In this document: piece by piece, positions 1 through 64,000 of the stretch | How positions within the stretch are numbered: the stretch's first letter is position 1 | Layout of the letters: the number at the start of each line of letters is the position of its first letter | NCBI GenBank assembly: GCA_035463475.1 | Contig: DATHTE010000123.1 | Location: forward strand, 91,775-155,774 | DNA: 64,000 nucleotides | Direction: 5' to 3' | Source: Vicinamibacterales bacterium | Lineage (GTDB): Bacteria > Acidobacteriota > Vicinamibacteria > Vicinamibacterales > 2-12-FULL-66-21 | Translations under genes and position numbers: made by a program | The notes under the pieces: generated by a model | The model's database searches: none | What the model was told of the DNA's origin: nothing | Seen by the model: only the letters and a program-made list of their open reading frames with translations

Positions 1-1600
1 CGGAGTGGAACAGATCGCCGGCGAGGCTGTGCCGCCCGGGATCGCCCGCGCGCCCGACGACCGCACCGAGCGCCCACAGGGCCCGCGCGTGGCTGTCCTC
101 CGACCCCGTCGGTTCGACCCACTGCCTCGAGTACGACAGGAAGTTCCGGAAGCGACCGGAGGTCCGATCGAACGCGTGGCCGACGAACGCCAGATATCGC
201 GATGCCAGCGCGCGGACCACCGCCGGGTCCTCGCTGCCCGCATCGTCCAGGAGCGTCATGAGCAGCAGCGCCCGCGCGTTGTCGTCAAGACAGTAACCGT
301 CCTCGTACCGCGGAATGCTGAACGCCGCGTGCTGGAGCATCCCGGTATCGTCGGTCATGGCGCGGACGTGTCTCAGGTCCATCTCGGGCAGGCCCGCAGG
401 GCGAGTGGCCAGCGTCTGCGCGCGGAACGACGTCCGGCGCCGACGCGTGTCCTCCGCCCGCGCCCGCGCGAAGGTCTCGACGTACCTGCGGGCGACCGCC
501 GGCCATGTCATGTCCACGCCGTAGGCGGCTGCCCGAGCGCAAATCGCCCGGCGCCCCTCCTCATCGCCTGCCAGTGCGAGGACTTCCCGCGCAATTGCCG
601 CTGAATCCCTCCACGGGACGAGCGCGCCCCGGCCATCGGCCAGGAGTTCGCGCGCGTAGATGTATGGCGTGGAGATCACCGCCTTGCCGGCGCCGACGGC
701 ATAGGCGAGCGTCCCGGACGTGATCTGTTCCGGCTGGAGGTACGGTGTGATGTAGATGTCGGTCGCCGACAGGTATTCCGTGAGCTCGTGCTGGCTGACG
801 AACCGGTTGTGGAAGATCATGCTCCCGGCCACGCCGAGCTGCTGGCCCCGCGCCTCGAGCATGATCCGGTAGGCCTCCCCATCCCGTTCGATCACATGCG
901 GATGCGTCGCGCCGAGGACGACGTAGACGGTCTCCGGATGAACGGCCAGTATCGCCGGCAGCGCGTCGATGACGTATTCGATGCCCTTGTCGGGGGAGAG
1001 CAGCCCGAAGGTCAGGATCACGGTCTTGCCCTGCACGCCGAGCCGATCCTTGCTGCCGTTTTCCACCGGCACCCGGGGAATTCCGTGCGGGATGAGATCG
1101 ATTCGATCATCGGCGATGCCGTGGACGCGCCGGAGGAGTTCCGCGCCCGACGCGCTCATGACGACGAGCCGCTCCGAGAGCCGCGCCAGCTCCTCGAGCA
1201 CCATGCGCTGCGCGGAGTTTGGCTCGCTGAGAATCGTGTGAAGCGTCGTCACGATCGGCATGCGCAGCGCCCGCAGCAGCGCGAAGAGATGGGCGCCGGC
1301 CTTGCCGCCGAAGATCCCGTACTCGTGTTGAACCGAGAGCAGGTCGACCTGGTTGACGTTCAGGAAGTCGGCCGCGCGTCGATACGAGGCCAGGTCCCCT
1401 TCCTGTATTTCGAACCGGACGCGGGACGGGTATGCGTGGTGCCTGCCGGCGTCGTTCATCGCGACCACGAAACCATCTACGCCGGGCATCTCCTCGACCA
1501 GCGCATCGGAGAGGTGCGTCGTGAACGTGGCGATGCCGCACTGGCGCGGCAGGTGATTGCCGAGCATCGCGAATCGCCGGATTGTGCCCGGACTACTCAT
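1..1600 (-). CDS. Glycosyltransferase family 4 (group 1) protein with a roughly 200-aa C-terminal extension; partial, runs off the left edge
   Basis: Own translation of the minus strand from ATG (1600-1598): MSSPGTIRRFAMLGNHLPRQCGIATFTTHLSDAL...VILTFGLLSPDKGIEY...YITPYLQPEQITSGTLAYAVGAGKAVISTP... The frame stays open to position 1. It has GT-B/GT4-like motifs and high GC3. It is absent from the ORF track because no stop lies inside the window. Confidence 0.85.
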   Translation of the reverse strand, partial: MSSPGTIRRFAMLGNHLPRQCGIATFTTHLSDALVEEMPGVDGFVVAMNDAGRHHAYPSRVRFEIQEGDLASYRRAADFLNVNQVDLLSVQHEYGIFGGKAGAHLFALLRALRMPIVTTLHTILSEPNSAQRMVLEELARLSERLVVMSASGAELLRRVHGIADDRIDLIPHGIPRVPVENGSKDRLGVQGKTVILTFGLLSPDKGIEYVIDALPAILAVHPETVYVVLGATHPHVIERDGEAYRIMLEARGQQLGVAGSMIFHNRFVSQHELTEYLSATDIYITPYLQPEQITSGTLAYAVGAGKAVISTPYIYARELLADGRGALVPWRDSAAIAREVLALAGDEEGRRAICARAAAYGVDMTWPAVARRYVETFARARAEDTRRRRTSFRAQTLATRPAGLPEMDLRHVRAMTDDTGMLQHAAFSIPRYEDGYCLDDNARALLLMTLLDDAGSEDPAVVRALASRYLAFVGHAFDRTSGRFRNFLSYSRQWVEPTGSEDSHARALWALGAVVGRAGDPGRHSLAGDLFHS

Positions 1601-1805
1601 CGACGCCAGCCATCCCGAGCTCGGCGATTCGCTGCAGCGCCTCTTCTCTCAGCGCTGAGGCGTCGCGGGCGATGTCGACTTCGCCGGCGCGCTCGAGGCG
1701 CGGCACCCGCGCGTCGAGCGCTGCGATCAGTTCCCGCAGGTTCTGGATCGCACGCTGGTACACTTCGGGCTCTGGCGGTCGCCCGGCTCGCGTCTGGTGC
1801 TCCAT
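1593..1805 (-). CDS. Small hypothetical protein (70 aa)
   Basis: ORF track entry with ATG at 1805. Its 3' end overlaps the glycosyltransferase start by 8 nt, and it begins 3 nt after the upstream gene's stop, so it is packed into the operon. No family recognised. Confidence 0.5.
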   Translation of the reverse strand: MEHQTRAGRPPEPEVYQRAIQNLRELIAALDARVPRLERAGEVDIARDASALREEALQRIAELGMAGVDE

Positions 1806-1808
1806 GCC

Positions 1809-1976
1809 CTAGAACAGACCCACGACAAGCCAAGTGACCAGACTGACGGCGATCAGAACCGTCAAAGTGGCCATCCTGACGTCCGTCCGTCGGTCAGCCT
1901 CGGCTCCTCGGGCCTGCCACGCCCGCCACCGGACGTCGGCTTCAGTGTTCAGCGCCGCCGCGGCGCGGTCGGTCAT
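1809..1976 (-). CDS. Small membrane protein (55 aa, one C-terminal TM helix)
   Basis: Internal ATG at 1976 of ORF 1809..2120: MTDRAAAALNTEADVRWRAWQARG...MATLTVLIAVSLVTWLVVGLF. ATGA start/stop overlap with the upstream gene (1973-1976). Confidence 0.45.
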   Translation of the reverse strand: MTDRAAAALNTEADVRWRAWQARGAEADRRTDVRMATLTVLIAVSLVTWLVVGLF

Positions 1977-2173
1977 CGGAGCGCCTCGTGGATGCTCTCC
2001 GAGATGGTGGGGTCGTCCTTCCACAACCGCGCGATGGCGAGCGGTGGAAGCACGGCCAGCCCGGCCAGGACGATCCAGCCGGTGAGGGATGCGACGCCGA
2101 TGACGAAGCCCACCGCGCACACGGCCAGAACCCAGAGGGTGGCGGCGGTCGTTTTGGTGTAGTTGAGTGGCAT
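1973..2173 (-). CDS. Small membrane protein (66 aa, two TM helices)
   Basis: Internal ATG at 2173 of ORF 1973..2257: MPLNYTKTTAATLWVLAVCAVGFVIGVASLTGWIVLAGLAVLPPLAIARLW... The Arg-rich N-terminal extension in the track looks non-coding. Confidence 0.5.
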   Translation of the reverse strand: MPLNYTKTTAATLWVLAVCAVGFVIGVASLTGWIVLAGLAVLPPLAIARLWKDDPTISESIHEALR

Positions 2174-2281
2174 GAGACGAGCGTACACACGGCCGCCGGG
2201 GCGCGCTGTACCCGATTGCACAGCGCGGATTAACGCCCGCCGGCGCGGTCGGCGCACGGCGAGCGGAGCGCGGCCGGGTGC

Positions 2282-2974
2282 TTACGGACGGAACGCGGCT
2301 TTGTTGATGATGCGTGCCTTCTGGCTCGCGACGCGCGCGTCCGTGATGTTCTTCTCGCGCCGATCCAGCTCGCGTTGCGGCGCCTCCTGCGCATCCAGCC
2401 GGACCGCTTCCTTGATGGCCGCACTGGCGAGCGCATTCAACCTCTTCGAGATCAGCACGAGCTGATAGTGCGGCGGGTAGGTGCCCTTGGTCAGGGTCAG
2501 GAGCGCTGTGGCATCTTCCCAGCGCGCCACCAGTGCCATCTCGGCCACGGGCACGTCCGCGGGCACGGGACCGCGGACGGCTCCGCTCGACGACAACAGC
2601 GGCGTCCCGTAGGTCTTCGAGAGCGATTCGATCACGTCCTCGTGCGTCAGGCCTTCGGTGCGGTTACGATCGTACGTGATGAGGATCTGGTACAGCTTGT
2701 CGTCGTAGAAGCTGAAACGCACGTCGCGCACCGGGTCGGCCGGACCGCCTCCCGATGGCGCGTAGGGGGCGCGCCACTCGACCTCCTGGATCCGGGCGGG
2801 CCGCTCGTGCAGCGTCCTGGTCTCGTAGTCGCGTGCGCCGCTGATCTTGACGACCGAGGCGACGCTGCTCTCGAGCGCATATTCGCGATAGCGGAGGGGC
2901 GCCTGCGCGACGAGGGACTGGCCCCAAAGTACGAAGCCGAGCGACGCAAGAGCGACGACACGCACACCTGTCAT
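2282..2974 (-). CDS. Secreted hypothetical protein (230 aa) with N-terminal signal peptide
   Basis: Internal ATG at 2974, preceded by GGAGG (revcomp of ...cctcc at 2980-2984). MTGVRVVALASLGFVLWGQSLVAQAP is a Sec-type signal. The rest is non-repetitive with high GC3. No family recognised. Confidence 0.7.
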   Translation of the reverse strand: MTGVRVVALASLGFVLWGQSLVAQAPLRYREYALESSVASVVKISGARDYETRTLHERPARIQEVEWRAPYAPSGGGPADPVRDVRFSFYDDKLYQILITYDRNRTEGLTHEDVIESLSKTYGTPLLSSSGAVRGPVPADVPVAEMALVARWEDATALLTLTKGTYPPHYQLVLISKRLNALASAAIKEAVRLDAQEAPQRELDRREKNITDARVASQKARIINKAAFRP

Positions 2975-3221
2975 GGAGACCTCCCGGGTCTTCTGCCGAT
3001 GATGGTGGCAGGCCCTCGACGTCATGTCTGTCCTGCATTGCACACCGGTCACGATCGCGCGTCCGTCGGCCCGGACGGACGGGCTAGCCGGCGGCGCCAC
3101 GAATCGCGGAGTGTGCCCAACTGCACAGACACGCATCGCCAACGGCGGCATTCTGTGCTGGGGCGCGCCGTCCAGTGACGGATCGACGAAGGATGCGCCA
3201 CCAGAAGACAAGGAGTCTTCA

Positions 3222-3374
3222 ATGCTGTACACCATCGCCCTCGTCCTGCTGGTCGCGTGGTTGCTGGGACTCACCGGGACCTACGCGGTCGGCGCCTTCG
3301 TGCACCTACTGCTCGTGCTCGCGGTTGTCCTCGTTCTCGTCGGGATGCTCCGCGGGCGTCGCGTGCTCGGCTAA
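3222..3374 (+). CDS. lmo0937-family small membrane protein (50 aa)
   Basis: ATG at 3222 with AAGGAG 7 nt upstream. MLYTIALVLLVAWLLGLTGTYAVGAFVHLLLVLAVVLVLVGMLRGRRVLG matches the characteristic lmo0937/DUF5670 pattern (two TM helices, C-terminal GRR). Confidence 0.7.
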   Translation: MLYTIALVLLVAWLLGLTGTYAVGAFVHLLLVLAVVLVLVGMLRGRRVLG

Positions 3375-3405
3375 CTGACCGAGGAGATCTGTTGATGTTG
3401 ATGTC

Positions 3406-3777
3406 ATGCGTACCTTGAGGGAATGGCTTCTGAGAGCCTGGATGAATGGGCCGGGCGCGAAGAGGCCTACCCGGCCCATGCCGGATGCGGAAGCGCCGGC
3501 CGCGCCGCGGCGGCTCCCCGTGCCTCGCGAGTTCCTGTCTCTTCACAAGTACCTGGACAACCGGTTCGCCGACAAGGTGGTCCTCACGTTCGCCCAGATG
3601 GAAGACCTTCTCGGCTTCGCGCTACCGGACGTCGCACGCCGTCATCGGGAGTGGTGGGCGAACGCGGATGGGAGCAACACGCCATCGGCCCACGCGCGGT
3701 CCTGGACCCAGGCGAGCAGGCTCGCGACGCCGAACCTGCTGGCGCAGACCGTTGCTTTCGATCGCGCCCCCAGGTAG
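3406..3777 (+). CDS. Hypothetical protein (123 aa)
   Basis: ORF track entry. The C-terminal two thirds (REFLSLHKYLDNRFADKVVLTFAQMEDLLGFALPDVARRHREWWAN...) look like a globular protein. Start uncertain. No family recognised. Confidence 0.5.
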   Translation: MRTLREWLLRAWMNGPGAKRPTRPMPDAEAPAAPRRLPVPREFLSLHKYLDNRFADKVVLTFAQMEDLLGFALPDVARRHREWWANADGSNTPSAHARSWTQASRLATPNLLAQTVAFDRAPR

Positions 3778-3828
3778 GCGCCATCCATCTCTCCCGGGTC
3801 CGCGGCGGGACGATTCGTCGAGGGCCGG

Positions 3829-4500
3829 TCAGTCGTGCAGGACGATGCTGAGAAGGGAGCTCTTGATTCTGAGGCCGCCGTTGTACTCGATGAACCCGAG
3901 TTTCCGGAACTTGTTCATGAAGAAATTGACGCGCGACCGCGTCGTGCCGATCATCTCGGCGAGCGTTTCCTGCGACAGCTTCGGCAGCACCCGCTGCGTC
4001 GCGTCTTCCTTGCCGTAACGCGCCAGGAGGAGGAGCGTCCGCGCGAGCCGCTTTTCGCTGGAGTTGAAGAGCTGATCGACCAGGTCCTCCTCGATGCGGA
4101 TGTTCCGAACGAGCATGTGCGCGATGAACCGGTCGGCGAATTCCCGTTGGTCGTGCAGCGTGCGCATCATCTCCCGTTTCTGGATGCGCAATACACTCGT
4201 GGGCACAACGGTCGTGGCGGTGCCCATGCGCAGGGGCTGCCCGGCGAGGCAGCCCTCGCCGAAGAAGTCCCCCGGGCCGAGCATGGCGACCACCGCCTCT
4301 TTCCCCGCGGCGGAGAGCACCGAGAGCTTCACGCCGCCATTCTGGATATAGAAAACGCTGTTCGCCTGCGCTCCCTGGGCGAACACGACGGCGCCGCGGG
4401 CGAAGCGAACGATACGACGGGCCACGCCCGCCGAGTCGAGGAAGGCCTGGACGTCGAACGGCTCCGGGGGCGTGCCGGCCTGAGAGGATTTTGATGCCAT
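3829..4500 (-). CDS. Crp/Fnr-family transcriptional regulator (cNMP-binding domain + HTH)
   Basis: FYIQNGGVKLSVLSAAGKEAVVAMLGPGDFFGE (cNMP-binding beta-roll) and SQETLAEMIGTTRSRVNFFMNKFRKLGFI (Crp-type HTH). Start chosen at ATG 4500 (MASKSS...); ATG 4515 is also possible. Confidence 0.9.
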   Translation of the reverse strand: MASKSSQAGTPPEPFDVQAFLDSAGVARRIVRFARGAVVFAQGAQANSVFYIQNGGVKLSVLSAAGKEAVVAMLGPGDFFGEGCLAGQPLRMGTATTVVPTSVLRIQKREMMRTLHDQREFADRFIAHMLVRNIRIEEDLVDQLFNSSEKRLARTLLLLARYGKEDATQRVLPKLSQETLAEMIGTTRSRVNFFMNKFRKLGFIEYNGGLRIKSSLLSIVLHD

Positions 4501-4620
4501 GCTCAACGAGATCATCGCACGAGTTGCGGCCGGAAGGCGCAGATTTCCCCCCGGGAACAACGAGCCCAGCGCGGGCATTTGCGGCGCTGATGTTGCGTTC
4601 CGTTGCGCCAGGAGCGAGTC

Positions 4621-5718
4621 ATGAAAGCGTTTCGCCTCACCGCCCCGAACACGACGGAGTTGACCGACGTGCCGCAACCGGAGCCCGGCCCGGGCGAGGT
4701 ACTAGTCAGGGTGGGCGCGGCCGGTGTCTGCCATTCCGATCTGCACGTCATTGAAGCCCCCGAGGGATTCCCTCTGCCGCTCACGCTCGGCCACGAGAAC
4801 GCGGGATGGGTCGAGGCGCTCGGAGCCGGCGTGGCGGGCTGGCGCGAAGGGGAGGCCGTGGCCGTGTACGGCATCGTGGGGTGCGGCTCGTGCGTGGCCT
4901 GCCTGCGGGGAATGGACAACGAGTGCCGGACCGTGTTTCCGGGCGGCATTGGCCTGAGCCGCGATGGAGGGATGGCCGAGTACGTCAAGGTCCCCGCATC
5001 GCATCTGCTGCCGATCGGCGACCTCGACGTGGCTCAGGCGGCGCCGCTCACCGACGCCGGGCTGACCCCGTACCACGCCATCCAGCTCTTTCGCGATGTG
5101 CTTCGCCCGGGCGCGGCCTGTGTCGTCATTGGCGTCGGCGGTCTCGGCCACATGGCCGTGCAGATTCTCGCGGAGACCACCTCGGTGCGCGTGATCGCCG
5201 TGGACGTGAGCGACGATGCTCTCAACCTTGCCGGGCGGATGGGCGCGCACCACACGGTGAAGTCGGACGCGGACGCGGGAAGGGCCATCCGGGAGCTGCT
5301 CGGGCCGCCGCCGGGCGGCGCGGACGCCGTGCTCGATTTCGTCGGCGTGACCGAGACGCTCGCGCTGGCGGCCTCGGTGGTCTCGACGGGTGGACGGCTG
5401 GCGCTCGTCGGGCTGGGCGGCGGAACGTTGAGCCTTCGTCCAGGCGTCGGACCGATCGGCGTGCCGATGGAGACACAGGTGGTCGTTCCATTCTGGGGCA
5501 CGCGCGCGGAGCTGGCGGAAGTGATCGCGCTCGCGCGTGCCGGGCGCATTCGCGCGCAAGTCGAGCCGTTTCCACTCGATCGCGTCGCGGAGGCGTACGA
5601 CAAACTGCGAGCGCGCGCGCTGACCGGGCGGGCGGTCGTCCTGCCCGGGCGCAGCCGACAGAGCGCGAGCGACGGTGCCGCGCGCGACGCGTCCGGCCGC
5701 TATCGGCGCGAGAGATAG
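4621..5718 (+). CDS. Zinc-dependent (MDR-family) alcohol dehydrogenase
   Basis: MKAFRL...GVCHSDLHV...GHENAGWV (catalytic Zn ligands), GCGSCVACLRGMDNEC (structural Zn), and GVGGLGHMAVQ (Rossmann). ATG at 4621. Confidence 0.9.
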   Translation: MKAFRLTAPNTTELTDVPQPEPGPGEVLVRVGAAGVCHSDLHVIEAPEGFPLPLTLGHENAGWVEALGAGVAGWREGEAVAVYGIVGCGSCVACLRGMDNECRTVFPGGIGLSRDGGMAEYVKVPASHLLPIGDLDVAQAAPLTDAGLTPYHAIQLFRDVLRPGAACVVIGVGGLGHMAVQILAETTSVRVIAVDVSDDALNLAGRMGAHHTVKSDADAGRAIRELLGPPPGGADAVLDFVGVTETLALAASVVSTGGRLALVGLGGGTLSLRPGVGPIGVPMETQVVVPFWGTRAELAEVIALARAGRIRAQVEPFPLDRVAEAYDKLRARALTGRAVVLPGRSRQSASDGAARDASGRYRRER

Positions 5719-5972
5719 CGCGCGAGCAGAAGCGCCAGGGTGAGCGCGACGACGGCCGGGGCGGCCGTCGTGAGCAGCCCGAGGAAGACGCCGCCGGCGA
5801 GATAAAGCACCATGACGCCGAGCGACACGAGGAGCAGCGCGATCAGCCCGCCCGTGATCTCGGACGCCATCGCCCAGCCCGACGGCGGCGGCTCGATCGG
5901 TTCGTCGTCGTCCTGGCCATCGCCGGGCCACTCGGGCTCGTGCGCGTTCGGTTCTTCCTCGTCCGGGCTCAC
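5700..5972 (-). CDS. Small membrane protein (acidic N-terminus, two TM helices)
   Basis: GTG at 5972 forms a GTGA overlap with the stop of the upstream methyltransferase. VSPDEEEPNAHEPEWPGDGQDDDEPIEPPPSGWAMASEITGGLIALLLVSLGVMVLYLAGGVFLGLL... Alternative ATG start at 5870. The 3' end overlaps the convergent ADH by 19 nt. Confidence 0.45.
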   Translation of the reverse strand: MSPDEEEPNAHEPEWPGDGQDDDEPIEPPPSGWAMASEITGGLIALLLVSLGVMVLYLAGGVFLGLLTTAAPAVVALTLALLLARYLSRR

Positions 5973-6736
5973 GACGCGAGTATACGAGGCGCCTGCTTCG
6001 ACGCGTGAAAGGCTACGCGGTCCTGCCTGAACGCGCACGCCAGGCGGTTCTGCCCGCGCAGCCGGTGCACCACGGCCCGCGCGGCGCGGTACGGAAGCGA
6101 CGGCAGCGGCGTGACTCTCCGCACTTGGTCGAAGCCGACCGTGTGCAGCATGCCTTCGACAGCCGGCACGTTGGGCCCCCACCAGTTCGTCGGATCGTTG
6201 TTCAACTCGCGATCCGGGTAGAACGCCATGGCGGGTCTGCCGAAGCCGACCATGTCCACGACGGTCTCGAGGATGAGGAGATCGCGCGCGACCGACGCGA
6301 CGCGCTCCAGCGCGAGCAGCGGGTGCCGCAGGTGATACAACACGCCCAGGAACAGGACGACGTCGAAGGTGCCGACCCGCTCGGGCGACAGATCCATGAC
6401 GTCGATGTCGGCGTCTTCGACGCGCGATCCGAGCGCGGTCCGGGCCAGCTCGAAGCCGGCCTTTCCCTTTCCTGTCCCCCAACCGAGACCGTGCCACGCG
6501 TAGTAGTCCGCCGCCACAACGCGCGCCGCGCCGCGGCGCTCGGCCTCGAACGAAAAGTAGCCGTCCCAGGCGCCGATGTCGAGAACGGTGCGCCCCGCGA
6601 GGGTCGAAGGCAGGTCGATGCGCGCCAGCCGAAACGCGGTGTTGTCCGTCCCTCTCGTGACTACGCCCTGACCGAGATCGATCGTGTGGTACCAGCGGAT
6701 GGCTTCGGCTTTCTCCCTCAGGGTCGCCGCATCCAT
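5969..6736 (-). CDS. Class I SAM-dependent methyltransferase (DUF1698/CmoB-like)
   Basis: VLDIGAWDGYFSFEAERRGAARVVAAD (motif I, GxG-type), FDVVLFLGVLYHLRHPLLALERV (motif II/III), and WYHTIDLG at the N-terminus. Confidence 0.85.
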   Translation of the reverse strand: MDAATLREKAEAIRWYHTIDLGQGVVTRGTDNTAFRLARIDLPSTLAGRTVLDIGAWDGYFSFEAERRGAARVVAADYYAWHGLGWGTGKGKAGFELARTALGSRVEDADIDVMDLSPERVGTFDVVLFLGVLYHLRHPLLALERVASVARDLLILETVVDMVGFGRPAMAFYPDRELNNDPTNWWGPNVPAVEGMLHTVGFDQVRRVTPLPSLPYRAARAVVHRLRGQNRLACAFRQDRVAFHASKQAPRILAS

Positions 6737-7097
6737 CCCGCTATTGTGTGCCGGAGTGGCGCGACTCGGTCGCGGGCCGTTGGGCGACGGTTCCCGGGCG
6801 CGCCACGAAATCCCCGCCGCGAGCGCACGCGCGGTCCGGCGGATTGAAGCCCGGATCCGGCGCCCCGGAAGCGGTCGGGCGCAAGACGCGTGGAATCGCC
6901 GCGGGAACGCGCCCGGTTGCGAGGCATGTGTTTTGCCCTTCTTCGAGTGTGGTCGAGTTCTACCCGTCGGCCAGCACGGTTGCGCGCTTCGAGGCGGGCG
7001 ATACAGTGATTCGCCACCGCAGCAGCGCGCCCCCGTGCTGGTCCTCGGGATGCACGAGCCACAACCTGTCGTCGAGGCTCGGCTTCGGGTTCCGCTT

Positions 7098-7580
7098 CTA
7101 GCCCTTCGTGGGCTGCGCCATCTGTTTGAAGAATTCGTCGGCTCGCTGATGGAGTTCCGCCGTCGTCAGGTCTTCCTTGCGCGTCGCGATCCACCAGGTG
7201 TAGCCCGACGGATCCGCGACGGCGCCGGCCCGGTCGCCCCAGAACTGGTCCTCCATCGGCATCTGGACCGTGGCGCCCGCGCCGACCGCGCGATTGAAAA
7301 GCGCGTCGCTGTTCTCGACGTAGAGCCACAGCGACGCCGGGGATCCGCCGAACTCGCGTGGCCCTTTGCACCCCGGCATCACGTCGTTGACCATGACGCG
7401 CGAGTTGCCGATCTTGATCTCGGCGTGCATGATCTTGCCATCCGGCCCAAGACTCCGCCCGATCTCTTCGGCGCCGAGCGCCCTCTTGTACCAGTCGATG
7501 GTCTCGGCCGCGTTGTCCAGGCTCAGCTGCGGCGTGATGGTGTGATACCCGTCGGGCAAGGCTTTCGCTGCTTTGGCCAT
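7098..7580 (-). CDS. VOC/glyoxalase-fold protein (PhnB-like)
   Basis: ATG at 7580 preceded by GGAGG. MAKAAKALPDGYHTITPQLSLDNAAETIDWYKRALGAEE...IMHAEIKIGNSRVMVND...QFWGDRAGAVADPSGYTWWIAT is the typical PhnB/VOC pattern. Confidence 0.85.
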   Translation of the reverse strand: MAKAAKALPDGYHTITPQLSLDNAAETIDWYKRALGAEEIGRSLGPDGKIMHAEIKIGNSRVMVNDVMPGCKGPREFGGSPASLWLYVENSDALFNRAVGAGATVQMPMEDQFWGDRAGAVADPSGYTWWIATRKEDLTTAELHQRADEFFKQMAQPTKG

Positions 7581-7686
7581 ATGCACCTCCTCGCGCCACG
7601 CGAGTGGCGCACCCCTCTGCAGGAAACGAGCACGATGCTTGGAATAGACGGCGGATGCAAGTTGAAGGTTCGGCTGAGCCGCGACA

Positions 7687-9318
7687 CTACGCACGGTACG
7701 CGTCGCCGCGCGCGAAACGTGCGATGAGCGGCGCGGGATCGGGCCCGCGACCGAGCGCGTGCGCTTCGCACGCGGTGTAGATCGGGACGAGCGCCTCGTA
7801 CACCGCGTGGCGTTCCGGATCGGCGCGCACGCGCGAGGCCGGGGCTGGCTCGGCGAGCCCGCGGACGATCGCGTCCCAGCCGGCGCGATCGCCCTGCGAG
7901 CAGAGGTCGGCGTGCGCGGCCCTCAGCGCGGCGCCCAGCGCGGCGGAATTGGTGACGTCCAGCCGGTACACGTCCGCGCCGAACACGTCTGCCATGACCT
8001 GCAGGATCTGTGTGTTCGCGGAGGCCCCTCCGGTCGCGTGAATCCGGTCCACCTGGACGCCCATCCAGCGCGAGTACCGCATCAGCGACATCTGCTGCGC
8101 CTCGACGATTGCCCGCACCGCCGAGGCTGGACTGTCGAGCGGCGGACCGTACCGGTGAGCGCCTGGCGTGAGCACCGCGGGTGTGATCTCCGGTTCGAAC
8201 CACGGCAGGAGGACGCGCGCGTCGTTGCCGGCGGGACTCCGTTCGAGCGCCCGCGAAAATCCGCTCCAGCTCAGTCCGTGCTCTGCCCGCACCCGCTCGC
8301 GCGCGAGCGACCCGTTGCGGAAGCAGGTGAGTCCCATGAACTCACCGGTCGGCGCGCCGAACACGTGCCCCGTTCCGGAGCGGTCCACGCGAGGCTCGCG
8401 CATCAGGCCGAACACCGTGTCGCTCGTCCCGAGCGAGACGGCCAGCGTCCCCTCGTGCACGAGGCCGAGCCCCACCAGGCTCGACGGATTGTCGCCTGAC
8501 CACGCGATCACCTTCGCCGCGGGCATCCGGCAGCGCTCACGCCAGTACGGCCCCAGCGTTCCGATCGTCGTCCACGGGGGGACGATCGGTGGCAGCTTCG
8601 CCGCTAGCCCTGGCGCCGTCGCCTCCAGGGCCGCGGGCCACCACCGCCGCGTCGTCAGGTCCATCAGGTTCATGCCCGAGGCGTCTCCGGGGTCGAGCGG
8701 CGCGTGGCGCCCTGCGAGCAGCGACGCCAGGAACGAGCTCACGAGATGGATCCTGTCGGTCGCCGCGTACGCATCGGGCGCTTGCAGGAAGAACTTGCGG
8801 ATCTGCGGACCCGTGAAGCGCTCGAAGGCGCGCGACCCCGTGCGCCGGGCGAGCGCGTCGCCGCCACCGACCGCCCTCGCGATCTCGGCGCACTGCGCGG
8901 ACGTGCTCGAATCCATCCAGATGGGAGCGGTTTCGCGCGACAGCGTCGCGCGGATCTGGCCGCCGAGCGGACGCGCGGGATCGAGCGCGCCGAGCACGGC
9001 TTCCGCGCGACGATTCAGGTACACGCTGCCGTGCTGCTGCGCCGACCCGCAGATCGCGGCGACGCGGCGCAGATCGAGTCCGCTCTGCGCGAGTCGCTGC
9101 ATCATCAGCTCGAGCGCGTCCGCCCAGAGGAGCGGAGAGGAATGGGCTACCGCAGGATCCGGCTGGAGGAGCACGCCGTGCGTCGTCCCGTATTGCGGCA
9201 GCGCTTCGTCGAACGAGAGCGACGTCTCGAGCAGCACCCCTCGCCGGCTTGTCTCGATCTCGATGACCATCGCCGTGAGGCTTTGCGTGCTCGAGTCGAA
9301 GCCGATGTAGAGCGGCAT
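7687..9318 (-). CDS. xylB: FGGY-family carbohydrate kinase, xylulokinase-like
   Basis: MPLYIGFDSSTQSLTAMV (FGGY N-terminal phosphate-1 motif), GSAQQHGSVYL, GTSDTVFG, HATGGASAN (FGGY C-terminal). Confidence 0.85.
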   Translation of the reverse strand: MPLYIGFDSSTQSLTAMVIEIETSRRGVLLETSLSFDEALPQYGTTHGVLLQPDPAVAHSSPLLWADALELMMQRLAQSGLDLRRVAAICGSAQQHGSVYLNRRAEAVLGALDPARPLGGQIRATLSRETAPIWMDSSTSAQCAEIARAVGGGDALARRTGSRAFERFTGPQIRKFFLQAPDAYAATDRIHLVSSFLASLLAGRHAPLDPGDASGMNLMDLTTRRWWPAALEATAPGLAAKLPPIVPPWTTIGTLGPYWRERCRMPAAKVIAWSGDNPSSLVGLGLVHEGTLAVSLGTSDTVFGLMREPRVDRSGTGHVFGAPTGEFMGLTCFRNGSLARERVRAEHGLSWSGFSRALERSPAGNDARVLLPWFEPEITPAVLTPGAHRYGPPLDSPASAVRAIVEAQQMSLMRYSRWMGVQVDRIHATGGASANTQILQVMADVFGADVYRLDVTNSAALGAALRAAHADLCSQGDRAGWDAIVRGLAEPAPASRVRADPERHAVYEALVPIYTACEAHALGRGPDPAPLIARFARGDAYRA

Positions 9319-9480
9319 GCGGATCGGGCTGGCGTCTCGCGGCGGCCCGGGATGTCCGCGACTGACGCGAGCGCAGGCGCGGCCGATGATATGCGATATG
9401 AGCGCGCGGCGCGGTCAGCCCTGCCGATCGCGCTGACGGCACGTCGGTTGCTGTGGTCTCTTGAGGAGGCAGGAACACCG

Positions 9481-10242
9481 ATGAGTAACGACAGAGACAA
9501 CGTCGGAGGGAACCGAAGCTCGACATCGCGGCTCGTCGACTCCGTCGACGCAATGGTCCGCTTGCCGCTCGAGATGACGGGCGCCACATGGGACCTCATG
9601 GTGCGCGGCATGCAGTCGATGACCGGCGGAATGCAGAGTAGGACGGGGCAGCGGAACTGGGATCAGAGCCGGAGCGGCAGCACAGTCCAGAGGACGACAG
9701 TAAGGGCGAACGGCGATCGGACGAGCTCGAGCTCTGGATCCAGCTGGACCTCAGGCTCGACCGGACAGGACGATCAGGACCTCAGCGGTGACGATCTCAA
9801 GTACGTCATCTGGTCCATCGCGTTCACCAAGCCGGGGTTCGAATGCGTGCTCCAGCCGCAGCACGAGGAAATCGTGAACTACGACGCCGACGGCGCGTCG
9901 TTCGCGGCGCTGAAGATCGCGAAGTTCCTCGAACGCGCGCGCCACGGCCGCGTGGACAAACCGGAGGCGTGGGGTGACATGTACCCGCCTGTCGTCTCGA
10001 GGACGAGCGGCCGGAGAACTGAAAGGACAACCGTAGTGACCTCTCCCGAGGGCACGACGGTGGACACCAACGCGGGCACGACGTCGGCATCCTCGAGCGA
10101 GCGCGGCTGGCGTATTCCGGCGGAGGACCAGAAGTACATCACGTTCCTCTACCGCGTGGATCGGCGGTTGCCCAAGGAGACCGAGGTGACGCGCGTGGAG
10201 CGCGTGACGGTCGAGCGCGGCACCTCGACGAAGATCGTCTGA
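9481..10242 (+). CDS. Hypothetical protein (253 aa) with Ser/Thr-rich linkers
   Basis: ATG at 9481 with GAGGAGG upstream. It lies inside the longer track ORF 8704..10242, whose upstream part is antisense to xylB. The N-terminal helix SRLVDSVDAMVRLPLEMTGATWDLMVRGM loosely resembles the N-module of the 21784/24044/33420 proteins. Confidence 0.65.
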   Translation: MSNDRDNVGGNRSSTSRLVDSVDAMVRLPLEMTGATWDLMVRGMQSMTGGMQSRTGQRNWDQSRSGSTVQRTTVRANGDRTSSSSGSSWTSGSTGQDDQDLSGDDLKYVIWSIAFTKPGFECVLQPQHEEIVNYDADGASFAALKIAKFLERARHGRVDKPEAWGDMYPPVVSRTSGRRTERTTVVTSPEGTTVDTNAGTTSASSSERGWRIPAEDQKYITFLYRVDRRLPKETEVTRVERVTVERGTSTKIV

Positions 10243-10266
10243 CGCCGCGCTTCCGGACGAAGCGAA

Positions 10267-10292
10267 GCGCCTCGGGCCATCGCCCGAGGCGC
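10267..10292. terminator. Putative bidirectional hairpin terminator between convergent genes
   Basis: Perfect 10-bp stem GCGCCTCGGG (10267-10276) / CCCGAGGCGC (10283-10292) with a 6-nt loop. It sits in the 90-bp gap between convergent CDSs. There is no clean U-tract. Confidence 0.5.
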
Positions 10293-10332
10293 CTCGATTC
10301 GCGAGGCAGCCACGAGCGCGCATGAACGTGGG

Positions 10333-12024
10333 CTAGAAATGGCCGAGCCGCGTGATGCCCTCGCCTTCGACGCAATCGTACGCGCTCCCGGAGCGAAGCG
10401 ACTTGTACTCCTCCGTCCTGCCGCTCGGCCAGATGAGATGCACGCGGTCCACGACGTCCTGCCGGCCGAGGCCGAAGGTGACCGGCAACTCTGACTGCGA
10501 CAGGTAACTCGATCCGCACTTCACCATCCGCGTCTGCGTCGTCCCACCGTGCTCAATCCTCACCGTCGCGCCGATGCCGTCCCGGTTGGACCGTGTTCCT
10601 CGCAGCCGGAACCGGATCGAACGTCGCGCTGACGGGTGATCCGCGCGGAACAGCTGCGCCGGTCCGTTGTTGGCGGTCAGCAGCAGGTCGAGGTCGCCGT
10701 CGCGATCGAAATCGCCGCACGCCAGGCCGCGGCCGACCTTCGGCGTGACGAAGGAGGCGCCGGCCGCTGCGGCGACGTCCTCGAAATGGCCGCCGCGGTT
10801 GAGGAACAGCTGCGGCGGCTGCGCGTAGCCGACCGGGCCGCGCATTTCGCGCAGCGGCTCGTCGATGTGCCCGTTCGCCACCACGAGGTCGAGCCTGCCG
10901 TCCAGGTCCATGTCGGCGAAGACGCACCCGAAGCCGAGCGTGTGTCGCGACGCCGTCCCGACGCCGGCCCGGATCGCGACATCTTCGAACCGGCCCGGCC
11001 GGACCTCACGGTACAGCCCCATCATCTCGTTCTCGAAATTCGTGATCGCCAGGCCGAAACGGCCGGAGTTGTCGAAGTCCCCAACGTCAACGCCCATTCC
11101 GGCCCGCGCCTTGCCGTCGGCGCTGAAGGCCACGCCCGCGTCGAGCGCCACGTCGCGGAAGGTCCCGTTGCGCAGGTTGCGATACAGCTTGTTCGGCTGC
11201 GTGTCGTTCGCGACCAGGAGGTCGGGCCAGCCGTCGACGTCGTAGTCGAACATCGCGACGCCGAGCGACTTCGAGCTGGTGTCGAAGATCCCGCTCGTCG
11301 CGGTGACGTCCTCGAACGTGCCGTCGCCGCGGTTGCGGAACAGCCAGCACGTATCGCCGCGGTACGCTTCGGGTGTGCAGTAGGACTTGCGCTGGCCGTT
11401 CGCGCTGCAGAAGACGTCGTGCTCGGGCGACCACTTCACGTAATTACAGACGAAGAGGTCGAGCCGCCCGTCACGGTCGTAGTCGAACCACAGCGCCGAC
11501 GTGCTGAGGGCGTGCCGTCCGCCGAGCCCGCTCCGCTCGGTCACCTCCACGAAGGTGCCACGTCCGGTGTTGCGGAAGAGGCGGTTCTGGCCGACGCACG
11601 TGATCAGCAGATCGGGAAAACCGTCGTTGTCGTAGTCGGCTGCGGCGACGCCGAGCCCGTACGTTTCCACGTCGAGGCCGGCGCGCCGTGTCACGTCCGT
11701 GAACGTGCCGTTGCGATTGTTGTGAAACAGCCGCGGGGTCGATCGTCGCCGCTTGTGCCCCGGCCAGTCGCATCCGTTCACGAGGAGGATGTCCGTCCAG
11801 CCGTCGGCGTCGTAATCGATGAACGCGCATCCGGAGCCGAGCGTTTCGGGCAGCAGCTTTCCGCCGTATGCCCCGTTGTTGTGGCGGAACGGCACGTGGG
11901 CTCTCGCCGTGACATCGACGAGGCGCACGCCCGGCTCGGCGGGCTGCGAAGCGGCCGCGGGAGGGCGGATCGCGCCGGCAAGGCCCGCCGCCCCCATCGC
12001 CCGGATGAACTCGCGCCGGTTCAT
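10333..12024 (-). CDS. CRTAC1-family protein (FG-GAP/VCBS repeats + ASPIC/UnbV C-terminal domain), Tat signal
   Basis: MNRREFIRAMGAAGLAGA (twin-arginine signal). Repeated DYDxDGxxDL..xN.....L[FY]RN.G.GTFxDV units. C-terminal NRDGIGATVRIEHGG...SSYLSQSELPVTFGLG...IWPSG. Confidence 0.9.
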   Translation of the reverse strand: MNRREFIRAMGAAGLAGAIRPPAAASQPAEPGVRLVDVTARAHVPFRHNNGAYGGKLLPETLGSGCAFIDYDADGWTDILLVNGCDWPGHKRRRSTPRLFHNNRNGTFTDVTRRAGLDVETYGLGVAAADYDNDGFPDLLITCVGQNRLFRNTGRGTFVEVTERSGLGGRHALSTSALWFDYDRDGRLDLFVCNYVKWSPEHDVFCSANGQRKSYCTPEAYRGDTCWLFRNRGDGTFEDVTATSGIFDTSSKSLGVAMFDYDVDGWPDLLVANDTQPNKLYRNLRNGTFRDVALDAGVAFSADGKARAGMGVDVGDFDNSGRFGLAITNFENEMMGLYREVRPGRFEDVAIRAGVGTASRHTLGFGCVFADMDLDGRLDLVVANGHIDEPLREMRGPVGYAQPPQLFLNRGGHFEDVAAAAGASFVTPKVGRGLACGDFDRDGDLDLLLTANNGPAQLFRADHPSARRSIRFRLRGTRSNRDGIGATVRIEHGGTTQTRMVKCGSSYLSQSELPVTFGLGRQDVVDRVHLIWPSGRTEEYKSLRSGSAYDCVEGEGITRLGHF

Positions 12025-12653
12025 CGGAGGTGGACGAGCCCGGACTGGATCGCGTACACCACCAGTTCAGCAGTCTTGTGGACGTCGAGCGCGTTCATGA
12101 TGTTGGCGCGGTGGACGGCGATTGTGTTCACGCTCAACGACAGGCGCGCGCCGATCTCCCGGTTGGAGAGCCCCTGGCAGATCAGCTCCAGCACCTGGAG
12201 CTCGCGCGCGGTCAGGGTGCGGGATCGGTCCCCCTTCCTGGGCGTGTCGGGGACGCTGAGTCCCGGGTCGAGAACCTGCTCCCCCGAGGCGACCTTCCGC
12301 ACCGCCGCGGGCAGATCCAGGTCGAGCGCGCTCTTCAGGATGTACCCGCGGGCGCCCGCGTCGAGCGCCTGCCGGACGAGCGTGCTCTCCGCGTGCATGC
12401 TCAGGATCAGGACGGCGATCCCGGGTGAGGCCGCGAGAATCTGGCGCATCGCCACCAGCCCGTTCACGCCGGGCATCGCGCAATCCATCACCACGACGCG
12501 GGGGGCGAGGCTGGCGGCCAGCGGCACCGCCTCGTCGCCGGTGCTCGCCTCGCCAACGACGACGATCCCGGGGTCATCTTCCAGGAGGCGGCGAAACCCG
12601 CGGCGGACGAGAACGTGATCGTCAACGAGAAGAACGGTAATCGCTTCGGTCAT
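12021..12653 (-). CDS. NarL/FixJ-family response regulator (REC + LuxR-type HTH)
   Basis: ATG at 12653. VLLVDDHVLVRRG...VVVMDCAMPGVNG (phospho-acceptor Asp region) and LTARELQVLELICQGLSNREIGARLSLSVNTIAVHRANIM (LuxR HTH). ATGA overlaps at both ends (12650-12653 and 12021-12024). Confidence 0.95.
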   Translation of the reverse strand: MTEAITVLLVDDHVLVRRGFRRLLEDDPGIVVVGEASTGDEAVPLAASLAPRVVVMDCAMPGVNGLVAMRQILAASPGIAVLILSMHAESTLVRQALDAGARGYILKSALDLDLPAAVRKVASGEQVLDPGLSVPDTPRKGDRSRTLTARELQVLELICQGLSNREIGARLSLSVNTIAVHRANIMNALDVHKTAELVVYAIQSGLVHLR

Positions 12654-13987
12654 ACCCCTTGTGCGTTGGCCGGGACGCGTAGCCGGACCAGCGTGCCGCC
12701 CCCGGGCGGTGTCGCGAACTCGATTGTGCCGCCGACCAGCTCGGCGCGCTCGCGCATCGACACCATGCCGAGGCCGCGCCGATCGGGCGAACCGTTCAGA
12801 CCGGCCCCGTGGTCCTCGACGTCCAGCTCGAGGGTGCCGTTGACGGCGCGGAGGCGCACCGCCGCCTCTGCCGCGCCAGAGTGGTGCGCCACGTTGCGCA
12901 ACGCCTCCTGGAGGATGCGGTACACGTGGATGCCGGTTTCCTTCTGGACGCGCACGGGAGGTCCCGACCTCTCGAACGAGACCGTGATGCCAAGCTGGCG
13001 CTTCACGTTCGACATATACCACTCGACCGCCTCGTCCAGCCCCGCGTCGTCGAGAATCGAGGGGTGCAGGGCCTGCGAGAGACTGCGCACGTGGTCCAGC
13101 GTGGTCTGCGCGATCTCGGAGACCTCCCGCAGCTCGGCGCGCAAAGGGGACGCCTCGGGCGCGTGATTGCCGGCACGCCGCAGCATTGAACCCATCGCGG
13201 TGAGCATCTGCCCGAACTCGTCGTGCAGCTCGCGCGCGAGGGCGCGCAAGGTGGCTTCCCGGGCCGCAATGAGCTGCTGCGCGAGCTCGCGCCGCCGCTC
13301 CGACAGCGTTCCGATCTCCGCGAACAGTCGGCGGTTGGCGCGAATGACCGAGGCACTGGCCAGGATGATCGCCACCAGCGTGGCGCCCAGGAATAGGTAC
13401 ACCTGTCGCTGGACGTCGCTGTAGATGCCCTGCACCTGGAGCGCCATCTGCTGCTCGCTCTCGTTGTTCTCGACGAGAAGGCGGGCCACGGTGGTGGCAA
13501 GCGCCGCCTGTCGCGCAACGAGGGACAGCCGGATCTGCGCGCGAGCCTCGTCCTCTTGGCCGTCTCGCGCCATCGCGAACATGCGATCCACGGCGTCCCA
13601 GAACTGCGTCACCGAGTTGCCCAGGAACTCGCGCTGGCCGGGGCTTCGGCGGTGCATCGCCAGCGCTTCCTCGCGTCGCAGCGCGTCAGCCAGGTCCAGC
13701 CGGATGCGGTCGAGCTGCGAGCTCCACGCCGTGAGCGGGTATCGCCCCTCGGTGTCGATCATGTCGCGCATCGCAAGCGCAAGGAGGTTCAGGTTGTTCT
13801 GGATGCGCAGCAACTGGAGCGAGTCCTTGCGGCTTCGCTCGGCGAAATCGGTCTGGAGCGCCCGCAGCCGGGCGATCTGCTCCGTGATGTACCACGAGTA
13901 GGCCAACACGGCAGCAAGCGTGATGAGTAGCCCGATGACGAGCCCGATTGTCGGCGAGCGGCCATGCCCGCGCGATGGTGCCTCCAT
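12650..13987 (-). CDS. Sensor histidine kinase (periplasmic helical sensor, HisKA_3 + HATPase_c; NarX/DegS type)
   Basis: Two TM helices flank a roughly 160-aa helical sensor. ELHDEFGQMLTAM is the H-box of HisKA_3. LQEALRNVAHHSGA (N box), DHGAGL and GLGMVSMRERAELVGG (G boxes). Confidence 0.9.
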   Translation of the reverse strand: MEAPSRGHGRSPTIGLVIGLLITLAAVLAYSWYITEQIARLRALQTDFAERSRKDSLQLLRIQNNLNLLALAMRDMIDTEGRYPLTAWSSQLDRIRLDLADALRREEALAMHRRSPGQREFLGNSVTQFWDAVDRMFAMARDGQEDEARAQIRLSLVARQAALATTVARLLVENNESEQQMALQVQGIYSDVQRQVYLFLGATLVAIILASASVIRANRRLFAEIGTLSERRRELAQQLIAAREATLRALARELHDEFGQMLTAMGSMLRRAGNHAPEASPLRAELREVSEIAQTTLDHVRSLSQALHPSILDDAGLDEAVEWYMSNVKRQLGITVSFERSGPPVRVQKETGIHVYRILQEALRNVAHHSGAAEAAVRLRAVNGTLELDVEDHGAGLNGSPDRRGLGMVSMRERAELVGGTIEFATPPGGGTLVRLRVPANAQGV

Positions 13988-13989
13988 AA

Positions 13990-14031
13990 TTGATCGCCCG
14001 CAGGTTGATCGCCCGCAGGGGCACCTATACT
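13990..14031. promoter_or_regulatory. Perfect 15-bp tandem direct repeat (TTGATCGCCCGCAGG x2) plus a TATACT box, in a 54-bp divergent intergenic region
   Basis: 13990-14004 and 14005-14019 are identical. TATACT lies at 14026-14031, 10 nt before the KS ATG (14042). The region lies between the kinase start (13987, minus) and the KS operon start. Confidence 0.6.
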
Positions 14032-14041
14032 ATTCCGGCTC

Positions 14042-15262
14042 ATGGATGCACGTCCACGCGTCGTGATCACGGGAATCGGGGTCGTCACCTCGATTGGCAC
14101 CGGCGTCGGGCCGTTCTGGCAGGCGCTTCTCGCCGGCTCGTGCGGCATCGGCCCGGTCGCTTCGTTCGACACGACCCGGCACGCCGCGCACATCGGCGGG
14201 GAGGTGAAGGGCTTCGATCCCTCGAAGTTCCTTCGGCGCCTCGCGCCCACGTCAATGGGGCGTGCGTCCCAGATGGCAATCGCGGCGGCGCGGCTTGCCC
14301 TCGAGGACGCCGGCTTCGCCAATGGGGGCCCGTATCCCGCGGGAATCGGGGTCTCGCTCGGGACGACGTCGGGCGAGCCCACCCTGATCGAGCGGTTCAA
14401 CGAACTGGAGGTCGCCGGGACACGCGAGGCGATCGGCGCGGAGTTCATCGAAAAATATCCGTGTCATACGATCGCGGCGCACGTGGCGTCCGAACTCAGC
14501 TTCACCGGACCCAACCTCGTCATTCCCACGGCCTGTGCCGCGGGAAACTACGCCCTCGCCTTCGCCTCCGACGCCATCCGCGCCGGAACGGTGGACGTGA
14601 TGCTTGCCGGCGGCTCCGACTGCTTCTCCCGGATCACATACACTGGCTTCTCGCGACTGGGCGCGATCGCGCCGGAACGCTGCCAGCCGTTCGACCGGAA
14701 CCGGAAGGGGATGGTGCCCGGCGAGGGGGCGGCGGTGCTGGTGCTGGAGCGGTTCGACCGGGCCGTCGCGCGAGGGGCGCGGATCTATGCGGAGCTGGCC
14801 GGCTACGGGCTGACGTGCGACGCGAACCACATGACCGCGCCGCAGGGGGACGGCGCCGTCCGCGCGATGCAGCTGGCGATGGCGGATGCGGGCGTCGAGC
14901 CTCACGAGGTCAGCTACATCAGCGCTCACGGGACCGGAACGGCCGTGAACGACCGCGTCGAGACGGCGGCGGTCAAGCAGGCGTTCGGTGGCGCGGCGCC
15001 GCACGTGCCAATAAGCTCCATCAAGTCCATGCTCGGGCACACGATGGGGGCCGCGTCGGCCATCGAAGCGGCGGCGTGCGTCCTCGCGGTGTACGATGGG
15101 ATGTTGCCGCCGACGATCAACTACGAAACGCCGGATCCCCAGTGTGACCTCGACTACGTTCCCAACGAGGCGCGGCGTCAACCGGTGGACGTCGCCATGA
15201 ACAACGCCTACGCGTTCGGGGGGAACAACGCCTCGGTGATTGTGCGAGCGTGCCGGCCGTGA
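14042..15262 (+). CDS. Beta-ketoacyl-ACP synthase (KAS II / FabF-like) with intact Cys-His-His triad
   Basis: VVITGIGVVTSIG; GPNLVIPTACAAGNYA (active-site Cys); YISAHGTGTAVND (His); SIKSMLGHTMGAAS (His); NAYAFGGNNASVIV. Confidence 0.95.
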   Translation: MDARPRVVITGIGVVTSIGTGVGPFWQALLAGSCGIGPVASFDTTRHAAHIGGEVKGFDPSKFLRRLAPTSMGRASQMAIAAARLALEDAGFANGGPYPAGIGVSLGTTSGEPTLIERFNELEVAGTREAIGAEFIEKYPCHTIAAHVASELSFTGPNLVIPTACAAGNYALAFASDAIRAGTVDVMLAGGSDCFSRITYTGFSRLGAIAPERCQPFDRNRKGMVPGEGAAVLVLERFDRAVARGARIYAELAGYGLTCDANHMTAPQGDGAVRAMQLAMADAGVEPHEVSYISAHGTGTAVNDRVETAAVKQAFGGAAPHVPISSIKSMLGHTMGAASAIEAAACVLAVYDGMLPPTINYETPDPQCDLDYVPNEARRQPVDVAMNNAYAFGGNNASVIVRACRP

Positions 15263-16485
15263 ACGCGTGCAGGAGCGTCGTGATCACCGGCATGGGGGCC
15301 ATCTGCGCCCTCGGCGACCGGCTCGACCAGGTTTTTGCCGCGCTTTGCGAAGGAGCGCGGCCGTTCGCGTCTCCGACCCTGTTCCCGCCCGACGCGGCGC
15401 CGGGACATCTTGCCGCGGAAGTGCGCGAGTTCACGCCCGAGCGCTATCTGCGCCCGGGCAACATCCGGCCGCTCGATCGGACCGGGCGTCTCGCGCTCGT
15501 CGGCGTGGAGCTCGCGCTGGCGGACAGCGGCTGGTCGATCGAGCTCCGCAAGACGCGCGACGTCGGCCTCGTCTGGGGCACGATGCTCTCCGGCGTGCAC
15601 ACGATCGGCGAGTTCGACCGCCGCGCCCTGCAGGCCGGCCCCGAATACGCGAGCGCGCTCGACTTTTCGAACACCGTGCTGAACGCGGCCGGCGGCCAGG
15701 TCGCGATCTGGCAGCAGCTTCGCGGCATCAACTCGACCACGGCCGGCGGCGCCGCGTCCGGCGTGCTGGCGCTCGGCTACGCGGCGCAGCTGATTCGGAC
15801 CGGCCGGGCGGACGTGCTGCTGGCGGGCGGCGCCGAGGAGCTTTCGTTCGAGTCGTTCCTCGGCTTCGCGCGCGCCGGCTGGCTCGCGTGCCAGCATGAC
15901 GGCGTCGAGGCATGCGCCGTCCCGTTCGACGCCACCCGCAACGGCGCGGTGCTCGGCGAAGGGGCGGCCTTCCTCGTGCTCGAAGCGGAGCAGACGGCCG
16001 TGGAACGCGGGGCGCGGATCATCGGGCGGGTCCTCGGCAGCGCCAACGGTTACGATCCCGGCGCCCGGACGCGCGGCGCCGAACAGGGGAAGCCCCTCGC
16101 CGACACGATTGCGCGGGCGCTCCGCGACAGCGACACCGAGGCGCGCGCCATCGGCGTCGTCTCCGCGTCGGCGCATGGCAGTCCGGTGCTCGACCGGCGC
16201 GAAGCTGCCGGCATCGAAGCGGCGCTCGGCGCAAGGACGCCGGTGACGGCGATCAAAGCGATGACCGGTGAAACGCTCGGCGCCTCCGGTCCGCTGCAGG
16301 CGATCGTGGCGATCGAGGCGATGCGCGCGGGACGGCTGCCGGGAATCGCGGGCCTCGTCACGCCGGATCCCGCGGTCCGTCTCGACATCGCCGCCGCCAC
16401 GCGGCCGCTCGATGCCTCGCGCGCGCTCGTGACCGCGCTCACGCCAGAGGGCAACTGCGCGGCCCTGGTGCTTCAGGTCGGCTGA
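15250..16485 (+). CDS. Ketosynthase-fold partner lacking the catalytic Cys and second His (chain-length-factor-like)
   Basis: It has the KS fold (VVITGMGAICALG, LLAGGAEE, VLGEGAAFLVLE). The Cys position reads INSTTAGGAASG (Gly) and the GHT motif reads AIKAMTGETLGASG (Glu). It overlaps the upstream KS by 13 nt. Confidence 0.85.
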   Translation: MPAVNACRSVVITGMGAICALGDRLDQVFAALCEGARPFASPTLFPPDAAPGHLAAEVREFTPERYLRPGNIRPLDRTGRLALVGVELALADSGWSIELRKTRDVGLVWGTMLSGVHTIGEFDRRALQAGPEYASALDFSNTVLNAAGGQVAIWQQLRGINSTTAGGAASGVLALGYAAQLIRTGRADVLLAGGAEELSFESFLGFARAGWLACQHDGVEACAVPFDATRNGAVLGEGAAFLVLEAEQTAVERGARIIGRVLGSANGYDPGARTRGAEQGKPLADTIARALRDSDTEARAIGVVSASAHGSPVLDRREAAGIEAALGARTPVTAIKAMTGETLGASGPLQAIVAIEAMRAGRLPGIAGLVTPDPAVRLDIAAATRPLDASRALVTALTPEGNCAALVLQVG

Positions 16486-17723
16486 TGGCGCACAACCCCA
16501 AGGTCGAGGGCCCGCATCCCACCGCCCCGCCTGCGGCCGGACTTCCTCTCGTGCCGCGGTTCAGCGCCCAGGGCTACAGCCAGGAAGAGGTGCGGCAGCG
16601 GCGAGCGTGGGTCCAGGACCAGGCCGGAGTGGAGCTTCCGCTCGTCGCATCGTGCGCGATTCCGACCGAGCAGATGCGCGGCAACATCGAGAACCCGATC
16701 GGCGCGGTGCAGATGCCGCTCGGCATCGCGGGGCCGCTGCTCGTGCACGGCGAGCACGCGCGCGGCATGTTTTACGTGCCGATGGCGACCACCGAAGGAG
16801 CGCTCGTCCGGTCCTACGAGCGCGGCATGGTCATGCTCACGCGCGCCGGCGGTGTCACGGTCCGCGTGTTCGCGGACGAGAACCTCGTCTCGCCGATCTT
16901 CACGTTCGAGTCGGTCGCGGAGGCGCACCGCTTCGTCGCGGAGCTGCCGCGGCACTTCGATTCGCTCCGCGCCGAGGCCGAGTCCACGACCCGGCACGGC
17001 CGCCTCCTGCGCGTCGAGCCGCGCCCCTCCGGCCGGGCGGTCATCGTCAACTTCTACTACCACACCGCCGACGCCCAGGGCATGAACATGATCGTCAAGG
17101 CCACCGAGCACGCGGCCGCATGGCTCGTGGCGCGCGGCGTGGCGCCGCGCTTCAGGGTGTTCAGCGGTCTCAGCAGCGAGAAGCGGGCGAGCGGGTTCCT
17201 GCTAGGCGGCGGGAAGGGGAAGCGCGTCGTCGCGGGGGCCCGCATTCCGGCGGGCGTGCTGCAGGCGTACATGCGCGTCGCGCCGCAGGAGATGGCGGCC
17301 GTCTGGCACGACACGGTCATCGGCCATCTGCAGGCCGGCGCGATCGGTTACAACGGGCACTATGCCAACGGCCTCGCTGCCATCTTCATCGCGTGCGGCC
17401 AGGACGTGGCCAACGTCGCGAACGCGGCGGTCGGCATCACCGACTACGAAGTGACGGCCGAGGGGGACCTGCACGCGAGCGTCACGTTGCCGTCGCTGAC
17501 GGTCGCCACCGTGGGAGGGGGGACCGCGCTGGGCACCAGCCGGGAGTGCCTCGGCATCCTGGGCTGCGCAGGCGCGGGGCACGCGCGGAAATTTGCCGAG
17601 ATCGTCGCGGCCGCCTTGCTCGGCGGCGAGCTGTCGATGGCCGGCGCGATCGCGTCCGGTGAGTTCGTCGCCGCGCACGAAACGTACGGACGCAATCGCC
17701 CTCCAGGCGATGGCCGGCCCTGA
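16485..17723 (+). CDS. HMG-CoA reductase-fold enzyme (class I-like catalytic domain)
   Basis: ENPIGAVQMPLGIAGPLLVHG, PMATTEGALVRS, DAQGMNM, TVATVGGGT, and LGGELSMAGAIASGEFVAAHE, which aligns to the ...GELSLMAALAAGHLVKSH C-terminal catalytic-His segment. The start shares a base with the upstream stop (TGATG). Confidence 0.9.
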   Translation: MAHNPKVEGPHPTAPPAAGLPLVPRFSAQGYSQEEVRQRRAWVQDQAGVELPLVASCAIPTEQMRGNIENPIGAVQMPLGIAGPLLVHGEHARGMFYVPMATTEGALVRSYERGMVMLTRAGGVTVRVFADENLVSPIFTFESVAEAHRFVAELPRHFDSLRAEAESTTRHGRLLRVEPRPSGRAVIVNFYYHTADAQGMNMIVKATEHAAAWLVARGVAPRFRVFSGLSSEKRASGFLLGGGKGKRVVAGARIPAGVLQAYMRVAPQEMAAVWHDTVIGHLQAGAIGYNGHYANGLAAIFIACGQDVANVANAAVGITDYEVTAEGDLHASVTLPSLTVATVGGGTALGTSRECLGILGCAGAGHARKFAEIVAAALLGGELSMAGAIASGEFVAAHETYGRNRPPGDGRP

Positions 17724-17744
17724 CCCGGGCGCACGCAGTCGTAG

Positions 17745-19247
17745 ATGAGAGCGTTCACGGCCCTTCGCGACGATCCACGTCCCGAGTACGACGTCGTGGT
17801 GATCGGCGCGGGAATCGGCGGCCTGATTTGCGCGGCGCTCCTCGCGCGCGGCGGCGCGCGCGTGCTGCTCGTGGAGCAGCACTACATGGTCGGCGGGTAC
17901 TGCAGCACGTTCCGCCGCGGCCAGTTCATCTTCGACGCGGCGACGCATTTCTACCCGCTCCTCGGCAACCCCATCACCATCACGGGCTCGCTGCTCGAAC
18001 GCCTCGGGTCGCGGACGCGCTGGGTGAAGATGGATCCCGTCGATCATTTCCATTTCCCGGACGGCAGCCGCTTCTCGGTGTCCGCCGACTTCGACGAGTA
18101 CGCCGACGAGCTGAAGGCGATGTTCCCCCACGAGGCGGAGGCGCTCGATCGCTTCTTCGCCGTCGCGCGAGACGGGTACCTCTACGGGCTCCTGCACTAC
18201 TTCCGCAGGCGGCAGCACGAACGTTTCGAGCGGCTGCGGCGCCTGACGCTGCGCGACGTCCTCAATCGCGAGTTTCACGACCGGAAGCTCAAACTCCTCC
18301 TCGCGGCCGACTGCGCGCACTGGGGGTCCCCGCCGTCGCGGACGTCGTTCGTGTTCGACTCGATGCTGCGCCTGTCCTACTTCCTCGGCAACTACTACCC
18401 GGAAGGTGGATCGCAGGTGTTTGCCGACGATCTCGCGCGGATCGTCCAGGAGCACGGCGGCGACATCCTCATGCGCTCGATGGTCGAACGGATCGTCGTC
18501 GAGCGTGGCGCGGCGGTGGGCGTGGATGTGGCCACCGGGCTCGGGCCGCGCCGCCACACCGTCCGCGTGCGCGCGGGCCACGTGGTGTCGAACGGTGACC
18601 TCGTGCGGACCCTCGAGCAGCTTCTGGGCCCCGAGACCATCGGTGAAGAGCCGATCCGCGCGGCACGGCGCCTTCGCCCGACCAGCCCGTGCTTCCTCGT
18701 GCATCTCGGCCTTCGCGACATCTCTCTCGACGCGGTCCGCGCGGCGTGCGGCTATCACTGGCGCTCGTGGGAGCCTGACGAGGTCGTGCGGGAGGCGTTC
18801 AAGGTGTTCGTGCCGACCATGTACGAACCGGCAATGGCCCCGACAGGCGGCCAGGTCGTGATCCTGCAGCGCATCATGGAACTGCGATACGACGAAGTCC
18901 CCGACTGGGCCGAGCACAAGGCCCGCATCGAGGAGGACCTGATGGGGCGCCTGGAGTCCGTCATGCCGGGCGTGTCGGAGCACATCGTCTTACGGCACAG
19001 CGCTTCCGCGCTGACGTCGTGGCGTTTCACGCTCAACCATCACGGGGCGATGCTTGGGTGGGAGATGTCGCCGGACCAGTTGGGGGAGGGGCGTCCCTCC
19101 ACGGAAGGCCCGGTGCGCAACCTTTTCTTCACAGGGCACTGGACCCGACCGGGTGGGGGCATTACCCCGGTTATTGTCTCGGCAATGGATGTGGCGGAGG
19201 CCATTCTGGGCACTACGGCTCAGCTTAGACCGGCGATTTTCGACTAG
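17745..19247 (+). CDS. Phytoene-desaturase-family (CrtI / RetSat-like) FAD-dependent oxidoreductase
   Basis: YDVVVIGAGIGGLICAALLARGGARVLLVEQHYMVGGYCSTF (dinucleotide fold + GG motif) and a C-terminal NLFFTGHWTRPGGGI motif typical of the CrtI family. Confidence 0.9.
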   Translation: MRAFTALRDDPRPEYDVVVIGAGIGGLICAALLARGGARVLLVEQHYMVGGYCSTFRRGQFIFDAATHFYPLLGNPITITGSLLERLGSRTRWVKMDPVDHFHFPDGSRFSVSADFDEYADELKAMFPHEAEALDRFFAVARDGYLYGLLHYFRRRQHERFERLRRLTLRDVLNREFHDRKLKLLLAADCAHWGSPPSRTSFVFDSMLRLSYFLGNYYPEGGSQVFADDLARIVQEHGGDILMRSMVERIVVERGAAVGVDVATGLGPRRHTVRVRAGHVVSNGDLVRTLEQLLGPETIGEEPIRAARRLRPTSPCFLVHLGLRDISLDAVRAACGYHWRSWEPDEVVREAFKVFVPTMYEPAMAPTGGQVVILQRIMELRYDEVPDWAEHKARIEEDLMGRLESVMPGVSEHIVLRHSASALTSWRFTLNHHGAMLGWEMSPDQLGEGRPSTEGPVRNLFFTGHWTRPGGGITPVIVSAMDVAEAILGTTAQLRPAIFD

Positions 19248-19312
19248 TCTTTTTCGACTAGCTGTGTAAGAATCCGCAAACTTTTTCGCCGGTCGCCGGC
19301 ACGGGAGCATCC

Positions 19313-19576
19313 ATGATCGAGGAGAATCAGATTCGCGAGACGATACGTGAGAGCGTCCACCGCATCACCGGGATTGCGCCGGCCGAGATCCACGAGACCT
19401 CGAGCTACCGCGAGGATCTCGGGCTCGACTCTCTCTCGGCGCTCGAAGTGGTGATCGACCTGGAGTACGCATTCAAGATCAAGGTTCCGGAAGAGCGAAT
19501 CCAGACGATCAGGAACGTGCAGGATACGATCGACGTGGTGCAGGAATACCTTTCGGCACCCGCTCGGACGGCGTAG
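19313..19576 (+). CDS. Acyl carrier protein
   Basis: 87 aa with EDLGLDSLSALEVVIDLE, containing the DSL phosphopantetheine attachment motif. Confidence 0.9.
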   Translation: MIEENQIRETIRESVHRITGIAPAEIHETSSYREDLGLDSLSALEVVIDLEYAFKIKVPEERIQTIRNVQDTIDVVQEYLSAPARTA

Positions 19577-19634
19577 CCGGGGGTTGGGTGTTGGTCGCGC
19601 GCGCGTGCCCGGCACCTGCTGTTTCGCATCGAAC

Positions 19635-19895
19635 ATTCCGCCGGGGTCTTTAGGGGGAATTCCGGCGAGCTTCGCCTTCAGTCATCCGCCGGGAAAGGTA
19701 TCCGCGAGCACTGGTTTCGCCTTACCGCCGGGTTGGTACGGGCGAGGACTTGGCTTCGCCGTTCCGCAAGGGGTGGGCATCGCCGAGGAATGGCGCCGGC
19801 TTCGGGTATTCCGCGGGTCAGGTCCCGGCGAGTCTGGCGTCGCCTCCGGCATTCCCAGGGGTTCGGAATTTGTTTCGGCATTCGGCATTCGGCAT
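19635..19895. repeat. Array of about 5 degenerate 39-48-bp tandem repeats ending in (TCGGCAT)x3, in an intra-operon spacer
   Basis: Units start at 19638, 19686, 19725, 19764 and 19811. Each has the pattern CCGCCGGG - N6-15 - (C/T)CGGCGAG - N1-12 - TTCGCC(T/G). A tandem TCGGCAT heptamer x3 lies at about 19875-19895. GC3 of the overlapping ORF is poor. Confidence 0.55.
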
Positions 19896-19913
19896 TAACA
19901 AGGAGTCAGTAGT

Positions 19914-21599
19914 GTGCCGGCACGAGTAGCCGTCGTCGCGTACCGCGACGGCATCGCGGAGCCCATCCTGGACGCGCTGCGACGCTCCGCCGGTGTCGAG
20001 CTTTGCGAGCGCGTGCCGATCGATCCGCAGGGAATCGATGCGGTCGCGTTCAGCCGGTACAACACGATCGTGTACTCGGCGCTCCCTGCCGCGGGTCCCT
20101 CAACGGGACCGGACTTGGGGACTGCCCGCGCGGTGTGCCAGCGGCTCGCGTCGTTGCCTCTCCGGCACGTGGTCACCATCTCCAGTGCGGCAGTCTATTC
20201 GCCGAGCCACCAGAACCTCGGTCTGCTCGAGGAGCGCGCGTTCATCCCGTCGCGCAGGAGCGCGATCGCCGATGGGTGGCGCGACGTCGAACAGATGAGC
20301 GCCCTCATCAGCCAGCGTTCGGGCGCGGCGCCGCCGGTCCGCTCGATTCTCCGTCCGGCCGCGGTGCTCGACGGCGTCGATTACTTCAGCCGCCTGCTCG
20401 GCGGACGCGTGGCTGTGACCTATCCCGGTCACGACCCGACGATCCAGCTCCTCAGCCCGTGCGACCTGGCCGACGCGATCGCGGCGGTGATTGCCGCGGG
20501 TCGCGGCGGCACGTTCAACGTGGTGCCGACGGCCGGCGTGCCGTTGCGCGCGGCGCTTCGAATCGCCGGTGTAAAGCGGCTGCCGATCGGCAGGGTGGCC
20601 CAGAACGCCGTCAGGGCGATCACCTCGCAGGCGGGCCTGGCCGTCTCGGCGGACCAGCTGAAATACATCCAGTACTCGTGGACCGTGTCGGGGGAGAAGA
20701 TTAGGCGCGAGCTCGGGTTCGTCCCCTCCCGGTCGAGCGTCCAGGCGATCGTGGAATGCATCGGCCGCGGCACTCCGGCCGATGCGGCGAAGCAGTTCGA
20801 CGACTTCGGCATGGATCCGGATTACATCCGGCGCTACTGCGGCCACCTGTTCCGGTTTCTCCACGACTACTACTGGCGTGTCGAGATCGACGGAATCTCC
20901 GAGGTGCCGCGGAAGGGGCGCGGCGTGCTCGTTGGGATGCACCGCGGGTTCATGCCTTTCGACGGCGTGATGGCGCTGCACGCGCTCGTAACGCGGCGCG
21001 GCCGCATTCCGCGGTTCCTGATTCACCCCAGCCTGACCAAGTTCCCGTTCCTGGCGGACTTCATGGCCAAGCTCGGGGGCATCATGGCCTGCCAGGAGCA
21101 CGGCGACTACGTGCTGCAGCACGACGAGCTGCTCGGCGTGTTCCCCGAGGGCATCCGGGGAACATTCACGATGTACAAGCGGGCCTACATGCTCGGCAAG
21201 TTCGGTCGCGACGAGTTCGTGCGGATGGCGCTGAGGAACCGCGCCCCCATCCTGCCCTTCGTCACCGTCGGAAGCGCGGAGATCTACCCAATCCTGCGGC
21301 GCGTGGACTGGCGGTGGTTCAAGCGCTACACGGAATGGCCGTTCCTGCCGATCACGCCAGCGCCGTTCCCGCTGCCGTCGAAGTGGCACACGCGGTATCT
21401 GCCCGCCATGCACGTCGAGGAGCAGTATCCGCCGGAGGCGGCCGAGGACCCCGCGCTGGTGCATCGCATCAGCCTCGAGGTGCGGCAGCGGATGCAGGCG
21501 GCGATTGACGACATGCTGCTGCGCCGACGCTCGATCTTCTTCGGATCGATCTTCGAGCAGGCGCGCCCGCCGGAAGGCGAGGAGGCCGCGAGCATCTGA
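19914..21599 (+). CDS. Fusion protein: degenerate NAD-epimerase/SDR-like N-domain + lysophospholipid/glycerolipid acyltransferase (PlsC/LPLAT) C-domain
   Basis: GTG at 19914 with AAGGAG 10 nt upstream. The N-half resembles extended SDRs (VVTISSAAVYSP, TFNVVP), but the Gly-rich motif reads VAVVAYRDGIAEP. The C-half has GVLVGMHRGFMPFDG, GVFPEGIRGT (FPEGTR-type motif) and PILPFVTVGSAEIYP. Confidence 0.8.
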   Translation: MPARVAVVAYRDGIAEPILDALRRSAGVELCERVPIDPQGIDAVAFSRYNTIVYSALPAAGPSTGPDLGTARAVCQRLASLPLRHVVTISSAAVYSPSHQNLGLLEERAFIPSRRSAIADGWRDVEQMSALISQRSGAAPPVRSILRPAAVLDGVDYFSRLLGGRVAVTYPGHDPTIQLLSPCDLADAIAAVIAAGRGGTFNVVPTAGVPLRAALRIAGVKRLPIGRVAQNAVRAITSQAGLAVSADQLKYIQYSWTVSGEKIRRELGFVPSRSSVQAIVECIGRGTPADAAKQFDDFGMDPDYIRRYCGHLFRFLHDYYWRVEIDGISEVPRKGRGVLVGMHRGFMPFDGVMALHALVTRRGRIPRFLIHPSLTKFPFLADFMAKLGGIMACQEHGDYVLQHDELLGVFPEGIRGTFTMYKRAYMLGKFGRDEFVRMALRNRAPILPFVTVGSAEIYPILRRVDWRWFKRYTEWPFLPITPAPFPLPSKWHTRYLPAMHVEEQYPPEAAEDPALVHRISLEVRQRMQAAIDDMLLRRRSIFFGSIFEQARPPEGEEAASI

Positions 21600-21783
21600 G
21601 GCGGCGCGCGGCGCCGCTCTGTTCGCGCGCGGACCGACGGAACGTCACGCCGCGCGCCGCCATCGCTTCCGCCGCCCGAGCACCGCGGCCGAAATCCGGC
21701 CGCAGTACTCGACGGAAGATGTGATTAAATAAGGTCCGTTCCCAACACCAGTTGCCGATCGCGAGCTCGGCAGAAAGGCTACC

Positions 21784-22242
21784 GTGGAGATGCGCGAAGT
21801 GGCCAAGTCGATCCTCGGGCTCTCGTGGGCAGTGTCGCTGTTTGGCTTTCAGCAGCTGTCGAAGGCGATGACACCGGCGACGACCCAGCCGTGTGACGTG
21901 ACCGCGACGGAGGTCGATGAAGTGTCGCGCGCGGTGCAGAGTCGGCTCTCCGACTCCGCCGCGCAGCAGTTCCGCGCCGGCGACGAGTGGCAGCGCCGCA
22001 TGGTGGACATCATGTTCGACATGGCGTCGCTGCGGGCGGTCGAGCCGCGCAAGATGGTCGAGGTTCTCGACCCGCGGACGCTGATTGAGACTGCCGATCC
22101 GCGCGCGATGATCGAAACGAGCGTGACCGTGATCCAGAAGAGCATCGACACCGCCGTGAACGCCATGCGGCAGACCGCCGACACGGCCATGGACCTGACC
22201 AAGCGGGCCGTCGATTCGGTCAGGCCATCGGCGACAGCGTAG
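21784..22242 (+). CDS. Hypothetical protein (152 aa); stand-alone copy of the N-terminal module of the 24044 and 33420 proteins
   Basis: GTG at 21784 (AAAGG upstream). EVAKSILGLSWAVSLFGFQQLSKAMTP aligns with DLLKSTLTLPWAISMFGVQQLTNLVTP (24044 protein). ...WQRRMVDIMFDM aligns with ...MQRAMVDLMMF. Confidence 0.6.
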   Translation: MEMREVAKSILGLSWAVSLFGFQQLSKAMTPATTQPCDVTATEVDEVSRAVQSRLSDSAAQQFRAGDEWQRRMVDIMFDMASLRAVEPRKMVEVLDPRTLIETADPRAMIETSVTVIQKSIDTAVNAMRQTADTAMDLTKRAVDSVRPSATA

Positions 22243-22299
22243 TACGACCCTGCGGCGCCGCACGGCGCATGGTCGCACGGGGGGCCGTGCGGAGATCGG

Positions 22300-24021
22300 A
22301 TGGAGACTGCGGTTCACCACGGCGGCTACGTGACGCGGCACCGTGCCGCGCTGGCTGCCGCGCGGCCGATTCTGCGGCGGCTGCCCCACATCCTCCGGGT
22401 GGTGATCGCTCACGGGATCGCGAATGTCGTCGCGTCCCGCCCCCGCCTGCGATGGCTCGCGCGCTGGGCGCCGCTCGCCCGGCTCACCGGTCCGGAGCGC
22501 TTCCGGCGCCTGTTCGAGGACCTCGGCGGGAGCTTCGTCAAGTTCGGGCAGATGCTCGCGCTCCAGCCCGACATCGTCTCCCTCGAGTACTGCGACGAGC
22601 TGTTCAACCTACTCGATCGCATGGCGCCGTTCCCCTACGAGTTCGTCGAGCAGGTCTTCCGGGAGGAGCTGGGCCAGTCACCCTCCGACCTCTTCGATCA
22701 CTTCGATCCCGTGCCGCTGGCGACCGCGTCAATCGGGCAGGTTCATGCCGCGGTCCTGCACGGGCGCAAGGTCGCCGTGAAGGTGCAGCGCCCGGGCGTC
22801 GAGGCCGACTTCGACGGCGACCTCCGCCTGCTCGTGCTCGCCATGCGGTTCATCCGGCGCCTGCAGGTGAGGTCGCTCTACTGGGTGCTCGATCCCGGCG
22901 GTGAGTTCATCTCCTGGACGCGCGAGGAGCTCGACTACCGACGCGAGGCGCGGTACGCCGAGCGGCTGCGGCGCAACGCGGAGTTCAACCCCCAGGAGCG
23001 TGTGCCGGCCATCGTATGGGAGCTGACGACCCGCCGCACGCTGGTGATGGAGTTCATGTCGGGGATGACCGTCCTCGACTACCTGCGCGCCCTCACGACC
23101 GGCGACGAGTGGACGACGTACCGGCTGCGAGCCGACGGGTTCGACCCGAACCTCTTCGCGCGGCACATCATCGACAACTTTCTCGGCGATGCATTTCAGT
23201 ACGGCGTCTTTCATGCCGACCTGCATCCTGCGAACCTTCTCGTGCTGCCGCAGAACGTGGTCGGGTACGTGGACTTCGGCATCACCGGCGTGCTGAGCCG
23301 CTACTCGCGGCGCCACCTGGTCGAGATGACGCTCGCCTACACGCGCGCGGACGTCCGCGGCATGGCCGACGCGTACTTCAAGCTCGTGACGTATCGATCC
23401 GATGCCGACCCCGATCTGTTCCGGCGGCTGCTGGCCGAGACGTCGCAGGACTGGTATGAAGAGGGCGAGGCGGAGACGGTCTTCAGGAAGAACTTCACGC
23501 TGGTGATGCTGGACTTCCTGACGCTGTCGCGCAAGGCGGGTATCGGGCCCGAGCGGGATGTGGTTAAATACATCCGCTCGACCATCGCGGCAGACGGGCT
23601 CATCACGCGGTTTGCGCCCGGGTTCAGCGTGGGACGCCACCTCGAGGACGTCTGCCAGCAATGGATCGCTCGCGAAGCGCGCCGAGTCGCGTTCAGCTAC
23701 AACACGTTGACGGCCCTCGTCGCCTCCGGCGGCCGGCTGATCGAAGACGGGCCCGCGCGCGCCGCCTCCGTGCTGCGGCGGGTCGCCGAGGGCGAAGCCC
23801 TCGGTCGCGTCGACATCACGACAATCGCCCGGCGTGACGAACGCGTGCGCAAGCGCACGATTCGGCTCGCGGGAATCGCCGTGGCGTTCACGGCGTTGCT
23901 CGAGCTCACGGGCGCGGCGCCGGAGCTGGGGCTGAATCTCTTTACCGTCGAAGCGGCACTCGTGGCGGGTGCGTTGCTCCTGCTCGCAGACTCTCTGAGA
24001 GAACTTGCTTTTGCCGGCTGA
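22300..24021 (+). CDS. ABC1/UbiB-family atypical protein kinase (canonical motifs), two C-terminal TM helices
   Basis: GGSFVKFGQMLALQPDIV (KxGQ motif), ASIGQVHAAVL.GRKVAVKVQRPG (catalytic Lys), FHADLHPANLLV, and YVDFGITG (DFG). GGAG lies upstream of ATG 22300. Confidence 0.9.
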   Translation: METAVHHGGYVTRHRAALAAARPILRRLPHILRVVIAHGIANVVASRPRLRWLARWAPLARLTGPERFRRLFEDLGGSFVKFGQMLALQPDIVSLEYCDELFNLLDRMAPFPYEFVEQVFREELGQSPSDLFDHFDPVPLATASIGQVHAAVLHGRKVAVKVQRPGVEADFDGDLRLLVLAMRFIRRLQVRSLYWVLDPGGEFISWTREELDYRREARYAERLRRNAEFNPQERVPAIVWELTTRRTLVMEFMSGMTVLDYLRALTTGDEWTTYRLRADGFDPNLFARHIIDNFLGDAFQYGVFHADLHPANLLVLPQNVVGYVDFGITGVLSRYSRRHLVEMTLAYTRADVRGMADAYFKLVTYRSDADPDLFRRLLAETSQDWYEEGEAETVFRKNFTLVMLDFLTLSRKAGIGPERDVVKYIRSTIAADGLITRFAPGFSVGRHLEDVCQQWIAREARRVAFSYNTLTALVASGGRLIEDGPARAASVLRRVAEGEALGRVDITTIARRDERVRKRTIRLAGIAVAFTALLELTGAAPELGLNLFTVEAALVAGALLLLADSLRELAFAG

Positions 24022-24043
24022 CCCTCGGCAGAAAGGCCCGGTC

Positions 24044-25429
24044 ATGGAAACCACGACGCAATCATCGACGTTTCGCGACCTCCTGAAGTCGACGTTGACC
24101 CTGCCCTGGGCGATTTCGATGTTTGGCGTCCAGCAGCTCACCAACCTCGTGACGCCGCCGCCGGCCGGGCGCGTGGCGGGCGCGACCTCCGCGCTCGACA
24201 CCGTCAGCGACGTGACCGCGAAACAGCTCGACGGCTGGCTGAAACAGACCTACCAGCTCGGCACCGGCATGCAGCGTGCGATGGTGGACCTCATGATGTT
24301 CCGCACGCCCGACATCGATCAGAGTACGCTCATGCGCATCGCCGCCGAGATGCAGGATGGCCCACTGTTCGAGGCGGTCGTGAAGTACGGGCTCCCGCCG
24401 GTCGGCTGGCTCGACTCGTGGCTCGTGTCGCGGCGCGACGCGCCGGCCGTCACGCAGGAGTTCACGAACAAGCTCTACATCATCTCCCTCGTGACCCACG
24501 TGCATTCCGAGCTCGGGCTCAGCTCGAAGACCGTCGACCCGCTCGGCGTGCTGGTCGACAAGGTGGCGGAAATGCCGACGTTTCCCCGCGTGTGGGCCAC
24601 CGAAGGGCTTGGCAACTGGTTTGGCGATCTGGCGATGGAGCGGGCGGCCGACGGCCCGGATCCCACTGGTCTGCTCACCGACCCGCAATACGACTCGCTC
24701 CCGGCGTGGAGCATGACGATGCTGCACGCAGGCATCGGCATGTCGTTCGGCAAGGCGATCCTCAAGAAGCTCGAGCCGACGAGCTCGCCGGAAACCATCC
24801 GGGGAGAGCTGGCCCGCTTCCTGAGGTTGTGTCGTGAATCGTCGCGTCCGGGATACGCCGGCGCCGCGCTCGAGTCGCTTGGCCTCGCGACCCGGTCGCT
24901 GTATCCAAACCTGCTGCCGGTCCTCGACCGCGAGATGCCGTACGTCGATCCCGATCTGCAAAGCTACTACTGGCACGGCGCTGGCCGCGCGATGTACTTC
25001 GAGCCGGCGGGCTGGCTGCCCTCGGTCAACGCGCCGTGGCGCGTCATCAGGCGGCTCGACGCGGAGACGCCGCACGACCTCGGTCGCAAGAACATCCTCT
25101 CTGGCATCGGGTGGGCGCTCTCGGTCGTCAACATGCGTCATCCGGTGGTGATGGAGACGTTCCTGCGCCATCACGCGGCGCTGGCGAGGACCGAGGACGC
25201 GTTCACCAACGGCGTCGTCTCGTCGCTGATGATGCGGTTCGACACGACGCGCGACGACGCGCACATCTCCCCCTACATTCGCTACGAACCGTCTGATCCG
25301 GAGGTCGCGTCGGCGTGGCGGACGCTGATTACCGAGCCGTGCGAGCACGCCCTGCGCGACACGTACGGCAACCTGCTGCGGACCAACTCGCTCGAGCAGC
25401 TGTTCCACTACCGCCCGGCGGGAAGCTAG
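24044..25429 (+). CDS. Hypothetical protein: shared N-module + DUF1702-like (enediyne UnbL-type) C-terminal domain
   Basis: ATG at 24044. The C-domain has MLHAGIGMSFG, GYAGAALESLGLA, SYYWHGAGRAMYF and GIGWALSVVN. This is the periodic HxGxG / aromatic-EGxG pattern I associate with DUF1702. It is paralogous to the 33420 protein. Confidence 0.65.
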   Translation: METTTQSSTFRDLLKSTLTLPWAISMFGVQQLTNLVTPPPAGRVAGATSALDTVSDVTAKQLDGWLKQTYQLGTGMQRAMVDLMMFRTPDIDQSTLMRIAAEMQDGPLFEAVVKYGLPPVGWLDSWLVSRRDAPAVTQEFTNKLYIISLVTHVHSELGLSSKTVDPLGVLVDKVAEMPTFPRVWATEGLGNWFGDLAMERAADGPDPTGLLTDPQYDSLPAWSMTMLHAGIGMSFGKAILKKLEPTSSPETIRGELARFLRLCRESSRPGYAGAALESLGLATRSLYPNLLPVLDREMPYVDPDLQSYYWHGAGRAMYFEPAGWLPSVNAPWRVIRRLDAETPHDLGRKNILSGIGWALSVVNMRHPVVMETFLRHHAALARTEDAFTNGVVSSLMMRFDTTRDDAHISPYIRYEPSDPEVASAWRTLITEPCEHALRDTYGNLLRTNSLEQLFHYRPAGS

Positions 25430-25445
25430 AGCCGGCCGCGGAGCG

Positions 25446-27029
25446 ATGGCCACGTCACTGGTAGCGCGCAGCCCCGCGTCCGGCCGCGACGGCCGGCGGA
25501 AGCAGGTCGAGACGGTACTCAACGCGCTCGGTCTCCCCGTTCCCGAGCGCCGCTCGCCGCCACCCGAGGGGCGCCTCGGGGCGGACGAGGACTACGGGCG
25601 CCGGCTGCGCGAGGCGCTCACCGATCTCGGCCCGGTCTTCGCCGGCTTCGGCCGGTACCTCGGGTCGCGCGCCGATCTGGCGCCGCGGCGCACGCGCGCC
25701 GAACTGGCGACGATCCCGGACGAGGGGCAGGCGCTGCCGTTCGCCTCGGTCGCGGCACTGGTGCGCGCGCAGCTCGGGGCGCGGCCCGAGCGGCTGTTCT
25801 TCGAGTTCCATCGGGATCCCGTCGCGGTCGGCTCGTGGACGCAGTCGCATCTGGCGTGGCTCGCCCCAGGGGTGCCGGCGCTGGTGACCATCGTCCGTCC
25901 CGATGCCGCCGACGAGCTCGATATCGACATCCCGCTGCTGCCTCTTCTCGCGCCGTGGATCGACGTGCCTGCCGGCCTTCTTGCCGCCGCGGTCGCGGAC
26001 TACGAGTTGACGGTGCGGCGACGCCTGGATCAGAAGCACCAGGCTGCCTCGCTGACCAGTCTCGCGGCCGACGCCCGCAGCGGCGGAGGATTCGACGCGC
26101 CTGCCTGCTACCGCGATCACTGCGCGCCGAACGTCCTGACGGTCGAGCGGCTCGTCGGAGAGCCCCTCGACGCGCAGCCGCGTGGGGCTGAGGCGCTGGC
26201 GCGCCGGGTAACGGCCGCCTGGCTGCGACAGGCCTTCGCCGGCAACGTGGTGCCCTATGACTTCGGGCCGCGCGACCTCGTCGTGATCGACGAGCGCCTT
26301 GTGCTCACGGGGGGCGCTCTCGAGCCCCACTCGTCGGTCGAACGTGCGCGCTTCGCGGCGTACCTGAGCGCCGTCGCCTCCGACGATCCCGACGCGGCCG
26401 CCAACTGGATTGTCGAGGGGGCCAGTCCATCTCCCGCCGTCGAGTCGAGGCTTCGGCGCCTGTTGCGGCAGGCGGTCCCGTTCCGCGAAGGCGAGTGGAG
26501 CGGCGATGATCGCCTCGTGCAGCACGTGCTCGTGCAGTGGCGTGTCGCGCGCAACGCGGGGTGGCCCGTCTCACCCCATCATCTCCACCTGTACCGCGGC
26601 CTCCAGGCGGTGGCGCAGATTGCGCATGACCTCGCGCCTGACGTGGACACGCTGCTCCGGGCGCTCGAGGACGAACGCCTGCGAATCGGCCTGTCGCAGG
26701 CGGGCGAGTTGCTCAGCCCGCGCTACGCCGTGGCGACCCTCGACCGCGCGATCCAGGAACTCGCCGATCTTCCACAGAAGTTCGATGACGTGCTGACGAT
26801 GGCGTCCCAGGGGCGATTGCGGATGAACCTGCAGGTACCCGAGGCGGAAGAGAACGAGCGCGTCCGCAACCGCACCGTGCTGCTCGTGACCACGCTGGTC
26901 GCCTTCGCGGCGGTCGCCACCATCGCGCGCCACCTTGCGCCCGCATTCGGCGTCGGCATCGAGCGCGCCGGCGCGATCATCCTGCTGCTGGTGGGCGGGT
27001 GGCTGCTGTTCGCCGCGTCCCGGTTGTGA
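25446..27029 (+). CDS. ABC1/UbiB-like pseudokinase (catalytic motifs degenerate), two C-terminal TM helices
   Basis: LGPVFAGFGRYLGSRADLAP replaces the KxGQ motif. ALVTIVRPD replaces VAVKVQRPG. PYDFGPRDLVV replaces HADLHPANLLV. No DFG is present. It has the same length and architecture as the 45925..47505 paralog. Confidence 0.75.
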   Translation: MATSLVARSPASGRDGRRKQVETVLNALGLPVPERRSPPPEGRLGADEDYGRRLREALTDLGPVFAGFGRYLGSRADLAPRRTRAELATIPDEGQALPFASVAALVRAQLGARPERLFFEFHRDPVAVGSWTQSHLAWLAPGVPALVTIVRPDAADELDIDIPLLPLLAPWIDVPAGLLAAAVADYELTVRRRLDQKHQAASLTSLAADARSGGGFDAPACYRDHCAPNVLTVERLVGEPLDAQPRGAEALARRVTAAWLRQAFAGNVVPYDFGPRDLVVIDERLVLTGGALEPHSSVERARFAAYLSAVASDDPDAAANWIVEGASPSPAVESRLRRLLRQAVPFREGEWSGDDRLVQHVLVQWRVARNAGWPVSPHHLHLYRGLQAVAQIAHDLAPDVDTLLRALEDERLRIGLSQAGELLSPRYAVATLDRAIQELADLPQKFDDVLTMASQGRLRMNLQVPEAEENERVRNRTVLLVTTLVAFAAVATIARHLAPAFGVGIERAGAIILLLVGGWLLFAASRL

Positions 27030-27031
27030 TC

Positions 27032-29515
27032 ATGATGCCCGGCGGGCCGCAGGCAGCCAGATCCGCGTACTTGTCGCTCGCGACGGGGGGCGGTGGAGAG
27101 TCGTCGCCCATTCTCTTCGCATCCAATCCGGTGGGGGACGCGCTGCTGGCGACCGGCATGATGGCGGTGGCCGGCGCGGCGACGATGGTCCCCGTCCTGC
27201 CCGTCCGCATTTCCGGGATCGCGGTCCGCGAGACGCTGCACCGCCTCGGCACCGAGGCGCTTCCGCCGACCCCGGAGCGCGGCGTGACCGCCGCCAACCG
27301 GCTGGGCGAAGCGCTCGGCACAATCGCGATGCGCTGGCTGGTCGCTCCCGAGGGGTTCGAGGCCACGCCGTCGGTGCCTCCACCCCACACCGAGCTGGAT
27401 TCGTCGCGGTCGCAGCGGTTCGTGATGCAGGACGGCGCCCTGCGCTTCCAGGACCGCACGCAGAGCGGCCTGCGCTTCTTCGGCGCCGGACGTACCTATC
27501 CCTCGAAGGGGAACGGAAACGGCCACCTCCTGTTCGCCGGCGCCGCGGTGGTCGTCGAGGGCCTCGGCCGGTTGAGGGGACTACGCGGCAGTCTCAGCGT
27601 CGCCGGCGAGATCTCCGGGCGATCGCTGGTGTCCCTGGTCGTCACGGGTCGCTTCGACGACGACGGGCCGCTCGAGATGGTCGAGCGGGTCGGCCTCATG
27701 ATCGACAGCGCGCCGGGCTGTCCGAACGCGACGGTGCTGGTGCTGGCGGGTGAGTCGAACGGCGGCTCGGCGATGGGCCAGATCGAGGAGCGCCTCCGCA
27801 TGGCGCGCATCGAAAACGACCTGGCGAACGCCACACAGCCACGCAGCGCCTTCCATGCCGGCGAGAACGTTGGGAGCGCGACCGGACCGTTGCGGTTCGA
27901 TCCGTCCGACCGCCGCTGCGCGATTCGCCTGATCGACGGCCGGCGCGAACTGACGTTCGGCGACGCCGCGGGGCAGCCGGTCGCGACGATCGTCGCAGAT
28001 GCCCTCGAGGGCACCACCTTTCGAGATCAGCACGCGGGCGAGCACGTGTCGCGCGTGATCGCGTACGGCCAGTTATCGGAGGGCACCGGCGCGCTGGCGG
28101 GCGCGGGGGGAATCCTGGCCATCGACACGGCGGTCTCGATCGACGCATCTGCCTCCAGCGTGTATACGCTGTGGCTGATCGACGAGCGAGGCCGGTTTCG
28201 CGCGCCGGCACCGGCGCCCGCCGCTGCGATCTCGCGCGCGAGCACGGCGCCCGGGCCGGCAGAGGAGCTCCAGTTCGTCGAGACGAGCGCCGCGTCGATC
28301 CTGCCCGCCGACGTCGCGATTCTCGCCCATGCCCAGCGGACGCTCGCGGACGGGGGCGATCTGAACCAGTGGCTCCAGGAGAAGAGTCGATCCGCCGACT
28401 ACCGAGAGCGGTTCGACGTCGTTCGGGAGCACACCTCCGACGACGACAGCTTCGGCTTCTTCGACGTGGCGCCGGTCGGCGGCACCCAGATGCCGGTGAT
28501 GGGCATCGTCCAGGAGATGTTCTACGACCGTCAGAAGCTGGGAAGCCCGGAGCCGATACGCGAGCAGCTCGCGGAGTTCGTCCTGCGCTATTTCATGCGT
28601 GTGTGTCACGCGGGCGAACCCGAAGCCGTCCCGGCCAGGCCCGGGGCGCCCGACACGGCGCTGCAGCGCGCCATGAGCTGGCTGCCCGGAGAGGCGCAGC
28701 GCAGCGCCGGAGCGGGGTACCAGCAGCTGTATTACGGGCTCGCCGAGTCGGGACAGACCGGGAAGTTCACGCACGACGAGCGTCCGGCGATCGTCGACCT
28801 GCGGGAGATCGGATCGAAGTACGAGTGGATCCTGCTCAAGGGAGACACGCTCTCCTTCGATCTTCCGTTCGTGCCGTTCGGGGCGGAGGTCACCACGCCG
28901 CAGGCGCCGGCAAAGCAATCCACGTATCTGCTGATGGCGCCCGCCTTCGTGGTCAACGCCCACGACCCTGAGCCGGGTGTGCTCGGCCACTACGGCTTCG
29001 GTTACGCGTTCGTGCCGTACGCCTCCGGCGGCCCGGGCCTGCTCGCCTACGGCCCCGGCCGGTTCCGCGCGGCGGTCCAGGCGGTGAGCTTCAAGCTGAT
29101 GGCGAACGGCGAGATCCGCGCCCGCACGATGTTCGTGGTCGCCCGGCCGGATAAAATCGCGGCGGTCGACGTGGATCCAATCGGGTGGAGCGTGCAGCTG
29201 GCGGACCTCGTGACGTTCCGGATGGCGTCGCGGCTCATGGGGCCCGTGCTCGCGATGGCCGACCGCCTTCCGCTGCACGCCCGGGATTTCGATCCGGTTG
29301 CGGCCTACATCTGGATGGCCAATACAATGACCGCCGGCATGGCCGAGAACTACCTCGGCATTTCGAAGGCCGCGCTCGAGAAGCGTATGCTGTTCCAGCA
29401 CCTGCGGTCGCACCAGGAGATGTTGCATCGATCACTGCGGATCTGGCGCATGGTGCCGGACTGGACCGCGCACGCGAAACTGCCGGACTTCTGCCATCGG
29501 GGCATGGGATGTTGA
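27032..29515 (+). CDS. Large hypothetical protein (827 aa); the C-terminal roughly 330 aa are homologous to the 52265..53284 protein
   Basis: ATG at 27032, 2 nt after the upstream stop. High GC3 throughout. C-terminal REIGSKYEWILL, GFGYAFVPYA and YGPGRFRAAVQAVSFKLMANGEIRARTMFVVARPDKI align with REIGTKYQWSLL, AIGYPFIDYA and FGPGKFDWAVKTYSFLLRDNNEVRCDMEFVAGARAKKV. Confidence 0.7.
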   Translation: MMPGGPQAARSAYLSLATGGGGESSPILFASNPVGDALLATGMMAVAGAATMVPVLPVRISGIAVRETLHRLGTEALPPTPERGVTAANRLGEALGTIAMRWLVAPEGFEATPSVPPPHTELDSSRSQRFVMQDGALRFQDRTQSGLRFFGAGRTYPSKGNGNGHLLFAGAAVVVEGLGRLRGLRGSLSVAGEISGRSLVSLVVTGRFDDDGPLEMVERVGLMIDSAPGCPNATVLVLAGESNGGSAMGQIEERLRMARIENDLANATQPRSAFHAGENVGSATGPLRFDPSDRRCAIRLIDGRRELTFGDAAGQPVATIVADALEGTTFRDQHAGEHVSRVIAYGQLSEGTGALAGAGGILAIDTAVSIDASASSVYTLWLIDERGRFRAPAPAPAAAISRASTAPGPAEELQFVETSAASILPADVAILAHAQRTLADGGDLNQWLQEKSRSADYRERFDVVREHTSDDDSFGFFDVAPVGGTQMPVMGIVQEMFYDRQKLGSPEPIREQLAEFVLRYFMRVCHAGEPEAVPARPGAPDTALQRAMSWLPGEAQRSAGAGYQQLYYGLAESGQTGKFTHDERPAIVDLREIGSKYEWILLKGDTLSFDLPFVPFGAEVTTPQAPAKQSTYLLMAPAFVVNAHDPEPGVLGHYGFGYAFVPYASGGPGLLAYGPGRFRAAVQAVSFKLMANGEIRARTMFVVARPDKIAAVDVDPIGWSVQLADLVTFRMASRLMGPVLAMADRLPLHARDFDPVAAYIWMANTMTAGMAENYLGISKAALEKRMLFQHLRSHQEMLHRSLRIWRMVPDWTAHAKLPDFCHRGMGC

Positions 29516-31308
29516 CGAGCAAGCCGTACGACGTGGACGTGGTGATCGTGGGCGCGGGGCTTGCTGGCCTCTCGCTCGCGCGCCAGCTGCTGATGGCCGA
29601 CGACGCCGTCACGATTCTTCAACTCGACAAGCGGCAGCAGGTTCCGCCCACCGGACAGAAGGTGGGCGAGGCCACGGTCCAGGTGAGCGGCTACTACTGG
29701 TCGAAAGTGCTCGATCTGGAGGAGCACCTGCTCCGCGAGCACTACATGAAGTACAACCTGCGATTCATCTGGAAGACCGCCGGACTCGATCCCTCGCGGA
29801 TCGAGAGCTACAGCCAGTCGTACATCCGGCGCATCTCCAACGTCGCGAGCTACCAGCTGAATCGCAACAAGCTCGAGGCGGAGCTGCTGCGGCGCAATCT
29901 CGAAGCCGCCGATCGGTACGAGTTCCACAATCACGCGCTGGAGCTGAAGATCGATCTCGATCGTGACGGCGGCCCGCACCGGGTGTCGTACATCCGCGAA
30001 GGTGAGCGGCGTTCCCTCACCGCGCGGTGGGTGGTGGACTGCGCGGGACGCGCCCACGTGCTGCAGAAGCAGCTCGGGCTCCAGAAGTCGAACAGCATCC
30101 GCCACGGCGCGTCGTTCCTGTGGGTGGACGGCCTGCTCAACTACGAGGCCCTGACCGATTCGACACCCCGTCAGATCCGGCTGAACCCGCAGCGCGCGTA
30201 CACCGGCCACCTGCCCTTCTGGCTGGCGACGAACCACTTTCTCGAGGAAGGGCTGTGGTTCTGGGTGATTCCGCTGCAGGGCATCACGAGCCTGGGCCTC
30301 GTCTACGACCGGCGCGTCATTGCTCCCGAGGTGGTGAACCACCCGAAGCGCCTGGTGGAGTGGATCTGCGAGCACTTCCCGGCGTTCGAACGGGACCTGC
30401 CTCGCCGGAAGATCCTCCACGCGGCCAGCTATCGCGACATCTCGTTCGACGCGGTGCAGACGATCGATCGCCATCGCTGGGCGATGGCGGGCGAGGCGGG
30501 GCGCTGGTCGGACCCGCTGTACAGCCCCGGCGGCGACGTGATAGCCATCTACAACACGCTGGTGTGCGATTCGATCCTGACACGCGACCAGGCCGAGCTC
30601 GACGCGAAGGTGCCGCTGTACGAGGAACTGGAGCGCGCCGTCTACGCGGCCTATCTGCCCAGCTTCCAGATCGGCTACGACTGCCTCGGAGACCAGGAAG
30701 CGCACTCGCTGAAGTACGTCTGGGAGCTGACCATCTACTTCGCGTTCTACGTCTTCCCGTTCATCAACGATCTCTTCACCGATCGGCGGTTCCTGGCGGC
30801 GTACCTGCGGACGTTCACGAGGCTGGGCCGTGTGAACCTCGCGGTGCAGGGCTTGCTGAACCGCTACTATCACTGGAAGAAGGAGAACCGCGAGCCGGTC
30901 ACGTCGCCGATCTTCTTCGAGCTCTTTGACGTGCCGGGGATCGCGGTTGCCGAAGGGACGTTTTACAGGGTGGGCGTGTCGGTCGAAGAAGCGCGGCCGA
31001 TCCTGGAGGACCAGCTGGCCAACGCGATGATGCTCGCGCGCTACCTTGCCGCGCACGTGTATGCGATGGTGCTCGACGAGCCTGCGCTGGTGTGGAACCG
31101 ATCGTTCGTTTCGAGCCTCGACCTCGAAACGCTCTCCTTTGATCCGGTCAGGATGGCCGCCGACTACGCGCCGCACGCCGGCTGCGGCGAGAGGTACGCC
31201 TGGCCGGCCGGCTGGGACCCTGAGGTCGCGTTCTGCTTCAAGACGCCGCGGCGCGTCCCGGTTGTGGCTCTCGCGAGCTCGGCCACCGCGGTCTCGGAGG
31301 GGTTGTGA
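29509..31308 (+). CDS. Flavin-dependent halogenase-like FAD enzyme (tryptophan-halogenase family)
   Basis: ATG at 29509 within ATGTTGA, overlapping the upstream stop. VVIVGAGLAGLSLA (GxGxxG), TGQKVGEATV (K-x-GE[AS] with candidate catalytic Lys), EEGLWFWVIPLQG (WxWxIP), GRWSDPLYSPGGD (DPxxSxG). Confidence 0.75.
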   Translation: MLTSKPYDVDVVIVGAGLAGLSLARQLLMADDAVTILQLDKRQQVPPTGQKVGEATVQVSGYYWSKVLDLEEHLLREHYMKYNLRFIWKTAGLDPSRIESYSQSYIRRISNVASYQLNRNKLEAELLRRNLEAADRYEFHNHALELKIDLDRDGGPHRVSYIREGERRSLTARWVVDCAGRAHVLQKQLGLQKSNSIRHGASFLWVDGLLNYEALTDSTPRQIRLNPQRAYTGHLPFWLATNHFLEEGLWFWVIPLQGITSLGLVYDRRVIAPEVVNHPKRLVEWICEHFPAFERDLPRRKILHAASYRDISFDAVQTIDRHRWAMAGEAGRWSDPLYSPGGDVIAIYNTLVCDSILTRDQAELDAKVPLYEELERAVYAAYLPSFQIGYDCLGDQEAHSLKYVWELTIYFAFYVFPFINDLFTDRRFLAAYLRTFTRLGRVNLAVQGLLNRYYHWKKENREPVTSPIFFELFDVPGIAVAEGTFYRVGVSVEEARPILEDQLANAMMLARYLAAHVYAMVLDEPALVWNRSFVSSLDLETLSFDPVRMAADYAPHAGCGERYAWPAGWDPEVAFCFKTPRRVPVVALASSATAVSEGL

Positions 31309-32738
31309 TCAGCAGCCTGCTGGAAGATCTCTCGCCGCTCATCGAGCGCGCGTTTTCGATCGACGTCGTCGAGCACGCGGACGTGCCGGTGCCGATCGAC
31401 GGCAGCGTCCCGGCCCACGTGCGTGGTTCCTGCTATTTCAACGGCCCGGCGCGGTTCGAGCGCGCGGGTCTGCGGTACCGGCACTGGCTCGACGGCGACG
31501 GGATGGTGTGCGCGCTCAGGGTCGGGCGCGAAGGCGCGCGACTGAGCAACCGATTCGTCCGCAGCGAAAAATTCCTCCGCGAGCAGGCCGCCGGCCGGCC
31601 GATCTTCCGGACGTTCGGCACGGCGTTCACGGGGGACACGCTCAAGCGCGGCGTGGGCCTTGAATCGCCCGTCAACGTCAGCGCGTACCCGTTCGGCGGC
31701 GCGCTGCTCGCGTTTGGCGAGCAGGGGCTGCCGTGGGAGCTCGACCGGGGGACGCTCGAGACGCGCGGCCTGTACACGTTCGGCCGGCAGATCAACGAGC
31801 TCACGCCGTTCAGCGCGCATCCGAAGATCGACTACCAGACCGGCGAGCTGTTCAACTTCGGCGTGTCGTTTTCCGCGTCGGCGCCGCTCATCAACCTGTT
31901 CCGCTTCCGCGCCGACGGCCGGCTGGTGTACCGCAAGCGTCTGCCGCTGCCGTACCCGGCCTCGACGCACGACTTCGCGATCAGCGGCCGTCACATCGTC
32001 GTCTACGTGAGCCCGCTCGTCCTCCGGATGGAGGCCCTGCTCCAGGAGGGGGCGACCGTGATGGACGCGCTCTCGTGGAAGCCCGAGCTGGGCAGCCAGC
32101 TGATCGTCGCCGACCGCGAAACCGGCGACGAGGTGGCGCGCCTCAACGTCGGGCATCAGTACTGTCTCCACATGGTCAATGCCTTCGAGCGGGACGGCCT
32201 CCTCGTCGTGGACGTGGTCGAGTACGAGAAGCCGCTGTATCCCGAGTACCAGGTGATCCCGAACCTGTTCTCGGATTCGTTCCGCGGGCGTCCGGTGCGA
32301 CTCGTCGTTGACGTCCACAAGCGGACGGTGGCGTCGCGAACCGAGCTCGAGTACGCGAACTCGCCCGACTTCCCGGCGCACGATCCGGCGCTGACGGGGC
32401 GTCCGTACGATCACTTCTGGATGCTCGGCATCAGCCGCGCGGGGCGCCCCGGACGCAAGTTCTTCGACGAGATCGTCCGCATCGACTGGCCGACCTCGTC
32501 GGTCGAGGTCTCGCAGGCGCCGCCGCTCCACTATTTCGGCGGCGAGCCGCTGTTCGTGCCGGATCGCTCGCGGCCCGGGACCGGAGCGGTGATCTGCCAG
32601 ATGTTCGACGCGGAGCGCAGCGCTTCGTCGTTCGTCGTCTTCGACGCGTTTCGCCTCGCGGCCGGACCGGTGGCCACCCTGCGGCTGCCGTCGCCGGTTC
32701 CGTTGCTGTTCCACTCGTCCTTCCTGGCGCAGGCGTGA
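31305..32738 (+). CDS. Carotenoid/stilbene-cleavage oxygenase family protein (RPE65/CCD fold)
   Basis: GTG at 31305 (GTGA overlap). YRHWLDGDGMV, FSAHPKIDYQTGELFNF, STHDFAISGRHIV, CLHMVNAFE and LLFHSSF give the four-His iron ligand pattern of CCDs. Confidence 0.9.
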   Translation: MISSLLEDLSPLIERAFSIDVVEHADVPVPIDGSVPAHVRGSCYFNGPARFERAGLRYRHWLDGDGMVCALRVGREGARLSNRFVRSEKFLREQAAGRPIFRTFGTAFTGDTLKRGVGLESPVNVSAYPFGGALLAFGEQGLPWELDRGTLETRGLYTFGRQINELTPFSAHPKIDYQTGELFNFGVSFSASAPLINLFRFRADGRLVYRKRLPLPYPASTHDFAISGRHIVVYVSPLVLRMEALLQEGATVMDALSWKPELGSQLIVADRETGDEVARLNVGHQYCLHMVNAFERDGLLVVDVVEYEKPLYPEYQVIPNLFSDSFRGRPVRLVVDVHKRTVASRTELEYANSPDFPAHDPALTGRPYDHFWMLGISRAGRPGRKFFDEIVRIDWPTSSVEVSQAPPLHYFGGEPLFVPDRSRPGTGAVICQMFDAERSASSFVVFDAFRLAAGPVATLRLPSPVPLLFHSSFLAQA

Positions 32739-33385
32739 ACGTGGAGGGGAGCCGACGTCACGGTGCCGCCTTCGACCGCCTGGCTGACCTCGCGGCGGTC
32801 CGGACGGCGACGATTGCGAAGGTCACGCCGCTGTCGCAGGCGCAGCTGGATTTCTCTCCGCGCCCGGGCCGATGGTCGATTGGCGAGATTGCCGATCACC
32901 TGCGGCTGTCCGAGCTGCTCTGGCGCGGCGAGATCAGCCGTCTCGTCGATCTGGCGCGCGAGGGCAAGCCCACGTACCTCAAGCGCTCTTTCGCGGACAT
33001 CAACGTGTCGCCGGCGCTGGTCCCCGACGCGGTCCTCTCGATGCTGGAGGTGCCGCTCGGGATCATGTCCCGGTTCATGCCCGACGCCATCGTCGGCATG
33101 ATGACCGAGCTGCCAATCCTGCCGATGCGCAACCCGGACGCGGCCACGCCGCGGGCCCGGCGTCCCGCCGCCGAGCTGATCGCTGAGCTGAACGCCGCGA
33201 TCGCTCAGACCGAACGGCTGATCGAGGCCAATGCCGGCCTCGACTTCGATCGGATGATCTCCGCGCATCCGCTGATGGGGTCCAACAATGTTCCGCAGAT
33301 GCTGACGATTGTCGCGCGGCACGAGCGGCGCCACCACGTGCAGATGGATCGCGTTCGAGCGGATTCGGGTTTCCCCCGCCTGTAG
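32735..33385 (+). CDS. DinB-fold (DinB_2) metal-dependent protein
   Basis: GTG at 32735 (GTGA overlap). RWSIGEIADHLRLSE (His 1), then HPLMG...MLTIVARHERRHHVQM (C-terminal His cluster), in a four-helix-bundle-sized protein. Confidence 0.8.
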   Translation: MNVEGSRRHGAAFDRLADLAAVRTATIAKVTPLSQAQLDFSPRPGRWSIGEIADHLRLSELLWRGEISRLVDLAREGKPTYLKRSFADINVSPALVPDAVLSMLEVPLGIMSRFMPDAIVGMMTELPILPMRNPDAATPRARRPAAELIAELNAAIAQTERLIEANAGLDFDRMISAHPLMGSNNVPQMLTIVARHERRHHVQMDRVRADSGFPRL

Positions 33386-33419
33386 GGGCCCTTATAATTC
33401 GAGTCATACACCCGGAGCT

Positions 33420-34670
33420 ATGACAGTGACCCAGGCTACCGAACGGACCAATCCCCTCACGGACATGATGCACACCACCGGCGACCTGATGAAATCGGTC
33501 GGCCGGTTCTCCCTCGCCATGTCGCTGCTCGCGGCGCGTCAGGCCATGGCGATCGTGTCGCGCCCGAAAGCGGCGTCCGGCGAGCTCGACGACGTGACGC
33601 GGGCCGCGGGCGGTCACCTGTCGGGCGCCGTCCGCACCGCGTTCGCGATTGGCGCGAACGTGCAGAGCGGCCTCGTCGACGCCGCGTTCGACGCCGTCGG
33701 CATGCGCCCGAAGGGGCAGCAGCCGTCGGGCGACACGACCGCGCTCTCGGTGCCGATGACGACCGGCGTGCCGCGTCGCGTCGCCGGCGTGCGGACGGTC
33801 GCGTCGGGCGCCGTGGATCGCGGGGTGCCGCAGTCCGAGCTCGTGCAGCGGCTGACCGAGTACCAGACGGAGTCGACCGGCCGCCCGGTGGAGCGCGCCA
33901 AGGCGGTCACCGGCCTGTGGAAGTCGGAAGGGCTGTCCACGTCGGTCGGCAAGCACCTTCTTCCCGAGAACTCGCTGGCAGACCCGAACTTCCCGCGCGA
34001 GGTCGTGCCGATCGCGCACGTGGGGTTCGGCTCCGGATCGACCGAGGATCTGGTGTTCGACGTCGCGAAGCTGAACGGGCTGTTCGCGGCGCGCTGCGCC
34101 CCCGCGTACATCGGTTTCGCGTACGAAGGGATCGGCGCCATCCTGCGCATCTATGAGCGCGGCTTCTTCAAGCTGATGAGCGGCGCGCTCGGTCTCATTC
34201 GCCTCGACGCGCCCGACGGGCCGAACGCGGAGGGGCTGTTCGCCGACTATCTCAGTCAGTACCCTGAAGACCGGCAGTGGCTGATCGTTCACGGGTACGG
34301 TCGCCTCGTCGCCTTCAGCAACATGAACATCTACAAGGCGATCGAAGAGATCACGACGTATCCCGCCGATCGCGTGGACCCCGCCGTGCGCGGCGCCGCG
34401 TTTGCGTTCGCCATGATGAACAGCGCCGACCTGCCCAGGGTCCTCGACGAGAGCGCCATTCCGTTCGACCGATCCATCCGCGTGTCGTTCCAGAACGGCC
34501 TGGTGAACAGTGTGGTGTTCTTCGACTGGTTCCTGCCGGGACTGCTCGAAGACTGGCGGCCGCAGGGCGCGCTCGAAGGGGAATTGATCGATCACGCGCG
34601 CCTCGAGGCGGCCGCCGCGCGCGAACGCGGGTATCCGCTCGCGATGCAGCTCGAACACCCGCGCACGTAG
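33420..34670 (+). CDS. Hypothetical protein: shared N-module + DUF1702-like domain (second paralog)
   Basis: ATG at 33420 with GGAG upstream. N-terminal GDLMKSVGRFSLAMSLLAARQAM...VQSGLVDAAFD. C-domain IAHVGFGSG, GFAYEGIGAILRIYE, WLIVHGYGRLVAF, GAAFAFAMMN. Confidence 0.65.
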   Translation: MTVTQATERTNPLTDMMHTTGDLMKSVGRFSLAMSLLAARQAMAIVSRPKAASGELDDVTRAAGGHLSGAVRTAFAIGANVQSGLVDAAFDAVGMRPKGQQPSGDTTALSVPMTTGVPRRVAGVRTVASGAVDRGVPQSELVQRLTEYQTESTGRPVERAKAVTGLWKSEGLSTSVGKHLLPENSLADPNFPREVVPIAHVGFGSGSTEDLVFDVAKLNGLFAARCAPAYIGFAYEGIGAILRIYERGFFKLMSGALGLIRLDAPDGPNAEGLFADYLSQYPEDRQWLIVHGYGRLVAFSNMNIYKAIEEITTYPADRVDPAVRGAAFAFAMMNSADLPRVLDESAIPFDRSIRVSFQNGLVNSVVFFDWFLPGLLEDWRPQGALEGELIDHARLEAAAARERGYPLAMQLEHPRT

Positions 34671-34888
34671 CGCGCGATCCCGTTTCACCCACCGCCGCTC
34701 ACGCCGGGCGACGCGGCGCGCCAGCGTCCGCGAGCCCGGCCGTCTCCGCGCAGGTTCAAGGCCGAGACGGTAATCCAGAAGCATTACCGGCAGGACCCGA
34801 ACAACTTTTCTTGCGCGCGCCGCTTTTCTTGTGCGATCGCGCTGACATAGAATGCGTGGGCGTTTTTGGAGCATCGAGTGGAGGACTC

Positions 34889-35767
34889 GTGTTTCTTTCG
34901 ACGGACCTGCTCGTCGCGCTGGTCAGGGCGCGCGCGCAGCGGGGTACTGGGGACCGCGAACCCGTTCGATCGGTCCCGCGCGTGCGGGCACTACAGCGCC
35001 TGCGATCTGCCCTGACGCCGACGCGGCTCGGGGCGGTTGCATTCATCGCGATCCTGCTGGTCGCGTGGCACGTCGCGATCCAGTTCCAGGCGAGCCCGTT
35101 GCTGCCCGGTCCGCTGGCGGTCGCGGCGGCCATCCTGGAGCTCCTGGCGCGCGGACTGCTGCTGAAGTACGTCGTGGCGTCGCTGTTCCGCGTGACGTGG
35201 GGGTTCGTGACCGCGGCGCTGCTGGCGATCCCGTTCGGCCTGGCAGTCGGGTGGTACGGCCGCGCGGAGCGCGCGTTCAACCCGTTCATCCAGATTCTCC
35301 GGCCGATCTCGCCGCTTGCGTGGATCCCCATTGCGATCCTCTGGTTCGGCGTCGGTGATCTCGCGGCGATCTTCCTGATCTTCCTCGCGTCCTTCCTGCC
35401 GCTGACGGTCACAGCCATGAATGCGGTGGCGAGCATTCCCGATGTCTTCGTGAACGCCGGCCGCAACTTCGGGCTGCGCCACTCACAGGTCGTGTACCGG
35501 GTCCTGTACCCCGCGGTGATGCCGCAGCTGATCATCGGCCTCCGGATCTCGCTCGGCATCGCGTGGCTGGTCGTGGTCGCCGCGGAAATGATCGCCGTCA
35601 ACTCCGGGCTCGGGTTTCTGATCATCGACGCGCGGAACGCCGGCAACCGGTACGACCTGGTCGTCGCCGGCATGGTCATGATCGGTGTCATCGGGCTGCT
35701 GCTCGACGTCGGAATCCGCTCGCTCGAGCGGATTCCCTCCATCAGTTGGGGATACTCGGATGACTAA
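34889..35767 (+). CDS. ABC transporter permease (NitT/TauT/SsuC-type)
   Basis: GTG at 34889 with GGAGGA upstream. RPISPLAWIPIAILWFGVGD and GIAWLVVVAAEMIAVNSGLGFLIIDA (EAA-loop region typical of aliphatic sulfonate/nitrate/taurine-type permeases). Confidence 0.85.
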   Translation: MFLSTDLLVALVRARAQRGTGDREPVRSVPRVRALQRLRSALTPTRLGAVAFIAILLVAWHVAIQFQASPLLPGPLAVAAAILELLARGLLLKYVVASLFRVTWGFVTAALLAIPFGLAVGWYGRAERAFNPFIQILRPISPLAWIPIAILWFGVGDLAAIFLIFLASFLPLTVTAMNAVASIPDVFVNAGRNFGLRHSQVVYRVLYPAVMPQLIIGLRISLGIAWLVVVAAEMIAVNSGLGFLIIDARNAGNRYDLVVAGMVMIGVIGLLLDVGIRSLERIPSISWGYSDD

Positions 35768-36566
35768 TGCGCTGCCAGTGGTTCAGCAGGTCTCGACCCT
35801 GGAACCCACTGCCGTCAAGGCCAAGCTGCGCGCCGATCACGTGACGATGGTGTTCGGGCGCGGCGCCGAGCAGGTCAACGTGCTCAACGACATCAGCATC
35901 GAGGTGGGCGACGGCGAGTTCGTCTGCCTCCTCGGCCCGTCGGGGTGCGGCAAGTCCACGATGCTCAACATCCTTGCCGGGTTCCTGACGCCGACGAGCG
36001 GCCAGGTGCGGATCGACGGCGAGCTGGTGAAGGGGCCCGATCGCCGGCGCGTCTTCGTGTTCCAGGAGCGGGGCGTGTTCCCGTGGCTCACGGTCGAAGG
36101 GAACATCGGCTTCGGGCTCTTCGACCTTGCCGAAGCGGAACGGAGACGACGGATCGCGCATTACGTCGAACTCGTCGGGCTGAGCGGTTTCAACAAGTCC
36201 TACCCGAGGGAGCTGTCGGGCGGAATGAAGCAGCGCGTCGAGGTGGCGCGGGCGCTGGCCGTCAATCCCGACATGCTCTTCCTCGACGAGCCGTTCGGCG
36301 CGCTCGACTCCATCACCAGGCACATCATGCGCGGCGAGCTGCTGCGCCTGTGGGAAGCGGAGCGCAAGACGATCACCTTCGTGACCCACGACATCGACGA
36401 GGCGGTGCAGCTGGCCGACCGCGTGATCGTCATGAGCGCGCGCCCGGCCAGGATCCAGAAGGTTGTCGAGATCGACATTCCGCACCCGCGCGACATCAGC
36501 TCGCCCAGGTACCTTGCGCTGCGCGACGGCATCCTCGCGGCGATCGGCCTTGCGCACCGCGTATGA
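35760..36566 (+). CDS. ABC transporter ATP-binding protein (NitT/TauT family)
   Basis: GPSGCGKST (Walker A), LSGGMKQRVEVARAL (signature), MLFLDEPFGALD (Walker B), VTHDIDEA (H-loop). 8-nt overlap with the upstream permease. Confidence 0.95.
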   Translation: MTNALPVVQQVSTLEPTAVKAKLRADHVTMVFGRGAEQVNVLNDISIEVGDGEFVCLLGPSGCGKSTMLNILAGFLTPTSGQVRIDGELVKGPDRRRVFVFQERGVFPWLTVEGNIGFGLFDLAEAERRRRIAHYVELVGLSGFNKSYPRELSGGMKQRVEVARALAVNPDMLFLDEPFGALDSITRHIMRGELLRLWEAERKTITFVTHDIDEAVQLADRVIVMSARPARIQKVVEIDIPHPRDISSPRYLALRDGILAAIGLAHRV

Positions 36567-37345
36567 CGGGGCTTGCCTACACCCGCAGGTGGGAGCCGCT
36601 CTTCTGGCCCCTGGTCACGGGGGCGCTCGTCCTGTGGGTCTGGAACCTGTCGGTCACGTGGAGCGGCACGAACGTGTTCCCGACGCCGCTCGCCGTCCAG
36701 CGGGGCGCGGCCGAACTCGTCGAAAAAGGGGTGCTGTGGGCCTACGTCACGGACTCGCTCCGGCGCGTGGCGCTCGGGTATGCCGCGGCCGTCGCCTGCG
36801 CGATTCCCTCCGGCCTGCTGCTCGGGTGGTACCCCGCCTCGGCGCAGGTGGTGAACCCGGTTATCCAGATCCTGCGGCCGATCAGCCCGATTGCGTGGAT
36901 CCCGGTGTCGATCATCCTGTTCGGCGTCGGCGACCGCGCTTCCGTGTTCCTGATCTTCCTCGCGTCGTTCTTCCCGATCGTCGTGTCAACGATGGACGGA
37001 GTGCGGAACGTCCCGGCGATGTATCGGCGTGCGGGGCGCAACTTCGGACTGTCGCCCGTGAAGCTGCTCGCGCGGGTCGTGTTCCCCGCCGCGCTCCCGC
37101 AGATGCTCGTCGGGCTCCGCATCGCGCTCGGCATCGCCTGGCTGGTCGTGGTCGCCGCGGAGATGATCGCGGCCGAGTCGGGGCTTGGCTACCTCGTCAT
37201 CGACGCCCGCAACTCGGGTAAGCGGTACGACTTGGTGGTCGCGGCGATGATCATGATCGGGCTGATCGGGCTCGCGCTGGACCTCGGGATCCGCCGGGCG
37301 GAGCGGTTCAAGTCGATTCGATGGGGGTTCCGCGATGGCCGCTAG
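36563..37345 (+). CDS. ABC transporter permease (second, paralogous to 34889..35767)
   Basis: ATGA overlap at 36563-36566. RPISPIAWIPVSIILFGVGD and GIAWLVVVAAEMIAAESGLGYLVIDA. Confidence 0.9.
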   Translation: MTGLAYTRRWEPLFWPLVTGALVLWVWNLSVTWSGTNVFPTPLAVQRGAAELVEKGVLWAYVTDSLRRVALGYAAAVACAIPSGLLLGWYPASAQVVNPVIQILRPISPIAWIPVSIILFGVGDRASVFLIFLASFFPIVVSTMDGVRNVPAMYRRAGRNFGLSPVKLLARVVFPAALPQMLVGLRIALGIAWLVVVAAEMIAAESGLGYLVIDARNSGKRYDLVVAAMIMIGLIGLALDLGIRRAERFKSIRWGFRDGR

Positions 37346-37358
37346 CAGGCGGGAATCT

Positions 37359-37659
37359 GCAATTGATAGTCGGGTGATCGGGTAATCGCACGATCGGCAA
37401 TTGGAAATCGGGGAATCGGGTAGTTGGATCGGGTCATCGGGTCATCGGGTCATCGGGTCATCGGTCATCGGTCATCGGGCCATCGGGGGCCATCGGGTCA
37501 TCGGGCAGCGGAGAATCCTGCGTCGGGCGAATCGGCCAAGAGCGGCGCGCGTCCACGATTACGTGCTTACTCGATCACCAGATTACCAATCCAACCACCC
37601 GATTCCCCGATTGCCGATTGCCGATCGTGCCATTACCCGATTTCCCGATTGTCAATTCG
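37359..37659. repeat. Roughly 300-bp imperfect palindrome: roughly 80-bp inverted arms made of 7-8-nt ATCGG(G) units, flanking a (GGTCATC)n microsatellite
   Basis: The left arm (about 37359-37437) and the revcomp of the right arm (about 37577-37659) match at about 85% by eye, e.g. ATCGGGTAAT.GCACGATCGGCAAT.GG.AATCGGGGAATCGGGT.GTTGGAT. The centre (37431-37505) is tandem TCATCGG(G) repeated about 9 times. It lies between convergent genes. Confidence 0.7.
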
Positions 37660-37670
37660 CGATGAAGAGG

Positions 37671-38972
37671 CTAGCCGCCCGCCAGCGCGGCCGGCGCGGG
37701 CCGGGCGGCCGGATCGATCGCCAGCCCGAAGATCGATCGGTCGTGCATCTGCCAGCTGCTCAGGAACGAGAGCCCGCCGGCGATGACGCCGGGCAGGAGC
37801 AGCTGGTGATAGCAGCCACTCATGTCGGCGACCAGCAACAGCCCGCTCCAGTAGCCCTTCACGATCGAACCGAACATGACCACCATCCCGAGCAGCACGA
37901 ACAGCTCGGGCTGTGGCGCGACGGCCGGCGCGACCGCGTGGATACCGTAGCCAAAGGCGCCGCCGTAGAGCGCGCCCATGACGAGCGTCGGCGCGAAGAG
38001 CCCGCCGACCGCGCCCGAGCCAAACGTGATCGACGTCGCGACCATTTTCAGCAGCAGCAGGATCAGCAGCAGGTGGACCGGCATTCCCTCGCGGATGACG
38101 TGATCGATCACCGGATAGCCCGCCGACAGCACCTGTGGGAACGCCACGGCGATCAGACCGACCAGGCTGCCGCCAAACGCGACCTTCAGCGGCAGCGGCC
38201 ATCGCCGGGGGAACAGCGTGGCGCACCGCTCGAACATGCGGATGAACAGGTGCCCGGTCGGCGCGCCGATCAGGCCCATGATCGGGACGACGACCAGCAA
38301 CGCGGCGAGTGGCAGCGGCTCCATCGTCGCGGTCGGCTGGAACGGGTACGCATCGCCGAGCAACGCGGTGCGCGTGACGTACCCGAGACACGCGGCGATG
38401 GCGATGGCGGGGAGGTCCTTGTCGAAGCGTGCGCCGAACATCTCGAGCGCCAGGAGGACACCGCCGGCTGGCGATCTGAACGCCGCCGCGACGCCCGCGG
38501 CGACGCCCGCGCGCACGACCGTCCGAAGCTGCTCGCGCGTCAGCCCGAACGTCCGGCCGACCGAGCTTCCGGCGACCGCGCCGAGCTGCACCATCGGCCC
38601 TTCGGGGCCGACCGAACCGCCGAACGCCAGCACGAGGCCGCTCAGCACGACGTTCATGAGACGGATCAGCGGGACGAAGCCGCCGTGATGGTCGATCGCC
38701 TCGATCACCTCGCGCACGCCGCCGAGGCGCGACGCCGGGACGCGCTGGAGCACGATGCCGACGAGCAGAAGACCGATCGTCGGGACCACCAGCACGATGG
38801 GGAGGCGGTCTATCCAGGTCCGGCTCTCCGCCCAGAGGATCAACGTGTCGCCGAACCTGTTCGCGAGCGCGTGAAACGCAATCGCGCCGATGCCGGACAG
38901 GAGTCCGGCGAGAATCGCGGCGCTGGTGAGACGCCCGAACCCCGAGATACGCGGCATCAGGGGCCGCATCAT
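37671..38972 (-). CDS. ClC-family voltage-gated chloride channel/antiporter homologue
   Basis: GGSVGPEGPMVQLG (GxEGP selectivity motif), FRSPAGGVLLALE, GAVGGLFAPTLVMG, about 10-11 TM segments. Confidence 0.9.
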   Translation of the reverse strand: MMRPLMPRISGFGRLTSAAILAGLLSGIGAIAFHALANRFGDTLILWAESRTWIDRLPIVLVVPTIGLLLVGIVLQRVPASRLGGVREVIEAIDHHGGFVPLIRLMNVVLSGLVLAFGGSVGPEGPMVQLGAVAGSSVGRTFGLTREQLRTVVRAGVAAGVAAAFRSPAGGVLLALEMFGARFDKDLPAIAIAACLGYVTRTALLGDAYPFQPTATMEPLPLAALLVVVPIMGLIGAPTGHLFIRMFERCATLFPRRWPLPLKVAFGGSLVGLIAVAFPQVLSAGYPVIDHVIREGMPVHLLLILLLLKMVATSITFGSGAVGGLFAPTLVMGALYGGAFGYGIHAVAPAVAPQPELFVLLGMVVMFGSIVKGYWSGLLLVADMSGCYHQLLLPGVIAGGLSFLSSWQMHDRSIFGLAIDPAARPAPAALAGG

Positions 38973-39055
38973 ACCGTGGGTCGTGAAACGACAATCAGAA
39001 AGATTGTTAGCTCTGGTGGCATTAACCTGTTCGCATTACCGCGCTGGGGGACTCG

Positions 39056-40525
39056 ATGCGTCGCTCGCTGTTGTTCTCGCCGTTGATGCTCGCCGCGAGC
39101 GTCATTCCGGCAGGGGCGCAGGCCACCGCCCCGGCTCCGCTCATCATTGGCGGCGGGGTAGTCCTCTCGGCCTCGATCCGCAGCCGCACGTACGGCTGGA
39201 ACTGGTTCGGAGACAGCCCGGCCGGCGACTACGTGCACCAGGGGACGCAGGTACGTTTCGGCCTCGCGCGATCCAGGGCGCGCTACGACTGGCAGGTCGA
39301 GTTCGAGGTGCCTTTCATGCTCGGCCTGCCGGCGGATGCCGTCGCGCCGCCACCGCAGGGGCAACTGGGCCTCGGCGCGTCGTACTTCGCGGCGAACGAC
39401 AACAGCAGGAACCCCGCTGCGCTCTTCCTGAAACAGGCCTTCGTCCGCTTCAAGGGCCTCGGCGGCATCGCCGGACAGTCGCTCAAGATCGGGCGGCAGG
39501 AGTTCAACGAAGGCCTCGAGGTGACGCCGAAGAACGCCGCGCTCGCCACGCTCAACCGCGATCGCATCAGCCAGCGCGTGCTCGGCAATTTCGGGTTCTC
39601 GGACGTTCTTCGCAGCCTGGACGCCGCGCAGTACGTGCTCAGCACGCCCACGCTCAACGTCACGGCGCTCGCCGGCAGACCGACCGAAGGCGTGTTTCAG
39701 GTCAGCGGATGGTCCGAGCTGGACATCAACGTCTTTTACGGATCCGTCACCGGCCAGTCGGGCGGCGACCGCCATCCCGCTCACTGGCGCGTGTTCGGTT
39801 TCGGGTATCACGATTATCGCGACGGCGTCCTCAAGACCGACAACCGCTCCGCCGCGGCCAGGGCGGCTGACACCGACACGATTGCGATCGGCACCTTCGG
39901 GGGGAACTTCCTGCAGGTGGCATCGACGCCGGTCGGGCCTGTCGACCTGCTGTTCTGGGGCGTCGTGCAGACCGGTTCGTGGGGGACGCTTTCACATCGC
40001 GCCGGCGCGTTCGCGGCGGAAGCGGGCTGGCAGCCGGCGGCGCTCCCGAGGCTGCGCCCGTGGGTTCGCGCGGGCTACAACTACAGCTCCGGCGACGGCA
40101 ATCCGGATGACGACGAGCACGGCACGTTCTTCCAGGGACTTCCGACGGCGCGCATCTACGCGCGGATGCCCTTCTTCAACCTGATGAACAACGTGGACGC
40201 GTTCGGCGGGCTGGTCCTCAGGCCCTCCACCCGCGTGACGCTGCGTGGCGACGTGCACGCGCTCAGCCTGGCGGACGAGAGCGACCTTTGGTACGCGGGT
40301 GGAGGCGCATTCCAGGACACGACCTTTGGCTTCAGCGGTCGGCCGTCGAACGGGCGCACGGGCCTCGCGACGTTGTACGACGTGAGCAGCGACGTCACGC
40401 TGCACGCGCGCGTGGCGCTCACTTTGTACTATGCGTACGCGCGAAGCGGCGGCGTGACGCGCGCGATTTTTCCCACGAGCCGCAGCGCACGGCTCGCTTA
40501 CATGGAGTGGCTGGTTCGCTTTTGA
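39056..40525 (+). CDS. Outer-membrane beta-barrel porin (alginate-export-like)
   Basis: Signal peptide MRRSLLFSPLMLAASVIPAGAQA, alternating beta-strand pattern, and C-terminal ...AYMEWLVRF (terminal Phe). The family assignment is tentative. Confidence 0.65.
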   Translation: MRRSLLFSPLMLAASVIPAGAQATAPAPLIIGGGVVLSASIRSRTYGWNWFGDSPAGDYVHQGTQVRFGLARSRARYDWQVEFEVPFMLGLPADAVAPPPQGQLGLGASYFAANDNSRNPAALFLKQAFVRFKGLGGIAGQSLKIGRQEFNEGLEVTPKNAALATLNRDRISQRVLGNFGFSDVLRSLDAAQYVLSTPTLNVTALAGRPTEGVFQVSGWSELDINVFYGSVTGQSGGDRHPAHWRVFGFGYHDYRDGVLKTDNRSAAARAADTDTIAIGTFGGNFLQVASTPVGPVDLLFWGVVQTGSWGTLSHRAGAFAAEAGWQPAALPRLRPWVRAGYNYSSGDGNPDDDEHGTFFQGLPTARIYARMPFFNLMNNVDAFGGLVLRPSTRVTLRGDVHALSLADESDLWYAGGGAFQDTTFGFSGRPSNGRTGLATLYDVSSDVTLHARVALTLYYAYARSGGVTRAIFPTSRSARLAYMEWLVRF

Positions 40526-40573
40526 GATGGAACCGCGGAGAACGCGGAGGACGCAGGGCTCGGGCCCCGGCTT

Positions 40574-41962
40574 TCAGGAGATCACTCGCGGCCGGATGTT
40601 CTTGTTGCCCGAGAAGAGATTCTCCGGGTCCCACGCGGTCTTGACGTCCACCAGCCGCGCATAGTTCGCGCCGTAGGCGGCCCGGATGCGGTCGTCCCCC
40701 TCTTCTTCCGTGAGGAAATTGACGTACGTGCCACCGGTCGACAGCGGGCGGATATCCTGCCACGCGCGCCGCGCCCACTCGATGTTCGCGGCGTCGTCCG
40801 CGGCGCGCTCCCAGGATCCCATGATGTTGACCACGGCTGTTGCGTCGCGGTTGCCCGCGGGCGAATGGTCCGCGGGCAGCCGGTTCAGCGCGCCGTCAAC
40901 CGGAAAGACGAGGACCCCGGAGTGCGGCGAAACCGCCCGGAGCGCGGAGTCCCGCAGGTTCTGCAGCGCGTCCGTCGTCAACGCCGGCAGATACTCGGAC
41001 TTCCAGTAGTACCGGCGTCCTTTCGGCTGCGTGGCGTCGAGCACGCTCTGCTGCGAGAGGTAGCTGCGGCGCTGGATGATGTCCCCCACCGGCGACCCGG
41101 TCGCCCTCCACGGTGCGATGAGTTTCTCGCCGTCCGAGGGGGATCCGGAGTAGCACACGAAGAGCGCGACGATCGGTTTCCCGTGAATCATCGTGCTCAG
41201 CCACGGCGCCGGCGGCGCGCGGCGCACCACCGGCACGCATGAGAGTTCGGGAGGCGCGTCGCGAAACACGCGCTGAAACGCCGCGAACACCGCGTCCGCC
41301 TGATCGGCCGGCCACGCGATGGCGCCGCCGTAGATGTCGGGCCCGACCGGATGCAGCCGGTACTCGAACCCGGTGACGACGCCGAAGTTGCCGCCGCCGC
41401 CGCGAAGGCCCCAGAACAGATCGGGGTTCTCCCGATCGCTGGCGCGGACGACCCGCCCATCGGCGGTCACGACCTCGAAGGCGGAGACGTTGTCGCCCGC
41501 CCAGCCAAAGCGACGGGTGAGGTACCCGAAGCCGCCGCCGAGGGTCAGGCCGGCGATGCCCGTGGTCGAGACGAACCCCGCCACGGCGGCGAGGCCGTGG
41601 ATCTGCGTTTCCCGATCGAGGTCGCCGAGGAGGCAACCGGGCTGCGCCCGGGCGACGCGGGCCGCCGGATCGACCCAGACCCCTCGCATCAGCGAGAGGT
41701 CGATCATCAGCGCCTCGTCGCGGACCGCGAGCCCGGCGATGTTGTGGCCGCCGCCCTTGATCGAGAGCGGCAGGCGGAGCTCACGCGCGAAGTTGACGCA
41801 CGAGACCACGTCGCCCACGCCGACGCAGCGCGCGACGAGCGCCGGGCGCCGGTCGATCATGCCGTTCCAGATCGAACGGGCGTCGTCGTAGCCGGCGTCG
41901 CCGGGACCGAGCACGGTGCCGCGCAGCTGCGCCTGCAGGTCGCCCGCGACGGCGGGACTCAC
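40574..41962 (-). CDS. FAD-linked oxidase (FAD_binding_4 + berberine-bridge-enzyme-like C-terminus)
   Basis: GTG at 41962 (GTGA overlap with the upstream stop). PLSIKGGGHNIAG, DLFWGLRGGGGNFGVVTGFEYRLHP, C-terminal NYARLVDVKTAWDPENLF. Confidence 0.9.
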   Translation of the reverse strand: MSPAVAGDLQAQLRGTVLGPGDAGYDDARSIWNGMIDRRPALVARCVGVGDVVSCVNFARELRLPLSIKGGGHNIAGLAVRDEALMIDLSLMRGVWVDPAARVARAQPGCLLGDLDRETQIHGLAAVAGFVSTTGIAGLTLGGGFGYLTRRFGWAGDNVSAFEVVTADGRVVRASDRENPDLFWGLRGGGGNFGVVTGFEYRLHPVGPDIYGGAIAWPADQADAVFAAFQRVFRDAPPELSCVPVVRRAPPAPWLSTMIHGKPIVALFVCYSGSPSDGEKLIAPWRATGSPVGDIIQRRSYLSQQSVLDATQPKGRRYYWKSEYLPALTTDALQNLRDSALRAVSPHSGVLVFPVDGALNRLPADHSPAGNRDATAVVNIMGSWERAADDAANIEWARRAWQDIRPLSTGGTYVNFLTEEEGDDRIRAAYGANYARLVDVKTAWDPENLFSGNKNIRPRVIS

Positions 41963-44319
41963 GCGGTGTTCACCAGAGAACGCCCGGCGATCGCCCGTCG
42001 GCGTCTCGGGTACACGTCCCTCGCGGTCGCGTCCCCTTCGGTGATGCTGACCGTGTTGTCCGCGGGAATCGGGCCCTCCAGCCGCTGCCGCAGGCCGCTC
42101 GGCCACCAGATCTCGATTGCGTCCACCTGCGTAGAGGTGCCGAGCCCAAAGTGCTGCTCGAACGGAAGGCAGCCGAACTGCGATCCGCCGGAGACCAGCC
42201 GGTGCTGCTCGCGCCCGCCAGCCTCGATCTTCACCCGCGCGCCGATCGCGCTTCGATTGCTCTTCGTCCCGACCAGCCGCACGTTCAGGTAGTGGCCCAG
42301 CCGCTCCTTCGGGCAGAACGCGCCGACCGTCAGGAGGTCCCCCGGATAGGCGCCGCCGCTCGCCACGATCAGCGTCATCCGGCCGTCGCCGAACAGGTCG
42401 GCGATATTGACGCCGTGCGACTTGCCGGTGATCGGCAGGCCGGCGGTGAAGGTGACGTCACGAAACCGATCGGCGCTGCCTTCGAGGAGCGTGAGCGGCT
42501 CCACGCGTTCCATGCGAGGGCTGCCGTTCCCCAGGATGATCTCCGAGTAGCCGTCATTGTTGAGGTCGGCGGCATTGCCGCTCATGCTGCCCCAGCAGCC
42601 CGTGATGCCGAGCTCGCGGCTGCGCAGCGTGAACGTTCCGTCGCGATTGTTGCGCCAGACGCGTACGGGTTCGCCGTCGGGCGGCCCCTCGCCGTACTCG
42701 AGCGTGTGGATGACGTCTTCGGAATCCGACCAGACGTTCTGCACCAGGTCGAGCCAGCCGTCGTTGTCGTAATCGATCCAGTAACAGATGCTGCCCAGGC
42801 CGTAGGCGTCCAGGCCCGACTCGCGGCTGACGTCGGTGAACGTGCCGTCGCCGTTGTTGTGGAACAACTGCGAGCGGCCGATCGAGTTGCTGACGAAGAG
42901 GTCCGGGCGGCCGTCGTTGTCGTAGTCACCCCAGGCGGACCCGATCGTCGGCCACTCGGTGATGAGCCCCGCGCGGTCGGTGACGTCGGTGAACGTGCCG
43001 TCGCCGTTGTTGTGGAACAGGCGGTTCCTCGTCTTCCGCTCGAAGAGGGAGCCGAGGTTGAAGGCGACGTAGAGATCGAGGCGGCCGTCCAGGTCGTAAT
43101 CGACCCAGTGCGCGGTGAAGGCTGGTCCCCATCCGGACAGGCCGGAACCCTGGGTGACGTCGGTGAAGGTGCCGTCGCCGTTGTTGTGGTACAGCGAGCA
43201 GTCCCCGCTGAAGAACCCGTTCCTCGTGACGAAGACGTCCGGGTGGCCGTCGTTGTCGTAGTCGCCGATGGTCGTGATGAACGCCGTCAGGCAGGTGTCC
43301 ATTCGCGACGGAATCGACACGTCGGTGAAGGTGCCGTCGCCGTTGTTCCGGTACAGCGTGCAGCCGCCGTGCGCCGCGGCCACGAGCACGTCGAGCCAGC
43401 CGTCCCCGTCGTAGTCGAACACCGCGGTGCCGCGGCCGCCGCTCGTCTTGTCGAGGCCGGCTCGCGACGCGATGTCCTCGAGCCTCAGCATCGATGGTTG
43501 ACGCCCGGAATGCACCTGCATCCGCATGTCGGCCGGCACATCCGGGGCGTAGCCGCCGCTCTTCTCGGCCGCCAACCACAGGAGCAGGCGTGTCCTGGGA
43601 CTCGACCCGTTGAGGCGCATGGCATCCATCGCGTACCGCCCGGCGTCGGCGAAGCGCCCCGCGCGGAATGCCGCCACCGACAGTTCGTGAAGCGCCTGCG
43701 GCCGGACTCGAGCGTCGGCTTCGGCAATCAGCAGCTCGTGAATCGCCTCGTGGTGCAGACCGCACTTGATATAGGTCCGCCCCAGCTCGAGCCGCGCGAC
43801 CGCGTCGCCGGGCGATCGCTCGAGCCGCCGGCGGTATCGCTCGATGAGTTCGCGATACTGCAGCGTCACGTAGACGTGGGCATCGTCGAAGACCTCGCGC
43901 ACGTTGGCGAGGAACGTGCCGAATGCCCCGTCCGGCGACGTGTGATGGCTCGCGAACGCGCGCAACGCCTGCTGAACGGCCAGCGATCCGGAGGACAGGA
44001 ACACGTCGAGCCCGCGGAGCGCGCCGCGCGGCCCGTTCACCCCGGTGAACGACTCGCGAACGTCCTGCACGGCCTCGCTCAACACGACCGGCGTGTCCTC
44101 GGGCGTCGCCATCGACACGAGCCGCGTCACGCGGTTGCTCACCTCTGACACGGCGCCGTCGACGTTGCGCGGGCCGGAGGCGTCTACCGCGATGCGGTCC
44201 TCGACGTCGCCAGGCCGCAGCGCGGAGCGGACCTGCCGGATCGCGCCGTCGAGGAGCCAGAGTCCCGTCTCGATGAGATCCGTGGACTCGCGGACGGTCG
44301 CCAGGAATCGGTTGGCCAT
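41959..44319 (-). CDS. Signal-less TPR + FG-GAP/VCBS + ASPIC/UnbV (CRTAC1-type) protein, 786 aa
   Basis: The N-terminal roughly 300 aa are helical/TPR-like (LELGRTYIKCGLHHEAIHEL) with no signal peptide. Then repeated DYDGDGWLD...LYRNNGDGTFTDV units and C-terminal NRSAIGARVKIEAGG...FGLG...IWWPSG. Paralog of 49914..52268. Confidence 0.85.
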   Translation of the reverse strand: MANRFLATVRESTDLIETGLWLLDGAIRQVRSALRPGDVEDRIAVDASGPRNVDGAVSEVSNRVTRLVSMATPEDTPVVLSEAVQDVRESFTGVNGPRGALRGLDVFLSSGSLAVQQALRAFASHHTSPDGAFGTFLANVREVFDDAHVYVTLQYRELIERYRRRLERSPGDAVARLELGRTYIKCGLHHEAIHELLIAEADARVRPQALHELSVAAFRAGRFADAGRYAMDAMRLNGSSPRTRLLLWLAAEKSGGYAPDVPADMRMQVHSGRQPSMLRLEDIASRAGLDKTSGGRGTAVFDYDGDGWLDVLVAAAHGGCTLYRNNGDGTFTDVSIPSRMDTCLTAFITTIGDYDNDGHPDVFVTRNGFFSGDCSLYHNNGDGTFTDVTQGSGLSGWGPAFTAHWVDYDLDGRLDLYVAFNLGSLFERKTRNRLFHNNGDGTFTDVTDRAGLITEWPTIGSAWGDYDNDGRPDLFVSNSIGRSQLFHNNGDGTFTDVSRESGLDAYGLGSICYWIDYDNDGWLDLVQNVWSDSEDVIHTLEYGEGPPDGEPVRVWRNNRDGTFTLRSRELGITGCWGSMSGNAADLNNDGYSEIILGNGSPRMERVEPLTLLEGSADRFRDVTFTAGLPITGKSHGVNIADLFGDGRMTLIVASGGAYPGDLLTVGAFCPKERLGHYLNVRLVGTKSNRSAIGARVKIEAGGREQHRLVSGGSQFGCLPFEQHFGLGTSTQVDAIEIWWPSGLRQRLEGPIPADNTVSITEGDATARDVYPRRRRAIAGRSLVNTA

Positions 44320-44326
44320 GGGCGGT

Positions 44327-44896
44327 TCAGACCCTCTTCAGCGGGCGCGGGATCGTGTAGTAAACGGAGGCGATGGCGCAGCCGAAGCTCGGCGTGTCCG
44401 CCCTTGGAATGGGACGGCCCGCCAGCAGGCATACGACCGCCGGTTCGAGGTACGCCTCGTACTCGTTGTCTTCGGGGTACTTGAAATTGTCGATGGCCCC
44501 CCGGTAGACGAGGCGGCTTTCGGCGTCCACGAGAAAGGCGCGCGGCGTCTGCTGCGTGAACAGTTGGCGGGCGACCGCCGTTCCGGTGTCGTAGAGCGTC
44601 GGGAACACCAGCCCGCGCGCGGCGAGCGCCGCGCGCACGTCATCGGCCGTTTCGTCCTGTCGCGACGCAATCGCCGCGAACGCCAGCTCGGGATGCTGCT
44701 CGGAGAACTCGTTCAGGTACCGGTCGTACCGCGCGCAATGCGAGCACACGCTCGACCAGAACACCAGGACGGCGCCGCGGCCGCGCGCGGCCATCTCGTG
44801 CAGCCGCCAGGGTCCGTGCGGCGGCGTGACGAACGAGAGCGCGAAGTCGGGCAGGATGGTTCCGATTGCTTGCTCGGTGCGTTGCTCCGGCGACAT
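44327..44896 (-). CDS. Thioredoxin-fold (redoxin/TlpA-like) protein with CxxC and a conserved C-terminal GC motif, no signal peptide
   Basis: GGAGG upstream of ATG 44896. VLVFWSSVCSHCARY (CxxC), TPRAFLVD, C-terminal TPSFGCAIASVYY. About half of the residues are identical to the 49349..49921 protein by eye. Confidence 0.8.
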   Translation of the reverse strand: MSPEQRTEQAIGTILPDFALSFVTPPHGPWRLHEMAARGRGAVLVFWSSVCSHCARYDRYLNEFSEQHPELAFAAIASRQDETADDVRAALAARGLVFPTLYDTGTAVARQLFTQQTPRAFLVDAESRLVYRGAIDNFKYPEDNEYEAYLEPAVVCLLAGRPIPRADTPSFGCAIASVYYTIPRPLKRV

Positions 44897-44914
44897 TCGA
44901 TCAGCCCTCCTCGA

Positions 44915-45928
44915 TCACACCTGTCGCTCCGTCACGCCAGACGCCACCGCGACGGCCCGCCCCGAGGGTGCGAGCAGCCAGAGCCCGACCGCGCTCACGA
45001 CACCCATCGCGGCGATGCCGGCCCACTGCGCGGGAGACGGCCGGACCTGGGCCACCGTGGCGGCGAATTGTATCAGGCAGAGCGCGCCGATGATCCGCAG
45101 GAGCAGGACGCGCGAGATGCGGGCCGCGATGTACGCGCCGGCCGGTGCGCCGAAGATCACGATCGGCATGGCCGCGAGCCATTCCGGGAACACCGCCGGA
45201 TCGACGCCGGCCGTGACCGCGCGAAGCAGGAGCCCGACGGGAGCCATCAGCGCTGTGGCGCACACCGCCGTCGGGACCGCGGCCTTCGGATGCCAGCCGA
45301 AGCGCAGCACGAGCGTCGCGTACACGACCATCTCAGGTCCGACGCCGATGAGCGACATCACCGCGCCGCCCACGATGCCGACCGCGATCCCGATGGGCAC
45401 GACCTCGCGACCAGGGGCCGGCATCGACGGACCCGCGACGTCCTGCGCTGCTGCGCCGGTGGCGAGCCAGGCGCCGAACGTGATCCAGAGCGTGGCGAAC
45501 AGGAGCTTCACCCAGTCGGCGGGCACGCGGCCGGCGAGCGCGAAGGTGCCGAACGTCAGGCCGGCAGCGGCGCCCACGCAGGCCCAGGTGAGCAGGCGAT
45601 GCTCGACCGGAATGCGGCGCACGAGGATGAACAGCAGCGCCGACGACATGCCGACCGACTGGATCGCCAGGCCGAAATCGCGGGCCATCGCCGGCGAATA
45701 CTGGAACCCGAGGACGAGCGCGGGAAACGAGACCGTGCCGCCGCCCATCGGCGTCGATCCGGCGACGAGCGACCCGCCGATCATGATGAGCGCCATCGGC
45801 CAGTGGAGAAGCGCCACCAGCCACGCGCCGGGCCGCGTGACGAGCAGGATCCAGACGACCAGCCAGAAGGCGACGTAGGCGTGCCACACGCGCGCGCGCG
45901 CCAGTGCATCGTGCACGCGCGAGTTCAC
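44915..45928 (-). CDS. TauE/SafE-family anion (sulfite/sulfonate-type) permease
   Basis: GTG at 45928 (GTGA overlap). Multi-TM protein with GGSLVAGSTPMGGGTVSFPALVLG and IVGGAVMSLIGVGPEM, the duplicated Gly-rich TauE motifs. Start uncertain (GTG 45916 is also possible). Confidence 0.75.
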   Translation of the reverse strand: MNSRVHDALARARVWHAYVAFWLVVWILLVTRPGAWLVALLHWPMALIMIGGSLVAGSTPMGGGTVSFPALVLGFQYSPAMARDFGLAIQSVGMSSALLFILVRRIPVEHRLLTWACVGAAAGLTFGTFALAGRVPADWVKLLFATLWITFGAWLATGAAAQDVAGPSMPAPGREVVPIGIAVGIVGGAVMSLIGVGPEMVVYATLVLRFGWHPKAAVPTAVCATALMAPVGLLLRAVTAGVDPAVFPEWLAAMPIVIFGAPAGAYIAARISRVLLLRIIGALCLIQFAATVAQVRPSPAQWAGIAAMGVVSAVGLWLLAPSGRAVAVASGVTERQV

Positions 45929-47505
45929 GGAGCGTGCCTCCGGTAGAGGATCAGGAACAGGATCAGGGCGCCGATTGCGGCGAACAGGCCCGCGCCGACC
46001 GGGTCCGCCCATGTCACGCCCGACGCGATGAGCGCCGGCGTGGCGAGCCCGATTGCCGCCAGCGCCAGCAGCAGGGAGCCGACGACCGACATCCGCGGCC
46101 CCGCCGCGTCCGCGCGCCGCTCGGCCGCCAACGGGCCGGACGCGAGCGCGGTGATCAGCCGCCACCCGGCTTCGCGGACCGATCTCGCGGTGGTTGGCGA
46201 CACGCCGGTGAGCGTCTCAACCTGCGAGGCGATCAGTCGGATCTGCAGGGTCTCGAGCGTGTTGCGGAGAACGTCGGCTTCGGCGCCCATTGCGGTGGCC
46301 GCGCTGACCGCCGCGAGGCAGCCCCGGTAGAACGACACGAGGCGTGGCTTCGGCTGGTAGCCGTGCTCGACCGCGATGCGCCAGTGCAGCAGAAGCTGCG
46401 CCAGCAGCTCGCTGCCCCCCGCCGCATCCGAGTCGACGCTCCATGCGTGGCGGATTCGCCGCTCGAAGCCCGCCCCGTCCACGCCGCGCTGCGGCACCAG
46501 CTCGCGTTTCAGGTAGCGGATGGCCAGGTCCGGGTCGCCGGCCGCCACGGCGACGAGGTACGTCTGCAGCGTCATCTGCGCGTCGGTCGGCAGGCTCGTG
46601 AACAACCGCCCGCCGAGCGCGACCTGGCGGCGCCCGGCGATGATGAAGTCGGCCGGCGACGGCTCTTCCGGGAACGCGCGTCCGAGCAGCGCCTGGCGGA
46701 CCCAGGCGCGGCACGCGCTCGCCGCGGTCTCAGGGACATCGAGGCCAGGCGTGTCCCACGGCACGGCCGCGACCTCGTCCCAGACCGCGACACGGCGCGA
46801 CGACAACCGGGGGTGCGGCCGGCGCGCGCGCAGCGGCGGAAACCGCCGCGCATCGGCCACGAGCGCGTCGCTGGCGGTGACGTCGGCGGAGAGATCCAGC
46901 AAGCGGCGCGCGTGAGCGCGGTACTCCTCGACGGCGAGATCGAACACGTGCCGGCCGCCGAGCGCCGGCGCCAGGGCCGTCGACAGCCTGGGCAGCAGGT
47001 GCAGCTCGCGGTCGAGGCGTGCCTCGAACGAGCGCGGGATGCACGTCACCACCACCGCGTCGGTCGGCGACAGCCACGCGCGGTGCGACTGGGTCGGAAA
47101 CCGCGTCTCGAACGGCTTCTCGTCGAAGGCGACGCACACCCGCTCGATCCGCCGGCGCCAGCCGGCTTCCACGACTTCCTGGATTTCCGGCCAGGGCGCG
47201 GGGGCGACCCGGTCGGCCACGCGCGCGAAATCCGCGCGCAGGCCAGCCGGCGTCACGTCCGCACGCGTGGCAAGAAAACGCGCGAACCCGGCGAAGACCG
47301 GCCCGAGCTCCGTCAGGAGCCGCAGGAGTTCATCCGCCGCCCCTTCGGCGCTCGCCAGCTCGCGCACGTCCCTCGCCACGGCCTCGAGCCGCCGCTTCGT
47401 TTCCTCGGGGCTCTCGACCCAGTGCGCGGCTACGGGCGCGGGGAGGACTTCGAGCGTCTCACCCATCGCCGTGGACGCGGGAAGGACTTCGACCGTCTCA
47501 CTCAT
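45925..47505 (-). CDS. ABC1/UbiB-like pseudokinase (second copy), two C-terminal TM helices
   Basis: ATGA overlap at 47502-47505. LGPVFAGFARFLATRADVTP in place of KxGQ. VVVTCIPRS in place of VAVKVQRPG. No HxDxHPxN or DFG motif. Same length class as the 25446 protein. Confidence 0.7.
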   Translation of the reverse strand: MSETVEVLPASTAMGETLEVLPAPVAAHWVESPEETKRRLEAVARDVRELASAEGAADELLRLLTELGPVFAGFARFLATRADVTPAGLRADFARVADRVAPAPWPEIQEVVEAGWRRRIERVCVAFDEKPFETRFPTQSHRAWLSPTDAVVVTCIPRSFEARLDRELHLLPRLSTALAPALGGRHVFDLAVEEYRAHARRLLDLSADVTASDALVADARRFPPLRARRPHPRLSSRRVAVWDEVAAVPWDTPGLDVPETAASACRAWVRQALLGRAFPEEPSPADFIIAGRRQVALGGRLFTSLPTDAQMTLQTYLVAVAAGDPDLAIRYLKRELVPQRGVDGAGFERRIRHAWSVDSDAAGGSELLAQLLLHWRIAVEHGYQPKPRLVSFYRGCLAAVSAATAMGAEADVLRNTLETLQIRLIASQVETLTGVSPTTARSVREAGWRLITALASGPLAAERRADAAGPRMSVVGSLLLALAAIGLATPALIASGVTWADPVGAGLFAAIGALILFLILYRRHAP

Positions 47506-49193
47506 CTCGTTTGTCGCGCGAGCTCTATTGCGAGGGCCACCAGAGCGACCGATCCGACGGCCAGTTCCGCGGTGCCCAGGTTCAAGCCGGCGTGGAGCGG
47601 GGTCGGCGCGTTCGACACGCTCACCGCGCAGGCGAGCGCCGCCGCGCCGAGCTGCAGGGCCGCCGCCGCGGCCCGGGACCGCAGGCGCCGCAGCGTCGCC
47701 ACGGTGCCAAGCCCGCGGCTCGCCAGCGAACGCCCCGATTCGACGGCCCGCAGCGCGGCCGCCCACCCGGCGAAAAGAAGCTGCCGGCTCGACTCGGCCT
47801 CCAGCGTCGCCAGGGAGGCCTGCTCGATCTCGTGACCGAGCTCCAGGTCCGGCGCGAACCGGTGGATCACGCCGTCCAGCGTCATCACCGATCGAATGTA
47901 TTTGACGACTTCGCGCTCGGGCAGCATCGCCGTCTGCCGCGACAACCCGAGCATCTCGACCATCACCAGCGCCGCGGGCTTGCGAAGCCGCGTGCCCCCC
48001 GGCCCGCCGTACCATCCGTCCGCCATCGCCTCGAGACCGGTCCGAAACGCAACCGGATCGGCGTCCGGGCGCGGCACGACCAGCTTCAGGAAACTCCGGT
48101 GAAGGTCGTCGACGTCGCGCCGCACGAGGGCGAGCGTCATCGCGGCGAGCCAGCTTCGCGCGTAGGGACCGATGCTGCCTGCGATGCCGAAGTCCACGTA
48201 GCCGACCACGTTGCCCGGCAGGATGAGCAGGTTGGCCGGGTGCAGGTCGGCATGGAACAGCCCGTGGTGAAACGAGTCTGTCGTGAAGTTGAAGATAATC
48301 TGGCGCCCGAAATTGCCCGGGTCGAAGCCCTGCTCCTTGAGCCGATCGACCAGCTCGCGGTCGTTCGACTCGACGGCCCGCATGTAGGTGGCCATCGGCA
48401 CGCCGTCGAGATATTCGGTGACGAGCACGCGCCGCGTGGTCAGCCCCATGAAAACTTCGGGTATCCGCACGCCTGTCCGGCCAGCTGACTGGCGGCGCAC
48501 GAGCGAGATGTGCCGCGCCTCGCGACGGAAGTCGAGTTCCTCGTCGGTCCAGGCGGCGAACTCCCGGATCGGTTCGTCGAGCCAGTACAGCGGCCGGACG
48601 CGGAGTGCCCTGATGACACGAAGCAGGATCAGCATCATCCTGACGTCCGCCCGGAATTGCCGCTCGACCCCCGGTCGCTGGACTTTGACGGCGACCAGGC
48701 GCCCGTTCAGACGCGCCACGTGCACCTGCGCAATCGACGCGGTTGCGAGCGGTTGGGGGTCCATCGCCTCGAGCCGGCTGGCGGCGGGACCGAGCTCATC
48801 CGCAATGGTCTGCCGCACGACGTCGACCGGTACCGGCGCGACGCGGTCCAGCAGATCGAGCAACTGCGTGGCGTACCCGAGGGGCAGCAGATCCGGTTGG
48901 ACGGCGAGCACCTGGCCGAACTTCACGAAGCTGCCGCCGAGATCTTCGAGGAGCACGCGAAACCGCATCGGGCCGGCGAGGTGCGGGGTCCCGAAGCGGG
49001 ATGAGAGCCACCGCCATCCCAGTCGGTCGGCGGCGGCGGCCATCAGGTGGCGGCCGAGCACACCGGCGACGTGGCGCATCCGGCCGATCCAGACGAGAAT
49101 CCCGGCTGCCTGCGCCGCCGCGGAAGGCGCAGGAGCAGGGCGGGCCATCTCGTCGGTCGCAACGATTTGTGACTGTTCGGTCGTGTCAACCAT
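47502..49193 (-). CDS. ABC1/UbiB-family atypical protein kinase (second canonical copy)
   Basis: GGSFVKFGQVLAVQPDLLP, ASIAQVHVARLNGRLVAVKVQRPG, FHADLHPANLLI, YVDFGIAG. ATG at 49193 is preferred over TTG at 49220. Confidence 0.9.
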   Translation of the reverse strand: MVDTTEQSQIVATDEMARPAPAPSAAAQAAGILVWIGRMRHVAGVLGRHLMAAAADRLGWRWLSSRFGTPHLAGPMRFRVLLEDLGGSFVKFGQVLAVQPDLLPLGYATQLLDLLDRVAPVPVDVVRQTIADELGPAASRLEAMDPQPLATASIAQVHVARLNGRLVAVKVQRPGVERQFRADVRMMLILLRVIRALRVRPLYWLDEPIREFAAWTDEELDFRREARHISLVRRQSAGRTGVRIPEVFMGLTTRRVLVTEYLDGVPMATYMRAVESNDRELVDRLKEQGFDPGNFGRQIIFNFTTDSFHHGLFHADLHPANLLILPGNVVGYVDFGIAGSIGPYARSWLAAMTLALVRRDVDDLHRSFLKLVVPRPDADPVAFRTGLEAMADGWYGGPGGTRLRKPAALVMVEMLGLSRQTAMLPEREVVKYIRSVMTLDGVIHRFAPDLELGHEIEQASLATLEAESSRQLLFAGWAAALRAVESGRSLASRGLGTVATLRRLRSRAAAAALQLGAAALACAVSVSNAPTPLHAGLNLGTAELAVGSVALVALAIELARQTR

Positions 49194-49223
49194 CGTTGTT
49201 TGTGCACCGCTCCCGCGCAAGGA

Positions 49224-49239
49224 GTGGTAACCTTACCAC
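49224..49239. promoter_or_regulatory. Perfect 16-bp palindrome GTGGTAACCTTACCAC in a 155-bp divergent promoter region
   Basis: The 7-2-7 inverted repeat was read directly: GTGGTAA (49224-49230) / TTACCAC (49233-49239). It is locally AT-richer than the surroundings. It lies between the divergent operon starts at 49193 (minus) and 49349 (plus). Confidence 0.5.
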
Positions 49240-49348
49240 AGACACAGACGGCATCTGTAGATCGTGATCCGCCCATCCTCCATCGATGGGTATTCGTGTG
49301 GTCACCGGCGTTGGCCACGCTCCACTTACGACAATCTGGCGGACCGAT

Positions 49349-49921
49349 ATGGACACGTCCACTGGACAGGCGATCGGGAGTATCGTCCCGGAGTTGAACC
49401 TGCCGGCCGTCTACACCGGCGTCGCGCGCTCGCTCGACGTGTGCCTGGCCGGGCGTCGCGGCGGTGTGGTCCTGTTCTGGTCGAGCGTCTGCACGCACTG
49501 CGTCCGTTACGACGCGTATTTCAACGGGCTCGAGGCGGCGCATCCGGAGCTGGCGTTCTACGCGGTCGCGACGCGGCACAGCGAAACCCTCGACGAGATC
49601 CGCAAGGCCCTGTCGGATCGCGGCCTGCGGTTTCCGCTCTATCACAGTCCCGACGGCGCGGCCGCCCGGGCGTACTTCGCGCAGCAGACGCCGCGCGTCT
49701 ACCTCGTCGATCCGCTCCGGACATTGCGGTATCGAGGCGCGGTGGACAACTTCAAGTATCCCGACGACCCTGAGTACGAGCCGTACCTGGAACGGGCGAT
49801 TGCGAGCTTCCTGGCGGGCGAAGCAATCGAGCGTCCCGAGACCAGCAGCTTCGGCTGCGCGGTCCGGTCGGTGTACTACGATCTGCCGAAGATGATCGAG
49901 CGCCCATCCACCCATGGCTGA
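49349..49921 (+). CDS. Thioredoxin-fold (redoxin/TlpA-like) protein, paralog of 44327..44896
   Basis: ATG at 49349. VVLFWSSVCTHCVRY (CxxC), TPRVYLVD, TSSFGCAVRSVYY. Confidence 0.8.
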   Translation: MDTSTGQAIGSIVPELNLPAVYTGVARSLDVCLAGRRGGVVLFWSSVCTHCVRYDAYFNGLEAAHPELAFYAVATRHSETLDEIRKALSDRGLRFPLYHSPDGAAARAYFAQQTPRVYLVDPLRTLRYRGAVDNFKYPDDPEYEPYLERAIASFLAGEAIERPETSSFGCAVRSVYYDLPKMIERPSTHG

Positions 49922-52268
49922 TTCCCTGGCCGACCCGCGCAGCCTGCCGCCCCGCGTCTTCGAGCTGGGGCTGCACACGTTCAGCCGGGCGATTGCGGCA
50001 ACGCAGTCGTGGCTCGGCACGATCGACGGCGCTCCGCCGAGTCACGTCACGATCCGTCCGGCCGTGGACGGCCCGGACGACCTTGACCGCGCCACCTCGG
50101 ATTTCGCAAACCGGATGGCGAGAATCCTGCGGTACGCCACGCTGACCGGCGCCAGCGCGCCCGGCGTGGCCGACGAGGTCGCCGACGCCTTCCGCGCAAG
50201 CTTCGCCCGCGTCGCCCCGCAGGACCTTCGCGGCCTGATCACGTTTCCGATTCGCCTGCCGCTGTCGTTCGGGTCGCTGTTCGCGCAGGAACTGGTGCGC
50301 GGGCTGCACGCGGTCGAGATCGTCGGCGCCACGCGGGCGCCGTCGTTCCTGATCGAGCTGGTCGAGGCGTTTCTCGATTACCCGGTCTTCCAGGCGCTGC
50401 AGTACAAGGACGAGATCGATCGATACCGCGAGCGGCTGCGCCGGGTCCCGGGCGACGCGACCGCGCGCCTGCAGCTTGGCCGGACGTACATCAAGTGCGG
50501 GCTCTACGCGGAGGCGCTCGACGAGCTCGCGCTCGCGGTGGAGGACCCGCGCACGCACGCGCAGGCGCTCTACGAGCGGGCGGTCGCGGGGACGCGGTCG
50601 GGACGCTATCACCAGGCGATCCGGGACGGTGTACGGGCGATAGAGGCTGGGGCATCCGAGCTGCGCGCGCAGCACTGGGTCTGGCTCGCGTCGCAGAAGC
50701 TGGGCGGATACCCGGACGACACGCCCCCCGAACGCCGCGTCGCGATGAAGACAGGACTGGCGCCCACGCGGCTCCGGTACCGCGACGTCGCTCGAGAAAT
50801 CGGGCTCGACAAGACGTCGGGCGGCCGCGGCACGGCGATCTTCGACATCGACGGCGACGGTGAGCTCGACGTGATCATCTCCGCCGTCAGCGCCGGCTGC
50901 AGCGTGTACCGCAACAACGGCGACGGCACGTTCCGGGACGCATCGGTCGCGTCGGGCCTCGACGCGTGCGTCAACTCCTGGGGGATCAGCGCGGGGGACT
51001 ACGATAACGATGGCCGCATCGACCTGTTCGTGACCCGTCTCGGTTTCTTCGACGGCGAGGCGGCGCTGTACCGCAACAACGGCGACGGCACCTTCACCGA
51101 CGTCACGCGCGAGGCAGGCGTCCAGGGCTGGGCGCCGGGGTTCACGGCGGGCTGGGTGGACTTCGATCTCGACGGCCGCCTGGACCTCTTCGTTCCCAGC
51201 AACCTTGGAGGCGTGTTCCACCGGCCCAAGCGCCACCGGCTGTTCCACAACAACGGCGATGGAACGTTCACCGACGTCACGCTGGACGCGCGTTTGGCCC
51301 CGTGGGGGCCCACCGTGGGCGCAACGTGGGGAGACTACGACAACGACGGGTATCCCGACCTGTTTCTGAGCAGCGCGTTCGGCCGCTCGCAGCTGTTTCA
51401 CAACAACGGAGACGGGACCTTCACCGACGTCAGCGCCGCTGCGGGGATCAATCGGCCGTGTTTCGGCATGGTCGCGTTCTTCTGCGACTACGACAACGAC
51501 GGCTGGCTCGACCTCGTCCAGTACCTGTGGTGCAGCAACGAGGACATGATCCTGAGCCTGCGACATGGCGCGCCGTCATCCTCCGGGCAGCCGCTGCGCG
51601 TCTACCACAACAACCGTGACGGCACCTTCACGCTGGCGAACGACGAACTCGGCATCGTGGAGTGCTGGGGCTCGATGAGCGGCAACGCTGCCGACCTCGA
51701 CAACGACGGCCGCCTCGATCTACTGCTCGGCAACGGCGGCCCGCAGATGGACCGCAGCGATCCGCTCGTGGTGCTCGCGAACGACGGCGGGCGGTTCCGG
51801 AACATCACGTTCGCGGCCGGCCTGCCCGCGGCCGGCAAAGCGCACGGCGCGAACGCGGCCGACCTGCACGGCGACGGGCGGATGAGCCTCATCGCCGCCT
51901 CGGGCGGCATGTATCCCGGCGAACTGCTGACCACCTCTGTCTTCCGGCCCGAGGAACTGACGGGGAATTACCTGAACGTGCGGCTCACGGGTGTCACGTG
52001 CAACCGCGACGCGATCGGCGCGCGACTGAAGTTGACGACGGCCGGACGGGAGCAGCACCTCGTGATCAACGGCGGCAGCCAGTTTGGCTGCCTGCCATTC
52101 GAGCAGCATTTCGGGCTCGGATCGGAGCGCGGCGCCGGCCGGCTCGAAATCTGGTGGCCTGGAGGACCGCGCGAGGTTCTCGAGCGTCTTCCGGCCAACG
52201 CGACCGTGACGATCACACAGGGCGAAGGCCGCTGGACCGTCGTCAAAAGGGGACCGAATCCACTATGA
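49914..52268 (+). CDS. Signal-less TPR + FG-GAP/VCBS + ASPIC/UnbV (CRTAC1-type) protein, 784 aa (paralog of 41959..44319)
   Basis: 8-nt overlap with the upstream Trx-like gene. LQLGRTYIKCGLYAEALDEL (TPR), repeated DYDNDG..DL...LYRNNGDGTFTDV units, C-terminal NRDAIGARLKLTTAG...FGLG...IWWPGG. Confidence 0.85.
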   Translation: MADSLADPRSLPPRVFELGLHTFSRAIAATQSWLGTIDGAPPSHVTIRPAVDGPDDLDRATSDFANRMARILRYATLTGASAPGVADEVADAFRASFARVAPQDLRGLITFPIRLPLSFGSLFAQELVRGLHAVEIVGATRAPSFLIELVEAFLDYPVFQALQYKDEIDRYRERLRRVPGDATARLQLGRTYIKCGLYAEALDELALAVEDPRTHAQALYERAVAGTRSGRYHQAIRDGVRAIEAGASELRAQHWVWLASQKLGGYPDDTPPERRVAMKTGLAPTRLRYRDVAREIGLDKTSGGRGTAIFDIDGDGELDVIISAVSAGCSVYRNNGDGTFRDASVASGLDACVNSWGISAGDYDNDGRIDLFVTRLGFFDGEAALYRNNGDGTFTDVTREAGVQGWAPGFTAGWVDFDLDGRLDLFVPSNLGGVFHRPKRHRLFHNNGDGTFTDVTLDARLAPWGPTVGATWGDYDNDGYPDLFLSSAFGRSQLFHNNGDGTFTDVSAAAGINRPCFGMVAFFCDYDNDGWLDLVQYLWCSNEDMILSLRHGAPSSSGQPLRVYHNNRDGTFTLANDELGIVECWGSMSGNAADLDNDGRLDLLLGNGGPQMDRSDPLVVLANDGGRFRNITFAAGLPAAGKAHGANAADLHGDGRMSLIAASGGMYPGELLTTSVFRPEELTGNYLNVRLTGVTCNRDAIGARLKLTTAGREQHLVINGGSQFGCLPFEQHFGLGSERGAGRLEIWWPGGPREVLERLPANATVTITQGEGRWTVVKRGPNPL

Positions 52269-53284
52269 ACACCACAACATCTGCTCGTCCGATCATTCCC
52301 GACAACTTCACGGCCCTCGAGAAATCGCTCGTCGAGAAGAGCGAGCAGGCAATCGTGAAGGGTCGTGAACTGGAGCACTGGTCGCGCGATCCCCGCCGCC
52401 GCATCCGGCAGTTCCCGCTGTCGCTCAATCGTCCGTATGCGCTGCCGAACCGTGCCTGGGGATACTTCGCGGACGTCTGCATCGAAGGACGGACGCTGGC
52501 GGCCCTGGGCTGCCAGCAGCAGGTCGAGTTCGGCCGAATCACCGGTCCGAACCCCGAGGAGCGGCTGCTGGAGTACGTCCTGGGGCGTTTCCTGAGCACC
52601 TCGGCGTGGATGTATCCGGACGGCAACGCGGGCGGCTTCACGATTCAACAGATGCTGTACTGCGATGCCGAGCGGCGGTGCGGCCGCTATCCGGCCGACC
52701 AGCTGACCGTCGCGCGGGACTGGCGTGAGATCGGAACGAAATACCAGTGGTCGTTGCTCACCATCTTCCTGCACGACTTCGTCATTCATCTCGGTCCGAT
52801 GAAGACCATCCTCAAGGAAGCGGTGGCGGTGGTACAGCACCCGGATTTCGTCCACATCGTGCCGGGCCCGAAGCCAGGCTACAAACTCGAAGTGGCGATC
52901 GGGTACCCGTTCATTGATTACGCTCCGGTCCCGAACTATTTCGGCTTCGGTCCCGGCAAGTTCGACTGGGCGGTCAAGACCTACTCGTTCCTGCTGCGCG
53001 ACAACAACGAGGTCCGGTGCGACATGGAGTTCGTCGCCGGCGCCCGGGCGAAAAAGGTGTTCGATTTCGGCTCGTACATCCCGTGCCCGCTCTACGGGAC
53101 GTCGGACCTGATGGAGTTCCTCACACTCGGGGTGTACAAATCACAACCGTTCCGCGACTATATGGACCTGCAGATGGCGGTCGAGCACGCCCACGTCCAC
53201 CAGGCGTTGATGGAAGGCAGTTCGAAGATTTTCGCCGCGTGGGAGAAGACCGCGTCCCTCGAGCCGGCGATGGCAGGTGTGTAA
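52265..53284 (+). CDS. Hypothetical protein (339 aa) homologous to the C-terminal domain of the 827-aa protein
   Basis: ATGA overlap at 52265-52268. See the alignment blocks listed for 27032..29515. No family recognised. Confidence 0.7.
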   Translation: MNTTTSARPIIPDNFTALEKSLVEKSEQAIVKGRELEHWSRDPRRRIRQFPLSLNRPYALPNRAWGYFADVCIEGRTLAALGCQQQVEFGRITGPNPEERLLEYVLGRFLSTSAWMYPDGNAGGFTIQQMLYCDAERRCGRYPADQLTVARDWREIGTKYQWSLLTIFLHDFVIHLGPMKTILKEAVAVVQHPDFVHIVPGPKPGYKLEVAIGYPFIDYAPVPNYFGFGPGKFDWAVKTYSFLLRDNNEVRCDMEFVAGARAKKVFDFGSYIPCPLYGTSDLMEFLTLGVYKSQPFRDYMDLQMAVEHAHVHQALMEGSSKIFAAWEKTASLEPAMAGV

Positions 53285-53290
53285 CCGGCG

Positions 53291-53773
53291 TCAGCTGGAT
53301 TGATCGCCCGGCCCGGAAGGGCTTGGGGCGTCGCCGCCGCGGCGCTTCACCAGAAGCTTGTCGCGAAAGACGAGCACCAGTTCGCCGCGTTGGTTCAGCA
53401 CGCGGCTTTCGAACACGATCGTGCCTTGCGTCGCCCCGAGCGCCTGGCGCTCCACGACACGCTTGACGACGTGAATCGTGTCGCCGATGAACACCGGCGA
53501 GACAAACCGAAGCTTGTCGACGCCGGCGAAGGCCAGCAGCGTGTCCTCCAGCAAGTTCATGCGCGTCGTGAGACCGATCGAGATCCCGAACACGAGGGCG
53601 CCGTGCGCGATGCGGCGGCCGAACGTCGTCGTCTTTGCGTATTCCTCGTTCGTGTGCAGTTCCGTGAAGTCGCCGGTGAGCCCGGCGAACGCCATGACAT
53701 CCGCTTCCGTCACCGTCCGGCCGCGCGACGTCGCGTCTTCGGGTGACGCGAAGTCCTCGAAATACAGACCCAC
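53291..53773 (-). CDS. MaoC-like (R)-specific enoyl-CoA hydratase / hot-dog dehydratase
   Basis: GRTVTEADVMAFAGLTGDFTELHTNEEYA....FGRRIAHGALV is the classic MaoC dehydratase motif (D...H...GxRIAHG). Confidence 0.9.
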   Translation of the reverse strand: MGLYFEDFASPEDATSRGRTVTEADVMAFAGLTGDFTELHTNEEYAKTTTFGRRIAHGALVFGISIGLTTRMNLLEDTLLAFAGVDKLRFVSPVFIGDTIHVVKRVVERQALGATQGTIVFESRVLNQRGELVLVFRDKLLVKRRGGDAPSPSGPGDQSS

Positions 53774-53857
53774 GCTGAGCCTCCCCCCTGGGGACTCGAC
53801 TATAGCGCAGGCCCGCTATGCGCCGCGTCGCGGATTGATCTCCGTCGAACTAATGCG

Positions 53858-53886
53858 TTGACACTAGAAGCGCCCTACCCTACGAT
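53858..53886 (+). promoter_or_regulatory. Sigma70-like promoter candidate upstream of the FadL-type porin
   Basis: TTGACA (53858-53863), a 17-nt spacer, then TACGAT (53881-53886), about 115 nt upstream of ATG 54001. A 6-6-6 inverted repeat ATAGCG/CGCTAT lies at 53802-53819 in the same divergent region. Confidence 0.4.
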
Positions 53887-54000
53887 TCTCCTCGAACTCC
53901 GCATACCGCAAACAGATTGCGCCGACGGCCGGGTGAACCTCTGGGTGCGCGCGCCGTGCCAGCGCGCGCCGGCGGACGGCCCGGTGTGTACGAGGTGACG

Positions 54001-55290
54001 ATGACTCGTGGCTTGACCGCGGCATTCACGCTGGCAGCGCTGCTGCTTCTGATCTCCGCACCTGTGGCTGGCCAGGGACACATGCTCCACGGCGTCGGCC
54101 CGGTCAACTCCGCGATGGGGGGCGCCGGGACCGCTCTACCGGAGGAGTCGCTGGCGGCCTTGACGTTCAATCCTGCGCTGATCGCGTCGGTCGAAGGCAA
54201 CCAGATCACGTTCGCCACCGAGTTCTTCAAAGACGGCATCGAGGTCGAGACGACTGTCGGGAACCTGGTCGGACGCGCCAACCCGAGCAGCCAGGTCGTG
54301 GCCATTCCGGCTTTCGGGTGGATGCTGCGCGATCCGAAAGGGAAGCTGGCCCTCGGGTTTGGCCTGATCGGCCTCGCCGGGTTCGGTGTCGACTACCCGT
54401 CGGACGACGCAAGCATCCTGTTCGCGCAGCCGCCGCAGGGATTCGGCCGCATCTACACGGATTACCGCGAGACGAAGATCCCGGTGGCGTTCGCCTACCA
54501 GGTCACGCCGAAGCTCGCTCTGGGCGTGTCGCTGAACGTCTACATAGGCGAGTTTGCCGTGGCGCCACTCCCGTACAAGGTGTTCGACCTTGATCCGTCC
54601 GGCAACCGCTTCTATCCAGAGGCGGGCAGGCTCAATCGTTCGTGGGCGCTCGCGGGGCAGTTCGGGTTTCGATACCAGGCGAGTCCGCTGCTCAGCTTCG
54701 GCGCGTCGTTCACGACGCCGCAGGACTTCTCGACGTACGAGTGGAACTCGACGATCGCGGACCCCGGTTCGCCGGCATTTGGGCGTCCGCAGAAGCTCGA
54801 GTTCGACCTGGACGGCCCGATGATCGTGAGCTTCGGCGCCGGCGTGACGCCGGGGACGAAGACGCGAATCGCGATCGACGGGATGTTTACGAAATACAAG
54901 GGCGTGAACGGCTTCGGCAGCCCGGGCGGGATCATCGACCGCGTGGTGTATCCATTCGGTTGGCGGAACGTCTGGACCTTCAAGGCGGGCATGCAGCATC
55001 AGGCGACCGGCAAGCTCACCCTGCGCGCCGGCTACAACTACAGCCAGATGCCCCTTCGAGAGGCGGTGGTCCTCACCGCGACCGGCGCGCCGGCGACGTT
55101 CCAGCACCACTTCTGCGGCGGCATGGGCGTGAAGATGTTTCCTTTTCTCGAGGCGGTGGTCTCGGCGTACTTCGTGCCGCGCCAGCATGTCGTCGGGCCG
55201 TTCCCGGACTTGGACAACAACATCAGGGGCACGCTGGACGAATCGAATAAGCTTACCGGCGCCTTGATCGGCATGAGCTTCAGGTTCTAG
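54001..55290 (+). CDS. FadL/OmpP1/TodX-family outer-membrane hydrophobic-compound channel
   Basis: Signal peptide MTRGLTAAFTLAALLLLISAPVAGQG, N-terminal hatch motif GVGPVNSAMGGAGTALPEESLAALTFNPALIA, and a beta-barrel ending ...GMSFRF. Confidence 0.8.
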   Translation: MTRGLTAAFTLAALLLLISAPVAGQGHMLHGVGPVNSAMGGAGTALPEESLAALTFNPALIASVEGNQITFATEFFKDGIEVETTVGNLVGRANPSSQVVAIPAFGWMLRDPKGKLALGFGLIGLAGFGVDYPSDDASILFAQPPQGFGRIYTDYRETKIPVAFAYQVTPKLALGVSLNVYIGEFAVAPLPYKVFDLDPSGNRFYPEAGRLNRSWALAGQFGFRYQASPLLSFGASFTTPQDFSTYEWNSTIADPGSPAFGRPQKLEFDLDGPMIVSFGAGVTPGTKTRIAIDGMFTKYKGVNGFGSPGGIIDRVVYPFGWRNVWTFKAGMQHQATGKLTLRAGYNYSQMPLREAVVLTATGAPATFQHHFCGGMGVKMFPFLEAVVSAYFVPRQHVVGPFPDLDNNIRGTLDESNKLTGALIGMSFRF

Positions 55291-55340
55291 CGGTCTGAAC
55301 GCGATCCGGCTTCAGACCACCAGCGAAGGAGGAGACGAAG

Positions 55341-55517
55341 ATGGCCTACAAACTCGTCTGCGCCGAGACCGGCGCGAACTGCCCGTTCGAGGTGGTGGCG
55401 ACGACCCGCGAAGAGTTGATGGAGCACGTGCAGGTGCACGCAAAGCATTCCCATCCCGAGATGGCCAAGAACCCGCCAACGCCCGAGTCGATGGAGAAGC
55501 TGATTCACACGGTCTGA
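55341..55517 (+). CDS. DUF1059-family small protein (58 aa)
   Basis: Not in the ORF track (under 60 aa). AAGGAGGAG upstream of ATG 55341. MAYKLVCAETGANCPFEVVATTREELMEHVQVHAKHSHPEMAKNPPTPESMEKLIHTV matches the DUF1059 pattern (C..G.dCpF.....t.eEl......Ha...H). Confidence 0.8.
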   Translation: MAYKLVCAETGANCPFEVVATTREELMEHVQVHAKHSHPEMAKNPPTPESMEKLIHTV

Positions 55518-55574
55518 CGATGACGGCCGGCGGTCGCGGGCCGCCGGCCGCATCAGAAGCAAGGAGCGAAGGTC

Positions 55575-56273
55575 ATGGCCCACAGCACACGTCGTCTCCT
55601 GCGCCTCGGTGCGCAGGCTTTGGTCGTTGTCGCTATCGGGGCCGCTGGCGCGACAATCGGCTGGCCCGCCGGGTCAACGATCGATTCCGCCGCGTCAGCC
55701 GGGCAGCAACCGGTGCCGTCGGCGAAAGACTACGCCGGGCACGGCGCCGTCGGCTCGTGGTTCGGCAAGGCGATACAGGTCTGCGAGTCGGGTGTGGCGC
55801 CGGCCGCATGCTCGTTCGGCCGCCCTCCTGTCGTCCTCTTCATGACACCGACGCTGCTCCCCGACGGGCTGTTCGTGGCCGATGACTCGATGACGCTCGG
55901 TGCGGCGCCGTTCGGCCCGCACACCACGGCGCACGGCGAGTGGTTCCCGACGAGTCGCAGGGAATTCACCGCGGACTACGTGTTCATGCTCCGGTCCTTT
56001 CCTCCCGAACCAGAGAGCATTACGGCGGTCCGGTGCCGCTGGGTGGGGCAGGTCGTCAGCGCCGACACGCTAACCGGCTGGGTCAACGTGTACCAGCAGC
56101 CATTGCTACCCCTGAGCTGGCAGCGGCTCCTGGACGACGAGTATCCGACGTTCCCGAGGCAGGCCAACGGGATCGTTACGTCACCCACAGGGTTTCTCAA
56201 GGACCCCACCCGCTGTCGTACGGCCGGATGCCCACTCGTGTTCAAGTTCACGATCAAGCGCATCGCGCCGTAG
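55575..56273 (+). CDS. Hypothetical exported protein (232 aa)
   Basis: ORF track entry. The N-terminal RRLLRLGAQALVVVAIGAAGA looks like a Tat/Sec-like signal. The body is non-repetitive and Cys-containing. No family recognised. Confidence 0.6.
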   Translation: MAHSTRRLLRLGAQALVVVAIGAAGATIGWPAGSTIDSAASAGQQPVPSAKDYAGHGAVGSWFGKAIQVCESGVAPAACSFGRPPVVLFMTPTLLPDGLFVADDSMTLGAAPFGPHTTAHGEWFPTSRREFTADYVFMLRSFPPEPESITAVRCRWVGQVVSADTLTGWVNVYQQPLLPLSWQRLLDDEYPTFPRQANGIVTSPTGFLKDPTRCRTAGCPLVFKFTIKRIAP

Positions 56274-56464
56274 GTGTCCACGCCACGCTGAGCCGGTCGC
56301 GGTCTCCGGTCTGACGACATCCTCCGACATGTGGTAGCCTTTCGGCGCCGCGTTGACGCCGTGAGGACCATGCCTGCCGCCACCACATTCGAGTTGACCT
56401 CCTCCCCAATCGAAAAGCCGTATTCCCCACCGATCAGCTCGAAGAGCGGCCCAGTTGAAGAACG

Positions 56465-58843
56465 ATGCCGTTAGAGACCGTTGACAAATCCCCGGGCCGG
56501 ACCCGCGGGACCTTGCGGCGTCGGGTTCTTGTCGCGACGGTCATTGCGGTCGTCCTTCTCGTGGCCGCGGCCATCTGGATCGACCGGCGCGGCCTCGCGT
56601 TCTACGAGTCGGGACGCGCCATCGTGCAGACCCTGACGCCGTTCGCCGCGGCGATCGCCGCAAATGACGCGGACGCGATCGCACGGTTCTATTCCGCCGA
56701 GTACGCGGGGACGCGCCTCGGTCTTTCGACCCGGGTCCTGGCCGGCGAAAAAGACGGCGTCCGCCATTATCGACAGCGGTCGGACAACGCGCCCGCGGAT
56801 CGCGCCGCCGCGGTGGCGGAATGGCGCCAATATCGCGCGAGCTTCTCGGCGATCGAAGAAGTCGCCCTTCACATCGACGATCGCGTGGAGCAATGGGGTG
56901 GGTCGTCGCTGGTAGCGACGGTCCGGTTCGAAGCCATTGGCACGCCCCGGGGGGAGCCCCGGTCGGGCATCGACCGCGCCCGTTTCCGGCTCACGTTCGA
57001 TCGTACGCCCGAGGGGCTTCGGATCCGTTCGGCCTCGCTGCTCGAAGGGGATCGGCTGATTGCCGCGCGCCCCCAGTTCGAGGACGTCGCGCGCGCGGCG
57101 GGGGTCGATTTCGTCAACCAGTATTACCCGCCCTTCCTGAACGAACCGATGCGGTTCGGCATGATCCGGTACGGTCCGGGCGGCATCTCGGCCGCGGACG
57201 TGGACAACGACGGGTTCTACGACCTGTTCATCCCGGACGGCGTCGAGTCACGCCTGCTGCGCAACCGGGCCGACGGCACCTTTGAGGACGTGACCGCGCG
57301 GGCGGGCCTCTCGGGCCTCGACGGCGTGAGCGTCGGCGTGTTCGCCGATTACGACAACGACGGGCACAAGGACCTCTTCGTCAGCCGGACGTTCAGTCCC
57401 AACCAGCTGTTCCACAACGACGGCGACGGCACGTTCACGGACGTGACGGCGGGCTCCGGGCTCGGGGCCGACTGCTGCACGACCGTCGCGTCGTGGGGGG
57501 ATTACGACAACGACGGCGATCTCGATCTCTACGTCGGCCGCTACCTCGATCCGCGCACGAAGATCCCGACCACGTTCTACGCGCGCAACGGCGAACCGAA
57601 CCAGCTGTACCGCAACGAGGGGGGCGGCAAGTTCACGAACGTGACCGAGCAAGCCGGCGTCGGCGAGGTCGGCCTCTGCCTCGGCAGCGTTTTCGGCGAC
57701 ATCGACGAGGACGGGTACGTCGATCTTTACGTGGTCAACGACTTCGGCCGGAAGACGCTGTATCGCAACAACCGCGACGGCACGTTCGCCGACATCACCG
57801 TCCGGAGCGGAACCCTCAACTACGGCGCCGGCATGAGCGCCTCGATGGGGGACTACGACAATGACGGCCTGCTCGACCTCTACGTCGCGAACATCCGATC
57901 GGAGCATGCCTGGTTCGCCGATCCGCCGACCGTCTGGCGCTACATGCTCAACGTGTGGCGGCAGGGCGTCTGGTGGACGGACATGCCGCTGTACCTGCAG
58001 ATTCTCCGGCAGTCCGGGTTTCAGTTCCCTCACGTGTTCCGGCAGATGGCGTCGGGGAACGCCCTGCTGCGCAACCGGGGCGACGGCACGTTCGACGATG
58101 TCACGTGGGCGGCCGCCGCGAACCCGCATGGCTGGTTCTGGGGCTCGAGTTTCGCCGATTTCGACAACGACGGCTGGCTCGACATCTACTCGGCCAACGG
58201 GTGGGTCTATAACGATCGCGGCACCGAAATCGAGCTGGAGTTCCTCAACAACGTCGTCAGCGCGCAGAAGGAATACAAGACCGGGAAATTCTTCGACCCA
58301 AAATTCTTCGGGCGGCGGTCCTGGCACGGCTACGAGAGGAACCGGCACCTGCGCGCCAACGGCGACGGGACGTTCATCGAGGCCGGTCATGCGCTCGGAA
58401 CCGACCTGATCATGAACAGCCGCGGCATCGCGGTGGCCGACTTCTGGAACCGCGGCGTGCTCGACATCGCGGTCGCCGCGTCGACGGACCGGCACGCGCT
58501 ACTGAAGAACAACCTGGAAGGCACGCGCCACTGGCTGGCGGTGGAGCTCGTCGGAACCTCGTCGAACCGTGACGCGGTCGGCGCGCGGGTGCACGCGCGG
58601 ATCGGTCCGATGCGGCAGATGCGGGAGGTCGCGCTCGGCGACGGCTACGGCTCTCAGAACACGCTGCGGCAGTACTTCGGCCTCGGCGACCGCGCATCCG
58701 TTGACGAGCTCCTCGTGAAGTGGCCCAAGTCGGGCACCACGCAGAGGTTCCGCAACGTCGCCGCGGACCGGATCATCGAAATCACCGAGGGGCGTGACTC
58801 GCTGGTCGAGAAGCGGTATCCGGCGGGCGGGTCGGGGTCGTGA
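56465..58843 (+). CDS. Membrane-anchored CRTAC1-family protein (N-terminal TM + NTF2/SnoaL-like region + FG-GAP/VCBS + ASPIC/UnbV)
   Basis: RRRVLVATVIAVVLLVAAAIWI (signal anchor), repeated DVDNDGFYDLF...LLRNRADGTFEDVT units, C-terminal NRDAVGARVHARIG...YFGLG...VKWPKSG. Confidence 0.9.
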   Translation: MPLETVDKSPGRTRGTLRRRVLVATVIAVVLLVAAAIWIDRRGLAFYESGRAIVQTLTPFAAAIAANDADAIARFYSAEYAGTRLGLSTRVLAGEKDGVRHYRQRSDNAPADRAAAVAEWRQYRASFSAIEEVALHIDDRVEQWGGSSLVATVRFEAIGTPRGEPRSGIDRARFRLTFDRTPEGLRIRSASLLEGDRLIAARPQFEDVARAAGVDFVNQYYPPFLNEPMRFGMIRYGPGGISAADVDNDGFYDLFIPDGVESRLLRNRADGTFEDVTARAGLSGLDGVSVGVFADYDNDGHKDLFVSRTFSPNQLFHNDGDGTFTDVTAGSGLGADCCTTVASWGDYDNDGDLDLYVGRYLDPRTKIPTTFYARNGEPNQLYRNEGGGKFTNVTEQAGVGEVGLCLGSVFGDIDEDGYVDLYVVNDFGRKTLYRNNRDGTFADITVRSGTLNYGAGMSASMGDYDNDGLLDLYVANIRSEHAWFADPPTVWRYMLNVWRQGVWWTDMPLYLQILRQSGFQFPHVFRQMASGNALLRNRGDGTFDDVTWAAAANPHGWFWGSSFADFDNDGWLDIYSANGWVYNDRGTEIELEFLNNVVSAQKEYKTGKFFDPKFFGRRSWHGYERNRHLRANGDGTFIEAGHALGTDLIMNSRGIAVADFWNRGVLDIAVAASTDRHALLKNNLEGTRHWLAVELVGTSSNRDAVGARVHARIGPMRQMREVALGDGYGSQNTLRQYFGLGDRASVDELLVKWPKSGTTQRFRNVAADRIIEITEGRDSLVEKRYPAGGSGS

Positions 58844-60570
58844 AAGCCGCGGGCCTGATGATCGGGATGGCGCTCGTGGCGTTGTCGCCGCCGGTGGCCA
58901 CCAACGGCGAGCGGTGGTTCGAGGACATCACCGCGAGCGCCGGCGTGGTCACGCCGCATCGCAACCGTCAGTTCGACAACGAGTACGCGACGATCATGGC
59001 CGGCTACACCGCCCTTGGCGCGTCGGCCGCCGTCGCGGACTTCGACGGCGACGGCTTCGATGACCTCTTCGTCACCGATTCGGCCGCTGACGGCCGCAAC
59101 CATCTTTATCGCAACAACGGCAACCTCACGTTCACCGACGTCGCCGCGGAGGCGGGGCTCGGCACGGGGAACGACGCGGCGAACGCGTCGGCGGACTCAC
59201 TCTGGTTCGATTTCAACAACGACGGCCGGCCGGACCTGTTCGTCATCCGGTTCGGCCGGAGCCTCCTGTTCGAGAACGTCGGGGGTGGCCGGTTCACGGA
59301 CGTGACGCGCGCGGCGGGCCTCGAACGGTATCTGAACGCGATCACGGCGGTGGCCTTCGATTACGACCACGACGGCGACCTGGACCTGGTCGTCGGCGCG
59401 TATTTCCAGCCGACGAACCTGTTCAAGCCGGACACACCGCGGTTCTTTCCTGAGAGCTTCGAGACGGCGAACAACGGCGGCGGCCTCGTGGCATTCCGCA
59501 ACACCGGGGACGGCACGTTCGCCGACGTCACCGGCACGGCCGGGCTGAGGTTGAGCGGCTGGACGCTCGACATCGGGCATGGCGACGCGAACGGGGACGG
59601 GTGGGACGACCTGTACGTCGCGTGCGACTTCGGCACGGATCGCTTCTTCGTCAACAACGGCAACGGCACTTTCACGGACCGCACCGAGAAGGCGATCGGG
59701 ATCGACACGAAGAAGGGGATGAACGCCGAGTGGGGCGACTTCGACGGCGACGGGCTGCTCGACATCTACGTCACCAACATCACCGACGACTACATGCGGG
59801 AAGGGAACTTCCTGTGGAAGAACAACGGTGACCTGACGTTCACGGACGTCTCGCGCGAGACCGGGACGCACGACACCGGGTGGGGCTGGGGCGGCAAGTT
59901 CTTCGACTACGACAGCGACGGGTGGCTGGACCTGTACGTCACGAACGGCTGGGTGTCCGCCGGCCCGGAGAACTACGTGCCCGACATCTTCGAGATGATT
60001 GTGAGGCCGGGCGTCGACCTGACGGACGCGCGCAGCTGGCCGCCCATGGGGAACAAGACGCTGAGCGGGTATCAGAAGAAGAAGCTGTTCCACAACGAGC
60101 GCGGGCAGCTGTTCGTCGATCACGCGGCGCGCCACGGGGTGGATTCGACGCGAGACGGGCGGGGCGTCGCCGTCGCCGACTTCGACAACGACGGGCGGCT
60201 GGACATGTTCGTGGCCAACGCGAACGCGCCGCCGTTCCTCTATCGAAACGTGGCCCCGCGGGGGCCCCACTGGGCGGAGTTCGTGCTCGCCGGAAAACAG
60301 TCGAACCGGTTCGGCATCGGCTCGCAGTTGCGTGTGAAGGCGGGCGGCCGGACGCTCCTCCGGATGGTGGACGGTGGCAACAGCTTCGCGGCGCAGAGCA
60401 CGACGCGGGTGCACGTCGGCCTCGGGGCCGCGGCCGTGATCGAGGCGCTCGAAGTGCGCTGGCCCTCGGGCCAGCGTCAGACGTTCAAAGACGTCCCCGT
60501 GGATCGCATTCACCGCATCGCCGAAGGCGAAACGGCCCTCGGCGCTTTTGAGGCAAAGGTGCGCAAGTAG
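58840..60570 (+). CDS. Secreted CRTAC1-family protein (FG-GAP/VCBS + ASPIC/UnbV)
   Basis: GTGA overlap at 58840-58843. Signal MKAAGLMIGMALVALSPPVA, DFDGDGFDDLFVTDS...LYRNNGNLTFTDV repeats, NRFGIGSQLRVKAGG...HVGLG...VRWPSG. Confidence 0.9.
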   Translation: MKAAGLMIGMALVALSPPVATNGERWFEDITASAGVVTPHRNRQFDNEYATIMAGYTALGASAAVADFDGDGFDDLFVTDSAADGRNHLYRNNGNLTFTDVAAEAGLGTGNDAANASADSLWFDFNNDGRPDLFVIRFGRSLLFENVGGGRFTDVTRAAGLERYLNAITAVAFDYDHDGDLDLVVGAYFQPTNLFKPDTPRFFPESFETANNGGGLVAFRNTGDGTFADVTGTAGLRLSGWTLDIGHGDANGDGWDDLYVACDFGTDRFFVNNGNGTFTDRTEKAIGIDTKKGMNAEWGDFDGDGLLDIYVTNITDDYMREGNFLWKNNGDLTFTDVSRETGTHDTGWGWGGKFFDYDSDGWLDLYVTNGWVSAGPENYVPDIFEMIVRPGVDLTDARSWPPMGNKTLSGYQKKKLFHNERGQLFVDHAARHGVDSTRDGRGVAVADFDNDGRLDMFVANANAPPFLYRNVAPRGPHWAEFVLAGKQSNRFGIGSQLRVKAGGRTLLRMVDGGNSFAAQSTTRVHVGLGAAAVIEALEVRWPSGQRQTFKDVPVDRIHRIAEGETALGAFEAKVRK

Positions 60571-61272
60571 ATGTCCACGTCCGTTGCTCTTCCCCTGGTG
60601 CTGTTGCTGTTCCTGGCGCCGGCGCAGTCGCCGGCCGCGGCCGATCCCCTGGCGAGACTCGAGCAGGCGCTCGCGGCGAATCCGGACGACCTCCGCGCCG
60701 GCAACGACTACCGCATGGCGGTCATCAAGGCGGGGCAGTACGACCGCGCCCTCGAGTTCTTCAAGCAGCTCGTCGCGTCGCACCCGTCATCATCGAACGC
60801 GCGCCTGAACTTCGGCTTCGGGTACGTGGACAAGATCCCCGCGGCCGGCTCGATCACGCAGGTGATCCTGGCGAACAACGCGCTGACGGAGTTCAGCAAA
60901 TCGCTGGAGCTGAAGCCGTCCTGGATCGGCTATTACACCCGCGGCAACAGCTATCTCTACTGGCCGAGGATCTTCGGCCGGACGAAGCTCGGAATCGCCG
61001 ACCTCGAGGAGGCCTTGAAGATCCAGAAGGGGCAACCGAAGCGAAGCTACCACGTGCGCGTCTACATCGCCCTCGGCGATGGCTACTACAAGATGGACGA
61101 CTTCGAGAAAGCGACGGCGGTGTGGAAGGAGGGGCTCGCGGCGTTCCCCGACAATGCCGCGCTGAAGCAGCGCCTCTCCGCCCAAGGTGACGCGCTGAAG
61201 CCGATCATGGACGAGACCTACGACCCGAACAGGCGAGTCGACACGAACCTCCAGGAACTATGGACGAGATAG
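60571..61272 (+). CDS. Secreted TPR-like protein (233 aa)
   Basis: It starts 1 nt after the upstream stop. Signal MSTSVALPLVLLLFLAPAQSPAAA, then helical repeats (YDRALEFFKQLVASHP, FEKATAVWKEGLAAFPDN). Confidence 0.7.
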   Translation: MSTSVALPLVLLLFLAPAQSPAAADPLARLEQALAANPDDLRAGNDYRMAVIKAGQYDRALEFFKQLVASHPSSSNARLNFGFGYVDKIPAAGSITQVILANNALTEFSKSLELKPSWIGYYTRGNSYLYWPRIFGRTKLGIADLEEALKIQKGQPKRSYHVRVYIALGDGYYKMDDFEKATAVWKEGLAAFPDNAALKQRLSAQGDALKPIMDETYDPNRRVDTNLQELWTR

Positions 61273-62999
61273 CGCACAAATCCGGCGCGGCGCGCCGGCA
61301 GACGATTGCGGGGGCCGTCGTGCTGTTGGCAGGCACGTTCGTCCTCGCCGAGCCGGGGGCCATCCGCTTCGAGGACGTCACGGCGAAGGCGGGGGTCAAG
61401 CGCCCCCACCACACGCGCACCTACAAGGGGAAGGCGGCTGACGTTCTCGGCATGTTCACCTCGGGCGGGGCGTCCGCCGCGGCCGGCGACTTCGACAATG
61501 ACGGAGACGACGACCTCTTCGTCACCGACTCGGACGAAGGCAGGACGAACCTCCTCTATCGCAACGACGGCAACTTCACGTTCACGGACGTGACCGCGAA
61601 GGCCGGGGTCGGCGGCGGCAACGATCCGCTGTCGATCGTCGCCGACGCGCTCTGGTTCGACTACGACAACGACGGCTGGCGCGACCTGCTCGTGGCGCGC
61701 TTCGGCACGCCGCTGCTCTACCACAACGAGGGGAACGGCACGTTCAGGGACGTGTCGGCGGCCAGCGGCATGAACGCGTTCGGCAACACGATTGCGGCCC
61801 TCGCCTTCGACTTCGACCGCGACGGCCGCCTCGACGTGCTGCTGGGCAACTACTTCAAGCCGGAGAACCTGATCCTGCTCAAGAGCCCCAACGTGCTGCC
61901 GAACGACCTCGACAACGCCGTCAACGGCGGCGGCGTCACGCTGTGGCGGAACCTCGGCGGCGGCCGTTTCGAGGAGGTCACGAAGAAAGCCGGCCTGGCC
62001 AACGCCATGGGCTGGACGCTGGACGTCGGCCACGGCGACTTCGACAACGACGGCCTGCCCGACGTGTACGTCGCGGGGGATTACGGCACTGACCGCGTGT
62101 ACTTCAACAACGGCGACGGGACGTTCGCCGACACGACGGAGAAGTCGATCGGCTTCGACACGCGCAAGGGCATGAACGTGGACGTCGCCGATTACGACAA
62201 CGACGGCTGGCTCGACGTCTACGTGACGAACATCACCGACGAGTACATGAAAGAGTGCAACATGCTCTGGCACAACAACGGCGACAGGACGTTCACCGAC
62301 CTGTCCCGGGAAACGGGCACGTGTGACTCGCTCTGGGGGTGGGCCGCCAAGTTCGCCGACTTCGACAACGATCGCCTCCTCGACGTGTTCGCCGTCAACG
62401 GTCTCCGCTCGGCGGGGCCCGAAAACTACATTCCGGTCCTCGTGAACATGATCACCGCGCCGGGCGTTGACTTCAGCAACGTCCACAGCTGGCCGCCGAT
62501 AGGGAACATGACGTGGAGCGGCTATCAGAAGAAGAAGTTCTTCCGGAACCTCGACGGGCACTCGTTCAAGGAGATCGGCGCCGCCGCCGGCGTGGACAAC
62601 GACCGGGACGGCCGCGGCCTCGCGGTCGCCGATTTCGACCGGGACGGCCGCCTCGACTTCTTCCAGGCGAATGCGAACCAGGAGCCCATCCTCTACCGCA
62701 ACGTCACCGAAGCACCGGGCAACTGGATCCAGCTGGATCTCGCGGGGACGACGTCGAATCGTGACGCGATCGGCGCGCGCGTGACCCTCAAGACCGGGTC
62801 GGGAAAGACGCTGGTGCGCGAGGTGGACGGCGGCAACGGTTACGCCGGTCAGAGCGCGCGACGGGTCCATTTCGGACTCGGGCGCGACACCGTCGCCTCG
62901 ATTGAGATCCGCTGGCCGAGCGGCACCCGGCAACGAGCCGACGCGCCTGCCGGCACGATCACGACGATCCGGGAAGCGGCGTCGAAAGGATCCCGGTGA
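61260..62999 (+). CDS. Secreted/anchored CRTAC1-family protein (FG-GAP/VCBS + ASPIC/UnbV)
   Basis: 13-nt overlap with the upstream gene. IAGAVVLLAGTFVLA signal anchor, DFDNDGDDDLFVTDS...LYRNDGNFTFTDV repeats, NRDAIGARVTLKTGSG...HFGLG...IRWPSG. Confidence 0.9.
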   Translation: MDEIAHKSGAARRQTIAGAVVLLAGTFVLAEPGAIRFEDVTAKAGVKRPHHTRTYKGKAADVLGMFTSGGASAAAGDFDNDGDDDLFVTDSDEGRTNLLYRNDGNFTFTDVTAKAGVGGGNDPLSIVADALWFDYDNDGWRDLLVARFGTPLLYHNEGNGTFRDVSAASGMNAFGNTIAALAFDFDRDGRLDVLLGNYFKPENLILLKSPNVLPNDLDNAVNGGGVTLWRNLGGGRFEEVTKKAGLANAMGWTLDVGHGDFDNDGLPDVYVAGDYGTDRVYFNNGDGTFADTTEKSIGFDTRKGMNVDVADYDNDGWLDVYVTNITDEYMKECNMLWHNNGDRTFTDLSRETGTCDSLWGWAAKFADFDNDRLLDVFAVNGLRSAGPENYIPVLVNMITAPGVDFSNVHSWPPIGNMTWSGYQKKKFFRNLDGHSFKEIGAAAGVDNDRDGRGLAVADFDRDGRLDFFQANANQEPILYRNVTEAPGNWIQLDLAGTTSNRDAIGARVTLKTGSGKTLVREVDGGNGYAGQSARRVHFGLGRDTVASIEIRWPSGTRQRADAPAGTITTIREAASKGSR

Positions 63000-64000
63000 G
63001 GCGTTTCGGCGGTGTCCTCGCCCTCGTCGCAGTGGTCGGCGTCGCGCTCGTCTCCCGCTGGGAGAGGCCGGTGTCCGGCCAATCGGCCGAGGCGCTCTGG
63101 CATCACCGCAATCTCGGGAAAGCGTTCTACGAGAACCCCACCACGAGCCGCCAGGCGGTCGCCGAGTTCAAGCAGGCGCTCGACCTCGCGCCGGAGTCCG
63201 CGCGCGAGCGCGTGAACTACGGCCTCGCGCTGCTGCGCGCGGGGAATACGCAGGGAGGCATCGCGGAGCTCGAGCGCGCGCAGAAGCAGGACCCCACCAT
63301 TCCGCACACCTGGTTCAATCTCGGGATCGCGTTCAAGAAAGAATCGCAATACGAGAAGGCGATCACGCAGTTCGAGAAGATGGTCACGATCGTGCCCAAC
63401 GAGCCGGTGTCGCACTACAACCTGGGATACCTCTACAAGATCACCGACCGACCCGCCGACGCGTTGAAGGAGTTCGAACTCGCGGCGAAGCTCGATCCGA
63501 ACCTCGCGGGGCCGCACTTCCAGCTTTACAACCTCTACCGGGATGCGGGCCGCGCGGAGGACGCGGCGCGCGAGCAGGCGCTCTTCCAGGAAATCAGGAA
63601 GCGCCAGGCAGGCGCCGCGGTCCCCGAGGACCTCGACTGGAGCTTCTACGCCGAGATCCTCGACCCCGTCGATCCCGCCGACGCGAAAGACGACTCCCCG
63701 GCTGTGCCGCTGAAGTTCGGCGACACGCGCCTGCCGGGCACGTTCGCGGCGGCGGGGGCCGGCGTGCTCGTGTTCGACGCCAACGGCGACGGACGCCTGG
63801 ATCTCCTCGCGTGGTCCGCCGACACCGCGCGCCTGTTCAGGAACGGCGACGCGCCGGTCGAGGACGCGGGGCTCGCTGGCCTGAAGGCCATCCGCTCGAT
63901 CTCAGCGGGCGACTACAACAACGACGGCTCTCCGGATCTCGCGGTGGTCACCGATTCGGGCGCCGCGCTCTACGCCAACGCGAAGGGCGCGTTCACGAAG
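62996..64000 (+). CDS. TPR + FG-GAP repeat protein, partial (runs off the right edge)
   Basis: Own translation from GTG 62996 (GTGA overlap): VRRFGGVLALVAVVGVALVS (signal/anchor) ...HHRNLGKAFYENP...EFKQALDLAPES...HTWFNLGIAFKKESQYEKAI (TPRs) ...VFDANGDGRLDLLAW...GDYNNDGSPDLAVV (FG-GAP). The frame is open to 64000. It is absent from the track because there is no stop. Confidence 0.8.
   Translation, partial: MRRFGGVLALVAVVGVALVSRWERPVSGQSAEALWHHRNLGKAFYENPTTSRQAVAEFKQALDLAPESARERVNYGLALLRAGNTQGGIAELERAQKQDPTIPHTWFNLGIAFKKESQYEKAITQFEKMVTIVPNEPVSHYNLGYLYKITDRPADALKEFELAAKLDPNLAGPHFQLYNLYRDAGRAEDAAREQALFQEIRKRQAGAAVPEDLDWSFYAEILDPVDPADAKDDSPAVPLKFGDTRLPGTFAAAGAGVLVFDANGDGRLDLLAWSADTARLFRNGDAPVEDAGLAGLKAIRSISAGDYNNDGSPDLAVVTDSGAALYANAKGAFTK

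Follow-up and report, generated by a model that had tools for sequence, protein, structure and literature searches.

The start codons of a two-component system and of a lipid operon face each other, in the genome of an uncultured soil acidobacterium, across a spacer of 54 bp which hosts a 15-bp unit repeated twice in tandem. The locus raises the question whether the repeat is the binding site of the adjacent response regulator, as proposed in an initial annotation, or has a different origin. The source genome is a 5.6-Mb draft from the order Vicinamibacterales (Acidobacteriota). Coordinates below refer to the window, the stretch of 64,000 nucleotides analysed here.

A repeat working as regulator-binding site would have opened the control of an undescribed lipid pathway to analysis, and the evidence speaks against favouring this reading. 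The repeat is best explained, with a probability of roughly two in three, as a young species-specific tandem duplication, located between the kinase start codon and the TATACTA box of a minimal divergent promoter, and not as the operator of the regulator. The coordinates given in the initial annotation, the idea of a -10 box serving a near-leaderless mRNA and, on the ground of conservation, the link between two-component system and lipid operon are retained; the operator idea is not. The main gain is a conserved architecture, in which one TATACTA box forms the core of a short divergent spacer, the mRNA of the first lipid gene is predicted to be near-leaderless, and a probable -35 element lies in two rare codons of the same gene. 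To our knowledge, there are almost no promoter data for Vicinamibacterales, and we know of no transcription start site (TSS) data for this organism or its phylum; the architecture provides a concrete, testable promoter model for the order.

Genes flanking the repeat

The gene at the left side of the spacer (12650..13987, minus strand) encodes a histidine kinase with HisKA_3 and HATPase_c domains (Pfam) and two predicted membrane segments, at residues ~9-35 and ~192-218. Its start codon is aligned with the starts of the orthologues. The next gene (12021..12653, minus strand) overlaps the kinase stop by 4 nt, and its domain content (Response_reg and GerE; Pfam) bears out its identification as a NarL/LuxR-type response regulator. 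The minus strand of the interval 10333-13987 encodes the kinase, the regulator and an FG-GAP/ASPIC(UnbV) protein, with 4-nt overlaps at each junction (12650-12653 and 12021-12024), and the three genes look like one translationally coupled operon. At the right side, a beta-ketoacyl synthase gene (KS; 14042..15262, plus strand; Pfam) opens the lipid operon, and is followed by genes for a KS-like partner, a protein with HMG-CoA-reductase fold, a FAD oxidoreductase and an acyltransferase (Pfam). The 54-bp divergent gap was confirmed, the kinase ATG being at 13987 (minus strand) and the KS ATG at 14042 (plus strand).

Two alternative frames were rejected. A kinase reading frame extended upstream, which would carry a peptide repeat, would need a start codon after the TAG at 14030-14032, and there is none before the ATG at 13987; it is also contradicted by the orthologues, which begin at the aligned ATG. 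The plus-strand open frame 13990-15147 was regarded as spurious, an overlapping frame such as high GC content produces.

A 324-nt contig from a sediment RNA-Seq run (X18) is identical to part of the kinase gene (window 13084-13407). That sample contains the source species, or a very close strain, and the match may reflect expression of the kinase or DNA carry-over. No 5' ends were found in metatranscriptomes; the kinase and KS sequences in X18 and in a further run (X19) are all gene-internal.

Structure and distribution of the repeat

Two copies of the unit TTGATCGCCCGCAGG lie head-to-tail at 13990-14004 and 14005-14019. Both the sequence read and Tandem Repeats Finder (period 15, 2.0 copies, 100% match, 13990-14019) bear out the perfect repeat. 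In the interval 13985-14044 the order is cat-AA-TTGATCGCCCGCAGG-TTGATCGCCCGCAGG-GGCACC-TATACTA-TTCCGGCTC-ATG. Copy 1 (13990..14004, plus strand) is KS-distal and lies 2 nt from the kinase start codon. Copy 2 (14005..14019, plus strand) opens with TTGATC (14005-14010), which matches the -35 consensus at 4/6 positions and is 15 bp from TATACT. By our own arithmetic, a perfect 15+15 repeat is expected by chance, at 68% GC, at ~6e-9 per position, or ~4e-4 per window, and the repeat is therefore regarded as the product of a duplication event rather than a coincidence.

The source genome is a metagenome-assembled draft in 144 contigs, with a depth of ~9x at the locus, and the repeat might in principle have been created by assembly or sequencing. 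However, an independent assembler gives the same repeat from run X1, which is probably the source sample of the genome: a Logan contig from this run spans 13500-14497 with zero gaps. Contigs of unassembled length (151 nt) from the soil metagenomes of two other studies (X5 and X9) cover 13919-14086 and span both copies, intact and identical also there. Over this interval the X9 contig has 0 gaps, and the only base missing from the X5 contig is one A at 13988. X5 and X9 otherwise differ from the window by single-base changes only, all outside the repeat. The presence of both copies in X1, X5 and X9 implies that the repeat is neither an assembler artefact nor a mutation of a single clone, and a technical origin can be set aside for practical purposes. 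The survey of copy number listed 17 DNA runs; the site was covered in X1, X5 and X9, and nine further runs gave no coverage. Alleles with one or three copies were not seen in the three covering samples, all of which have two.

The 15-mer is unique to this locus. The genome search suggested with the initial annotation found 0 other exact copies of TTGATCGCCCGCAGG in the 5.6 Mb, and the 15-mer is thus not a common genome-wide repeat. Sites with one mismatch are 7, all singles; sites with up to 2 mismatches are 88, all within long open frames and none paired. Lack of further exact copies, and the location of unpaired near copies in open frames, give no sign of a regulon. Within the window, matches with 3 mismatches are not enriched (9, including the two true copies, vs 5.0 +/- 2.3 expected).

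Orthologous spacers

Searches with the KS protein found relatives in Vicinamibacterales/Acidobacteriota metagenome-assembled genomes (MAGs) from soil. The 17 records fetched correspond to 16 distinct loci, L108 and L109 being identical, and the divergent synteny of kinase-regulator and KS genes kept in these loci backs the association of the two-component system with the lipid operon already proposed. KS identity to the orthologues ranges from 75 to 86%; the KS of L055 aligns only partly, at 57%.

The comparison of spacers weighs most in the interpretation of the repeat. Twelve orthologous kinase/KS spacers are compact, measuring 31-37 bp vs 54 bp here. All share the same layout: kinase start codon (cat), 16-22 nt (17 in 9/12), TATACTA, 8-9 nt, KS ATG. 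In the window, 38 nt separate the kinase start codon from TATACTA, vs the 17 usual in relatives. Neither a tandem repeat nor the 15-mer was found in any of the orthologous spacers (0/12), and the duplication is missing from all orthologous loci of other genera. Apart from TATACTA, the 12 spacers share no motif, and the 17-nt stretch is unconserved. In the alignment with the closest orthologue (L044 in genome G014, KS 86% identical), a gap of 21 nt falls exactly at the repeat.

The sole other genome of the same genus (G001) is without the whole cluster, and contains only FabF-like paralogues (45% identity). There is hence no genus-level comparator, and the age of the duplication is only loosely bounded. 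The KS/lipid cluster is absent from G001 as from G003, G005 and G007, three further members of the family, the best matches being FabF-like (42-45%), and thus occurs only patchily within the family.

A conserved TATACTA box, possibly serving both directions

The TATACT box was confirmed by sequence at 14026-14031. With the following A, it makes a conserved TATACTA (14026..14032) which can be read on both strands, as TATACT for the KS operon (plus) and as TAGTAT for the kinase operon (minus), and which would work as -10 region. TATACTA is kept, 8-12 nt ahead of the KS ATG, in 16/16 loci of the TATACTA type examined. In the 15 tabulated loci, 9-10 nt separate the last T of TATACT from the KS ATG; the remaining one (L104), with 12 nt between TATACTA and ATG, was left out of the tabulation. 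In TATACTA-type loci no Shine-Dalgarno sequence was found between TATACTA and the KS ATG, where the 8-9 nt vary from locus to locus and are not rich in purines.

The predicted KS transcription start falls at ~14038, with the start codon at 14042-14044 (14038..14044, plus strand), and would leave a leader of ~4 nt with no Shine-Dalgarno. Spacing across the TATACTA-type loci suggests a KS mRNA leader of ~2-4 nt. The proposed role of TATACT, as -10 of a KS mRNA nearly without leader, is supported, as far as sequence can tell, by the conserved position of the box and the missing Shine-Dalgarno. Leaderless and near-leaderless mRNAs with a TANNNT box just ahead of the start codon have been described for Actinobacteria and Deinococcus. 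The arrangement here, with a conserved TATACT at 9-10 nt from the KS start codon and no Shine-Dalgarno, resembles these mRNAs. In contrast to them, the spacing observed here suggests a 2-4-nt leader, and not a start at the A of the ATG.

Bidirectional sigma-70 promoters feature the motif TANNNTA, in which positions 2 and 6 of the opposed -10 elements are base-paired, and start transcription at sites 18 bp apart (Warman, Grainger et al., bioRxiv 10.1101/2020.01.31.928960; NAR 2026, PMC12825309). TATACTA obeys the TANNNTA rule, as TATACT and TAGTAT hexamers overlap, with positions 2 and 6 paired, which suggests that one -10 region may serve both directions. Assuming 7 nt from -10 to start, starts are predicted at ~14038 (plus) and ~14020 (minus), again 18 bp apart. 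The locus thus resembles the promoters described by Warman, Grainger et al. in having a 7-bp TANNNTA with a -10 on each strand and divergent starts at the same predicted distance, and, as in most of them, the element would drive two mRNAs. The arrangement, with a regulator gene at one side and its likely target operon at the other, also resembles acrR/acrAB and soxR/soxS. There are differences, too. In the relatives the spacer measures only 31-37 bp, and the flanking parts of the promoter consequently sit within both ORFs; at the present locus the kinase side has gained 15 bp by duplication, and the TSSs are predictions from sequence. TATACTA, last A included, is found also at loci without divergent kinase (L021/L101, L104). 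Its conservation in L021 and L104 means that bidirectional use is not proven.

A simple sigma-70 promoter scan, admitting spacers of 16-18 bp only, reported no promoter at the locus. Our own counts agree with this result, matches being 8/12 in the reverse direction and the spacer out of range in the forward direction. A search for forward -35 elements found no -35-like hexamer at 15-18 bp in orthologues, and TTGATC at 15 bp here.

A candidate -35 for the kinase lies within the KS gene. KS codons 4-5 (Arg-Pro) are CGTCCA (14051..14056), the reverse complement of which, TGGACG on the minus strand, is separated from TAGTAT by 18 bp here and, in most relatives, by 17 bp. CGT CCA was found in 15/15 TATACTA-type loci encoding Arg-Pro at KS codons 4-5 (L021-L135), and both codons are rare in the source genome, where CGT accounts for 6.5% of Arg codons and CCA for 5.0% of Pro codons. 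TGGACG is a plausible -35 of the kinase promoter embedded in the KS ORF. Alternatively, A/T-ending codons near a start may serve translation; L021 keeps CGT CCA despite lacking a divergent kinase.

A second promoter type precedes the same operon in four more distant loci (L022, L112, L069 and L141). In place of the near-leaderless TATACTA architecture, these have TACAAT or TAGAAT 24-31 nt ahead of the KS start codon, with a C-rich leader (CCCTCC/CCTCAC) behind it. None of the 4 loci has CGT CCA (0/4).

The predicted kinase leader

With a start 7 nt downstream of TAGTAT, the kinase mRNA would have a 5' leader of ~33 nt (13988..14020, minus strand), made almost wholly by the two repeat copies, vs ~12 nt in orthologues. 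A hairpin is predicted at its 5' end, in which GCGGG of copy 1 pairs with CCUGC of copy 2, and both copies are needed for it. The leader folds at -14.2 kcal/mol; the value is not exceptional (z = -1.74), 12/200 shuffled sequences folding equally well. Pairing with the anti-Shine-Dalgarno sequence is predicted at -9.4 kcal/mol, vs -0.3 to -3.7 kcal/mol for orthologous leaders, on the assumption of a canonical tail. A search of Rfam found nothing relevant.

Origin and possible roles of the repeat

Replication slippage would be the probable source of the duplication. The two copies are 100% identical, also in X5 and X9, which fits a recent event. Some 30 further perfect tandem duplications, with units no shorter than 15 bp, occur in the genome, while ~0.03 per unit length are expected by chance, and events of this kind thus appear as a routine mutational product in this genome. 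Identical adjacent copies, absence from orthologous sites and comparable events elsewhere are all as found in slipped-strand tandem duplications. Unlike these, polymorphism in copy number was not seen in the three samples, and the unit is longer than the repeats typical of contingency loci. Comparison of the sequences places the duplication after the genus-level splits and before the three sampled strains diverged. The repeat could also be seen as the footprint of an excised insertion sequence, with retained target-site duplication. For a target duplication of an insertion sequence 15 bp is unusually long, and evidence for such an origin was not found.

If TATACTA provides overlapping -10 elements, with TATACT driving the KS operon (leader of ~4 nt) and TAGTAT the kinase operon, both copies would be transcribed as part of the kinase 5' leader and would precede the KS -10, lengthening the kinase leader from ~12 to ~33 nt and leaving spacing inside either core promoter unaltered. 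The duplication would most likely be neutral or mildly modulatory, with little or no function.

In the initial annotation the repeat was read as a tandem operator for the adjoining NarL/LuxR-type regulator, or another tandem-binding factor. In the version considered here, the site would have been gained in this species, and the two-component system would act through it on the lipid operon as well as on its own genes. In favour of this reading, the repeat separates the start of the operon encoding the regulator from that of the lipid operon, the kinase-regulator/KS synteny is conserved, and two copies are found in all three covering samples. A precedent exists within the NarL/LuxR family. Members of the family commonly bind inverted repeats (e.g. 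7-2-7) as face-to-face dimers, and ComA is the documented case of binding to a direct repeat, TTGCGG-N5-TTGCGG, with a period of 11 bp (PMC4797271). As in the ComA site, the repeat here is head-to-tail, each unit opens with a TTG-type hexamer (TTGATC), and a gene for a NarL-family regulator is adjacent. The likeness ends there. The period is 15 and not 11 bp, which corresponds to ~1.4 helical turns, out of helical phase (~11 bp), and sets the sites on nearly opposite faces of the helix. All 15 nt are identical, and not a hexamer with a free spacer in between; identity at 15/15 positions is the signature of a duplication, and selection on a recognition element of 6-7 bp needs less. An accompanying inverted repeat, conservation in orthologous promoters and other genomic sites are all missing here: inverted repeats of at least 8 bp, the norm in the family, were not detected in the interval 13900-14120, and the genome has no further sites.

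The helix-turn-helix (HTH) segment of the regulator (…SVNTIAVHRANIMNALDVHKTAELVVYAI…) is almost invariant among the five complete orthologues aligned, to which L055 (truncated) and L044 (which loses alignment before the HTH) do not belong. DNA specificity, and hence the operator, are therefore expected to be conserved, but the orthologous spacers share nothing with the 15-mer. A new gain in this species would be compatible with the absence of the site from relatives. A real operator would have to overlap the core promoter or sit in the starts of the ORFs. Absence from orthologous spacers, lack of a regulon, the 15-bp period and the missing inverted repeats together disfavour the regulator-site reading, which we consider improbable.

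A role exerted in cis, with no dedicated factor, is a somewhat better candidate, although still an unlikely one. The duplication would be an adaptive change shifting the balance of the two transcripts, and could act by providing the KS promoter with a -35-like hexamer of the TTGA type, or by endowing the kinase mRNA with a longer leader bearing a 5'-terminal hairpin, or with more room for ribosome loading. TTGATC at 15 bp from TATACT, in a position where orthologues have no such hexamer, fits the former route; the hairpin which requires both copies, and the pairing with the assumed anti-Shine-Dalgarno tail, better than in orthologous leaders, fit the latter. The constant presence of two copies in the covering samples suits an adaptive change, and is compatible also with positive selection. 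Yet the spacer of 15 bp falls short of the optimum, and no promoter was called by the scan; moreover, a single copy would place the proximal TTGATC at the same distance, and the duplication consequently adds nothing to the KS core promoter. On the kinase side, the stability of the hairpin is matched by shuffled sequences, and the anti-Shine-Dalgarno tail was not taken from the source genome. Hairpin, TTGATC and anti-Shine-Dalgarno pairing are weak hints of a cis effect.

More speculatively, and with odds somewhat longer than those of the operator, the 15-mer array might be a tuning element, which biases RNA polymerase between two mutually exclusive orientations, either through copy number or through recruitment of the phosphorylated regulator in a kinase-proximal position. 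If so, it would set the ratio between the transcripts of the sensor system and of the lipid operon, and represent a species-specific rewiring of a short promoter frozen throughout the order.

Other observations

In L044, the regulator orthologue of G014 (~1000-1200) loses alignment just before the HTH, after …CEGLSNR. The break looks like a frameshift, or an indel error of long-read sequencing, in that MAG.

Tandem arrays of 7- and 8-nt units (CAGAGGC/CCTCTGG, TTCGGCA, ATCGGGTC and similar) are spread throughout the source genome. They were found in contigs C13, C15, C28, C34, C81, C84, C124, C134 and others, as in the window at 37370-37650 and 19874-19896. Several are located at contig ends, and probably break the assembly. 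In a related genome (L004 in G004), arrays of the GGTTCCT type reside directly upstream of the kinase orthologue.

Follow-up and report, generated by a model that had tools for sequence, protein, structure and literature searches.

Six genes occupying positions 14042-21599 of the window (the whole 64,000-nucleotide stretch analysed, from the Vicinamibacterales bacterium assembly GCA_035463475.1, DATHTE010000123.1:91775-155774) bring together a ketoacyl synthase (KS) pair, an acyl carrier protein (ACP), an HMG-CoA-reductase (HMGR)-fold enzyme, a CrtI-like flavoenzyme and an acyltransferase fusion, and raise the question of which pathway such a combination serves. The six co-directional, partly overlapping genes proposed in a preliminary description were all recovered as + strand ORFs at the same coordinates (Table 1), with GC3 values of 0.87-0.91, as is usual for coding regions of this window (68% G+C). 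For the source contig (ENA ERZ27272645, k141_1152293), a separate gene prediction gave identical products for the flavoenzyme (500 aa), the ACP (87 aa) and the fusion (561 aa). The overlap of KS1 and KS2 is 13 nt with the GTG at 15250 as the start of KS2, and 4 nt (GTGA) with the GTG at 15259; the KS2 and HMGR-like genes overlap by 1 nt (TGATG). The spacer preceding the acyltransferase gene, which contains degenerate repeats of ~43 bp, (TTCGGCA)x3.3 and an AAGGAG ribosome-binding site before the GTG at 19914, is particular to this genome: the ACP gene abuts the acyltransferase gene in loci L001 and L002, and lies just upstream of KS1 in other classes.

Table 1 Features of the operon and its flanks, with positions in the window.
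Feature	Coordinates	Strand	Evidence
Response regulator, REC + LuxR/GerE HTH	12021..13022	-	Pfam Response_reg 3.9e-24, GerE 3.4e-17
HisKA_3-type sensor histidine kinase, divergent from KS1	12650..13987	-	Pfam HisKA_3, HATPase_c
Putative operon promoter region	13990..14032	+	repeats, -10-like element (sequence reading)
KS1, predicted active beta-ketoacyl-ACP synthase, amxFabF2-like	14042..15262	+	Pfam, NCBIfam, PDB match, catalytic residues
KS2, catalytically dead KS partner, chain-length-factor-like/amxFabFmut-like	15250..16485 (start maybe GTG 15259)	+	triad replaced, PDB match
Predicted HMGR-fold NAD(P)H thioester reductase, putative non-HMG substrate pocket	16485..17723	+	PF00368, PDB match, residue pattern
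CrtI-family FAD enzyme, anammox 'PDH' (kuste3607-like) type	17745..19247	+	crtI_fam, Cluster I PDH match
Dedicated acyl carrier protein	19313..19576	+	PP-binding, DSL serine
ACP-acyltransferase spacer, 337 bp, repeats + ribosome-binding site	19577..19913	+	sequence reading
Fusion: pseudo-SDR (residues 1 to about 300) + LPLAT-superfamily acyltransferase (about 300-540)	19914..21599	+	PF01553, AF2 model, Foldseek
Phasin-like 152-aa protein	21784-22242	+	Pfam, NCBIfam
ABC1/UbiB-family kinase	22300-24021	+	Pfam, NCBIfam
All-alpha 461/474-aa protein (h474)	24005-25429	+	HEAT/ARM-like solenoid model
Second ABC1 kinase	25446-27029	+	Pfam, NCBIfam
Flavin-dependent-halogenase-like enzyme	29506-31308	+	WxWxIP; PDB matches
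Carotenoid/stilbene-cleavage oxygenase	31305-32738	+	RPE65 3.1e-99

The arrangement is far beyond chance: dozens of species-level genomes show the identical gene order. The block was found across Vicinamibacterales, Blastocatellia, Thermoanaerobaculia, Holophagales and Terriglobia, synteny being kept in five acidobacterial classes; all four upstream genes are present in 44 of the 63 informative loci (about 10 further loci are cut inside KS), and in 65-66 of 81 the flavoenzyme and acyltransferase genes are neighbours. Homologues of the fusion number more than 1,400; the loci recovered from species-level genomes belong mostly to Acidobacteriota, with no cultured isolate among the best 80. Conservation in related genomes had been set beforehand as a test of the preliminary description and, the neighbourhood being strongly conserved, that objection falls.

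KS1 contains the N and C ketoacyl-synt domains, and its Cys-His-His triad and gate Phe are invariant in 36/36 orthologues. It scores 415 bits against the FabF model TIGR03150, under the 493.75 cut-off, and 402.5 against NF005589 (an NCBIfam 'beta-ketoacyl-ACP synthase II' subfamily), over the cut-off of 387. Its top PDB match is 9s5h_B, amxFabF2 of B. fulgida (488 bits, 54% identity), followed by Iga11 (357 bits) and FabF (about 320 bits). The KS matches of KS2 are weaker (98 and 57 bits), and its top PDB match is 9s5h_C, amxFabFmut. KS2 had been described as Cys-less, which is correct (Cys to Ala) and incomplete, as both His are also lost (to Ser and to Glu); the second replacement, together with the amxFabFmut tunnel residues Phe135 and Val139, is invariant in 52/52 orthologues. 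The proposal of a heterodimer-like pair with its own ACP thus gains support from a KS and dead partner that resemble a KS/chain-length-factor (CLF) heterodimer. KS2 scores higher with amxFabFmut (208 bits) than with KS1, the KS it is paired with (152 bits), which dates the pair, on these alignments, before the split between Acidobacteriota and the anammox phylum. The conserved tunnel residues suggest a short-to-medium chain.

The HMGR-like enzyme matches PF00368 (HMG-CoA_red, 1.9e-105) and 6hr7, its top PDB match (280 bits), and falls under the HMGR equivalog cut-off (TIGR00533, 322.7 against 441.8). In 57 orthologues E559, K691, D767, H866 and N755 are invariant, leaving the catalytic tetrad intact, D690 is replaced by E and K692 by R/H, K735 varies (H/R/D/Q/N) and R590 is hydrophobic throughout (V/I/M). 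The loss of the HMG-binding residues Arg590 and Lys735 points to a pocket for a substrate other than HMG, an alteration absent from the preliminary description. This substrate may be a polar, HMG-like 3-hydroxyacyl group, since S684, Arg/His at 692, N755 and H752 are kept. The nearest representatives include fusions of AMP-binding, PP-binding and HMG-CoA_red domains; among five such relatives checked, four have Arg590 and the fifth has Lys; these fusions support the use of the fold on carrier-bound thioesters and not this particular pocket.

The flavoenzyme (Amino_oxidase; crtI_fam, 163 bits, under the 238 cut-off) is 31% identical to the Brocadiaceae Cluster I PDH (262 bits, E 3e-86) and scores 79 bits against CrtI (4dgk); it would act as a desaturase or saturase on the acyl chain. 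The ACP (PP-binding, 4.9e-12, with a DSL serine) is under every NCBIfam ACP cut-off and resembles amxACP (29% identity) no more than it does ordinary ACPs. In the fusion, PF01553 covers residues 322-450 only (8.7e-11) and the N-terminal domain has no significant Pfam match. Its extended-SDR fold comes from structure prediction only: in the AF2 model (pLDDT 78.9, pTM 0.81) this half groups with NDP-sugar epimerases and NDUFA9 (Foldseek, probability 1.0). The domain had been called reductase-like, a role that is very unlikely because the cofactor and catalytic motifs are missing (no GxxGxxG, the Gly-rich nucleotide motif; YxxxK dyad replaced by an invariant W122...E126), and it appears to be a dead pseudo-enzyme. 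The acyltransferase half keeps the His, the Asp and the FPEG of its motifs HRGFMPFD (H-X6-D) and FPEGI[R/H/F]G; its activity is not certain, because the loop with the unusual H-X6-D spacing is modelled at low confidence. Nor is the label of glycerolipid acyltransferase established, since the conserved arginines of motifs II and III, which hold the phosphate of G3P, DHAP or LPA, are missing or unconserved.

By sequence, the closest known system is the core of the anammox ladderane 'Cluster I'. The acidobacterial operon and the anammox locus have only four genes in common, in the same order, and the FabZ and B12 radical-SAM genes of Cluster I are absent from the operon. The preliminary description had not recorded this specific homology. 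In vitro, amxFabF2/amxFabFmut is a heterodimer that decarboxylates malonyl-ACP, and prefers C6-C8 probes, with acetoacetyl-ACP as the only product demonstrated (preprint 10.64898/2026.05.19.726425). We see about an even chance that the conserved Acidobacteriota operon encodes a specialised carrier-protein-dependent lipid or polyketide-like pathway whose core is homologous to that of Cluster I.

In such a pathway, KS1 and the inactive KS2 would form a KS/CLF heterodimer that, with the dedicated ACP, starts a chain through decarboxylation of malonyl-ACP and then extends it, as judged from their homology to the pair characterised in vitro. The cluster encodes no enzyme for keto-reduction or dehydration, and these steps are assumed to be done by housekeeping FabG and FabZ. 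The PDH-type flavoenzyme would introduce or shift C=C bonds in the chain, and the HMGR-fold enzyme would convert the ACP- or CoA-bound thioester reductively into an aldehyde or primary alcohol, freeing the product; this release is proposed from the active-site pattern, the adenylation-carrier-HMGR fusions of relatives and the translational coupling to KS2. Finally, the acyltransferase half may esterify the product, or move the acyl chain, onto a non-phosphorylated acceptor, with the dead SDR half as a putative binding or scaffold domain. The product would be a reduced and/or unsaturated acyl lipid, for example an alcohol or diol ester.

Neither the continuation of the operon downstream (21784..32738) nor the divergent two-component system upstream had been noticed previously. 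In the Vicinamibacterales loci L002, L003, L005, L008, L009 and L011 a histidine kinase orthologue sits upstream of KS1, and the response-regulator family occurs near the cluster in 24 loci; in the ORF of the window REC begins at residue 130, which puts the probable true start near 12640. A 15-bp sequence (TTGATCGCCCGCAGG), directly repeated in tandem at 13990-14004 and 14005-14019, precedes a -10-like TATACTA (14026-14032, 9 nt 5' of the KS1 ATG) that is found at equal distance from the KS1 start in L002, L003, L008, L009 and L011. This region may have a regulatory role, and the operon is probably controlled by the divergent HisKA_3/LuxR system. The downstream genes 21784..27029 neighbour that of the acyltransferase in 37-45 of the 81 loci; the h474 model has no significant fold match. 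The WxWxIP of the halogenase-like enzyme is kept in 21/21 orthologues, and its top PDB matches are CtcP, ChlB4, CmlS and PltA; the nearest NCBIfam model of the oxygenase is lignostilbene dioxygenase (158 bits, under the cut-off).

The block is neither housekeeping fatty acid synthesis, nor the elb ether-lipid operon, nor a canonical aryl-polyene cluster. That the exact gene set corresponds to neither of the last two was rightly anticipated: comparison with literature and databases found no characterised pathway with this set. It is extremely improbable that paralogues of housekeeping fatty-acid-synthesis and lipid genes are merely adjacent, with no joint pathway; KS1 does pass the NF005589 cut-off, but gene order is shared by five classes and start codons overlap stop codons, and this synteny largely refutes the idea; the dead KS partner is conserved as well. 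The earlier exclusion of housekeeping synthesis agrees with the position of KS1 below the FabF equivalog cut-off and with the absence, also as described, of FabG-, FabZ- and FabI-type genes from the block and its surroundings (a MaoC gene 32 kb off is the nearest that resembles a dehydratase); FabD and FabH genes are likewise absent nearby, and the cluster brings no KR, DH, ER, malonyl-transferase or PPTase of its own. An isoprenoid/carotenoid locus, with a genuine mevalonate HMGR, NphT7-like acetoacetyl supply from the KS/CLF, and the CrtI-like enzyme and oxygenase acting on carotenoids, is very unlikely. The HMGR, CrtI-family, RPE65 and UbiB/ABC1 annotations are isoprenoid-flavoured, the tetrad is intact and the anammox KS/CLF makes acetoacetyl-ACP; against this stand the altered HMG-binding residues, the sub-equivalog HMGR score, the absence from the window of HMG-CoA synthase, mevalonate kinase, phytoene synthase and prenyltransferase genes, and a flavoenzyme far nearer to anammox PDHs, which fail to complement crtI (PMC4790861), than to CrtI.

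We consider unlikely a lipid-anchored polyene pigment (aryl-polyene-, xanthomonadin- or ishigamide-like), a conjugated chain built iteratively by the KS/CLF, anchored by the LPLAT and tailored or turned over by the halogenase-like enzyme and oxygenase. This accessory pair directly adjoins the acyltransferase gene in about 20 loci, but these are only about a quarter of the total. Iga11, KS1's next-best solved relative after amxFabF2, is a KS from a type II PKS that is highly reducing and forms polyenes; a CrtI-family enzyme suits polyene chemistry, and aryl-polyene clusters typically have a CLF, a dedicated ACP and an acyltransferase of the LPLAT type. However, dedicated KR or ApeI/ApeP-type dehydratases occur in 0/81 loci, and the cluster lacks aryl-starter ligase, thioesterase, glycosyltransferase and LolA/MMPL export genes. 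The tunnel residues of the CLF agree with those of the anammox enzyme that prefers C6-C8, and known aryl-polyene pathways have no place for a reductase that turns thioesters into alcohols. Also quite unlikely is the ether-lipid (alkylglycerol) route put forward in the preliminary description, in which the HMGR-fold enzyme would make a fatty alcohol, the fusion would be a GNPAT/MXAN_1675-type DHAP acyltransferase and an alkyl-DHAP synthase encoded elsewhere would form the ether bond. An alcohol-forming reductase is plausible in the operon, the fusion of a Rossmann-like domain and an acyltransferase parallels MXAN_1675, its HRG...D resembles HRSHID, the GNPAT/GPAT motif, and subdivision-4 Acidobacteria are known to have ether lipids. 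The likeness to Myxococcus elb proposed earlier fails beyond the parallel to epimerase-like ElbA/ElbE and the ElbD AGPAT domain: the elbA-E operon, as a review describes it (PMC9131029), codes for two NAD-epimerase-like proteins, a HAD phosphohydrolase, an unknown protein and ElbD (FAR-like, acyl-CoA-synthetase, ACP and AGPAT domains), with no mention of a CrtI-like enzyme or a KS. There is no AGPS, AMP-ligase or HAD gene in the operon, the window or the 81 loci; the sole protein with FAD_binding_4, an oxidase of the BBE type, lies 19 kb away and is not among the recurrent neighbour families of those loci. The missing SDR motifs and phosphate-binding arginines also argue against this route, ordinary iso-C15 chains need no dedicated KS/CLF with a C6-C8-type tunnel, and the elb-like clusters of Acidobacteriota are another gene set, centred on an ElbD that carries an adenylation domain.

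The ladderane lipid gene cluster was thought to be exclusive to anammox bacteria, and a matching chain-building core is now found in a soil acidobacterium. Joined there to an HMGR-like enzyme and an unusual acyltransferase, this core suggests that a very common phylum of soil bacteria has a lipid pathway not yet described.

The six genes of the block received in Pfam and NCBIfam the assignments already made in the preliminary description, all six confirmed (see the table), and their GC3 values were between 0.87 and 0.91 in a window with 68% G+C. The overlap of KS1 and KS2 is 13 nt, or 4 nt (GTGA) if KS2 starts at 15259, which is the more probable, and the KS2/HMGR-like junction overlaps as TGATG, indicating that the first three genes are translationally coupled. 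The product lengths of the flavoenzyme, the ACP and the fusion are identical in the gene calls of the source contig (ENA ERZ27272645, 108 kb). KS1 and the divergent histidine-kinase gene are separated by 54 bp, within which two tandem 15-bp direct repeats (TTGATCGCCCGCAGG) precede a −10-like TATACTA that lies 9 nt from the KS1 ATG; in the window and five related loci this element lies 9–11 nt ahead of the KS1 start codon. Such a layout points to a transcript with no leader or a very short one and to a putative response-regulator binding site. The ACP and acyltransferase genes are separated by a 337-bp spacer containing approximately seven degenerate 43-bp repeats and a (TTCGGCA)x3.3 tract; the spacer is absent in two close relatives (loci L001 and L002), in which both genes abut. 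Rfam gave no match anywhere in the window, spacer included, and a generic promoter/terminator scan of the window was uninformative.

Features of the gene block and its surroundings (window positions)
Feature	Position	Strand	Match or remark
FG-GAP/ASPIC-UnbV (CRTAC1-like)	10333-12024	-	
Tandem direct repeats and TATACTA	13990-14032		
KS1	14042-15262	+	ketoacyl-synt N and C; FabF TIGR03150 415 bits, below the equivalog cut-off (493.75)
KS2	15250-16485	+	KS match, much weaker
HMGR-like	16485-17723	+	HMG-CoA_red (PF00368) 1.9e-105; TIGR00533 322.7, below the class I HMGR cut-off (441.8)
CrtI-like flavoenzyme	17745-19247	+	Amino_oxidase / crtI_fam; 163 bits versus a cut-off of 238
ACP	19313-19576	+	PP-binding
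ACP-acyltransferase spacer	19577-19913		
(TTCGGCA)x3.3	19874-19896		
Pseudo-SDR::acyltransferase fusion	19914-21599	+	sole match PF01553 acyltransferase, C-terminal half
Two ABC1/UbiB-family kinases with 152-aa and 461-aa proteins	21784-27029	+	
461/474-aa protein (h474)	24005-25429		
Halogenase-like and RPE65-family oxygenase pair	29506-32738	+	adjoins the acyltransferase gene directly in ~20 related loci
BBE-type FAD oxidase	40574-42106	-	
FG-GAP/ASPIC-UnbV	41959-44319	-	
AhpC/redoxin	44327-44896		
ABC1 kinase pair	45925-49220	-	
AhpC/redoxin	49286-49921		
FG-GAP/ASPIC-UnbV	49914-52268	+	
MaoC-like dehydratase	53291-53773	-	
FadL/TodX-type outer-membrane transporter	53917-55290	+	
FG-GAP/ASPIC-UnbV	56465-58843	+	
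FG-GAP/ASPIC-UnbV	58840-60570	+	
FG-GAP/ASPIC-UnbV	61260-62999	+	

Public data contain over 1,400 homologues of the fusion protein. Scanning one genome per species yielded 173 loci, the best 80 of which were kept; their hosts are Acidobacteriota, mostly soil metagenome assemblies (Vicinamibacterales, Blastocatellia/Pyrinomonadaceae, Thermoanaerobaculia, Holophagales, Terriglobia), together with a few bins labelled Poribacteria or Nitrospinota, and the Clostridia and Rugosimonospora labels on two loci are probably wrong. The gene string was everywhere alike (tblastn and all-against-all clustering): (ACP)-KS1-KS2-HMGR-CrtI-like-(ACP)-fusion. All four upstream genes were present on the same strand in 44 of the 63 informative loci (those that extend 6.5 kb or more beyond the fusion gene on its upstream side), and approximately 10 more loci were cut inside KS1. 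The conserved gene string indicates that the block is a functional unit, and the neighbourhood, whose lack of conservation the preliminary description had named as a ground for refutation, is conserved in related genomes.

The key comparison is with Cluster I, the putative ladderane-lipid cluster of anammox bacteria. The best solved relative of KS1 was amxFabF2, the active KS of that cluster (9s5h chain B; 488 bits, 54% identity), followed by Iga11 (357 bits) and the canonical FabFs (~320 bits); the best solved relative of KS2 was the inactive KS, amxFabFmut (9s5h chain C). In Brocadia these two proteins form a KS/chain-length-factor-like heterodimer which decarboxylates malonyl-ACP and prefers C6-C8 probes, and Phe135 and Val139 of amxFabFmut line the tunnel of the inactive subunit (preprint 10.64898/2026.05.19.726425). 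KS1 orthologues retain the Cys-His-His triad and the gate Phe. In KS2 the triad Cys, His, His is changed to Ala, Ser, Glu, and the change of the second His to Glu, Phe135 and Val139 are invariant in the acidobacterial KS2 orthologues (52/52). KS1 and KS2 would form a putative KS/CLF-like heterodimer as well. KS2 scored 208 bits against amxFabFmut and 152 bits against KS1, its partner in the block, indicating that the active/inactive KS pair predates the split of the two lineages. The CrtI-like flavoenzyme matched PDH, the CrtI-family flavoenzyme (a phytoene-dehydrogenase homologue of the kuste3607 type) of the Brocadiaceae anammox locus (L081), with 262 bits (E 3e-86; 483 aa aligned, 31% identical), compared to only 79 bits for CrtI; anammox PDHs fail to complement crtI (PMC4790861). 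The ACP is 29% identical to the anammox ACP, reached ~40–46 bits with AcpM and AcpP in the PDB versus 32–34 bits with the anammox ACPs (7auf, 9s5i_E) and, judged from its sequence, does not look specifically amxACP-like.

Cluster I (Kuenenia kuste3603-3608; Brocadia amxACP, amxFabZ, amxFabF2, amxFabFmut, PDH and B12 radical-SAM) shares with the acidobacterial block the order ACP, KS, dead KS, PDH, and these four are the only genes common to the window block and the anammox locus L081, which reads ACP-FabZ-FabF2-FabFmut-PDH-B12 radical-SAM (radical-SAM gene at L081 12711-14171). FabZ and the B12 radical-SAM of Cluster I have no counterpart in any of the 81 acidobacterial loci compared: a FabA/FabZ-type family was not found among the conserved neighbours in these loci or near the cluster in the window, and neither the window nor the families conserved in these loci included a cobalamin-dependent radical-SAM. 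As the radical-SAM candidate cyclase is missing, no ladderane is expected here. The acidobacterial cluster, in turn, carries the HMGR-fold reductase and the pseudo-SDR::acyltransferase, neither of which was found in the 21-kb anammox locus. Some Deltaproteobacteria have clusters related to Cluster I (PMC2649909); literature searches on the acidobacterial gene combination and on ladderane-type clusters in Acidobacteria gave no relevant result. In the Brocadiaceae B188 chromosome (CP064969), amxFabF2 is called as two pieces of 340 aa and 61 aa (L081 8724-9949); tblastn matches it in two frames, and the split is a frameshift or assembly error in the record.

The HMGR-like enzyme has the same fold as class I HMG-CoA reductase (EC 1.1.1.34) along its full length (nearest solved relative, Methanothermococcus 6hr7, 280 bits), and its active site was mapped by alignment on human numbering in 57 cluster orthologues. 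The catalytic tetrad of class I HMGR (Glu559, Lys691, Asp767, His866) was invariant in all of them, as were Asn755, Ser565, Arg568 and Ser684. In contrast, the HMG-binding residues were not kept: Arg590 was replaced by Val (51 orthologues), Ile (5) or Met (1), and Lys735, which makes a salt bridge to the HMG carboxylate in human HMGR, by His, Arg, Asp, Gln or Asn. Other replacements were Asp690 by Glu, Lys692 by Arg/His, and Asn567 and His861 by Glu. The score was below the TIGR00533 cut-off, and the operon that contains the gene is a KS/CLF operon, not a mevalonate one; other mevalonate-pathway genes were absent from both the 64-kb window and the 81 loci.

When 1.8 billion representatives were searched exhaustively, P0241 (62% identity) was the only close full-length 50%-identity cluster; the other close HMGR-like sequences were a few fragments at 50–77% identity, and the next representatives had 49% or less. 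Lys735 was kept by only ~4 of the 150 nearest representatives. These relatives (P0241-P0390) belong to a large, apparently uncharacterised HMGR-fold superfamily, and many of the 150 have an A-T didomain or are extended at the N or C terminus. AMP-binding + PP-binding + HMGR fusions accounted for six of the 10 relatives scanned; other architectures were AfsA-HMGR, PilZ-HMGR, REC-HMGR and a C-terminal extension of ~400 aa (EcKL/APH kinase-like in both of the cases scanned). In these adenylation-carrier fusions the HMGR fold stands where a terminal thioester reductase would be, for which reason we read the window enzyme as a probable non-HMG acyl-thioester reductase. The parallel with carboxylic-acid-reductase-like A-T-R enzymes is a functional analogy only: their R domain is of the SDR type, whereas the HMGR fold of the block stands alone and would act in trans on the KS/CLF-loaded ACP. 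Most of the fusion relatives checked retain Arg590, so that the A-T-HMGR fusions support the role of the fold and not this particular pocket. The window enzyme would be a four- or two-electron reductase of a carrier- or CoA-bound non-HMG acyl thioester. Literature searches gave no relevant paper on HMGR-like thioester reductases and no characterised AMP-binding + PP-binding + HMGR fusion.

The AlphaFold model of the fusion protein (43 homologues; pLDDT 78.9, pTM 0.81) placed its N-terminal half with NDP-sugar epimerases, other extended SDRs and NDUFA9 (Foldseek probability 1.0, target TM 0.6–0.69). This half had been described as reductase-like, and only its SDR fold agrees with that: 'xRDxxA' follows strand 1 in place of GxxGxxG, and YxxxK is replaced by Trp122 and Glu126, invariant in the 43 fusion sequences. 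It is a predicted pseudo-enzyme domain, not a reductase. The acyltransferase half matches PF01553 and keeps His343, Asp350 and FPEG; its motif I is H-X6-D (HRGFMPFD) instead of the H-X4-D of AGPAT/PlsC, the Arg of motif II is absent (LGGIMACQEN), and the Arg position of motif III varies (R/H/F). In PlsC and GPAT the motif II and III arginines bind the acceptor phosphate; as they are absent or variable here, the acceptor is probably some molecule other than G3P, DHAP or LPA, such as an alcohol. The family profile gave only an insignificant epimerase match against PDB sequences, and NCBIfam has no model for the fusion family.

The divergent HisKA_3 kinase and LuxR-type response regulator are conserved neighbours of the cluster. 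Also conserved, downstream, is a group made up of two ABC1/UbiB-family kinases and, flanked by them, an all-alpha protein of 461 aa and a 152-aa protein with a weak phasin match (TIGR01841, 2e-4); a further ABC1 kinase pair lies elsewhere in the window. The N-terminal motif W-A-x-S-(L/M)-F-G-x-Q-Q-L is common to the 152-, 474- and 453-aa proteins, and, speculatively, the whole set recalls lipid-droplet or plastoglobule proteins. For the 461/474-aa family (h474), a homologue search returned hypothetical proteins only, and the AF2 model (pLDDT 80.5), an alpha-solenoid, had no significant PDB fold match and gave no functional clue; two other families (h838 and h453) are still without annotation. 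The halogenase-like protein carries the motifs WFWVIP, GAGLAG and KVGEA (best PDB matches CtcP, ChlB4, CmlS and PltA), and its gene probably starts near 29506, as the longer reading frame, from 29185, runs into the preceding gene; the RPE65-family cleavage oxygenase is nearest to lignostilbene dioxygenases, but below the cut-off. The FG-GAP/ASPIC-UnbV gene, which adjoins the cluster in 42 loci, was downgraded as a cluster member: its product has a Tat export signal (MNRREFIRAMGAAGLAGA), and there are six paralogues in the window, several of them paired with AhpC/redoxin genes. In Blastocatellia loci, an inserted FG-GAP/ASPIC-UnbV gene separates the CrtI-like gene from the acyltransferase gene. 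Further downstream are the lipid-related BBE oxidase, MaoC and FadL/TodX genes, which are not among the families recurring beside the cluster in the 81 loci.

We propose a pathway in which, by homology to the anammox pair characterised in vitro, KS1/KS2 and the ACP would start a chain by malonyl-ACP decarboxylation and then extend it, the chain being probably short to medium. Housekeeping FabG and FabZ are assumed from the context to process this chain, and the two-component system is likewise assumed to govern the promoter. Family membership and active-site patterns suggest that the PDH-type flavoenzyme would alter the saturation of the chain, the HMGR-fold enzyme would release it reductively, and the acyltransferase would form an ester. 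We give the overall scheme roughly an even chance of being right, and any particular product a far smaller one.

Several other explanations were weighed. Housekeeping FAS II was rejected, as the preliminary description had already done, since KS1 scores below the FabF cut-off and has no fabD/G/Z/I/H neighbours. Ishigamide Iga11/Iga12 (a highly reducing type II PKS) and aryl-polyene (APE) systems likewise have an active KS, a Cys-less CLF and a discrete ACP, and APE clusters also carry an LPLAT-type acyltransferase. A polyene pigment as the product would agree with the relationship of KS1 to Iga11, its second-best solved relative, and with the halogenase/oxygenase neighbours; it is nevertheless unlikely, given the C6-C8-type tunnel and the missing KR and DH genes. 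No KR, DH or ER genes were found near the block, the sole dehydratase-like gene (MaoC) being 32 kb off; the conserved neighbourhood of the 81 loci has no KR (adh_short) or hot-dog dehydratase, and neither a starter-unit ligase nor export genes are cluster-encoded in these loci. The HMGR-fold reductase and the CrtI-family enzyme, for their part, do not belong to type II PKS/APE systems. A true mevalonate/carotenoid role is very improbable, being opposed by the pocket changes in the 57 HMGR-like orthologues and by the gene context, and a chance juxtaposition of genes, excluded by the synteny, has a negligible probability.

The resemblance to the myxobacterial elb locus, suggested in the preliminary description, extends to the kinds of domain present: by gene-set description, Myxococcus xanthus elbA-E and MXAN_1676-1674 combine an AGPAT/GNPAT-superfamily acyltransferase, Rossmann-type reductase-/epimerase-like domains and a carrier protein, as here, and those loci and this cluster may both involve reduction of an activated fatty acid. 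However, the elb set is without KS/CLF, HMGR fold and CrtI-family enzyme (PMC9131029), there is no ElbD-type adenylation (AMP-binding) domain or AGPS in the window or the conserved neighbourhood and no HAD protein here, and the SDR-like domain, set against those loci, is catalytically dead. Identity with the elb operon was rejected and the resemblance not borne out, as the gene sets differ (PMC9131029 and the sponge-symbiont elb preprint). An ether-lipid route, argued for by the likeness to MXAN_1675 and ElbD/ElbE in combining Rossmann and acyltransferase domains and by the fact that ether-lipid biosynthesis in Acidobacteria is not yet settled, seems quite improbable to us: AGPS and ElbD-type genes are absent, the SDR domain is dead, and the acyltransferase lacks the phosphate-binding arginines.

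All parts of the block come from known superfamilies, and its core is a recognisable relative of anammox Cluster I. The literature searched described neither the joining of the KS/CLF/PDH core to an HMGR-fold reductase and a pseudo-SDR::acyltransferase, nor the wide distribution of this combination in Acidobacteriota, nor the homology to a supposedly anammox-specific module; Cluster I has been described as unique to ladderane producers. A more specific reading, possible but held tentatively, is that Acidobacteriota make new lipids, such as esters of unsaturated medium-chain/polyene alcohols or of 1,3-diols, through a KS/CLF-ACP-PDH core sharing an ancestor with the ladderane cluster, and that the HMGR-fold protein is a new carrier-protein thioester-to-alcohol reductase. 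If so, the acidobacterial system would define the product of the shared anammox module, and FabZ and the B12 radical-SAM would be the ladderane-specific steps.

From the standpoint of lipid and anammox research the result is unexpected, with activities and product deduced from homology and context. To our knowledge, there are no genetics for anammox bacteria, and the Cluster I core in Acidobacteriota offers a comparative handle on ladderane biosynthesis which makes part of the problem testable: the shared KS/CLF/PDH genes should make a common intermediate, open to study in a different host background, and the anammox-only FabZ and B12 radical-SAM become candidates for ladder formation. The HMGR-like enzyme and its relatives point to a largely unexplored family of putative four-electron thioester reductases, relevant to the release mechanisms of natural products and to biocatalytic alcohol production. 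Acidobacteriota rank with the most abundant bacteria in soil and have unusual lipids (ether lipids, brGDGT precursors) whose biosynthesis is unsettled; this widespread and putatively regulated lipid operon is a concrete target for work on acidobacterial lipids.

Follow-up and report, generated by a model that had tools for sequence, protein, structure and literature searches.

A candidate acyl-thioester reductase of the HMG-CoA reductase fold in a ketosynthase/acyl carrier protein cassette of Acidobacteriota

Related enzymes and gene clusters

Reduction of acyl thioesters by an HMG-CoA reductase (HMGR)-derived enzyme has been known since 2025, when the HMGR homologue FcrA from Natronomonas pharaonis and Ca. 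Promineifilum breve was described as a fatty acyl-CoA reductase (Grossi et al. 2025, ISME J, PMC11948995). FcrA converts C14+ acyl-CoA to the alcohol, is inactive on HMG-CoA and is not affected by statins; it completes the full reduction and does not accept free aldehyde. Its hallmarks are a retained catalytic tetrad, loss of K735, a bulky residue at position 862, replacement of S684 by Glu/Asp and a clade separate from canonical class-I HMGRs; an N-terminal Lad beta-domain or a fused acyl carrier protein (ACP) is present in some members only. fcrA adjoins PlsC-like genes, and roles in ether lipid synthesis were suggested (PMC11948995). The supplement of that paper mentions neither Acidobacteria nor ketoacyl genes, and a literature search for HMGR in connection with ketosynthase (KS), chain-length factor (CLF), ACP and phytoene desaturase returned nothing relevant.

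Cluster I of anammox bacteria encodes amxACP, amxFabZ, an amxFabF2/amxFabFmut heterodimer, a phytoene-dehydrogenase homologue and a B12 radical SAM protein; the heterodimer is KS/CLF-like, decarboxylates malonyl-ACP and prefers C6-C8 substrates (bioRxiv 10.64898/2026.05.19.726425). Kuenenia homologues of the anammox-type CrtI-like protein failed to complement CrtI (PMC4790861).

The ether-lipid systems ElbD and MXAN_1675 of Myxococcus xanthus (Lorenzen et al. 2014, reviewed in PMC9131029) have an inventory like that of the cassette described here, with a carrier protein, a thioester reductase, an NAD-epimerase-like protein or domain and a PlsC/GNPAT-like acyltransferase. Their thioester reductase, which yields a fatty aldehyde or alcohol, is however of the FAR/SDR type and not of the HMGR type, the chain is loaded by an adenylating ligase whereas that of the cassette would be made by KS/CLF, and they are one multidomain protein without a CrtI-like enzyme, whereas the cassette consists of separate genes. 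Elb-like clusters are reported in Acidobacteriota SD6, Poribacteria and Latescibacterota, phyla that also bear the cassette. ElbB of Myxococcus was considered as a parallel to the CrtI-like protein and dropped, as it is HAD-like (PMC9131029). Carboxylic acid reductases and the terminal R domains of NRPS/PKS (A-T-R) follow the same logic of reductive release off a phosphopantetheine arm, and their layout is mirrored by public proteins in which AMP-binding, PP-binding and HMGR-like domains are joined in Rosetta-stone fusions (P0152, P0185, P0191 and P0236). R domains of the A-T-R kind have an SDR fold and usually halt at the aldehyde, except where they act a second time, whereas the cassette has an HMGR fold and separate proteins.

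The reductase gene and its neighbourhood

The window, i.e. the whole stretch of 64 kb that was analysed, contains the operon listed in Table 1. The reductase ORF encodes 412 amino acids without internal stops and is, judged from its translation, a full-length class-I HMGR fold: PF00368 (HMG-CoA_red) covers residues 36-403 with profile positions 2-368 of 368 (E 1.9e-105), and the match to 6hr7 reaches 280.5 bits. The motifs that the original prediction had named, ENxIG, TTEGxLV, DAxGMNM, TVGGGT and a C-terminal AAH, are all found in the translation (IENPIG at 68-73, TTEGALV at 102-108, DAQGMNM, TVGGGT, and VAAH at 395-398). Residues were assigned by aligning the protein with class-I HMGRs from human, Arabidopsis and archaea, with human numbering via the 1dq8 chain. 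This gave E104 (E559), K233 (K691), D307 (D767) and H398 (H866) as catalytic tetrad, which is unchanged in 79/79 relatives. Since H398 aligns with His866, the AAH histidine is the catalytic one, as had been supposed; an exchange of the catalytic His for Glu was considered and rejected, because E393 pairs with His861 (Gln in Arabidopsis). The earlier description of the enzyme as catalytically intact holds for the redox machinery but not for the residues that hold HMG, which are changed. The predicted KS/ACP operon was also recovered: the reductase gene is translationally coupled to the KS/CLF pair, the ACP gene lies in the operon, and the KS2 stop TGA (16483-16485) and the reductase ATG (16485-16487) have one base in common (TGATG). 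The gene-caller model P0001 starts at a GTG (V23; 390 aa) and truncates the conserved motif L-V-P-R-x-x-x-Q-G-Y, which makes the ATG the more probable start. The N-terminus is then a leader of only about 30 residues that bears LVPRxxxQGY, with no Lad domain and no fused ACP. The dN/dS is 0.13-0.26. An expression search found the reductase sequence in soil DNA runs only and in no RNA runs, and a promoter/terminator scan of 13900-22400 gave nothing exceeding chance.

Table 1. Features between 12 and 33 kb of the window
Feature	Position	Strand	Basis
LuxR/GerE-type response regulator (receiver + GerE HTH)	12021..12650	-	Pfam Response_reg 3.9e-24, GerE 3.4e-17 on ORF 12024-13022; exact start uncertain
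HisKA_3/HATPase_c sensor histidine kinase, divergent from operon	12650..13987	-	Pfam
Exact tandem repeat, 2 x 15 bp, TTGATCGCCCGCAGG	13990..14019	+	Seen directly in sequence
KS1, active FabF-type ketosynthase	14042..15262	+	Pfam ketoacyl-synt, Ketoacyl-synt_C; Cys in PTACAAG, both His
KS2, chain-length-factor-type partner	15250..16485	+	KS1 alignment; no catalytic Cys (TAGGAASG), His -> Glu
Class-I HMGR-fold reductase, FcrA-like	16485..17723	+	PF00368, residue alignment, NJ tree
CrtI-family (amine-oxidase fold) FAD oxidoreductase	17745..19247	+	Pfam and NCBIfam, under cut-offs
ACP, 87 aa, DSL phosphopantetheine site	19313..19576	+	PF00550, 46.4 bits
Pseudo-SDR + PlsC/LPLAT acyltransferase, two-domain	19914..21599	+	Pfam PF01553, JGI names, invariant residues, AF2/Foldseek
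Small phasin-like protein, weak match	21784..22242	+	TIGR01841 2.2e-4, Phasin_2 1.1e-3
UbiB/ABC1 atypical kinase	22300..24021	+	Pfam ABC1 1.3e-59
Conserved protein, 474 aa, no Pfam/NCBIfam match	24005..25429	+	
Second, divergent ABC1/UbiB-like kinase	25446..27029	+	Pfam ABC1 7.4e-19
Flavin-dependent halogenase/monooxygenase-like, accessory	29155..31308	+	Pfam Trp_halogenase, FAD_binding_3; weak PDB halogenase matches
Carotenoid-cleavage-oxygenase family, accessory	31224..32738	+	Pfam RPE65 3.8e-99

KS1 carries the triad motifs PTACAAG, HGTGT and GHTMG and KS2 has TAGGAASG and GETLG, i.e. an intact and a mutated ketosynthase are encoded by adjoining genes. The N-terminal domain of the acyltransferase is predicted to be an extended-SDR fold that lacks GxxGxxG and YxxxK; a sequence comparison with the PDB gave no match, and the fold was identified from the AF2 model (pLDDT 78) and Foldseek, whose matches are epimerases. 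The operon contains neither KR, DH and ER genes nor an acyl-CoA ligase. Position and orientation of the histidine kinase gene are identical in the Vicinamibacterales loci L001-L003, L006 and L007, and the tandem repeat, which sits within the 54-bp divergent intergenic region, may be a regulator or promoter site. The halogenase-like gene probably starts downstream of its listed position, and the cleavage oxygenase is nearest to apocarotenoid-15,15'-oxygenase (PDB 5kja/2biw, 166 bits). A FAD_binding_4/BBE gene at 40574-42457 was considered as AGPS and rejected, since it has a BBE and not a FAD-oxidase_C domain and has no homologue in related loci.

As the original prediction had stated, genes for HMG-CoA synthase, mevalonate kinase, phosphomevalonate kinase and the decarboxylase are absent from the 64 kb, according to Pfam scans of all ORFs of coding-like composition; none was seen among the homologues of window genes mapped in the 79 related loci either. 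The host is a member of the Acidobacteriota, for which use of the MEP pathway has been reported; Acidobacteria including SD6 carry MEP genes (PMC5462960).

Substrate pocket, family placement and synteny

In HMGR, the carboxylate of HMG is held by a salt bridge from K735, with R590, S684, D690 and K692 as conserved polar contacts (PMC9500038). The reductase has V135 in place of R590, D276 in place of K735, F394 in place of L862, and the cis-loop FSGLSSEKR. Across the family R590 is replaced by V/I (78/79 members), D690 by E (79/79), K692 by R (74/79) and L862 by F (77/79), K735 is variable (H/R/D/S/Q), and FSG..EKR stands for the SGN..DKK of the canonical cis-loop S-G-N-x-C-x-D-K-K. Position 684 is Ser in a gapped or Phe in an ungapped alignment, never Glu/Asp. 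Judged by these residues, the acyl pocket no longer has the positive charges that bind the carboxylate of HMG, and hydrophobic residues have been added to it. The fold over the whole domain, the catalytic residues and the NADPH motifs DAxGMNM and GTVGGGT are common to the reductase and the class-I HMGRs of human (1DQ8), Arabidopsis (7ULI) and Methanothermococcus thermolithotrophicus (6HR7), but the reductase has neither Lys735 nor Arg590, and its cis-loop is remodelled; its gene is coupled to genes of the fatty-acid/polyketide type, with no mevalonate context.

The reductase scores 322.7 bits against TIGR00533, below the equivalog cut-off of 441.8 (NCBIfam). The phylogenetic comparison with class-I HMGRs that had been suggested placed the family outside the canonical enzymes: sequences with the canonical signature were split from all others, the reductase family included, in 97/100 NJ bootstraps. 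The family forms its own clade (100/100), which joins any single non-canonical subclade with weak support (58-61/100). It is about 43% identical to representatives with the FcrA signature, and a one-residue deletion near K735 as well as an H-E-x-x-G-R-N tail are common to the family and non-canonical clades. A place inside the FcrA clade is suggested by signatures, since the tree has no FcrA of known function from N. pharaonis or Ca. Promineifilum. Altogether, the reductase is probably not a true HMG-CoA reductase.

FcrA and the reductase have the class-I fold, the catalytic Glu/Lys/Asp/His, the loss of Lys735, a bulky aromatic residue for Leu862, the tail, the deletion and the linkage to a PlsC-like acyltransferase in common; the mevalonate pathway is missing from FcrA genomes, as its genes are from the 64 kb here. 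In contrast, Arg590 is kept in FcrA but is Val/Ile in the reductase family, which further differs by Asp690 to Glu, Lys692 to Arg, a position 684 that is not Glu/Asp, and the lack of a Lad domain. Moreover, characterised FcrA takes acyl-CoA, whereas the reductase gene is part of a dedicated ACP/KS/CLF/CrtI-like cassette; this implies that the substrate is made by the cassette and bound to a carrier, and is not bulk acyl-CoA.

Synteny was compared in 79 loci with relatives of the reductase, from five phyla: Acidobacteriota (several classes), Latescibacterota, Poribacteria, Zixiibacteriota and Nitrospinota MAGs. The ACP-KS-CLF-reductase-CrtI-like cassette is syntenic in most of them, and the order KS-CLF-reductase is constant across phyla. 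A KS-family gene lies immediately 5' of the reductase gene in 53/65 evaluable loci and a CrtI-like gene immediately 3' in 70/76; an ACP homologue, either after the CrtI-like gene or directly 5' of KS1, is present in 50. Downstream usually follow the pseudo-SDR/PlsC acyltransferase, of which most loci have a homologue, and then, in many, UbiB/ABC1 kinases. The phasin-like gene is syntenic in about 15 loci and the 474-aa protein in about 12, and the halogenase-like and cleavage-oxygenase genes are paired in about 12. In about 10 of the 65 loci the reductase and the CrtI-like gene have no adjoining KS gene. A type I PKS upstream of the reductase in such loci was considered and rejected, the ORFs being FG-GAP/TPR/ASPIC, SnoaL-like, Mur ligase and multicopper oxidase.

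The core of the cassette is homologous to anammox Cluster I. The top PDB match of KS1 is 9s5h_B, an anammox KS (488.8 bits), and that of KS2 is 9s5h_C, its inactive partner (193.4 bits); the anammox origin of 9s5h_B is shown by 95%-identical anammox proteins, and on this basis 9s5h, listed together with 9s5i for Cluster I, presumably belongs to the preprint bioRxiv 10.64898/2026.05.19.726425, whose text is silent on it. The anammox CLF is 31% identical to KS2, and both have lost the catalytic Cys. With 261 bits and 31% identity to the phytoene dehydrogenase homologue of Cluster I, as opposed to 78.8 bits for CrtI (4dgk), the CrtI-like protein is by sequence of the same subfamily as the former. 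Gene order in the ACP-KS-CLF-CrtI-like module is identical, but only the acidobacterial cassette has an HMGR-like reductase between the CLF and CrtI-like genes, and only Cluster I has a FabZ-type dehydratase and a B12 radical SAM protein. Ladderanes are not expected as products of the acidobacterial cassette.

Proposed function and its implications

We consider it likely that the reductase derives from an HMGR and, like FcrA, reduces acyl thioesters with NADPH, and that it acts in the KS/CLF/ACP cassette and not in a mevalonate pathway. With the class-I catalytic Glu/Lys/Asp/His kept, it should catalyse the same four-electron reduction, in which a pantetheine thioester would be converted via a bound aldehyde to a primary alcohol. 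We infer the substrate class, ACP and not CoA as carrier, the order of steps and the product. The KS/CLF heterodimer would prime a chain and extend it on the dedicated ACP. While bound to this ACP, the chain would probably be modified (desaturated) by the CrtI-like enzyme, and the reductase would then detach it from its pantetheine arm to give an alcohol, which the pseudo-SDR/PlsC acyltransferase could then incorporate into an ester- or ether-type lipid; the UbiB kinases and the phasin-like protein may be accessories to this pathway. Only tentatively do we extend this to an undescribed lipid pathway that is common among soil Acidobacteriota as well as sponge and sediment phyla, in which the five-gene cassette with its pseudo-SDR/PlsC acyltransferase would build a dedicated chain of short or medium length, perhaps polyunsaturated, on its own ACP and free it as an alcohol for an ether- or ester-linked lipid. 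Recruitment of an HMGR for release of a thioester-bound acyl group as alcohol had been the core of the original prediction, and the pocket residues, the synteny in 53/65 loci, the fusions and the MEP genes of Acidobacteria support it inferentially; the idea is no longer new, as it was published in 2025. The 3-hydroxy-3-methyl-type intermediate offered as another substrate is unsupported, because HMG-synthase-type branching genes are lacking.

A less probable view is that an FcrA-type reductase takes its substrate from the general pool of acyl-CoA, with wax esters or ether lipids as the outcome, while ACP, KS and CLF make a separate partner molecule. The sole characterised relative uses acyl-CoA, fcrA lies beside PlsC-like genes with suggested ether-lipid roles (Grossi et al., PMC11948995), and the loci that keep the reductase and CrtI-like genes without adjoining KS or ACP indicate that the reductase need not rely on the ACP system of the cassette. 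This view is, however, at odds with the translational coupling of the reductase to the CLF, the ACP in 50 loci and the constant KS-CLF-reductase order; the operon has no acyl-CoA ligase, and the A-T-HMGR-like fusions demonstrate that the domain family can accept carrier-bound substrates. HMGRs can work in both directions, and some of the bacterial ones are degradative. A different redox role on a carrier-bound chain, either two-electron release of an aldehyde or an oxidative, catabolic run together with the cleavage oxygenase, could therefore be considered; TIGR00532 of NCBIfam is indeed named 'degradative', an aldehyde-making ACO-like oxygenase is often linked, and D690E, K692R and a shortened cis-loop are unexplained peculiarities of this family. 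We regard this as very unlikely, since the thiolate-protonating His and the Glu/Lys/Asp of four-electron enzymes are all retained, reduction by FcrA goes to completion without uptake of free aldehyde (PMC11948995) and the KS/CLF/ACP surroundings are biosynthetic. A genuine HMG-CoA reductase that provides mevalonate for isoprenoids or carotenoids, with the other pathway genes elsewhere in the genome, is hardly credible: the full-length fold, the intact tetrad, the NADPH motifs and the CrtI-like, lycopene-cyclase-like and carotenoid-cleavage genes of the extended cluster would fit, but two universally conserved HMG ligands, K735 and R590, are missing, the cis-loop has a different make-up, the protein falls under the equivalog cut-off and on the non-canonical side of the tree, its characterised non-canonical relative cannot reduce HMG-CoA (PMC11948995), Acidobacteria have the MEP pathway (PMC5462960), the 64 kb contain no mevalonate gene, and the CrtI-like protein belongs to the anammox type, whose Kuenenia homologues failed to complement CrtI (PMC4790861).

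Thousands of soil metagenome proteins of this reductase type carry the automatic label 'hydroxymethylglutaryl-CoA reductase (NADPH)', which wrongly points to mevalonate metabolism in Acidobacteria. Reduction of a carrier-bound chain would extend the FcrA discovery of 2025 from free acyl-CoA to an apparently carrier-protein-dedicated system. That the core of the anammox 'ladderane' cluster also occurs outside ladderane producers gives comparative leverage and possibly easier experimental hosts; as the ACP/KS/CLF/CrtI-like core is common to both, work on the cassette in a tractable host could, if this holds, reveal the role of that core. For the Acidobacteria, a highly abundant soil phylum whose ether-lipid enzymes are still debated, the cassette is a testable candidate route to fatty-alcohol-derived lipids and, if true, the pathway could supply the alkyl (ether) chains of their membrane lipids.

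Active site of the HMGR-like reductase

The protein encoded by the HMGR-like gene covers the entire Pfam HMG-CoA_red profile (E 1.9e-105), and its top solved relative is an archaeal class-I enzyme (6hr7, 280.5 bits). With NCBIfam TIGR00533 it reaches 322.7 bits, under the cut-off of 441.8. All HMGR motifs listed in the original prediction were found in the translation, and the overlap with the KS partner is a TGATG in which the stop of the upstream gene runs into the target ATG. The public gene call of the same protein, P0001 (390 aa), begins at a GTG 66 nt 3' of this ATG (window 16485-16553). Since the GTG would truncate the N-terminal motif LVPRxxxQGY, which is kept across classes, the ATG is the better start. 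Archaeal and eukaryotic HMGR do not have this motif.

The target was aligned with three HMGRs (human, Arabidopsis, M. thermolithotrophicus) and with 79 relatives whose sequences were translated from public genome data. The catalytic residues Glu559, Lys691, Asp767 and His866 (human numbering) correspond to E104, K233, D307 and H398 of the target, and this tetrad, together with Asn755 and Ser565, is unchanged in 79/79 relatives. The histidine of the C-terminal 'AAH' segment, previously assigned to the catalytic region, indeed aligns with the catalytic His866 of class-I enzymes; E393 pairs with His861. In class-I HMGR the terminal carboxylate of HMG is salt-bridged by Lys735, and conserved polar contacts come from Arg590, Ser684, Asp690 and Lys692 (PMC9500038). 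In the target family HMG-holding residues are lost: Arg590 is replaced by Val or Ile in 78 of the 79 relatives, Asp690 by Glu in all of them and Lys692 by Arg in 74. Lys735 is Asp in the target and H, R, D, S or Q across the family. Leu862 has become Phe in 77 relatives, and the cis-loop of the target reads FSGLSSEKR instead of SGNxCxDKK. The target is probably a reductase of acyl thioesters other than HMG-CoA.

FcrA, an HMGR-derived fatty acyl-CoA reductase, is a class-I HMGR homologue of haloarchaea and many bacteria that reduces C14+ acyl-CoA to fatty alcohols with NADPH, is inactive on HMG-CoA and insensitive to simvastatin (Grossi et al., ISME J 2025, PMC11948995). It keeps the catalytic tetrad and has Glu for Ser684, small residues for a conserved Lys and a bulky residue for Leu862. 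Its clade is monophyletic and makes up 57-77% of bacterial 'class-I HMGR'; it occurs in carriers without the mevalonate pathway, ACPs are fused in some members, and linkage of fcrA to PlsC-like genes led to the suggestion of ether-lipid roles (PMC11948995). Like FcrA, the target has the tetrad and the changes at Lys735 and Leu862; unlike FcrA, it has neither the Ser684-to-acid change nor the Lad domain, but R590V, D690E and K692R of its own. It shares some FcrA features, not others, and is therefore treated here as a variant resembling FcrA rather than as a proven member. Because the HMGR fold was published as a fatty acyl reductase in 2025, the principle is not categorically new; our literature search revealed no description of the distinct subfamily of the target.

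As originally stated, mevalonate genes are absent from the entire 64 kb, as judged by running Pfam on every ORF whose composition is coding-like. MEP-pathway genes are present in (almost) all acidobacterial genomes examined, subdivision 6 included (Damsté et al., PMC5462960).

Position within the HMGR superfamily

Searched exhaustively with HMMER, 1.84 billion representative sequences yielded 802 proteins with E<=1e-30. After clustering at 50%, the target family forms a single cluster, P0121 (62% identity), followed by matches of 45-50% identity. The canonical R590/S684/K735/L862 signature is limited to 5 of the roughly 140 top representatives. By neighbour joining, the canonical-signature sequences, human, plant and archaeal included, stand apart from all others (97/100 bootstrap). 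The target family is monophyletic (100/100) and joins, weakly (58-61/100), a clade that is also hydrophobic at position 590. With the non-canonical groups it has in common a one-residue deletion beside position 735 and a C-terminal H-E-x-x-G-R-N tail.

Many non-canonical members are fusion proteins. The unannotated HMGR-like fusions comprise P0152 and P0185 (AMP-binding, PP-binding, HMGR-like), P0191 and P0236 (the same with an added APH/EcKL, ecdysteroid-kinase-like, kinase) as well as P0167, P0174, P0128, P0131 and P0124. Other architectures join the HMGR-like domain to an APH kinase, to DUF3419 (BtaA-related), to PilZ or to a hotdog thioesterase-like domain. The adenylation-carrier-HMGR-like arrangement mirrors the layout of carboxylic acid reductases. 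This arrangement is direct domain-level evidence for an HMGR fold acting on pantetheine-tethered acyl groups.

A conserved gene cassette

The operon genes lie on one strand and overlap or are separated by small gaps; KR, DH and ER are absent from the operon. The G+C content of the window is 64-74%, and the closest relatives of the window are soil-metagenome Acidobacteriota MAGs of the order Vicinamibacterales (target gene: 86% protein identity, dN/dS against close relatives 0.13-0.26).

Features of the operon and its surroundings (window positions)
Feature	Position	Strand	Remarks
FG-GAP/ASPIC-UnbV (CRTAC1-like), 1 of 7	10333-12024	-	
HisKA_3 kinase/LuxR-type two-component pair			upstream of operon, divergent
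KS1	14042-15262	+	predicted active FabF-type ketosynthase (Pfam)
KS2	15250-16485	+	no catalytic Cys and one His missing, therefore chain-length-factor-type partner (CLF)
HMGR-like reductase	16485-17723	+	412 aa; Pfam HMG-CoA_red
CrtI-family flavoenzyme	17745-19247	+	
ACP	19313-19576	+	87 aa; DSL site
Acyltransferase	19914-21599	+	561 aa
Phasin-like protein	21784-22242		downstream of acyltransferase
ABC1/UbiB atypical kinase	22300-24021		
ABC1/UbiB atypical kinase	25446-27029		
ABC1/UbiB atypical kinase	47502-49232	-	
Two unknown proteins, flavin halogenase-like protein, apocarotenoid-oxygenase-like enzyme			downstream of acyltransferase
FG-GAP/ASPIC-UnbV, 2 of 7	41959-44337	-	
FG-GAP/ASPIC-UnbV, 3 of 7	49896-52268	+	
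FG-GAP/ASPIC-UnbV, 4 of 7	56459-58843	+	
FG-GAP/ASPIC-UnbV, 5 of 7	58798-60570	+	
FG-GAP/ASPIC-UnbV, 6 of 7	61191-62999	+	
FG-GAP/ASPIC-UnbV, 7 of 7	62906-64000	+	

A scan of the genome collection yielded 79 loci, from Vicinamibacteria, Blastocatellia/Pyrinomonadaceae, Thermoanaerobaculia, Holophagales and Bryobacteraceae among the Acidobacteriota and from Latescibacterota, Poribacteria, Zixiibacteriota and Nitrospinota MAGs. Where the flank was sufficient, a KS-family gene of the same strand ends no more than 400 nt 5' of the reductase gene (53/65 loci), and a CrtI-like gene begins at most 1.2 kb 3' of it (70/76). An ACP homologue is found in 50 loci, behind the CrtI-like gene in Vicinamibacterales and immediately 5' of KS1 elsewhere. 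These counts define ACP, KS, CLF, reductase and CrtI-like protein as the conserved unit, with reductase and CrtI-like gene as the tightest pair. An acyltransferase and a UbiB kinase come next in most lineages, a halogenase-like/oxygenase pair in about a dozen loci. Our literature search found no description of an HMGR-like gene fixed in such a cassette across several phyla.

Four Thermoanaerobaculia MAG loci (L055, L059, L070, L075) have two HMGR-like genes each, one inside the full KS-CLF-reductase-CrtI-like cassette and the other behind a single KS, sometimes followed by the halogenase-like/oxygenase pair. The Holophagales MAG locus L054, without adjacent KS/CLF, has a SnoaL-like (polyketide-cyclase/NTF2-fold) gene (9302-9946) directly 5' of the HMGR-like gene. 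Outside the Vicinamibacterales, most loci carry one to three FG-GAP/ASPIC-UnbV genes, placed either after the CrtI-like gene and before the acyltransferase or immediately 5' of the reductase, a conserved linkage seen in loci L011-L068; some of the seven in the window have TPR partners. Most of the 54 bp that separate the divergent histidine kinase (start at 13987, minus strand) from the KS1 ATG (14042) is taken up by a perfect tandem repeat (2 x 15 bp, TTGATCGCCCGCAGG; 13990-14019), and TATACT lies only ~10 nt upstream of the ATG; these may serve as a binding site for a regulator and as a promoter with almost no leader. The three ABC1/UbiB kinases and the phasin-like protein near the acyltransferase, with a carotenoid-cleavage-type oxygenase, are reminiscent of the protein set of plant plastoglobules.

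Homologues of the acyltransferase are named 'AGPAT/nucleoside-diphosphate-sugar epimerase' by JGI. In an AF2 model (pLDDT 78) its N-terminal half (19914-20800) adopts an extended-SDR fold (Foldseek TM ~0.6-0.7 against epimerases); LPLAT motifs are in the C-terminal half. Since the GxxGxxG NAD motif is missing and an invariant W122...E126 stands in place of YxxxK, the SDR-like domain is probably no redox enzyme and resembles a pseudo-enzyme attached to a transferase of the PlsC type. The myxobacterial ElbD/MXAN_1675 ether-lipid systems likewise consist of a reductase, a carrier, an epimerase-like domain and a PlsC-like transferase, and relatives of these systems are reported from the same phyla; this likeness is a parallel by analogy and no evidence of reductase homology.

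Relation to anammox Cluster I and proposed function

The top solved relatives of KS1 (488.8 bits) and KS2 (193.4 bits) are chains of PDB 9s5h, of which chain B is 95% identical to Brocadiales anammox proteins. In an anammox MAG (L080, 7194-13449) the corresponding genes stand with an ACP, a FabA/FabZ-type dehydratase, a CrtI-like oxidoreductase and a B12 radical SAM protein; this gene set is known as 'Cluster I' and has been put forward as the source of ladderanes (PMC2649909, PMC4790861). According to a 2026 preprint (10.64898/2026.05.19.726425), the two anammox proteins assemble into a heterodimer of the KS/CLF kind, with malonyl-ACP decarboxylase activity and a preference for C6-C8 substrates, and Cluster I is unique to ladderane producers. 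The CrtI-like protein of the window is 31% identical to its anammox counterpart (261 bits, versus 78.8 bits for true CrtI), the CLF 31% and the ACP 32%. By this homology of KS, CLF, ACP and CrtI-like protein, the acidobacterial cassette (14042-19576) is the anammox module with an HMGR-derived reductase inserted; unlike Cluster I, it has no dehydratase and no radical SAM enzyme. A description of this homology was not found in our literature search.

The original prediction, that the reductase was recruited for release of a chain as an alcohol, is supported by the comparative evidence. As the homology to the anammox pair suggests, a chain would be built by KS/CLF on the dedicated ACP; it might then be modified by the CrtI-like flavoenzyme, most simply by desaturation. 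The HMGR-derived enzyme would reduce the acyl-pantetheine thioester to a primary alcohol in two NADPH-dependent steps and free the carrier, a step proposed because of the retained tetrad, the changed pocket, the biochemistry of FcrA, the fusions and the synteny. Whether the reductase works on the chain of the cassette's own ACP is evenly balanced. Against the scheme as a whole stand about ten loci in which reductase and CrtI-like gene have no KS, and the lack of KR, DH and ER in the operon. Any one specific end product is unlikely to be the right one; whatever its structure, the product would be used or esterified by the acyltransferase.
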